A program made the translations under genes and the position numbers. A stretch of 22,505 bases of DNA. Source: a virus. This document shows positions 1 to 22,505 of the stretch, piece by piece. Each line of letters starts with the position of its first letter. The stretch's first letter is position 1. The notes below the pieces were generated by a model that saw nothing but the letters and a program-made list of their open reading frames with translations, did no database searches and had not been told where the DNA came from. The stretch covers positions 1-22,505 of IMG/VR virus record IMGVR_UViG_3300045988_042664, one strand, 5' to 3'.

Positions 1-35
1 ATGTAAAAAATTGGAAAATAGGTGGTGATTAAGGA

Positions 36-380
36 GTGGAAAAAGAGAATAAGTCTATTGATCTAAAAAAATCGTTGGATAATTTTAAAAAAGATGCGGA
101 GCGACAAGGATATGTTGATAATTTTTTGTTTGCTAGTACTTTGAAGAGGTTGGAAACACAGATTGATATTCTGACGAGTTTGGAAGAAAAGATTGAAGAA
201 GATGGTGTTGTTTGCACGAAGGAATATGTAAAGGGTAGAGAGAATATGTATGTGAGTCCTGCAGTCACTACGTATAACAAGACTTGCCAACAAGCCAACA
301 ACACAACTCAAGCACTGATTAAGGTAATCGTTTCGTTAGGCGGTGCTTTACACGAAGAAGATGAAGATGATGAGCTATGA
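36..380 (+). CDS. terS: terminase small subunit (P27-like)
   Basis: 114-aa ORF with a GTG start at 36, preceded by GGTGGTG (22-28). An in-frame stop at 30-32 excludes a longer ORF. Its stop overlaps the terL start (ATGA at 377-380). Small size, acidic C-terminus (EEDEDDEL) and position directly upstream of terL fit a small terminase. The family call is from recall. Confidence 0.65.
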   Translation: MEKENKSIDLKKSLDNFKKDAERQGYVDNFLFASTLKRLETQIDILTSLEEKIEEDGVVCTKEYVKGRENMYVSPAVTTYNKTCQQANNTTQALIKVIVSLGGALHEEDEDDEL

Positions 381-2053
381 GTTCATTACCAATATTCTGT
401 AAAGAGTATTTTGATTTAATGGATGCTAATAAAGATGAATTCTGTACTGAACAATGGCAGCTACGCTCGATGGTTAAGATGGCCTTTCAGAATGAAAGCT
501 TGATTGTCGATTTAGAACTTTATGAGCATTACATTGGATTAGGTAAGTATTTAGGCTTTGGTCGAGGATATGAATGGGAAAGATACTGCATAGGATGTTA
601 CTTGTGTACATTTAAAGAAGAGGACGGGCTTCCGAGATGGGATGAAGGCCTTTTTTTTATGGGACGAGGCGCAGGAAAAGACGGATTAATATCTTGGATG
701 AGTTTGTGTTTGATTAGCCCATACAATCCAATCGAGAATTACGATGTTGATATTTGTGCTTACAATGAGGACCAAGCTTTGAGACCAGTACTTGATATTC
801 ACGATGTTTTAGAAAAAGAGCCGAAAAAGTTTAAGAAATTTTTTAAATGGACTCAAGAAAAAATCAGAGGTATCAAGAATAAAGGTCGTATTAAAGGCCA
901 CACAAACAATTCCAAAGGTAAGGATGGTTTGCGAAGTGGCGCAGTATTTTTGAATGAGATTCACACTTATGAAAATTACGATAACATCAACGTATTCACT
1001 ACTGGCTTAGGAAAGAAGCCTCATCCAAGAATTGGGTACTTTACAACAAATGGAGATGTTCCAGATGGGCCTTTAGACGATATGCTAGATACCGGAACAA
1101 ATGTCTTAAAAAAAGGGAGCGACGATAATGGCTGCTTTTATTTTATTTGCAGATTAAACAATAAAGATGAAGTATACGATGAATTGAATTGGCGCAAAGC
1201 TAATCCATCATTGAGATATAAACCATCGTTATTAGTCGAGACGCGTAAGGAATACAACAAGTGGTTGAAAGCTCCACAGACTTTAGCAGCGTTTATGACT
1301 AAGCGAATGAATATCAGACAAACTAAGGAATCAATGCCAGTTGCTTCTTGGGAAGATATCAAAGCTACTAACAAAGAATTGATTGATCTAAAAGGTTGGT
1401 CATGTGTTTGTGGAATTGACTTTTCAAAAACAAATGACTGGATGGCAGTGAATCTACATTTTAAGCAAGATGAAATTCGTTATGATATCAATCACGCATG
1501 GGTATGTATGCAATCAACAGAATTGTGGAGATTGAAATGCCCTTATAAAGAATGGGCGAATGAATGTTATGTCACCCTAGTTGATGAACCGGAGATATCA
1601 CCTAAGTTGGTATCTGAATATCTTAGTCAAATGATGAATGATTATGTCATTGAAGGTGTTGCGATGGATAGTTACAGATTTGAGATATTGAAAGATGAGT
1701 TGAATAAGCTTGGTTTTAGCTATGAAAACAAGAATATTAAGCTTGTTAGAAATTCGGATATCATGAAAGTTGTGCCTATCATTGTTAGATGCTTTTTGAA
1801 TCATTTCTTTGTTTGGGGTGAACAACCTTGCTTAAGGTGGGCTACTAATAATTCAAAATTAGTTCCTGCTAAGAAGTCAATGATGGCAGTTGATGGTGAA
1901 TTGGATATGGGTAACTATTTGATTGGGAAAATCGAGCCAAAAGCAAGAAAGACAGACCCTTTCATGGCATTTGTTGCAAGTATGACAATTGAAGATATGT
2001 TGCCTCAAGCAATCGGTAGTATTCCTTTTGATATTGGAGTACTTACTTTTTAA
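377..2053 (+). CDS. terL: terminase large subunit
   Basis: 558 aa with a Walker-A-like GRGAGKDG and a WRKANPSL motif typical of Terminase_1 large subunits. It lies between terS and the portal gene. Confidence 0.9.
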   Translation: MSSLPIFCKEYFDLMDANKDEFCTEQWQLRSMVKMAFQNESLIVDLELYEHYIGLGKYLGFGRGYEWERYCIGCYLCTFKEEDGLPRWDEGLFFMGRGAGKDGLISWMSLCLISPYNPIENYDVDICAYNEDQALRPVLDIHDVLEKEPKKFKKFFKWTQEKIRGIKNKGRIKGHTNNSKGKDGLRSGAVFLNEIHTYENYDNINVFTTGLGKKPHPRIGYFTTNGDVPDGPLDDMLDTGTNVLKKGSDDNGCFYFICRLNNKDEVYDELNWRKANPSLRYKPSLLVETRKEYNKWLKAPQTLAAFMTKRMNIRQTKESMPVASWEDIKATNKELIDLKGWSCVCGIDFSKTNDWMAVNLHFKQDEIRYDINHAWVCMQSTELWRLKCPYKEWANECYVTLVDEPEISPKLVSEYLSQMMNDYVIEGVAMDSYRFEILKDELNKLGFSYENKNIKLVRNSDIMKVVPIIVRCFLNHFFVWGEQPCLRWATNNSKLVPAKKSMMAVDGELDMGNYLIGKIEPKARKTDPFMAFVASMTIEDMLPQAIGSIPFDIGVLTF

Positions 2054-2074
2054 ATAAAAGGAAGGAGTGAAAGT

Positions 2075-3292
2075 ATGGGATTTTTAAAAAAGATTTTTGG
2101 ATTCGGTAAAGATTTTGCAGATGAAAAAGATATGTGGATTAAATCTGCAACGATTGCGACAGAACAAGAACAGTTAGCGTCTTTGACCGCTCGTCAATTG
2201 GCCTTTGAGATTTGTGTACAACGAATTGCAAAAGCGATCTCAAAATGTGAGTTCAGAACATACGAAAAGAAAAAAGAAAAGAAGAATAGCTTTTATTATT
2301 TATTGAATGTTAAACCGAATTACAATCAATCGAGTACAGAGTTTTGGAATGAATTTATTCATAAACTTTATTACGAAGATGAAGTGTTAGTTGTACAAAG
2401 AGCAGATAAACTATTTATTGCAGATTCATTTACTGTTGACGATAAAATCGTATTCGGTGAGCACGTGTTTAAAGATATTCATATCGGTGATATCACGTTG
2501 AATAGTGATTACAAACAATCAAGAGTTATGCATTTTAAGTTAGGCAATGAGAAGATAAAGGAATATTTAGATGGTACTTTAGCATTGCAAACTTCTTTGA
2601 TTCAAACCGCATTGAGTTCATATAAACGTGCAAATGGATTTAAGGTGAAAGCTCACATCGGACGTATGCAAGCCAATAAAGATTTGGAAGATAAGATTAA
2701 CGATTTATTAAATAATCAAGTCAAAACCTTTATGAAAGCAGATAATGCTTTGTTACCTGAATATGAAGGATTGAATTTTGAAGAGTTTGGAAAAGAAAAG
2801 AAAAATATAGTAACTACTCGAGATATTAAGGCCTTATTAGATGATACATTAGAGCTCACTTGTAAGGCCTTTTTAATTCCAGTGAACATTTGTAATGGAG
2901 ATGTAGCAGATACATCGAAAGCGGTGGATGATTTCTTAACATTTTGTTTAGATTCAATTGTTGAATTGATTCAAAACGAGATCAATGGAAAACATTACAC
3001 AGAAGATGAGTACTTAAAAGGTACTTACATGAAAATTAACACTCAAGCAATCAAACATATTGATGCTTTAGATATGGCCAACTCGGTCGATAAATTAATT
3101 AGTAGTGGTGTTTATTCAATCAATAACATCTTGCGTATTTTAGGCGAAGAAGAAATTGATGAAGAATGGGCGAACGAGCATTACATCACTAAGAATTTTA
3201 GTTGTATCGACTCAACTGGTCAGTCATTGAGTGAGAAAGGAGGGAAAACAAATGCCGAAGATGAAGGTAATGCAAATGCGAATGCAAGTTAA
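2075..3292 (+). CDS. portal protein (HK97-type)
   Basis: 405 aa with SD AAGGAGTG upstream. It follows terL and precedes the prohead protease, the canonical HK97-like head module order. Confidence 0.85.
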   Translation: MGFLKKIFGFGKDFADEKDMWIKSATIATEQEQLASLTARQLAFEICVQRIAKAISKCEFRTYEKKKEKKNSFYYLLNVKPNYNQSSTEFWNEFIHKLYYEDEVLVVQRADKLFIADSFTVDDKIVFGEHVFKDIHIGDITLNSDYKQSRVMHFKLGNEKIKEYLDGTLALQTSLIQTALSSYKRANGFKVKAHIGRMQANKDLEDKINDLLNNQVKTFMKADNALLPEYEGLNFEEFGKEKKNIVTTRDIKALLDDTLELTCKAFLIPVNICNGDVADTSKAVDDFLTFCLDSIVELIQNEINGKHYTEDEYLKGTYMKINTQAIKHIDALDMANSVDKLISSGVYSINNILRILGEEEIDEEWANEHYITKNFSCIDSTGQSLSEKGGKTNAEDEGNANANAS

Positions 3293-3950
3293 TGAAGCTA
3301 AGCCAAATGAAGCAGACCTTGAATTGTACGATGAAATTGGTGAGTCTACAGACTGGTGGACTGGAAAGACATCAGGCATCAGTGCCGAATCAATCACTCA
3401 GTTTTTAAAGGAAAATCAAGATGTAGATACAGTTAATTTACATATTAATTCAAATGGTGGATTAGTATTTGAAGGAATCACAATTCACAATATTTTGAAA
3501 GGGTCTGATAAAACTGTAAATGTAATCATTGATGGTTTAGCTGCATCAATTGCGAGTGTAATTGCGATGTGTGGTGATACTGTAAAAATGTATCCAACAT
3601 CACAAATGATGATTCACAATTGTTGGACGTATGGATGTGGTAATGCTAATGATTTTAGAAAGTTAGCCGACCAAATGGACAAGATTATGGACTCATCAAG
3701 AATCGCATACCTAAGTAAAGCTAAAGATAAGCTTACAGAAGAAAAGCTTAACGAGTTGTTAGACAATGAAAGTTATTTAACCGCTCAAGAGTGCTTTGAT
3801 TTAGGATTGTGCGATGAAATCATTGGCGTAGACACTTCGAAAAAAGAAGGTGTTAAAGCCGATGAAAAAAAGGTACAAAAGGTTGAAGAACCTTTAGAAA
3901 AATCACCAACTATTGAACTTTTAAATAAGGAAAATGGTTGGTTTTTTTAA
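3252..3950 (+). CDS. ClpP-like (S14) prohead maturation protease
   Basis: ClpP-like motifs IDGLAASIASVIAMCGD (Ser) and MMIHNCW (His). I prefer the ATG at 3252 (AAAGGAGGG at 3236-3244) over the track start at 3231. It overlaps the portal 3' end. Confidence 0.85.
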   Translation: MPKMKVMQMRMQVNEAKPNEADLELYDEIGESTDWWTGKTSGISAESITQFLKENQDVDTVNLHINSNGGLVFEGITIHNILKGSDKTVNVIIDGLAASIASVIAMCGDTVKMYPTSQMMIHNCWTYGCGNANDFRKLADQMDKIMDSSRIAYLSKAKDKLTEEKLNELLDNESYLTAQECFDLGLCDEIIGVDTSKKEGVKADEKKVQKVEEPLEKSPTIELLNKENGWFF

Positions 3951-3975
3951 TGTAAAAAAATAGGAGGATAAATTA

Positions 3976-5169
3976 ATGAAAACTAAAGAAGAATTATTAG
4001 AAACATTAAAACAAGCTATCGATGACAAAAGCTCAGATGGTTTGTTTGAAGCATTAAGCAATTTAATTGAAAATCAAACAGATTCAAAAGCAGAACAGAT
4101 TTTGCAGGAAGCATTACGAGTTGATGATTCAAATATTTTAAAAGCACGTGGTGCTCGTCAGTTAACTTCTGCAGAAAAAGCTTTCTACAACAAAATTATT
4201 GATGCAATGCGTTCTGACAATTTCCGTCAAACAATCGACAACATCAACACAGTATTACCTGAAACAGTTATCGAGGATATTTTCTCAGAAATCGAAAACG
4301 AACATCCTTTATTGTCTAAATTAGACATCCAGGTAGCATCTGCAAAAGTTAAATTATTGTTCGGCGTAGCAGGTGATAACAAAGCGACATGGGGTAAATT
4401 GACTGATAAGATCGTTACTGAAATTTCAGGATCATTCGAAGAAATGGATATTTACCAATTAAAGGTAAGTGCTTATGTTCCAATTCCGGAATCAATGCTT
4501 GATTTAGGTCCAGTGTATTTAGACCGATTTGTTCGTACGTTGTTATATGATGCATTATCAAACGGTATCGAAGATGCAGCATTGAACAACTTGGCATCTG
4601 ATAAAGGTCCTATCGGTATGATGGCAGATTTATCTAAAGGAACAACAAACAGTGGTAAAACCACTTACACTGCTAAGACTGCTAAAAAAGTAGTTAATTG
4701 GACACCAAAAGGCTTGGCAGATGTAATCAAAGCCATGGCAAAAGGTCGTAATGGCAAAGCTCGTAAGGTTACTGGCTTATTCATGGTAGTAAGTCCTGAT
4801 GACTACTATGGATTAGTTAAACCTGCAATTTGCATCCAAACTCCTGCAGGTGACTGGGTAGAGAAATCACCATATCCTATCGACATCATCCAATCAGTAT
4901 ATTGTCCAACTGGTAAAGCTATCATGGGTATTGATAAGAAATATATGATGGGTATTGGTACTGCTCAAGCAGGTAAACTAGAAACATCTGATGAGTTTGC
5001 ATTCTTGGATGATAATCGTACTTATAAAATCAAATTGTATGGTAATGGTCAACCAAAAGATAACAACGCATTCCAGGTATTAGATATTACTGGATTGAAA
5101 GAGTTAGCTTTCAAAGTTGATTCAACTACTACAGTAGAAGGTCAAGTAAATACAAAAGCAGCTGCTTAA
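3976..5169 (+). CDS. major capsid protein (HK97 fold family)
   Basis: 397 aa with a strong SD (TAGGAGGA). It sits directly after the prohead protease. The N-terminal ~100 aa are helical and charged, like a delta/scaffold domain. Confidence 0.85.
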   Translation: MKTKEELLETLKQAIDDKSSDGLFEALSNLIENQTDSKAEQILQEALRVDDSNILKARGARQLTSAEKAFYNKIIDAMRSDNFRQTIDNINTVLPETVIEDIFSEIENEHPLLSKLDIQVASAKVKLLFGVAGDNKATWGKLTDKIVTEISGSFEEMDIYQLKVSAYVPIPESMLDLGPVYLDRFVRTLLYDALSNGIEDAALNNLASDKGPIGMMADLSKGTTNSGKTTYTAKTAKKVVNWTPKGLADVIKAMAKGRNGKARKVTGLFMVVSPDDYYGLVKPAICIQTPAGDWVEKSPYPIDIIQSVYCPTGKAIMGIDKKYMMGIGTAQAGKLETSDEFAFLDDNRTYKIKLYGNGQPKDNNAFQVLDITGLKELAFKVDSTTTVEGQVNTKAAA

Positions 5170-5194
5170 TCCATAAAAGAAAGGTGGCATCTAA

Positions 5195-5473
5195 ATGGAT
5201 GAATATTTATTAGGCTTAATCAAGACTGATTTAGGCTACAAGTGGTGTGACGATGCCACAAACGAAAAACTAAAACATTTAATCGCAGAGGGATTAGCTT
5301 ATCTGAAGAAGTATAGTCCTTCTGCAGATTTTCAAAGTGATGAATTTTCTAGAAGTTTATTAAAGAATTACGTGCTATACGCTTTATCAAATGCAACTGA
5401 TGATTTTAAAGTTAATTACAAAGATGAGATTCTTCTCTTTAGTGATTTAGGAAGGGCAAGCGATGTTAGTTAA
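5195..5473 (+). CDS. head-tail connector protein (gp6-like)
   Basis: 92 aa with SD AAAGGTGG. It is the first small gene after the capsid gene. The call rests on position and size. Confidence 0.55.
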   Translation: MDEYLLGLIKTDLGYKWCDDATNEKLKHLIAEGLAYLKKYSPSADFQSDEFSRSLLKNYVLYALSNATDDFKVNYKDEILLFSDLGRASDVS

Positions 5474-5846
5474 GAAGCAGTCACAAGGTAATACGACTTT
5501 TAATGATGGAATCTTGAAATCTGTATCAATTAAAAATGGTGGCATCTTGAAAGACATATCAAGCTACATTCCATTTGGTCAAAAGACAGTTGGATACAAT
5601 CGTTTTTTCAGAGCGTACAACAACGATATTAAAATATCGAAAGTTGTGGTTGTTCCTTTTGAATCAGGACTACAAGATGCAGATTATGTTGAGTGTGGCT
5701 TTTTTAGAGAACCTAATCACCCGAGCATTTATAAGGTAGTTCAATGCCAAGAGTTATTGGACTCAAAGCCTATGTGCCTTCAGTTATCTTTAGAAAAAGT
5801 CAAAACAAAGTTTGATGATAGGAGATTGAATGAGAGTACAAATTGA
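5463..5846 (+). CDS. head closure / head-tail adaptor protein
   Basis: 127 aa, overlapping the upstream gene by 11 nt. The call rests on its position in the connector module. Confidence 0.5.
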   Translation: MLVKKQSQGNTTFNDGILKSVSIKNGGILKDISSYIPFGQKTVGYNRFFRAYNNDIKISKVVVVPFESGLQDADYVECGFFREPNHPSIYKVVQCQELLDSKPMCLQLSLEKVKTKFDDRRLNESTN

Positions 5847-6192
5847 AGGATTGGCAGAGATGAAAAAAGCCTTAACGAAAAAGAAAGTTGCAGTTGAAAA
5901 GATAGCCTCGGCAGTTACAAAAGCAGGAGAAAAGGCCGAACAAGTAGCAAAGGATTTAGTTCCTAAAGATAGTGGAGCATTACATGATAGTATCCAACAT
6001 AAATATGTAAGTGGTGGTAAAACAGTTATCATTGATGCGCCTGCTAAGAATTCTAAAGGTGTTGAATACACCCAGTATGTCGAGTTCGGCACTAAAAAGC
6101 ATGGACCTGCTCAAAAGTTTATGCGACCTGCACAAGATGAAGGAAAAAAAGTGCTAATTGAAGAATGTAAAAAGTTGGTGGAGACAAAATGA
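5830..6192 (+). CDS. HK97 gp10-like tail component
   Basis: 120 aa with SD TAGGAGA. The motif GTKKHGPAQKFMRPA resembles the conserved region of the HK97 gp10 family. Confidence 0.6.
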   Translation: MRVQIEGLAEMKKALTKKKVAVEKIASAVTKAGEKAEQVAKDLVPKDSGALHDSIQHKYVSGGKTVIIDAPAKNSKGVEYTQYVEFGTKKHGPAQKFMRPAQDEGKKVLIEECKKLVETK

Positions 6193-6563
6193 TAAGTGAA
6201 TCAATTTATGAATTATTAGGACAAGAACTTGATAAAAAATATGATACATATTATTTAGATCAAGCACCTGATGATGCGAATTGTCCATATATTCAGATGT
6301 ATTCGATTTATGACAATCCGAGCCAATTTAAAGACTGCGAGAATGGATATTTTAACTTAGATGTTCATGTATGGCACTATCGTTTAGATAAGCGAAAAGA
6401 AGTAGCAAACATTATGGACGATATTTTGCGTATCGCAAAGCAACTAAAAATCGAAGGCCATTCGGTAATGTGCTTATGTGACGGTAGGCGAATATTAGTC
6501 GACAATTCCACAAGTACAACGTACTTGCATGGAGTAATCACTTTGAATTTTAAATATATTTAA
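6189..6563 (+). CDS. tail terminator / tail completion protein
   Basis: 124 aa with an ATGA overlap to the upstream gene. It is the last gene before the major tail protein. The call is positional only. Confidence 0.45.
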   Translation: MISESIYELLGQELDKKYDTYYLDQAPDDANCPYIQMYSIYDNPSQFKDCENGYFNLDVHVWHYRLDKRKEVANIMDDILRIAKQLKIEGHSVMCLCDGRRILVDNSTSTTYLHGVITLNFKYI

Positions 6564-6581
6564 TTAAGGAGGATATAAAAC

Positions 6582-7079
6582 ATGGAAAGTGTACATGGTA
6601 GCAAGATTATTTATATGTATCGACCATTGTCAGAAGCTAAAAAAAATGCAGCATTGCGTTTAGCTTTTGTAAAAGAAAATGGTAAAACTGTATCAACTGA
6701 TGCAGATACAACACAAACAAAAGATGGTGCATTGCGTTCACCTAGCCAAGCAGAAATTGAAATCACTTCTACATCTGTATTAGCAAGTGATGATACGATG
6801 ATTAGTTTATTGGAAAAAGCTCAGTTAAACAACGAAAAAGTCGAAGTATGGGAAATCAATTTAGCTAAACCAGGAACTGCTAGCGGTAAATATAAAGGAA
6901 CATATTATCAAGCTTATGTTACTGAAATTGAAAAGAGCTCACCTTCAGACGATTGGGCAGAGATGTCATTAACGTTCGGAATCGAAGGAAAAGGAGCTGA
7001 AGGCGATGTAACTGTGCCTCAAAATATGCTTGACGAAGCATTGTATACATTTACTGATACAACTGCTCAAACGAAATAG
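6582..7079 (+). CDS. major tail (tube) protein
   Basis: 165 aa with a strong SD (TAAGGAGGA). It is followed by an intrinsic terminator and precedes the chaperone pair and tape measure. Confidence 0.7.
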   Translation: MESVHGSKIIYMYRPLSEAKKNAALRLAFVKENGKTVSTDADTTQTKDGALRSPSQAEIEITSTSVLASDDTMISLLEKAQLNNEKVEVWEINLAKPGTASGKYKGTYYQAYVTEIEKSSPSDDWAEMSLTFGIEGKGAEGDVTVPQNMLDEALYTFTDTTAQTK

Positions 7080-7094
7080 TTTTCTAAAACTATA

Positions 7095-7118
7095 GGGAGA
7101 TTTAGTTCTCCCTTTTTT
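7095..7118 (+). terminator. rho-independent terminator after the major tail gene
   Basis: GGGAGA (7095-7100), a 6-nt loop and TCTCCC (7107-7112), followed by TTTTTT (7113-7118). Confidence 0.6.
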
Positions 7119-7179
7119 ATTTATTTTTATTTATGCGCATAAACAAAAACGAAAAGAGACAAAAAAGGAGACTTAACTT

Positions 7180-7584
7180 ATGAATATGCAATTAGAAATT
7201 AACAGAACAACATATGAATTTAGATTTGGCATTGGGTTCATGAAAGAGATTCAATCTCGATATAAAGAGATGGCTTCAATTTCAGTAGCAATTCCAAACG
7301 GATTCAAATACGTGGTAGCTAGTATGCTAGACGGTCATATCGAAGATTTGTTTGATATTCTATACACTGCTAACAAAACAGAAAAGCCACGTATCACAGA
7401 AAAAGCTTTAATGGAATATTTAGAAGATGAATCAACTGATATTGAATCGTTAATTAAAGAAGTAAAAGCTTTTTTATTAAAAGCCAATGCATCGAAGAGC
7501 TTGATGAATCAGATTATGGAAGCATTGGCAGAGGAAGCGGGAGCGGAAACGACAACAACAAAAACAAAGACGAAAAAGAAATAG
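7180..7584 (+). CDS. tail assembly chaperone (gpG-like)
   Basis: 134 aa with SD AAAGGAGA, immediately upstream of the tape measure module. The -1 frame is open across its last ~125 nt. Confidence 0.65.
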   Translation: MNMQLEINRTTYEFRFGIGFMKEIQSRYKEMASISVAIPNGFKYVVASMLDGHIEDLFDILYTANKTEKPRITEKALMEYLEDESTDIESLIKEVKAFLLKANASKSLMNQIMEALAEEAGAETTTTKTKTKKK

Positions 7585-7623
7585 ACTACATCACAGAGAT
7601 TTATGATGATGTAGCTTTTTTTT
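7573..7623 (+). promoter_or_regulatory. candidate -1 frameshift signal (AAAAAG slippery run plus downstream hairpin)
   Basis: AAA AAG lies in the zero frame at 7573-7578. After a 7-nt spacer there is an 8-bp hairpin, CTACATCA (7586-7593) pairing with TGATGTAG (7607-7614), then a T8 run (7616-7623). Confidence 0.4.
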
Positions 7624-7634
7624 GCTTTAAAAAT

Positions 7635-7958
7635 TTGAAGTTTACATCGTTTGAGCAAGTTGATCGTGTGACTTTGGCCGAATATAAATTGATGCTTAAA
7701 ACTAATTTAAGCAGAGAAGAAGAAAAAGAGTACGACCGTCATTGGAGGGCCTTTTTACAAATGGCAGTGCAATCGACAGTCGGAAAAGGAAAATCACAAC
7801 GAATGCGTTATTCAAAATTTGAAAAGTTCTATAACAGAAAAAAAGCAAAAAAAGAATTGGATAAGATATTAAATCCAAAAAGCGAAAGCAAAACAGAAGA
7901 AGAGTCTCGTATTAAAAGATTAATTGAATTTAAGAAAAGAAAGCGAGGCGATGAATAA
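7635..7958 (+). CDS. gpT-like frameshift extension of the tail assembly chaperone
   Basis: The track ORF opens only at a TTG with no SD. Its frame is open from 7458 and is -1 relative to 7180-7584. Its stop overlaps the tape measure start (TAATG). This matches the conserved G/GT arrangement. Confidence 0.55.
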   Translation: MKFTSFEQVDRVTLAEYKLMLKTNLSREEEKEYDRHWRAFLQMAVQSTVGKGKSQRMRYSKFEKFYNRKKAKKELDKILNPKSESKTEEESRIKRLIEFKKRKRGDE

Positions 7959-10900
7959 TGGCAAGTGGTGAAAACTATAAAGTTAATGTCACCTTGAGTG
8001 CTAATGATAAGAACCTATCGAAAACATTATCAAGTGTGACAAAACAAAGTGATTCATTCCTTAGTAAGCTTAAAAATAGTGCGGTATTCGGTGCATTTGC
8101 TAGTGTAGGTGCTAGTGCGATGCATACAGTCACAAGTGCGATAAGTGGAACTATATCAGAGCTTTCATCTTCAAATGTTGCATGGAAAACGTTTGAAGGT
8201 AATATGCAGATGTTAAGCCAGTCAAGTGGTGAAATCAACAAAACAAAGAAAGCGTTACAACAATATGCCACACAGACTATTTACTCTGCATCTGATATGT
8301 CTCAGACTTATTCACAGCTTGCCGCAGTAGGCACAAAGAACTGTTTGCAATTAGTAAAAGGCTTCGGTGGATTAGCATCGGCCGCAGAAAATCCACAACA
8401 AGCGATGAAAACATTGTCGCAACAAGGTACTCAGATGGCCGCAAAGCCAATGGTAGCTTGGCAAGACTTTAAGTTGATGTTGGAACAAACTCCTGCAGGT
8501 ATTGCAGCAGTTGCTCGTGAAATGGGTATGAGCACTTCTGAACTTGTTAGTGCAGTGCAAAGTGGAACTGTTAAGACCGAAGATTTCTTTAATGCGGTGG
8601 AAAAAGCTGGTAACAGTAAAGCGTTCACTAAGATGGCTACAGAGTATAAATCTGTTGGTCAAGCAATGGACGGATTGCAAGAAACTTTAGCTAACAAATT
8701 AATGCCTGCGTATGACAAGCTTAGTCAAATTGGAATCAAAGCGTTAAGCTCAATCATTGATGGATTAGATGGATTTGATGCGAATATATTAACGAATGGA
8801 ATCGATAAAGTTATCGATACATTCAAAAGATTTGGTAAAGCATTTGAAAACACAGGCGCAATTAAAGCATTTAAACAAGCACTAAGTGATGTCGGTGGTG
8901 CAATTAAGAATGTAATGAGCCAATTCAAAGATACAGGATTGATTGAAAAGTTTGGCCAAGCATTTGGTCAAGTGGTCAAATTTGTATCACAAGCTATAAG
9001 TGCAGTAAGTAAATTTATTGGTAAATTAAATGGTGCTCAATTGAGTGGTATCGTTGGTTCAGTGTTAGGAGTTGTAGGTGGATTTAAGGCTTTTAATTTT
9101 TTGAAGAGTTTTAATCCATTTAATATTTTCAAGAAAAATGCAGAAAGTGGTGTGGAAGGCGCTACAAAAGCACTTGGTAGTTCACGTAGTAAAGTTGCTA
9201 CCATCATAAAATCAATCGGTCAATCAATCAGCACTGCATTAAAAGGATTAGGGCAAATGTTAAAAGTTGCTAATCCCGTAAATATTCTGGCCTTAGGTGG
9301 AGCATTGTTCATGGTAGCGGCAGGAATCGCTTTGATTGGACAAACTGGTAATGGTTTAAGTTCAATTGCAGAATCACTTGGAAAAGCATTTAGTGAAGTT
9401 ATTGCAACTACAATTGATGCAGTAACTCAAGCATTGATTGCATTAGCTCCGGTATTACCTACAATTTGTGATGCGTTCGCACAATTGAGTCCATTAGTTG
9501 AAGCATTCGGTGATGCATTCGGCACAGTGATTGAATCGGTAGGCAATGCAATATCTAATATTGTAAATGCGATTGGTCCGGTAATTGAAAGTGTTGTACA
9601 AATCATAGCCAATGCGATTGTACAAATCGTACAAGCTATTGCTCCGTTTGCACCTGCAATTGCAGATATGGTACAAGCTATATCTGATGCAATTCAATCA
9701 ATTTGTGATGCATTTATTACTTTAGTTCAGAATATTCAACCAATCGTTGAATCGGTCAAAGATTTAGTTCAACAATTAGGTGATTCAATATCACAAGTAT
9801 TTGAGTCTGCATCTGATGCGATCACATCATTCGGTGATGCAGTAAGTGGTATTTTAGATTCGTTAGCAGGTGTGATTGATTCAATTGGACAGTCCGCATT
9901 GAATGCAGGCAAAGGATTCAAGGAATTAGCAAAAGGAATCCAAATCATTACAGGTTTGAATTTGCTCGATATGGCCGCATCATTAGGAGCAGTCGCAACA
10001 GGTGTAGGTGCGATAGCTACTGCATCAAGTGGTATTGGTGATGCAGGTACTCAAATCATGAGTCTAGCAATCGGATTAGGATTGATGGTCGGATACACAG
10101 AAAGCCTAAGCGCATTAGCTGGTGTAATGCCTGGTGTAATTGCATCATTTAGTGGTATCGAATCAATTGCAGGTCCATTAGCTAGTGCAAGTGGTGCTAT
10201 GATTCAATTTGCATCAAGTTTAATCATAATCACAAGTGCTACATCTGTAGCTAGTTCATCATTGACCGCATTAAGTAATGCTTTAATGCAAGTTGCAAAT
10301 CAAGGTGGGCAAGCAGGTACTCAATTAGGTACTAAATTTAAGACTGGATTACAGAGCGGATTAACTCAATCGGTGAGTGTTGCTCGCTCAATGTCGAAAA
10401 GTATTACAAGTGCTTTAAAATCAGCTTCAAGTGGTGCGTATTCGGTCGGTCAAATGATTGGTAATGGATTGGCTAATGGTATGGCTAGCACATTAGGAAG
10501 AGTAAGCGCAATTGCTACACGATTGGCACAAGAAGCAGAAAAGGCTACTCGTGCAGCTGCTAAAGTTCATTCTCCATCAAGAGTGTTCATGCTAATCGGT
10601 AATTACATCGGTAAGGGGTTCGCAATTGGTATTGAGCAAACTGAACGAATGGTTAGAAAAGCTACTGAATCAATTGTAAGCATTCCTAACGCTCAAGCAT
10701 TGGATGGCTATGGATTTAGAATGGACGGAGTAAGTAATGTTAATTCAACGACTTATGATTTTAATTCAAATCAGAATTTCACATTTAATTCAACGTTGAC
10801 TTTAGATGGTCGAACATTAGCTAAGGCTTCAAATAGATACACTGAAGAAGAGTTGAACAAGAGTGCTAAATTCAAAGAAAGATTGGCAGGTGTTGTGTAA
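7958..10900 (+). CDS. tail tape measure protein
   Basis: 980 aa, rich in Ala/Gly/Ser/Ile with long helical periodic repeats and predicted hydrophobic segments. It occupies the canonical position after the chaperone pair. Confidence 0.9.
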   Translation: MASGENYKVNVTLSANDKNLSKTLSSVTKQSDSFLSKLKNSAVFGAFASVGASAMHTVTSAISGTISELSSSNVAWKTFEGNMQMLSQSSGEINKTKKALQQYATQTIYSASDMSQTYSQLAAVGTKNCLQLVKGFGGLASAAENPQQAMKTLSQQGTQMAAKPMVAWQDFKLMLEQTPAGIAAVAREMGMSTSELVSAVQSGTVKTEDFFNAVEKAGNSKAFTKMATEYKSVGQAMDGLQETLANKLMPAYDKLSQIGIKALSSIIDGLDGFDANILTNGIDKVIDTFKRFGKAFENTGAIKAFKQALSDVGGAIKNVMSQFKDTGLIEKFGQAFGQVVKFVSQAISAVSKFIGKLNGAQLSGIVGSVLGVVGGFKAFNFLKSFNPFNIFKKNAESGVEGATKALGSSRSKVATIIKSIGQSISTALKGLGQMLKVANPVNILALGGALFMVAAGIALIGQTGNGLSSIAESLGKAFSEVIATTIDAVTQALIALAPVLPTICDAFAQLSPLVEAFGDAFGTVIESVGNAISNIVNAIGPVIESVVQIIANAIVQIVQAIAPFAPAIADMVQAISDAIQSICDAFITLVQNIQPIVESVKDLVQQLGDSISQVFESASDAITSFGDAVSGILDSLAGVIDSIGQSALNAGKGFKELAKGIQIITGLNLLDMAASLGAVATGVGAIATASSGIGDAGTQIMSLAIGLGLMVGYTESLSALAGVMPGVIASFSGIESIAGPLASASGAMIQFASSLIIITSATSVASSSLTALSNALMQVANQGGQAGTQLGTKFKTGLQSGLTQSVSVARSMSKSITSALKSASSGAYSVGQMIGNGLANGMASTLGRVSAIATRLAQEAEKATRAAAKVHSPSRVFMLIGNYIGKGFAIGIEQTERMVRKATESIVSIPNAQALDGYGFRMDGVSNVNSTTYDFNSNQNFTFNSTLTLDGRTLAKASNRYTEEELNKSAKFKERLAGVV

Positions 10901-10903
10901 ATC

Positions 10904-12436
10904 ATGCTATATGGATTTAGAGATACGACAGACACAAGTGGCGCACTAGGTAGTAATTTACCTAGTGAAGCCATGAATTTTAATGGAAAGTTTTTAGAAA
11001 ATGAAATACCAGGATATAGAACATTGACTGTAAGTGGTAGAGAATTGATTGGCTCTGAATTTAAAGTTAAGGACATTGAAGGGCTTGATGGTACGATTTG
11101 GAAAGAAAAATACTTGAAGCCACGCACGATCACAGTGAAATATCAGATAAATGCATCTAGCAATAAAGAATTTAGAGACGCGTATAACAAGATGAATTTA
11201 TTGCTAAGTGGTGAACAAGTTAAGATTTATTTTAATGATGAAACTGATAAATATTTCATTGGCACTAAAACTTCAAATGATGAAGTGGATGGTGGCACAA
11301 ATTATGTAATTGGTGAAATCGAAATCTATTGCTCAGACCCACGCAAGTATTCGACAACAGAAAAAGAATTTACTGCTACTGATGGAGTTTTGAACATTGT
11401 AAATGAAGGTACAGTGCCTGTAAGCATCGATTATGAAATTCAAGCAACATCTGAAACTGGATATATTGGTATCGTATCAACTGAAGGAGTAATGCAATAT
11501 GGCAAAATTGAAGAATTAGATTCTGAATCATATCAACAGAGTGAACATTTAGTTAGCATCAACAACTTTTACAATTGTGCAGATGACATTGGTGGAACGG
11601 ATGTAATGCATCCTCAGTACGGTTCGAACGGTACATTAGCCGAACACACTTGGTTTAATCAAAAGTTTATTGGATTTGGCACTGTTGGAGCAAAAAAAGG
11701 GTCTGCGAGTGGTGGATTAAGAACCTTGGTAATACCTGCAGATTCAAATGGAGATACAAGTGGTGCTCAGAACTTCTATTGTTATTTTCATTTGTTGTTT
11801 TATGCAGGACTTATGGGTCAGACTGGTGAAATGTGCATCAACTTCTTGACTGCAGATAACAAATTGATTTGTGGATGTAACTTTTATAAAACAGATACAG
11901 TCGGAAATACAGGACATTATGAGTTTTGGGCAAACGGCAAAATGCTTAGAAATTTCTCATATACAACTTCACATTTACACACACAAAATCCTTGGTATTG
12001 GAATTGGGGACATTGCGATGTTTTAAAAGAAGGTGGAAACATTAGGTTCTTCTATTGGGATGGATATTACAACTATTATATTCCGGAAATTGCAAACATG
12101 AAGTGTGCTAAAATTCAAATTGCGTTTAAACAATGGGGGGATAGAAGTGGTAATCAATTCATGTCTATGATGGGATTTGATGTTATCAACTTCACAAAGA
12201 ACAATGTTTCGAAATGGAGAGATATACCAAACAGATATCCAAGTGGTACAAAGATTACAATTGATGGTGAATCATCTCATGTTTATGTGAATGGTATGAG
12301 TAGACCTCAAGATGAGGTGCTAGGAACTAAGTATTTTAAAGCACCAGTAGGAACTACAGAGATAAAGACTACTTGCTCAAGTTGGTCAAAATCAAAGCCA
12401 ACAGTGAAAGCTAGGATTAGGGAGGCATGGTTATAA
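10904..12436 (+). CDS. distal tail protein (Dit), extended form
   Basis: 510 aa, directly after the tape measure. The N-terminal ~150 aa look like the siphovirus tail-component family. The protein is about twice the length of classical Dits. Confidence 0.65.
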   Translation: MLYGFRDTTDTSGALGSNLPSEAMNFNGKFLENEIPGYRTLTVSGRELIGSEFKVKDIEGLDGTIWKEKYLKPRTITVKYQINASSNKEFRDAYNKMNLLLSGEQVKIYFNDETDKYFIGTKTSNDEVDGGTNYVIGEIEIYCSDPRKYSTTEKEFTATDGVLNIVNEGTVPVSIDYEIQATSETGYIGIVSTEGVMQYGKIEELDSESYQQSEHLVSINNFYNCADDIGGTDVMHPQYGSNGTLAEHTWFNQKFIGFGTVGAKKGSASGGLRTLVIPADSNGDTSGAQNFYCYFHLLFYAGLMGQTGEMCINFLTADNKLICGCNFYKTDTVGNTGHYEFWANGKMLRNFSYTTSHLHTQNPWYWNWGHCDVLKEGGNIRFFYWDGYYNYYIPEIANMKCAKIQIAFKQWGDRSGNQFMSMMGFDVINFTKNNVSKWRDIPNRYPSGTKITIDGESSHVYVNGMSRPQDEVLGTKYFKAPVGTTEIKTTCSSWSKSKPTVKARIREAWL

Positions 12437-15400
12437 TGGAACAAATCAGAATAGCAGTATTGACTCCTTATGATAAGGTGTTAGCTTTTTTAGACAACAC
12501 AGTACCTAGTGCAATGCATTACTTTGATGAAACCTTGCATACATACTTGAAAGGCTCGGCATATACATTTGAATTTACAACATTGACTGCACATGATGAT
12601 GCAGCCTTTTTAGTAGAAGGAAATAAACTGAGCTTTACAAGAAAAAACAAAGGCTACTACTTAACTATCATGAACGTAGAAAAAGGTGGTAACACGACAA
12701 ACGTTACCGCCTATGGTCTTTGCCTTGAATTAACGAATGAATATGTAGATGCATATAAAGCGCCTAGAGCGATGTCATTTGCAGAATATGTTAATGCGTA
12801 TGGATTTGAACAATCGTTCGTAATTGGCAAGAATGAAGTATCAGACAAACGTATCACACATGAGTGGACTGGAAGTGATACTGTACTAGCTCGATTGTAT
12901 TCAATCGCAAATGTATTTGATGCAGAATTAGAGTTCGTAGCTCAATTGAATGACGATTATTCTTTGAAGAACTTTGTGTTGAATATTTACAGAGCTCATT
13001 CAGATTCCGTTCAAGGAATGGGAAGTGACAAGCGCAGTACGACATTAAGGTATCCAAACGATGTATATGGAATCACTAAAACAAGTGATATTACAGAGTT
13101 GTATACAGGTATCAGACCTACGGGTAATAATGGGTTACAACTTAACTCGATTAGTGGCCGTGTTGTAAAAGATTCAAATGGAAATATTTTGTATAAAGTT
13201 CAAGATAACAATATACTTGCACCTCAATCTAGAGATAGATTTCCTAGTACGTTATTAACAAATCATTCAAACGATATGTATGCAGTGCTAGTGTGGTCTT
13301 ATGAAACTGAAAACGTTGAGACATTATACGGTCAAGCGTTGGCTCAGTTGAAAAAGAATTGTGTTCCTAAAGTTACGTATGATGTAGATGCATATATTGA
13401 TGCAGATATCGGTGATACGTTTACTATCGAAGATGCAGAATATAATCCTACATTGTATTTAGAAGCACGAATAACGGAACAAGAGATTTGTTTCACAGAT
13501 TCCGAGAAGTGCAAGACTATTTTTGACAACTTTGAAGAAAAGCAATCACAGATTAGTTCAGCTCTGATCAGTGAAATGAACAAGATGATTGAATTGAAAA
13601 AAGTTTATGAAGGTTCAATCGTATCTTCAAATGGAGTTCTTTTTAAGACAGATTCAGATTCAACCAAATTAACTGCATTGGTAAAGGATGATGGTGTTGA
13701 TATTACATCTAAGTATTCAATTATTTGGTATAAAGACGATGAGCAAATATCAACAAGTCAAACAATCACAGTCAACGCTTCAGATTTCACAGAAAAGGCC
13801 GTATACCGATTTAAAGCAATGAGTGGTGAAATACTTAAAGCAAGCGCAGAAGTCACCGTAATGCGATTACAGGACGGTCAGAATGGAACAAGCGCATACG
13901 TACATATTGCCTATGCCAATAGTTCAGATGGACGTGTTGATTTCAGTTTGACAGACTCAAATCGTAAATTTATTGGTCAGTATTCTGACTCAAAGCAACA
14001 TGGCAGTGATGACCCAACCAAATACCGATGGAGTGCAATTAAAGGGGAAGATGGTCAGTCATTTGTGAGTGCCGAAGAACAATTCTATTATTCAACATCA
14101 CAAACCGAATTAATTGGTGGTGAATGGTTCGTTGGTAATGTGGTTTATCAATCAGATAAGTTCTTATGGAAACGTTGGAAATGTACGTATGCCAATCCAA
14201 ATGAAATCAAGTACACGAAAGCTATATTCGATAACACGTGGAATGAAATTGATGCAAAAATCGGTGTGATTCATACTCAAGTATCTCAAGCAAATGTGCA
14301 ATCAAAAGAAGCAGTTGAAAAAGCAACACAAGCTAAGACAGATGCAAGTAAAGCAAATGAATTGGCAAATACCGCTAACACTCAATCAAGCGAGGCTAAG
14401 CAACTAGCACAAGATGCGAATACAAGCACTGGTAAAGCACAAGAACAGATTGATGCGATTAAAGGAGATATCACTGATTCAAAGCAACAGATTCAAGATG
14501 CAGTTGATAAGGCAAATGCCAACGCTAGTGAAATTGCTACTGTAAAAGAAACGTATGCTACAAAAGTTGATTTAACTACTGAATCAAAATCTATTCATGC
14601 AGATGTTACAACTGAAATTGAAAAGAAAGTCGGTGAATTATCGACTACTGTATCAGAAACTTATGCTTCTAAGAGTGATTTAACAAGCATTGAAGGTAGT
14701 TTAAATACCAAGATTAAACAAAATGCCGATTCAATCACAACTCAAGCAAGTTCAATTGAAAAGTTGCAATCAGATACAACTAAAGCTCAGAAAGATATTA
14801 TTGATGCAACAAAGAAAGCAACGGATGCTCAAGCTCAAGCGGATAAAGCGTTAGGTAATGCTCAAAGTGCTCAAACTCTAGCAGACCAAGCAAAGAAAAA
14901 AGCAGATAGTGCTCAAACTAACTTAGACAATGCTAATAAAGAATTGGCAGATGCAAAAGCTAATCTAGAATCAGTGACTGGTAGAGTTGATGCGACTGAG
15001 AGTGAAATTACAAAAGCTCAAACTAGATTAACTAATGCAGAAACTGCAGTCAAGAAAGCACAGACAGATGCAACTAAGGCTCAAGGCAACGCAACTACGG
15101 CAATCAATAATGCAAAGGCAGCTCAAGGAGCGGCGGATGATGCAAAGCAAAAAGCAGAACAAGCTCAGAAAGACCTTGCAGAACTAACGAACAAAGTTGC
15201 TTTTAACACAACTAAAATCGAACAAAATTCCGATGCTATTAAATTACAAGCAAAGTCCATTACTGAAACTAGTAATAAGGTTGATAATCTACAAATTGGC
15301 GGTAGGAATTTGATTTTAAATTCTAAAGATTTAACGCAATGGACTTTTGAGCCAGGGATGAGTGTTACTAAGGAAGATGAATGGTTTAAAGTTTTAAATA

Positions 15401-16251
15401 CGACTCACAATAATTTTCGTTGGGGTATATATATTGATATTTCAGTAGAACCAAATACAACATACACTCTTTCTGTATATTGTAAAAATGGAACTAAACC
15501 GCCTTATGTCGGTGGCGGCCCGAGGTCAAAATCATCTATGGGTATGGGTAATTCTGATATTGTTTCAAATGCAGAAAACGGTACAAGATTTATTCAAACT
15601 TTAACCACTAGTTCATCACATGATACATGGCGTGTTTATCTACATATATTTCCTACAACAACTGGCCAATATGCTTATTTTAAATTACCAAAACTAGAAT
15701 GCGGTAACAAAGCTACAGACTGGACTCCTGCACCTGAAGATGTAGATGAAGCAATCAATACAGAACGTACAGAACGACAATCTGCAATTGAGACAAAAGC
15801 GAATGAAATTACTGCGAAAGTTAGCGAAACTTACGTATCAAATTCGGCTTTGAATCATTATAAAGAAGAAGTATCTACTCAGTTTAGCCAAACTAAGAGC
15901 GATTTTACGTGGTCAATTAATCGAAGCGTGACCGATGCTAAAAATGAAATAAATGGTCAAATCAGCAGTGTGAATGGTAGATTGGATGGTTTAAAACAAA
16001 CTGCAGATAACGTAAATAGTTATATGTCTTTTGATAACGATGCATTGACTTTAGGTAAATCAGACAGTGCATTTAAAACTAAGATTACAAACCAAGAATG
16101 GTCGATTCAAAAGAATGGTGCAAAGGTAACATATATAAACGATCAAACAATGTACATCACAGATGGACAATTCACGCAGTCTTTAAAAATTGTTTCATTT
16201 GGATTTGTGCCAAGAGCAAATGGCTCGCTAGACTTCAAGAAAGTAGGGTGA
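12436..16251 (+). CDS. tail-associated protein (Tal) with long coiled coil and C-terminal fibre-like extension
   Basis: I prefer the ATG at 12436 (GGGAGG at 12420-12425, TAATG overlap with the Dit stop) over the track start at 12427. It is the third gene after the tape measure. It has an Ala/Gln/Lys/Asp-rich coiled coil encoded at about 14280-15250. The motifs IGGRNLILNS and ECGNKATDWTPAPEDV are common in Gram-positive phage antireceptors. Confidence 0.75.
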   Translation: MEQIRIAVLTPYDKVLAFLDNTVPSAMHYFDETLHTYLKGSAYTFEFTTLTAHDDAAFLVEGNKLSFTRKNKGYYLTIMNVEKGGNTTNVTAYGLCLELTNEYVDAYKAPRAMSFAEYVNAYGFEQSFVIGKNEVSDKRITHEWTGSDTVLARLYSIANVFDAELEFVAQLNDDYSLKNFVLNIYRAHSDSVQGMGSDKRSTTLRYPNDVYGITKTSDITELYTGIRPTGNNGLQLNSISGRVVKDSNGNILYKVQDNNILAPQSRDRFPSTLLTNHSNDMYAVLVWSYETENVETLYGQALAQLKKNCVPKVTYDVDAYIDADIGDTFTIEDAEYNPTLYLEARITEQEICFTDSEKCKTIFDNFEEKQSQISSALISEMNKMIELKKVYEGSIVSSNGVLFKTDSDSTKLTALVKDDGVDITSKYSIIWYKDDEQISTSQTITVNASDFTEKAVYRFKAMSGEILKASAEVTVMRLQDGQNGTSAYVHIAYANSSDGRVDFSLTDSNRKFIGQYSDSKQHGSDDPTKYRWSAIKGEDGQSFVSAEEQFYYSTSQTELIGGEWFVGNVVYQSDKFLWKRWKCTYANPNEIKYTKAIFDNTWNEIDAKIGVIHTQVSQANVQSKEAVEKATQAKTDASKANELANTANTQSSEAKQLAQDANTSTGKAQEQIDAIKGDITDSKQQIQDAVDKANANASEIATVKETYATKVDLTTESKSIHADVTTEIEKKVGELSTTVSETYASKSDLTSIEGSLNTKIKQNADSITTQASSIEKLQSDTTKAQKDIIDATKKATDAQAQADKALGNAQSAQTLADQAKKKADSAQTNLDNANKELADAKANLESVTGRVDATESEITKAQTRLTNAETAVKKAQTDATKAQGNATTAINNAKAAQGAADDAKQKAEQAQKDLAELTNKVAFNTTKIEQNSDAIKLQAKSITETSNKVDNLQIGGRNLILNSKDLTQWTFEPGMSVTKEDEWFKVLNTTHNNFRWGIYIDISVEPNTTYTLSVYCKNGTKPPYVGGGPRSKSSMGMGNSDIVSNAENGTRFIQTLTTSSSHDTWRVYLHIFPTTTGQYAYFKLPKLECGNKATDWTPAPEDVDEAINTERTERQSAIETKANEITAKVSETYVSNSALNHYKEEVSTQFSQTKSDFTWSINRSVTDAKNEINGQISSVNGRLDGLKQTADNVNSYMSFDNDALTLGKSDSAFKTKITNQEWSIQKNGAKVTYINDQTMYITDGQFTQSLKIVSFGFVPRANGSLDFKKVG

Positions 16252-16255
16252 TTAA

Positions 16256-18133
16256 ATGGCAGAATTTAGTGGTGGAATACAAATTGGTAGTGGTCAGTGG
16301 GATAAATACTCGTTAATATTACGAATCAATGAAATATCTTATTCTGTTGAAAACAACACATCATATGTAGAGTGGTGGGTTGGTATTCGATCTAATACGC
16401 AGTACCATACACACAATGGAATTCCAGAAACATTTAAAGTATCCGTGAATGGTACTCAAGTGTTAGATCAAAGCTTTACACCTAATGTTCCAGCTGGAAC
16501 TCTTGTCGCTGTAAAAAATGGAACTGTAACTATTTCGCATGATGCAGATGGTTCAAAAACAATTTCGGCAAGTGCATCTTTCAGTGGAAGTAACCCTGGA
16601 TATTATGCACCTATTACTGGTTCTTGCAGTGGTACAGTTAAATTGACAACTATTCCAAGAGCATCAAGCATATCTATTGATAGCCCTAGTATTGAATGTG
16701 GTAACACTATTAATATTAACGGTTCGAGTGCTTCAAAGAACTTTACGCATAAAATCTATGCAACATGGAATGGTAAAACAAGTGAATTAACAACGATAAG
16801 TGGGACATTAACACCCACTTTTTCTTATACGATTCCTACCGCATGGGAAAAGGATTTGCCTAACTCGACAAGTGGTATCGCAACATTTACCTTAGAAACA
16901 TTCAGTGGTTCAACGTCAGTTGGCTCTAAATCGGTAAATGCAACTATCAAAGTCAGAAGCGGTGTAGTTCCTTCGATTGATAGCATCAAAATAGCAGATG
17001 CAAATTCTGTATGTGCAGGAATTGGGCAGATAGTTCAGTCGCAATCTAGGTTGAATTTTACAATTACATATAGTGGTGCACAAGGCTCAACTGTTACATC
17101 TGTATCAACCGAATTTGAGGGGCAAACGTATAACAATAGCTCATTTACTACTGGTACTGTACAAGGTAGTGGTAGCATTACCTATACAACAACGATCTAT
17201 GATTCACGTGGTAGAAGTTCACAAATTAGTGGCAAAGTAACTGTATCTGCATATAGTTCACCTAGCTTAACGAATGTGACTGCAAGACGTGCTAACTCAA
17301 GTTATACAGTTGATGAAGCAAGTGGAACGTATGCGTTATTGCACTTCAAAGTAGGATTTACTAGTTTAACTGGTAAGAATGTGACGTCATTCTATATCCA
17401 ATATCGAGCTAGTGGAGCTAGTTCATGGACGAAAATAAATTCATGGGATAACAACTATACTCTTGAGCAAGACTACAAAGCAGGTAATTTATTTACATCC
17501 GCAACAAATTCTTATGAAGTGGCATTCGGTGTTAAGGATAAGTTCATGAATGACTACTCATGGCAAATCTTTACTGTAACACCTACTTACTCGTTAATTA
17601 ACTTTGGTAAAGATGGAAGATCATTAACGTTCTTCGGTCAAGACGGAAACCAAAAAGATACACTAACCGTATTAGGCGATATTGTAGCTCCAATGTTTTT
17701 AAATAAAATATTCCCAGTTGGCGCAGTCTATATCACATACGACAAAAAGAACCCAGGAACATTCTTGGGTGGAACTTGGGAACAGTTCGGTCAAGGTCGT
17801 ACACTAGTCGGAGAAGGTACTGGAAACGATGGTAGTACAAGTATGTCATTTACTGCCAATCAAGTGGGTAGCGAATATAAGCATTTACTATCTTTGAATG
17901 AAATGCCGTCACACGCTCATAAACCACATGAATGGGATATCATCACTGCTCAAGGCGGTAATACTGGTTTATATAATATGACTTATTTAGGTGATAACAA
18001 TCGAACAGGAGTATTTAATCCTTTTATTCAAGATTATGATAAGAATCGATATGGATCATACGTTGGTAATGACATTCCACACAATAATATCCAACCATAT
18101 TTAGTTGTTTTCTTTTGGCGAAGGGTAAAATAG
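16256..18133 (+). CDS. distal tail fibre / receptor-binding protein with tail-collar-like C-terminal domain (active orientation)
   Basis: 625 aa. The N-terminus resembles the siphovirus DUF859 family (MAEFSGG...VEWWVGIRS...TVTISHDADGSKTI). The C-terminus carries collar/MdpB-like motifs: FPVGAVYI...GGTWEQ, EMPSHAH and PHNNIQPY. Confidence 0.75.
   Translation: MAEFSGGIQIGSGQWDKYSLILRINEISYSVENNTSYVEWWVGIRSNTQYHTHNGIPETFKVSVNGTQVLDQSFTPNVPAGTLVAVKNGTVTISHDADGSKTISASASFSGSNPGYYAPITGSCSGTVKLTTIPRASSISIDSPSIECGNTININGSSASKNFTHKIYATWNGKTSELTTISGTLTPTFSYTIPTAWEKDLPNSTSGIATFTLETFSGSTSVGSKSVNATIKVRSGVVPSIDSIKIADANSVCAGIGQIVQSQSRLNFTITYSGAQGSTVTSVSTEFEGQTYNNSSFTTGTVQGSGSITYTTTIYDSRGRSSQISGKVTVSAYSSPSLTNVTARRANSSYTVDEASGTYALLHFKVGFTSLTGKNVTSFYIQYRASGASSWTKINSWDNNYTLEQDYKAGNLFTSATNSYEVAFGVKDKFMNDYSWQIFTVTPTYSLINFGKDGRSLTFFGQDGNQKDTLTVLGDIVAPMFLNKIFPVGAVYITYDKKNPGTFLGGTWEQFGQGRTLVGEGTGNDGSTSMSFTANQVGSEYKHLLSLNEMPSHAHKPHEWDIITAQGGNTGLYNMTYLGDNNRTGVFNPFIQDYDKNRYGSYVGNDIPHNNIQPYLVVFFWRRVK
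17834..17854. repeat. left recombination core site (inside the fibre gene)
   Basis: AGTACAA-GTATGTC-ATTTACT. The spacer and inner arm are identical to the right site, and the outer arm matches 5 of 7. It lies within the 16-bp perfect inverted repeat at 17841-17856. Confidence 0.65.
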
Positions 18134-18414
18134 CTACTTGATACGTCTCCAAAAGTAAGTTACCACGTAAGGTTGTACATTATCGTGAGGTTTGTTTCCG
18201 CCTGTTGGATATGTTTGACCGTACCAATAATAATTAGTTCTCTGAGCACGTTCAGTGGCTCTCGTAAAAGGAACATCACTATATGGATTACCATATAATG
18301 CAGTGGTTACATCGGTTTGTTGGTCTAAGATCCAATGCGTATGGCTCGGTAGCTCTTCACGTGTAAGTTTATGATAGTAGTCACCGCCAATCCATCCAGC
18401 AGTAAATGACATAC
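17841..18414. mobile_element. predicted invertible segment carrying two convergent fibre-tip cassettes
   Basis: It is bounded by GTATGTCATTTACTGC (17841-17856) and its exact reverse complement (18399-18414). It contains the active tip (to 18133) and the silent tip (from 18134), with their stop codons abutting as TAGCTA. Confidence 0.6.
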
Positions 18415-18433
18415 ATTTACTTGTAGTAATCAC
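18134..18433 (-). CDS. silent alternative C-terminal cassette of the tail fibre (no ATG start or SD of its own)
   Basis: It is paralogous to fibre residues ~529-625: MSFTA, E(M/L)PSH(A/T)H and PH(N/D)N(I/V)QPY..V..FWRR(V/I)K. The ORF opens at a GTG inside the recombinase 3' end, and no SD precedes that GTG or the internal ATG at 18412. Confidence 0.7.
   Translation of the reverse strand: MITTSKCMSFTAGWIGGDYYHKLTREELPSHTHWILDQQTDVTTALYGNPYSDVPFTRATERAQRTNYYWYGQTYPTGGNKPHDNVQPYVVTYFWRRIK
18401..18421. repeat. right recombination core site (perfect 7-7-7 dyad)
   Basis: AGTAAAT-GACATAC-ATTTACT has 7-bp perfect inverted arms around an asymmetric 7-bp spacer. The recombinase stop codon (minus-strand TAA, 18417-18419) lies in the outer arm. 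Confidence 0.65.
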
Positions 18434-19310
18434 AAAGTAGCTCTACACATTTACGCTTTAATTCCATTTGAGGATGTACGTAGATGTTCATTGTGATTGA
18501 TACGTTGGAGTGTCCTAACAATTCGCTCAGTGATTTATAATCACAACCACATTCAATACATCTTGTAGCGAATGTATGTCTGAGCGCATGGAATTTGAGA
18601 TGTGGTAGGTCAAGTTCTTTTAAAACTCTATTGTAGTAAAGCCTATATTTATTAGGTTCTATCGGTTTATCTCGATTCGTTAATACATAGTTATCTGCAT
18701 CGCCTTGAAGCAGTATTGCGTAATGCATTATCCAAGTGTTCAACGGAATCATACGAGTGCTAGAACGTGATTTAGGCGGTGTTATTGAAAGATGACTACC
18801 GTCTTCTTTTGTGTATGTTCGTATCATGGTTTTGTCGATTTTTAAAAGTTTGGTCTGTACATTTATATCAGACCATTTCAAAGCGCATAGTTCACCTATG
18901 CGTATTCCGGTGTGGATGCATAAAAGTATTCCAAAGTTTTTACAGTTGATCTCAGATTGGAGATGATTAATCAATGAAATTTGATGTTCTTTTTCAAAAA
19001 TCTCAACCGCCTTAGGAGGATGGTAAGGTAACTGAACATCGACTTTGAATGGAAGCGTAAATTTAAGAATTTGAATAATGTCTTTGGCATATTTGAATGA
19101 TATGCCACCTTTTCCATCTTTACGACCATTTTCAAGTTTTTGAAGAATAAACTCCTGCGGAATATCGTTGTTCAAATCTTCAATCTGATAATTGCCTAGT
19201 TTTGGCATGATGTGATTGTGGATCACATTACAATAATTTGTGTAAGTGCTGTATTTTAGATAGATTTTCTTTTCTTTTAACCAAGATGTTAATTTTTCTG
19301 AATATAGCAT
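18417..19310 (-). CDS. tyrosine site-specific recombinase (phage integrase family), predicted fibre invertase
   Basis: 297 aa with the full catalytic set: R137 (TGIRIGE), K180, H241-x-x-R244 (HALRHTFAT), H267 (LGHSN) and Y277 (NIYVH). It has a SAM-like N-terminal core-binding domain and no long arm-binding domain. The family call is secure; the invertase role is inferred from context. Confidence 0.85.
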   Translation of the reverse strand: MLYSEKLTSWLKEKKIYLKYSTYTNYCNVIHNHIMPKLGNYQIEDLNNDIPQEFILQKLENGRKDGKGGISFKYAKDIIQILKFTLPFKVDVQLPYHPPKAVEIFEKEHQISLINHLQSEINCKNFGILLCIHTGIRIGELCALKWSDINVQTKLLKIDKTMIRTYTKEDGSHLSITPPKSRSSTRMIPLNTWIMHYAILLQGDADNYVLTNRDKPIEPNKYRLYYNRVLKELDLPHLKFHALRHTFATRCIECGCDYKSLSELLGHSNVSITMNIYVHPQMELKRKCVELLCDYYK

Positions 19311-19354
19311 TTTTGTTTTACCTCGCTTTTTTTATATTAATAGGAGGATTTTAT

Positions 19355-19603
19355 ATGGTTAAAACACATGAAATCAATTTAAATACTAAATTATGGAATT
19401 TTTTCCAAGAACACGATTTTATTATTCTTGATTTGACGGATAAACAAATCAACGAACAAGATTATGTGTTATTCAAGCAAGTTTCTTTAGATGAAGGCAA
19501 AGAAACGGATACTGGATTATTCAGAATGACACAAATTCGTAGCATCACAACTAACGATGGTTTCAAAGATGGTTATGTGATGTTAAACGTAACTAAATTA
19601 TAG
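19355..19603 (+). CDS. DUF3850-like (ASCH-fold) small protein
   Basis: I prefer the ATG at 19355 (TAGGAGGA at 19341-19348) over the track start at 19238. It is 82 aa. The THEINL...F N-terminus and KDGYVMLNV C-terminus resemble DUF3850 as I recall it. Confidence 0.45.
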   Translation: MVKTHEINLNTKLWNFFQEHDFIILDLTDKQINEQDYVLFKQVSLDEGKETDTGLFRMTQIRSITTNDGFKDGYVMLNVTKL

Positions 19604-19611
19604 ATATTGCG

Positions 19612-19636
19612 GAGTCTAGAAATAGGCTCTTTTTTT
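19612..19636 (+). terminator. candidate rho-independent terminator
   Basis: GAGTCTA (19612-19618), a GAAA loop and TAGGCTC (19623-19629) form a 7-bp stem with one G-U pair, followed by T7. Confidence 0.45.
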
Positions 19637-19662
19637 ACAAAATTTAAAAGGAGGAATTGTAT

Positions 19663-19887
19663 ATGAATTTTGCATCTGCATTTATTTCGATGACTCGTGG
19701 CCACAAGGTTGCTCGTAGTCACTGGAGTGGATATTGGCATATCGTCGATGGAATCATCATGATGCATACGAAAGATGGTATTGATTTAAAATTAACGGAT
19801 TCAGACGATATTGTATATACAATCAGCAATTGTGCATGTGATGACTGGAACATTGTTGATAACTATGGAGTTAGCAAGGAGAGATAG
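19663..19887 (+). CDS. DUF2829 family protein (Tad2-like candidate anti-Thoeris sponge)
   Basis: I prefer the ATG at 19663 (AAAGGAGG at 19647-19654). It is 74 aa. The N-terminus MNFASAFISMTRGHKVARSHWSG matches the recalled DUF2829 signature (M.F..A...l..G.kv.R..W.g), and the C-terminus has the typical DDW.IV ending. Confidence 0.55.
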   Translation: MNFASAFISMTRGHKVARSHWSGYWHIVDGIIMMHTKDGIDLKLTDSDDIVYTISNCACDDWNIVDNYGVSKER

Positions 19888-19890
19888 AAT

Positions 19891-20130
19891 ATGGAACAAT
19901 TGAAAAATGCTAAATGGTGGAGTGCAGCATGCACACGCTGCTTAAAAACAATGTGTCAGACTGCAATCGCAATGATTGGAACGTCACAAATGATGGAACA
20001 AGTGGATCTTAAAGTTGTAGTATCAAGCACTGCTTTGGCTGGAATTTTGTCATTATTGACATCCTTAGCCGGATTACCAGAAGTAGAGACACCCTATACT
20101 GAAGATGAAGAAGCGAAAGAAAATCAGTGA
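19891..20130 (+). CDS. holin
   Basis: 79 aa with SD AAGGAGAG. It has two hydrophobic segments (CQTAIAMIGTS and VVVSSTALAGILSLLTSLAGL) and an acidic C-terminal tail. It lies two genes upstream of the endolysin. Confidence 0.6.
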   Translation: MEQLKNAKWWSAACTRCLKTMCQTAIAMIGTSQMMEQVDLKVVVSSTALAGILSLLTSLAGLPEVETPYTEDEEAKENQ

Positions 20131-20141
20131 GGGCGCTGGTA

Positions 20142-20537
20142 ATGAACTTTGTGATTACTAGTGAACAGATTGTCTGGTGTATGACTTTTATTGGTCTTGT
20201 CTGGGCCACTGTTAAGATTATCAAGGAGCTAAAAAAGCCGAGTGATGATCTTAAAGAAACGGTGAAGAGACATACAGAATTATTGCATCGAGATAACGAA
20301 CGATTGAATTCGCTTGAAAAGATAACCTTGAATCAGGAAGGTATCAATCGCAAATTAGAAGAACATACTCGCATCCTATCAGATCATGATGATCGGTTGG
20401 AAGAGGACAAGAAGCGAGGCGATCTGATGTTAAAGGCGAACATGGCCATCCTCGATGGAATGTTATCGGAAGATGATAAAGAAAGCCTAAAGGCTACACG
20501 AAAGGAAATCCAGGACTTTTTAGTCGAGAAGAATTAG
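20142..20537 (+). CDS. membrane-anchored coiled-coil protein of the lysis cassette
   Basis: 131 aa from the ATG at 20142 (GAGGG at 20129-20133). The track's GTG at 20127 is possible through a GTGA overlap with the holin stop. It has one N-terminal TM helix (IVWCMTFIGLVWATVKII) followed by a charged helical region. Confidence 0.5.
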   Translation: MNFVITSEQIVWCMTFIGLVWATVKIIKELKKPSDDLKETVKRHTELLHRDNERLNSLEKITLNQEGINRKLEEHTRILSDHDDRLEEDKKRGDLMLKANMAILDGMLSEDDKESLKATRKEIQDFLVEKN

Positions 20538-20549
20538 GAGGACAGAATC

Positions 20550-20654
20550 ATGGAAGAAAAAGAAGTAAAATTTGAAGAATTATCAGAAGAAGCTCAAACA
20601 GAATTGAGTAATGGTAAAGAAGAAGGCGAAGAAGAATGTCATATTCAAGCTTAG
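20550..20654 (+). CDS. 34-aa highly acidic micro-ORF overlapping the endolysin start
   Basis: It is not on the ORF track. AGGAGGA (20535-20541) lies 8 nt upstream of the ATG at 20550. The product is MEEKEVKFEELSEEAQTELSNGKEEGEEECHIQA. The ORF ends at 20654, 19 nt into the endolysin ORF. Confidence 0.3.
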   Translation: MEEKEVKFEELSEEAQTELSNGKEEGEEECHIQA

Positions 20655-21730
20655 CAAATAAATGTATTCCTGCTAGTGCAGATAACTATATGCGTGGTCG
20701 TGGAGGATATAAGATTTGTAAAATCACACCTCATCACATGGCTTGCAAATGGACCGCAGAACGATGCGCTCAGTCATTCCAAGTAAGTGGAAGAATGGCT
20801 AGTGCAAACTATTGTATTGGTTCAGATGGTACGATTGTTTCAAATGTTGACGAAGAAAACAGAGCGTGGACATCATCAAACTACTACAACGATTGCCAAT
20901 CAATTACAATTGAAATTGCTAATGATAATACAGATACATGGACTATCTCACCAAAAGCATGGAATGCATTGGTAAATCTATGTGTGGATGTATGTAAACG
21001 ATATAGATTCCGATTGAATTATACTGGTGATTCAACTGGTAGCTTGACAGAGCATAGAATGTTCGCAGCAACATCTTGCCCAGGTCCTTATTTACATTCG
21101 AAAATGCCTCAATTAGCACAAGAAGTAAATGCTAGATTGGATGGTCAAACTGTAGCACCAACACAACCAAGTGTTCCAAGCGCTCCAAGTGGTGAAAAGT
21201 ATTCAGTCGGTACACCTATCTGCACAAATACATTAAGCGTTAACTGCTACGGAACTTCTAAAATCTTAAAAGGAGATTGGAATGGTTCAATCGGTAGAGT
21301 TATTAAAGGTGCTAAATATCCATATCGTGTTGATCGTAATGGGGTAGCGATTGGATGGACAAATGATGCAGGTATTGATACAGACCCACATACACCAGTT
21401 GGAACTACACAGTCTAGCTCGGAAGCTATCGACCAAATCTTGCATGAAGGCAGCTATGTTACATCTGTGCACATGAAAATCGGTAATCAAGGCTTGAAGA
21501 AAATCGGCGATGATATATGTGCATACCTATCACAATTAGGTGGTTGGTTTCCAATTCGATTGGTCGACAAAGTGCCAAACTCAGACGGATATAACGACAA
21601 TGTATTGCACACTACAAATGCAGTAGTCTATGTGTCTAGAATCAGAGTCGATGCGGTTAATGTTCAAAAGAACATCGTTAAAATTGGCGGTATTTGGGTT
21701 GATCCAACACCGCTAACAGAAATTGCATAA
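20636..21730 (+). CDS. endolysin, N-acetylmuramoyl-L-alanine amidase (Amidase_2/PGRP-like) with C-terminal wall-binding region
   Basis: 364 aa with KITPHHMA, SANYCIGSDGTIV, ENRAWTSSN, SITIEIAN and EHRMFAATSCPG motifs typical of Amidase_2. A Pro/Ser linker (APTQPSVPSAPSG) is followed by about 180 aa of putative binding domain. Confidence 0.85.
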   Translation: MSYSSLANKCIPASADNYMRGRGGYKICKITPHHMACKWTAERCAQSFQVSGRMASANYCIGSDGTIVSNVDEENRAWTSSNYYNDCQSITIEIANDNTDTWTISPKAWNALVNLCVDVCKRYRFRLNYTGDSTGSLTEHRMFAATSCPGPYLHSKMPQLAQEVNARLDGQTVAPTQPSVPSAPSGEKYSVGTPICTNTLSVNCYGTSKILKGDWNGSIGRVIKGAKYPYRVDRNGVAIGWTNDAGIDTDPHTPVGTTQSSSEAIDQILHEGSYVTSVHMKIGNQGLKKIGDDICAYLSQLGGWFPIRLVDKVPNSDGYNDNVLHTTNAVVYVSRIRVDAVNVQKNIVKIGGIWVDPTPLTEIA

Positions 21731-21857
21731 GCGTAAAAATAACACATATAAGTGTCAAAATTGTACAAAATGTGCAAAAATTACAATTAAATATCAAAAT
21801 AAGTGTCATAATTTAAAAAAATGACACAAATCCTTCAACTATTTTTCGTATATTTTT

Positions 21858-21889
21858 AGCCTATGATTAAGTTCATAGGCTCTTTTTTT
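21858..21889 (+). terminator. rho-independent terminator downstream of the lysis cassette
   Basis: AGCCTATGA (21858-21866), a 6-nt loop and TCATAGGCT (21873-21881), then C and T7. Confidence 0.7.
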
Positions 21890-22090
21890 ATGCTATTATT
21901 TTTTGTGAGCACCCATCTGACAACCCCAAGGCATTTTCCTACTGCCTAGCTATAGCATATTTACCTGATTTACTAACTGTTTATTAACGTTCTTAATGCT
22001 AATTTATTGAATGGGGACGTCATGAGGGTACTCACATTATTTTTATAGCTCGTGTACTAGCGTATAAGGACTTTCTTGGGTCGTATGAAT

Positions 22091-22119
22091 TTGTACGGCC
22101 TTTGCTTATGTGATATAAT
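22091..22119 (+). promoter_or_regulatory. sigma-A-like promoter with extended -10
   Basis: TTGTAC (22091-22096), a 17-bp spacer, then TGaTATAAT (22111-22119). No ORF of useful length follows. Confidence 0.4.
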
Positions 22120-22505
22120 CAATGCAGGCCAAAACATGAGAATTCTAAGTGAACCATGTTAGCTTGATGTACAAATCTAAGTTAGGCATATAGGTTTATT
22201 AGTATTGATCTATAGTCATTCCAAGCGTGGCTGATTAATATTATTTTTATGCAAGTCGACTACAAAGAAAATAACCCGCTTTTTTCTACCACTGAATAGA
22301 GTACATTCTAGAAGTACTTGAAATGTGGTCTTTTTTTTGTTCAAAAGTATGCTCGTAGCATACATGCTACGCATAAGGCCCTAACCATCGGTGATAGATT
22401 CTGATAAAAGAAAAATAAGCAAAGTAACAAACGTTAATACAAAGTGAAGGGAATGAAAGCAAATATTTAGTTATATTATTTTTCTAGTTAATTTTAAAAA
22501 TAAAT

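Follow-up and report, generated by a model that had tools for sequence, protein, structure and literature searches.

Inversion systems for specificity domains

Exchange of the C-terminal part of a tail fibre by DNA inversion, and with it of the host range, is brought about by Gin/G in phage Mu, Cin/C in P1, Min in p15B and Pin in e14. The Mu and P1 switches are binary and that of p15B is multi-cassette. While the locus considered here follows the same biological logic, these systems employ serine invertases, which act at 26-bp sites where the crossover spans 2 bp and have an enhancer bound by Fis, their cassettes carry a separate tail-fibre assembly gene and they belong to myoviruses of Gram-negative hosts; the only recombinase found at the present locus is of the tyrosine type. 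Tyrosine recombinases are used in the R64/IncI shufflon (Rci, sfx, pilV), where segments between short sites with a 7-bp centre and unequal arms undergo multiple nested inversions, such that C-terminal segments of an adhesin-like tip protein are swapped. There, however, inversion acts on pilV, which encodes the adhesin of a conjugative type IV pilus on an enterobacterial plasmid, whereas here it acts on the gene of a siphovirus tail protein, which lies between Tal and the lysis genes. Tyrosine-invertase shufflons also act on Type I restriction-modification hsdS genes, for example in Streptococcus pneumoniae, Mycoplasma and Bacteroides fragilis. These too have an arm-less tyrosine recombinase beside the locus, and inverted repeats within the coding sequence recombine half-genes to give alternative specificity domains (PMC9881135), but what they diversify is a restriction specificity subunit, usually by way of longer repeats.

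The Rin shufflon was described in prophages of Bifidobacterium breve and Bifidobacterium longum (Mavrich et al. 2018, PMC6109161) and has been reported too in prophages of Eggerthella lenta (PMC8778435, 2022). In common with the present locus it has a phage-encoded arm-less tyrosine recombinase beside a receptor-binding-protein gene, a constant N-terminal part with C-terminal cassettes of ~90-100 residues that lack promoters and point either way, and a short asymmetric crossover site which opens each cassette; in both, isomers with breakpoints at the sites occur between related prophages, and the carriers are siphoviruses that infect Gram-positive bacteria of the gut. There is thus a precedent for a tyrosine-recombinase switch in a siphovirus of a Gram-positive host, which a first-pass annotation of this DNA had thought might be undescribed. 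The differences lie elsewhere. The Rin hosts are Actinomycetota, as opposed to Bacillota (Erysipelotrichaceae) here; the Rin crossover site, rix, is the 11-bp TTCCCTAACCC (PMC6109161), as opposed to the 19-bp GTAnAn-GTATGTC-nTTTAC; and the Rin tips are TP901-1 RBP-like or of H-type lectin kind, as opposed to T4 Gp10_C-type tips with a PxHxH motif. Moreover, the junction here splits a single folded domain, and there are two to eight cassettes per locus and 75 tip types among the loci sampled. The distinction from Rin is drawn from the published descriptions of sites and tips rather than from recombinase sequence.

Organisation of the locus

The window, i.e. the whole stretch of DNA analysed, comprises 22,505 nucleotides of the IMG/VR record IMGVR_UViG_3300045988_042664. 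It very probably contains a site-specific inversion switch, in the form of a minimal two-cassette shufflon, within the tail module of a siphovirus or prophage whose host is a Holdemanella-like member of the gut Erysipelotrichaceae. All the features from which an inversion switch had been proposed were located again at the same positions (Table 1).

Table 1. Features of the proposed tail-tip switch, in window coordinates
Feature	Position	Strand	Remarks
Constant part of the distal tail protein ('fibre'), residues 1 to ~528/529	16256-17840	+	DUF859 and first ~50 Gp10_C residues
Left recombination site, GTACAA-GTATGTC-ATTTAC	17835-17853	+	In fibre frame, codons S-T-S-M-S-F-T; proposed 7-bp overlap 17841-17847
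Tip cassette A (type T09), expressed now	17843-18133	+	96 codons and stop
Tip cassette B (type T04), silent now	18134-18412	-	92 codons from the ATG inside the site
Right recombination site, GTAAAT-GTATGTC-ATTTAC	18402-18420	-	Perfect 6-7-6, palindromic arms; overlap region 18408-18414
Invertible segment, 574 bp between outer ends of the perfect repeat cores	17841-18414		In-silico inversion is in frame
Tyrosine recombinase (putative invertase), 297 aa	18417-19310	-	PF14659 and PF00589

The fibre ORF (16256-18133, 625 aa) belongs to PHROG 372, tail protein, and consists of a DUF859 region (Pfam, E 2e-44) followed by a C-terminal Gp10_C domain at residues 482-624. The tips match both Pfam Gp10_C (PF21939) and the T4 gp10 C-terminal domain 2fkk, with tip A contributing the PSHAH motif and, as the last strand, NIQPYLVVFFWRRVK. 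From its gene order and its homology to the T4 domain, the DUF859/Gp10_C protein is a candidate receptor-binding protein. An AlphaFold2 model of residues 470-625 from a 23-sequence alignment had a mean pLDDT of 46.8 and was discarded.

The stops of the fibre and tip B abut directly, TAG against CTA. The minus-strand ORF in which tip B lies (18134-18433) aligns to positions 55-139 of the Gp10_C profile and is, as first proposed, a paralogue of the last 96 residues of the fibre (34% identity, BLASTP E=3e-18). It had also been taken to have neither an ATG nor a Shine-Dalgarno sequence of its own; there is indeed no recognisable Shine-Dalgarno sequence, but an in-frame ATG is present at 18410-18412, being the M of MSFTA, and it is from this codon that public gene callers predict a 92-aa protein. 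Besides the recombinase, the interval between fibre and holin holds one 82-aa ORF without a family match. A promoter and terminator scan of 17600-20200 gave no signal above shuffle expectation, and no regulatory claim is made in consequence. The window DNA had no match in the INPHARED phage collection in either 'near' or 'distant' mode.

Both tips begin at a perfect 16-bp inverted repeat, as had been noticed from the outset: GTATGTCATTTACTGC at 17841-17856 recurs as an exact reverse complement at 18399-18414, each copy being read in the same frame as MSFTA. The repeat extends at 91% to 23 nt (17834-17856 and 18399-18421). The recombinase gene was said to end inside the right-hand copy, which is true of the extended repeat and of the 19-bp consensus site, the left arm of which overlaps the stop codon; the stop (18417-18419) nevertheless lies 2 nt outside the perfect core. 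A perfect inverted repeat of at least 16 nt arises in 4 of 200 dinucleotide shuffles of 16000-20000, such that the length of the repeat is by itself only modestly unusual. The case against chance comes from the placement of the repeat, in frame where two paralogous tips begin, and from its being conserved at 196 cassette starts across the related loci.

In the proposed mechanism, the arm-less recombinase would bind the two inverted 19-bp sites, one lying within the fibre frame at the MSFT motif and the other at the start of a promoterless paralogous tip placed tail-to-tail with the fibre. Strand exchange inside the asymmetric 7-bp centre GTATGTC would then flip the 574-bp segment. In other words, the constant part would be joined in frame to tip B, giving 621 aa, instead of to tip A (625 aa), and tip A would pass to the silent slot. 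The junction is predicted to fall inside one Gp10_C-type domain, of which the constant part would supply the N-terminal third and the cassette the PxHxH motif, a variable middle region and a last strand that is conserved. The tips would be expected to set the host range, the likely outcome being that receptor specificity alternates among the progeny.

Inversion isomers in related loci

In silico, inversion gives the uninterrupted 621-aa fibre that had been predicted and leaves the recombinase ORF unaltered. Natural variants support the inversion-switch reading. Among public proteins, the constant part (>97% identical) is joined to at least eight different tips. One of these proteins (P0021, 621 aa, from locus L013, with a 99%-similar fibre) has a near-identical constant part joined to the silent tip of the window, from which its own tip differs by one residue, and the junction, GNDGSTS followed by MSFTAG, is the one predicted. 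In the protein collection neither the 621-aa chimera nor the reciprocal silent ORFs (of 96 and 103 aa) had an exact counterpart, and the exact predicted inverted junction had no match in IMG/VR; the near-identical versions of chimera and silent tip were recovered through cluster members and homology search.

A search of related loci for the segment in reverse, suggested in the first-pass annotation as a check, did find it. One locus (L020) holds the window segment inverted relative to both flanks, with 97.4% identity over 585 nt and breakpoints at the repeats, while the flanks themselves are colinear with those of the window at 93.9% and 90.7%. Tip A occupies the silent, recombinase-proximal slot in this and two further loci (L020-L022) and in the proteins P0050/P0051, with the prefix ITTSKC. 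Two binary loci, L014 and L023, the recombinase of which is 96% identical to that of the window, are exact isomers of each other: after flipping 6588-7163 there are 0 differences over positions 1-11054. These are MEGAHIT k141 contigs from two samples, which makes an assembly artefact at the 19-bp repeat unlikely, and the lack of any mismatch means that no point mutation has arisen over this length since the inversion. Loci L013 and L017, with 99% identical flanks, differ by a flip of the B/F segment and by nested inversions, all bounded by sites, and more isomer pairs are found in L028/L039, L040/L071, L043/L055 and L026/L027. The ends of 3 of 140 loci, all MAG contigs (L001, L002 and L004), fall inside a site, which fits mixed isomers among the reads and is supportive only; a fourth match at a locus end (L065) was dismissed as unrelated sequence. 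The overall picture is that near-identical viruses of other samples carry the flipped segment, and hence that the switch is real.

Inversion is thus seen in close relatives, and the exact genotype of the window is known in one layout, since the identical recombinase occurs on five public contigs and all five have the same gene layout as the window. This uniformity is what would be expected if the window held a frozen relic, that is, a two-cassette deletion derivative of a larger array from a real shufflon family, which flips negligibly or never and in which tip B is dead. The absence of the exact chimera and its reciprocal ORF from the protein collection points the same way, and direct-repeat sites in larger arrays could delete cassettes, truncated ones being known (T19 in L013). 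The condition of the locus, however, makes such a relic unlikely. Both window sites match the consensus perfectly and share the same 7-bp centre, the recombinase is full length with its catalytic residues complete, and the ORF of tip B is intact and matches an expressed copy at 99% identity. Moreover, the equivalent loci L014 and L023 are isomeric, and the binary form is the commonest, at 20 of 44 loci. The window copy is probably flipping at present.

The crossover site

The core site of a tyrosine recombinase consists of two inverted binding arms about an overlap of 6-8 bp, the overlap being identical in partner sites. The window has this architecture, with 6-bp arms GTAAAT/ATTTAC flanking the 7-bp GTATGTC; the positions of binding and cleavage within it are putative. 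Across 65 distinct sites, from which the consensus GTAnAn-GTATGTC-nTTTAC is derived, the positions G-2, T-1, ATG, C+4 and TTTAC are invariant.

These properties bear on a further explanation, namely that the differences in orientation stem from homologous recombination of the RecA type, or from exchange of modules by co-infecting phages, at the MSFT-coding repeat and that the recombinase has some other role. Such exchange would sit well with the mosaic nature of some tips (the B cassette of L017 begins with the first ~10 codons of tip H) and with the fact that invertible segments are sometimes more conserved than their flanks, which points to horizontal exchange of cassettes between phage lineages. 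As an account of the inversions themselves it is very improbable. A repeat of 16-19 bp is very short for RecA-mediated exchange, and the left arm of the site is conserved beyond coding constraint, being kept in settings as unrelated as fibre codons, the region of the recombinase stop and the spacers between cassettes. The crossover in L014/L023 is restricted to the interval between -3 and +5, i.e. inside GTATGTC. The 7-bp centre is uniform within all 60 multi-site loci, GTATGTC in 53 and GTATGAC in 7, this being a statement about detected sites, since the regular expression used in relatives (ATG[AT]CnTT[TC]AC) would miss other centres. The GTATGAC group includes two loci of a clade with 94%-identity recombinase; in its tips T02 and T11, MSFT has become MTFT and the fibre site is altered in concert, the same T-to-A change of centre having occurred in two separate recombinase clades. 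Finally, wherever recombinase and cassettes were both recovered, the two are invariably adjacent and the stop codon of the recombinase lies within a site. This adjacency and the site architecture suggest that the recombinase is the catalyst of inversion.

The recombinase

Integrases of temperate phages have an N-terminal arm-binding domain and lie in the lysogeny module next to attP. The 297-aa protein of the window comprises a SAM-like core-binding domain (Phage_int_SAM_3) and a catalytic domain (Phage_integrase), with R137, K180, H241, R244, H267 and Y277 all present. That it could be the integrase of the prophage, with an unrelated attP as its target and only by coincidence close to duplicated tips, is suggested by the generic 'phage integrase' label in Pfam and PHROG and by its best solved relative, the Tn1549 integrase, but is barely credible and was rejected, since the gene lies between the tail (fibre) and lysis (holin) genes and not in a lysogeny module, the arm-binding domain is absent, every relative has its own candidate site flanking the recombinase, and the inversion isomers are bounded by those sites.

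In the NCBIfam scan no model reached its cut-off and FimB/E-type invertase models fell far below, such that the recombinase is not placeable in a named invertase family. Its best relatives in phage databases are unannotated human-gut contigs with at most 40% identity. A tblastn search of 72,556 plasmids matched 263 records, Enterococcus, Bacillus and Ligilactobacillus foremost, and no enterobacterial IncI plasmid appears among the matches listed or in the top organism counts, which speaks against an Rci-family enzyme. Distant Bacteroidales relatives (37-39% identical) were considered as tail-fibre shufflons and rejected; one (L008) sits between inverted OmpA-like porin paralogues.

A family of tail-tip shufflons and its significance

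The ~70 related loci come from Erysipelotrichaceae genomes (Holdemanella and others) and from unassigned metagenome and viral contigs. The term 'binary', applied to the switch at first, is apt for the minimal form in the window, but the family reaches eight cassettes. Of the 75 tip types, 16 occur both expressed and silent. No description of a Bacillota family with its own 19-bp site and a Gp10_C-type tip was found. On balance, we lean towards the view that the window may be the first recognised case of a widespread, undescribed family of tyrosine-recombinase RBP shufflons in siphoviruses of human-gut Erysipelotrichaceae, with a defined site and a shared pool of at least 75 tip types, from which each phage holds two to eight and within which cassettes seem mobile between lineages. 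Since the junction cuts through a single Gp10_C-type domain, it is half a fold that would be swapped.

In public annotation the silent cassettes are separate small genes, labelled 'Baseplate structural protein' or 'microcystin-dependent protein'; as a result, and because assemblies can break at the sites, such loci are systematically mis-described. The existence of a cultured carrier, Firmicutes bacterium M10-2 (locus L005), makes the system directly testable, and the compact 19-bp site and 297-aa recombinase are together a candidate inversion tool for Bacillota. For temperate gut phages, the switch would provide a pre-programmed alternation of receptor specificity, with up to eight versions per genome. 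Host range would then be a property of the population and not a fixed trait, with a bearing on metagenomic host prediction, on gut phage-host dynamics and on how phages of switchable or locked specificity might be designed.

The inversion switch in the window

The exchangeable end of the tail fibre in the window lies between two inverted sites, beside a recombinase gene (see table), and the inverted repeat, fibre ORF, paralogous minus-strand tip and recombinase from which the first-pass annotation had predicted a switch are all present as it described. The product of the silent ORF (tip B, type T04) matches the last 96 residues of the fibre, which carry the expressed tip A (type T09), at 34% identity (E=3e-18). 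When the segment 17841-18414 is flipped in silico, the predicted in-frame fibre of 621 aa is obtained as an uninterrupted ORF and the recombinase ORF is left unaltered. The length of the repeat is by itself only modestly improbable, a perfect inverted repeat of 16 nt being reached in 4 of 200 shuffles.

Features of the switch region in the window
Feature	Position	Strand	Description
Perfect 16-bp inverted repeat	17841-17856 and 18399-18414		GTATGTCATTTACTGC; extends to 23 nt at 91%
Fibre ORF	16256-18133	+	625 aa; DUF859 and C-terminal Gp10_C domain
Silent tip ORF		-	Tail-to-tail with fibre ORF, zero spacing (TAG/CTA); Gp10_C match to the C-terminal part only (profile positions 55-139)
Tyrosine recombinase	18417-19310	-	297 aa; Phage_int_SAM_3 and Phage_integrase; R137/K180/H241/R244/H267/Y277

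Two details of the earlier reading need amendment. The silent ORF, held to have no ATG start, has an in-frame ATG inside the repeat, which gene callers use to give a 92-aa product. The recombinase gene, said to end inside the right-hand repeat, has its stop codon 2 nt off the perfect core, and what stands is that this stop falls inside the left arm of the recombinase-proximal site. There, at 18408-18420 (-), the stop TAA is followed 4 nt on by the cassette ATG (AAG TAA ATGT ATG), and it is conceivable that the recombinase binds at its own 3' end, or that translation is coupled into the proximal cassette.

Where the expressed and silent cassettes meet, their abutting stop codons form the palindrome TAGCTA (18131-18136 in the window, and likewise 6912-6917 in locus L014 and 2460-2465 in locus L013), and inversion thus leaves the stop-codon arrangement as it was. 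Since no terminator is predicted from the fibre to the recombinase gene, late transcripts that reach the holin and endolysin genes would be antisense to both the recombinase gene and the silent cassette; a scan of this region for promoters and terminators supports no regulatory claim. A further perfect inverted repeat, of 14 nt (GTATTGAATGTGGT, 16689-16702 and 18546-18559), pairs the N-terminal region of the fibre with the recombinase gene and is probably due to chance, since 14 nt or more is reached in 14 of 200 shuffles.

Natural inversion isomers

The tip exchange predicted at the repeat has a counterpart among public proteins. P0021 (621 aa), within the 90%-identity cluster of the fibre, joins a near-identical constant part at GNDGSTS/MSFTAG to the silent tip of the window, with one residue changed. 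Among public proteins this constant part is joined to eight or more different tips, all of which diverge at MSFT. Tip A is also found as 103-aa ORFs (P0050, P0051) with the prefix M(I/T)TTSKC, which is the product of read-through of the recombinase-proximal flank.

At the nucleotide level, related locus L020 carries the segment in the opposite orientation, as the first-pass annotation had proposed to look for: window positions 17834-18418 align inverted at 97.4% over 585 nt, within flanks that are colinear with those of the window (fibre constant part 93.9%, recombinase 90.7%). Two further loci from separate assemblies, L014 and L023, with recombinases 96.3% identical to that of the window, are exact isomers; the former has tip D expressed and tip E silent, the latter the reverse. 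After in-silico flipping of 6588-7163 the two are identical at all positions from 1 to 11054, and all 6 mismatches lie beyond 11055. Mis-assembly at the 19-bp repeat is an unlikely source of the difference because both are k=141 MEGAHIT contigs. Moreover, since there is no substitution near the switch, the pair shows inversion to be fast compared with point mutation.

More complex loci follow the same pattern. L013 and L017, with 8 and 7 tips, respectively, and flanks 99% identical, differ by a flipped B/F segment (98.7% identity, inverted) and by cassette I, which is relocated and inverted; two nested inversions between sites would explain its move. Other isomer pairs are evident among the related loci. 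Three MAG contigs end inside a site, which fits mixed isomers in the reads, and this is given little weight because such ends amount to only 3 of 140 locus ends.

Taken together, the chimeric protein, the inverted segment and the exact isomers bear out the reading of the element as an inversion switch, and on this comparative sequence evidence it is, we infer, a bona fide tail-fibre tip switch.

The recombination site and a proposed mechanism

The consensus of 65 distinct sites is GTAnAn-GTATGTC-nTTTAC, from -8 to +10 counted from the A of the ATG, with G-2, T-1, A0, T1, G2, C4 and TTTAC (6-10) invariant. The 6-bp arms are imperfect inverted copies of one another, perfect in the recombinase-proximal site (GTAAAT/ATTTAC), and the site has polarity because its centre is asymmetric. 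Three settings unrelated to each other all preserve the left arm, namely the fibre codons S-T-S, the recombinase terminus ...YYK-stop and non-coding intercassette spacers, from which it follows that the constraint acts on DNA and not on protein.

Comparison of L014 with L023 shows the polymorphic base at +5 moving with the cassette and the base at -3 remaining on the flank, which places the exchange within the 7 bp GTATGTC. This centre is thus the candidate overlap region, and its size fits that of tyrosine recombinases, for which overlap regions are 6-8 bp. In each of the 60 loci where two or more sites were detected, these share one centre (GTATGTC in 53, GTATGAC in 7), a uniformity that applies to sites detected by a regular expression admitting only these centres. 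Loci with the GTATGAC centre belong to a divergent clade, with a recombinase identity of 61-66%, or, in two cases, to the 94% clade; in these two loci, tip types T02 and T11, which begin MSFT elsewhere, begin MTFT, changed along with the fibre site. Such a concerted change is as predicted if partner sites need identical overlap regions.

Tip exchange in the window very probably proceeds by inversion. The recombinase, whose domain content lacks an arm-binding domain, is the putative catalyst and would bind both inverted sites; strand exchange in the 7-bp centre would then flip the 574-bp segment, so that the constant 529 residues carry tip B in place of tip A. This junction would split a single folded domain: in alignments to the C-terminal domain of T4 gp10, its first ~50 residues match the constant part, and the remainder, final strand NIQPY....WRR included, matches the cassettes.

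Diversity of tip cassettes

With the 52 loci added by an IMG/VR scan, 197 cassettes of 75 types (clusters at 75% identity) were mapped over all loci. The number of tips is two in 20, three in 12 and four to eight in 12 of the 44 loci that have an expressed fibre; 16 tip types are found both expressed and silent. Most tips contain a PxHxH motif, which is absent from some types (e.g. T01, T02, T05, T08 and T13, as in protein P0016 and loci L029, L036 and L018; sequence examples are MSFTTGSTGGTYQHSHEHGNLYAKM... and MSFTANDTGGEYIHSMVRNDIGY...), and at least two structural classes of cassette seem to be used on the same constant part.

In some comparisons the segment is more alike than its flanks, as for window 17834-18418 against L020 6013-6597 (97.4% versus 90.7-93.9%) and L040 3469-4001 against L071 4050-3518 (98.9% versus 89.6-93.2%), which suggests horizontal transfer of tip cassettes among phage lineages, or a recent sweep. 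At 7139 (-) in L017, a hybrid cassette opens with ~10 codons from the start of tip H (MSFTTDSSGG) and goes on as tip B (DYYHKLTREEL...), and comparison with L013 2184 (+) and L017 7161 (+) points to gene conversion, or to a crossover outside the core site. The truncated 57-aa cassette T19 (L013 3648-3821 (+), also L021 1341 (+)) ends at the start of the next site (3802) and seems to be what was left by a deletion, or by aberrant recombination of sites in direct orientation.

A more distant, 37%-identical recombinase occurs in an uncultured Bacteroidales genome (L008, 5944-6906) between 750-nt inverted repeats (5157-5906 and 6958-7707, 78% complementary), which encode two OmpA-like porin paralogues, each adjoining a ~1000-aa ORF without a Pfam match. 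The arrangement may represent an invertible outer-membrane locus of another kind.

Genomic setting and probable host

The window encodes a structural and lysis module of siphovirus type, in the order TerL, portal, ClpP-type protease, HK97-type capsid, tail tube, tail assembly chaperone, tape measure protein, Dit, a 1274-aa Tal-like protein, the DUF859/Gp10_C protein, the switch, holin and amidase endolysin. Nothing in the INPHARED phage collection matches its DNA. Erysipelotrichaceae supply the nearest genomic relatives of the recombinase, with identities of 94% (a Holdemanella MAG), 74% (Floccifex), 64-68% (Erysipelotrichaceae MGYG-HGUT-03689) and 61% (the cultured isolate Firmicutes bacterium M10-2, whose locus L005 is binary). 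In contig L012 (ERZ1308115), recombinase and gene layout both agree with those of the window. Beyond the endolysin, 21731-22505 is AT-rich and without a long ORF; since relatives carry genes for a PemK-family toxin, PadR and HAAS at that position (L014 10698-11914; L020 62-2449), it may be a moron region or prophage end.

Relation to known systems

The switch shares its logic with Mu G/Gin, P1 C/Cin and p15B Min, but these are serine invertases. In enzymology it resembles the R64 Rci/sfx shufflon, where a tyrosine recombinase likewise acts on sites with unequal arms around a 7-bp centre, but target and recombinase lineage differ; no IncI plasmid is among the 263 plasmid records matched by the recombinase. 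The closest described system, which works alike, is the Rin shufflon of Bifidobacterium prophages (PMC6109161), although it belongs to a different phylum, and its rix sequence and TP901-1-like or lectin tips are absent here. Because Rin precedes it, the switch is not new in kind, contrary to the suggestion that a tyrosine-recombinase version in a Gram-positive siphovirus might be undescribed. A systematic survey of programmed inversions counts tail-fibre genes among the targets; its examples include a PilV-tail-collar fusion as well as prophage fibres of Mu-like or COG5301 type (PMC9881135). No description of an Erysipelotrichaceae/Gp10_C shufflon family was found in the full-text literature, a coverage outside which most subscription journals fall. 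What is new, then, is the family's own site, tip fold and host range, and the variant seems to be undescribed.

The gene follows Dit and Tal, its family is annotated as a tail protein, and extreme diversity is seen in the cassette only; from these points we infer that the tips determine receptor specificity. The switch in the window is, by its predicted architecture, the minimal member of a large shufflon family of gut Erysipelotrichaceae phages. Many contigs, up to 57 for one sequence, carry the silent 92-aa cassette, which public records treat as a gene in its own right ('Baseplate structural protein', 'microcystin-dependent protein'; clusters of P0001 and P0002, e.g. P0022, DAE43104.1). In other words, current annotation misses the shufflon, and its silent cassettes appear as separate genes.

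Follow-up and report, generated by a model that had tools for sequence, protein, structure and literature searches.

Judged by architecture, the closest described counterpart of the locus reported here is the Rin shufflon, which belongs to prophages of Bifidobacterium and Eggerthella and has been reported as the first tyrosine invertase encoded by a phage (Mavrich et al. 2018, PMC6109161; PMC8778435). In Rin, the Rv cassettes are each headed by an 11-bp repeat, rix, with the sequence TTCCCTAACCC (PMC6109161). In the R64/IncI shufflon, the sfx site of the recombinase Rci has a core of 7 bp between two arms of 12 bp, the left one variable and the right one conserved, and the extra C-terminal domain of Rci is thought to enforce inversion only (PMC11852207). 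Tail-fibre genes are frequent targets of programmed inversions in systematic surveys (PMC9881135). In the Gin (Mu), Cin (P1) and Min (p15B) systems, as at the present locus, inversion is associated with the swapping of the C-terminal part of a tail fibre, and in these systems it alters the host range. Among them, Gin and Cin are two-state switches and Min is a multi-segment system. They differ from the locus described below in that a serine recombinase, a 2-bp crossover, and Fis with an enhancer are used; no serine recombinase was found among the ORFs and Pfam matches of the region, and its recombinase is of the tyrosine type, not a serine invertase of the Gin/Cin/Min/Hin kind.

The window, that is, the whole stretch of 22,505 nt that was analysed (IMG/VR virus record IMGVR_UViG_3300045988_042664), carries a pair of short inverted repeats beside a gene for a tyrosine recombinase of 297 aa. 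These repeats are best explained, with a probability of about 0.85, as the sites at which a site-specific inversion switch recombines, with the adjacent recombinase as its enzyme. In a comparison by architecture, all the features of Rin are found in the family to which the window belongs: a phage-encoded armless tyrosine recombinase lies beside a receptor-binding or tail gene and is accompanied by a separate integrase; a constant N-terminal part is combined with C-terminal cassettes of ~90-100 aa; the cassettes are preceded by a short asymmetric repeat in either orientation; and the inversion variants (here five isomer pairs) break at the repeats. The differences lie in the hosts, which are Bacillota (Erysipelotrichaceae) here and Actinobacteria in Rin; in the site, which is GTATGTCnTTTAC instead of rix TTCCCTAACCC; and in the tip, which is similar to the C-terminal part of T4 gp10, whereas that of Rin is similar to the TP901-1 RBP. 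Moreover, the crossover is placed inside a domain at a conserved motif, and the window has two sites.

Fibre gene, sites and recombinase of the window

The tail-fibre or receptor-binding gene (16256-18133, plus strand, 625 aa) was assigned from its ORF and from Pfam, PHROG and PDB matches, namely DUF859 (E=2e-44) and Gp10_C (E=7e-21) in Pfam, tail proteins in PHROG, and the solved C-terminal domain of T4 gp10 (2fkk). It is preceded by the tape-measure gene, the Dit gene and a 1274-aa gene of the tail-fibre/host-specificity type (PHROG), and because of this position downstream of them its product is regarded as a distal tail or receptor-binding protein. The gene consists of a constant part (16256-17840) and the variable tip now expressed (17841-18133). 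Tail to tail with this tip lies a silent alternative tip cassette (18134-18414, minus strand), recognised by Pfam Gp10_C and by in-silico inversion, which encodes 93 aa including the shared SMSFT (SMSFTAGWIGG...FWRRIK). The silent cassette is identical to the expressed tip at 37 of 97 residues, and it matches only positions 55-139 of the Gp10_C profile, i.e., the C-terminal two thirds. The stop codons of the two cassettes abut without any intergenic base (TAG followed directly by CTA, 18131-18136); no terminator was found at this junction to separate the fibre gene from the recombinase gene, which is antisense to it, and the promoter scan gave no match above shuffle expectation.

The first-pass annotation had described a right site with two 7-bp inverted arms around a 7-bp spacer, and a left site that shares the spacer and the inner arm and matches in only 5 of 7 positions of the outer arm. 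Both were recovered from the sequence: the right site, AGTAAATGACATACATTTACT (AGTAAAT-GACATAC-ATTTACT), at 18401-18421, and the left site, AGTACAAGTATGTCATTTACT (AGTACAA-GTATGTC-ATTTACT), inverted relative to it, at 17834-17854. The repeat itself is slightly longer than had been noted. The repeat finder, which places no other pair of the 3′ third of the window above this one, gives an inverted repeat of 23 nt (17834-17856 against 18399-18421) with 21 of 23 positions matching (91% complementary), and within it a block of 16 bp, GTATGTCATTTACTGC, is perfect (17841-17856 on the plus strand, 18399-18414 on the minus strand). The left recombination site (17834-17856, plus strand; sequence, repeat finder, copy scan and family logo) lies inside the fibre ORF and consists of the outer arm AGTACAA (17834-17840), the core GTATGTC (17841-17847) and the inner arm ATTTACTGC (17848-17856). 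It encodes the fibre residues S-T-S-M-S-F-T-A, and the repeat encodes S-M-S-F-T-A in frame in both cassettes. The right recombination site (18399-18421, minus strand; sequence, repeat finder, copy scan and family alignment) has, read on the minus strand, the outer arm AGTAAAT (18415-18421), the core GTATGTC (18408-18414) and the inner arm ATTTACTGC (18399-18407), and the stop codon of the recombinase sits within its outer arm. The 7/7 symmetry of the right site is partly incidental, since positions -1 and +7 vary freely among the family sites: it belongs to the AAGTAAAT class of recombinase-adjacent arms, its seventh pair (-1/+7) is unconserved in the family, and the symmetry that recurs across the family sites is GTAAA/TTTAC.

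The 14-mer GTATGTCATTTACT has two copies and no more in the 22.5-kb window, in agreement with the earlier remark that a third copy could not be seen. Over the whole window, one further match with at most two mismatches is located at 10996, with its core mismatched. For matches within 2 mismatches, 0.40 are expected by chance, and three were reached in 0 of 100 shuffles; of 200 random sequences matched in first-order composition, one contained a perfect 16-mer inverted repeat within 1 kb. Two other repeats were observed in the region. A perfect 15-nt inverted repeat, TAGTAATCACAAAGT / ACTTTGTGATTACTA at 18424-18438 and 20146-20160, begins 3 nt past the right site and connects the 3′ end of the recombinase gene with the ORF 20127-20537; both copies are found only in the closest relatives (L001, L074), so that it is probably a coding coincidence, and it was rejected as a part of the system. 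A direct repeat of 16 nt, ATAGGCTCTTTTTTTA, is identical at 19622-19637 and 21875-21890, the first copy forming the 3′ half and T-tail of a terminator-like hairpin (19611-19630) and the second lying after the lysin gene.

The recombinase (18417-19310, minus strand, 297 aa) is an armless tyrosine recombinase and a presumed invertase, convergent with the fibre gene and identified by Pfam and by alignment to Tn1549 Int (6emy). It matches Phage_integrase (PF00589, E=1.4e-28) together with Phage_int_SAM_3, and it has the R-K-H-R-H/W-Y catalytic domain of the tyrosine recombinase superfamily, with all six catalytic residues present in the motifs and in the 6emy alignment (R137, K180, H241, R244, H267 and Y277). 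Since the protein matches Pfam Phage_integrase and PHROG integrase families, it might be taken for the integrase of the phage, with the repeat as part of attP or as an unrelated site. This is scarcely credible, because the arm-binding N-terminal domain of a phage integrase acting on attP is absent, no NCBIfam equivalog cut-off is reached, the gene is located between the fibre and lysis genes, and the sites sit within the fibre coding sequence; in addition, the relatives encode a separate integrase of 359-374 aa after the lysin gene, one of them with an Arm-DNA-bind_4 domain. A megablast of the region against GenBank phages gave no match. The ORF 19657-19887 (plus strand), downstream of the recombinase, has a sub-threshold Pfam match to a Tad2-like Thoeris anti-defence domain (E=3e-4, 21.6 bits against a cut-off of 25).

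Related loci and their inversion states

In the viral contig scan, relatives of the recombinase were found in 52 viral loci at 65-98% amino-acid identity, and with the metagenome, Logan and genome sequences included the family comprises more than 55 loci, with recombinases 61-98% identical. The genome scan places the family in Erysipelotrichaceae, with a Holdemanella MAG at 94%, Floccifex at 74%, Erysipelotrichaceae bacterium at 64-68% and Firmicutes bacterium M10-2 at 61%. The carriers are siphophages of gut Erysipelotrichaceae (Holdemanella, Floccifex and relatives), and the window phage is a gut phage whose host is probably Holdemanella. In each locus, the motif GTATG[T/A]C-n-TTTAC is located between the constant part of the fibre and the stop codon of the recombinase. 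The computational scan for more copies that had been proposed finds two in the window and 2-8 in each related locus, in both orientations and many of them direct. At every site the inner arm points, in frame, to a tip cassette, and the outermost site is always adjoined by the conserved recombinase, whose stop codon lies within the site. Altogether 169 cassettes form 86 clusters at 85% identity; 164 of them read to a stop codon within the contig, and all but one of these 164 are full-length (67-107 aa). Such intactness of the silent cassettes implies that they are periodically expressed.

Two-site loci account for 8 of the ~43 complete loci, and the window is likewise of this type. Up to five sites of the same orientation (direct) are found in L075, successive sites being a few hundred bp apart, and direct repeats at such distances are kept in many diverged loci. 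The first-pass annotation had preferred a two-state switch to a shufflon: this holds for the window with its two sites, but not for the family, which is multi-cassette with up to 8 sites, many of them direct, and the window is a minimal two-site member of this multi-cassette shufflon family. Back-to-back site pairs were also observed, with 10 bp between the cores in L065 (36/47) and L066 (807/818), so that their two outer arms must overlap, and with 17-18 bp in other pairs.

Distant recombinase homologues (31-40% identity; Bacteroidales MAGs, Bacteroides/Phocaeicola, Vescimonas) have no adjacent tail-fibre cassettes and were not counted. In two human-faecal phage scaffolds with homologues 36-40% identical, the recombinase gene is bracketed by inverted repeats, which are perfect and 24 nt long in L072 (MT837341, 1063-1086/2479-2502) and near-perfect (97%) and 29 nt long in L073 (MT835594, 1576-1604/2968-2996); this self-inverting architecture is unlike a tail-fibre shufflon, and both were rejected as family members. 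In L060 (Bacteroidales RUG720, rumen), long imperfect inverted repeats (5169-5440 against 7413-7684) flank a homologue of 37% identity, which may represent another invertible locus of a different type.

Among the relatives, five pairs are colinear but for a segment that is inverted, exactly from one site to another: L004/L015 (586 bp, two-site loci in opposite states), L019/L031 (726 bp), L005/L016 (533 bp, 98.5% identical), L012/L049 (807 bp) and L036/L046. Closer to the window, L075 matches it at 98.9% identity from the last part of the tail gene that precedes the fibre gene as far as the site; past the site, L075 runs into the silent cassette of the window, inverted, 96.8% identical and fused at the site. 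The encoded protein, P0017 (621 aa), equals the predicted flipped product of the window save for a few substitutions, and the silent tip of the window is thus expressed there as a fibre tip. The expectation that inverted sites of this kind give inversion is in this way supported twice, by the five isomer pairs that break at the sites and by a 99%-identical relative in which the silent tip is expressed. In the protein cluster at 90% identity that contains the fibre of the window, the members are 611-637 aa long and share one N-terminus with at least 8 tips. The tip type now expressed in the window is silent in L026 and L065-L067, and the silent tip is also silent in L001, L023, L024, L026 and L068. 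A search by cluster representatives returned short silent forms only, and the flipped fusion was found through the cluster members only, since the single representative of a 90% cluster masks the variation in tips.

Samples with this phage include ERZ1308115, SRR30134513 and the IMG 3300045988 set. The exact recombinase sequence occurs in five assemblies, all five in the orientation of the window and none flipped, and the flipped junction of the window (fibre arm, core and silent tip) is absent from the viral and metagenome contigs by exact pattern and by wobble-degenerate pattern too. The shared orientation and the missing exact junction would also fit a fossil switch, i.e., inherited sites and cassettes in a two-site remnant that no longer inverts at a meaningful rate, the activity having perhaps been lost after deletions removed the other cassettes; two sites are indeed the end state expected from deletions between direct repeats. 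Such a remnant is nevertheless unlikely. The recombinase ORF is intact with its six catalytic residues, core and inner arm are perfect at both sites, the ORF of the silent cassette is unbroken and 96.8% identical to the copy expressed in a sister phage, other two-site loci occur in both states (L004/L015), and assemblies show only the majority orientation. The preferred reading remains an inversion switch; flipping in the exact window strain is presumed from its close relatives and may be rare.

If both orientations coexist in a sample, contigs that end in the shufflon, as well as the copy in L009 described below, are to be expected as symptoms of assembly. Contigs ending inside the shufflon make up 10 of 52 among the viral contigs and 4 of 5 among the Erysipelotrichaceae genome contigs; ends within the shufflon were seen in L008, L014, L018, L030, L035, L038, L042, L043, L045 and L053-L056. 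The start of L009 (1-96) repeats the recombinase 3′ end perfectly and in inverted orientation over 96 nt (against 808-903, the window-oriented copy), and this is probably an assembler artefact, with both orientations in the sample.

Core and arms of the site across the family

The family logo, built from 156 distinct sites, reads AGTAnAn, GTATG(T/A)C and nTTTACnnC for the outer arm, core and inner arm, respectively. The 7-bp spacer had been proposed as the overlap region, and the family behaves in the way that this requires: the core is uniform within the locus in 49 of 49 multi-site loci (141 sites with GTATGTC and 20 with GTATGAC), although this uniformity is not fully independent evidence, since the sites within a locus share ancestry, and where it changes to GTATGAC it does so in all sites together. 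The GTATGAC loci are L022, L028 and L039, whose recombinase is ~95% identical to that of the window, and L040-L044 and L057, a clade at 61-66%; cassette cluster C0 is joined to either core, depending on the locus. As far as can be read from the sequences, this concerted change amounts to a natural version of the proposed mutation of the spacer in all sites alike, with function apparently kept. Among the sites of one locus, GTATGTC is the sole invariant block of at least 6 bp, and positions -1 and +7 vary within loci, so that the stretch which has to be identical is limited to 7 bp. The position of cleavage is bounded here through one assumption, namely that the overlap is identical between partner sites; what the sequence presents is a core site with inverted arms around an asymmetric, identical overlap in the range of 6-8 bp.

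Position 7, next to the core, was tried as a crossover marker and is uninformative: it moves with the cassette in L005/L016, whereas in L019/L031 and L004/L015 it does not. The C3 cassette, for example, has C at this position in L019 and A in L031, and the position could lie inside the heteroduplex, which would suit a different arrangement, in which GTATGTC is part of a binding arm and strands are exchanged in the adjacent TTTAC or across position 7. This arrangement is improbable. TTTAC offers only five invariant bases between the variable positions 7 and 13, which is too short, the known overlaps of tyrosine recombinases being 6-8 bp. GTATGTC, for its part, is flanked by mirrored arms and shows the concerted, locus-wide change expected of an overlap region, and in L005/L016 position 7 does move with the cassette.

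Since the inner arm and the core are also coding, part of their conservation reflects the protein. Comparison of the codons indicates, however, that the inner arm nTTTAC is conserved beyond the requirement of the protein sequence: the Phe codon in the site is nearly always TTT and never TTC, with a handful of TAT or TTG, while TTT:TTC in the fibre gene is 18:12, and the first Ser codon in the site is always AGT. The outer arms of the silent sites are never part of the fibre, being cassette ends, stop codons or the recombinase 3′ end. In 55 distinct non-coding internal outer arms, A is found at -2 in 100%, a pyrimidine at -5 in 100% and G at -6 in 62%; on this pattern, the outer arm is a degenerate mirror of TTTAC. 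The division into a conserved inner arm and a variable outer arm, as first described for the window, is therefore a property of the family sites as well, with the addition that the outer arm mirrors the inner one.

These observations also bear on the view that the repeat is no more than the SMSFT protein motif of two paralogous tip fragments, exchanged by homologous recombination or horizontally. In both cassettes the repeat is read in frame as S-M-S-F-T-A, and the variable positions 7 and 13 are third positions of codons, which speaks for that view. Even so, it is very improbable. It leaves unexplained the fixed synonymous choices (Phe never TTC, the first Ser always AGT), the mirrored signal in non-coding outer arms, and the change of the core in concert per locus while the same cassette types are joined to either core. 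Moreover, five independent inversions break in a block of ~20 bp, though the cassettes share other conserved motifs, and the outermost site is in every case directly adjoined by the conserved recombinase, whose stop codon falls within it.

Mechanism, directionality and meaning for the phage family

In the inversion switch preferred here, the recombinase would bind the conserved arm specifically and the degenerate arm weakly, pair the two inverted sites, and exchange strands at the edges of GTATGTC. This exchange would flip the invertible segment of 560 bp between the cores (17848-18407, without a strand of its own), which is defined by in-silico inversion and by the homologous segments inverted among the relatives. 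Inverting 17848-18407 in silico gives an intact fibre of 621 aa with a tip of 93 aa and leaves the recombinase unaltered; the recombinase gene is untouched by the flip because its stop codon is in the outer arm, outside the crossover. The 528 constant residues of the fibre would thus continue in frame into the other tip, the joint being the S-M-S-F-T codons that both tips share, inside the gp10-like C-terminal domain, and the product would be a 621-aa fibre whose receptor-binding tip is ~38% identical to the present one. The junction sequences that are together diagnostic for switching, when both are read in one sample, are ...GGTAGTACAA-GTATGTC-nTTTACTGCTGGATGG and ...TACAAGTAAAT-GTATGTC-nTTTACTGCCAATCAAG. 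The tips would be expected to differ in receptor specificity, and swapping them would likely change the receptor or the host strain that is recognised.

The resemblance to the sfx sites of Rci, which had also been pointed out, stands for the layout of the site and does not extend to the enzyme. Compared with R64 (NC_005014), the family has in common a 7-bp core flanked by a conserved arm towards the cassette and a variable arm on the far side; several sites that point either way, some of them paired back to back; the swapping of a C-terminal tip of an adhesin; and a recombinase at one end of the array. The enzymes, in contrast, have an identity of only 24% along 151 aa of their catalytic domains, and Rci has 384 aa with an extra C-terminal domain, more than 100 residues following the catalytic Tyr, against 297 aa and 20 residues in the recombinase of the window; the latter is not an Rci orthologue, although its sites have the sfx-type layout. 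The sequence of sfx, GTGCCAATCCGGT, is unrelated to GTATGTCnTTTAC, the target in R64 is the PilV pilus adhesin and not a phage fibre, and the recombinase here is convergent with the target gene, with its stop codon within the site. No Escherichia or Salmonella plasmid is among the organisms listed for the tblastn matches.

A Cre-like, non-directional enzyme should collapse arrays with direct sites. Arrays with up to five direct sites persist in the family; from the persistence of direct repeats in many diverged loci, a bias towards inversion can be argued, and the asymmetry of the site would be what disfavours deletion between direct sites. If deletion did occur occasionally, the end state would be the two outermost sites, which are always inverted, and this is the state of the window. 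As a tentative extension, it is possible that the recombinase is an independently evolved, minimal shufflon invertase, in which inversion is favoured over deletion through site asymmetry alone; the pairing of a strong inner arm with a weak outer arm that mirrors it may then suffice without the C-terminal domain of Rci.

The kind of system is already known, while the family of Rin-like tyrosine-recombinase tail-fibre shufflons in Erysipelotrichaceae phages is, as far as the searched literature shows, previously undescribed. In that literature, RBP shufflons of phages with a tyrosine recombinase are confined to actinobacterial prophages, to which a large family of human-gut Erysipelotrichaceae (Holdemanella-type) phages is now added. 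The family also provides a natural mutagenesis series of the site, with a concerted change of the core, a tolerated degenerate outer arm and fixed synonymous positions. Such loci break short-read assemblies, and a single assembled orientation under-reports the host-range potential of the phage. A small invertase with a site of ~21 bp could be of interest to engineers of DNA shuffling if it is inversion-only, and the minimal invertase, if it proves true, would be a compact new tool and a second, simpler answer to the directionality problem of Rin and Rci. For the phages themselves, at least 86 types of tip cassette (85% identity) are carried on one conserved fibre scaffold, which offers a ready catalogue of receptor-binding tips that can be exchanged at a defined point of fusion.
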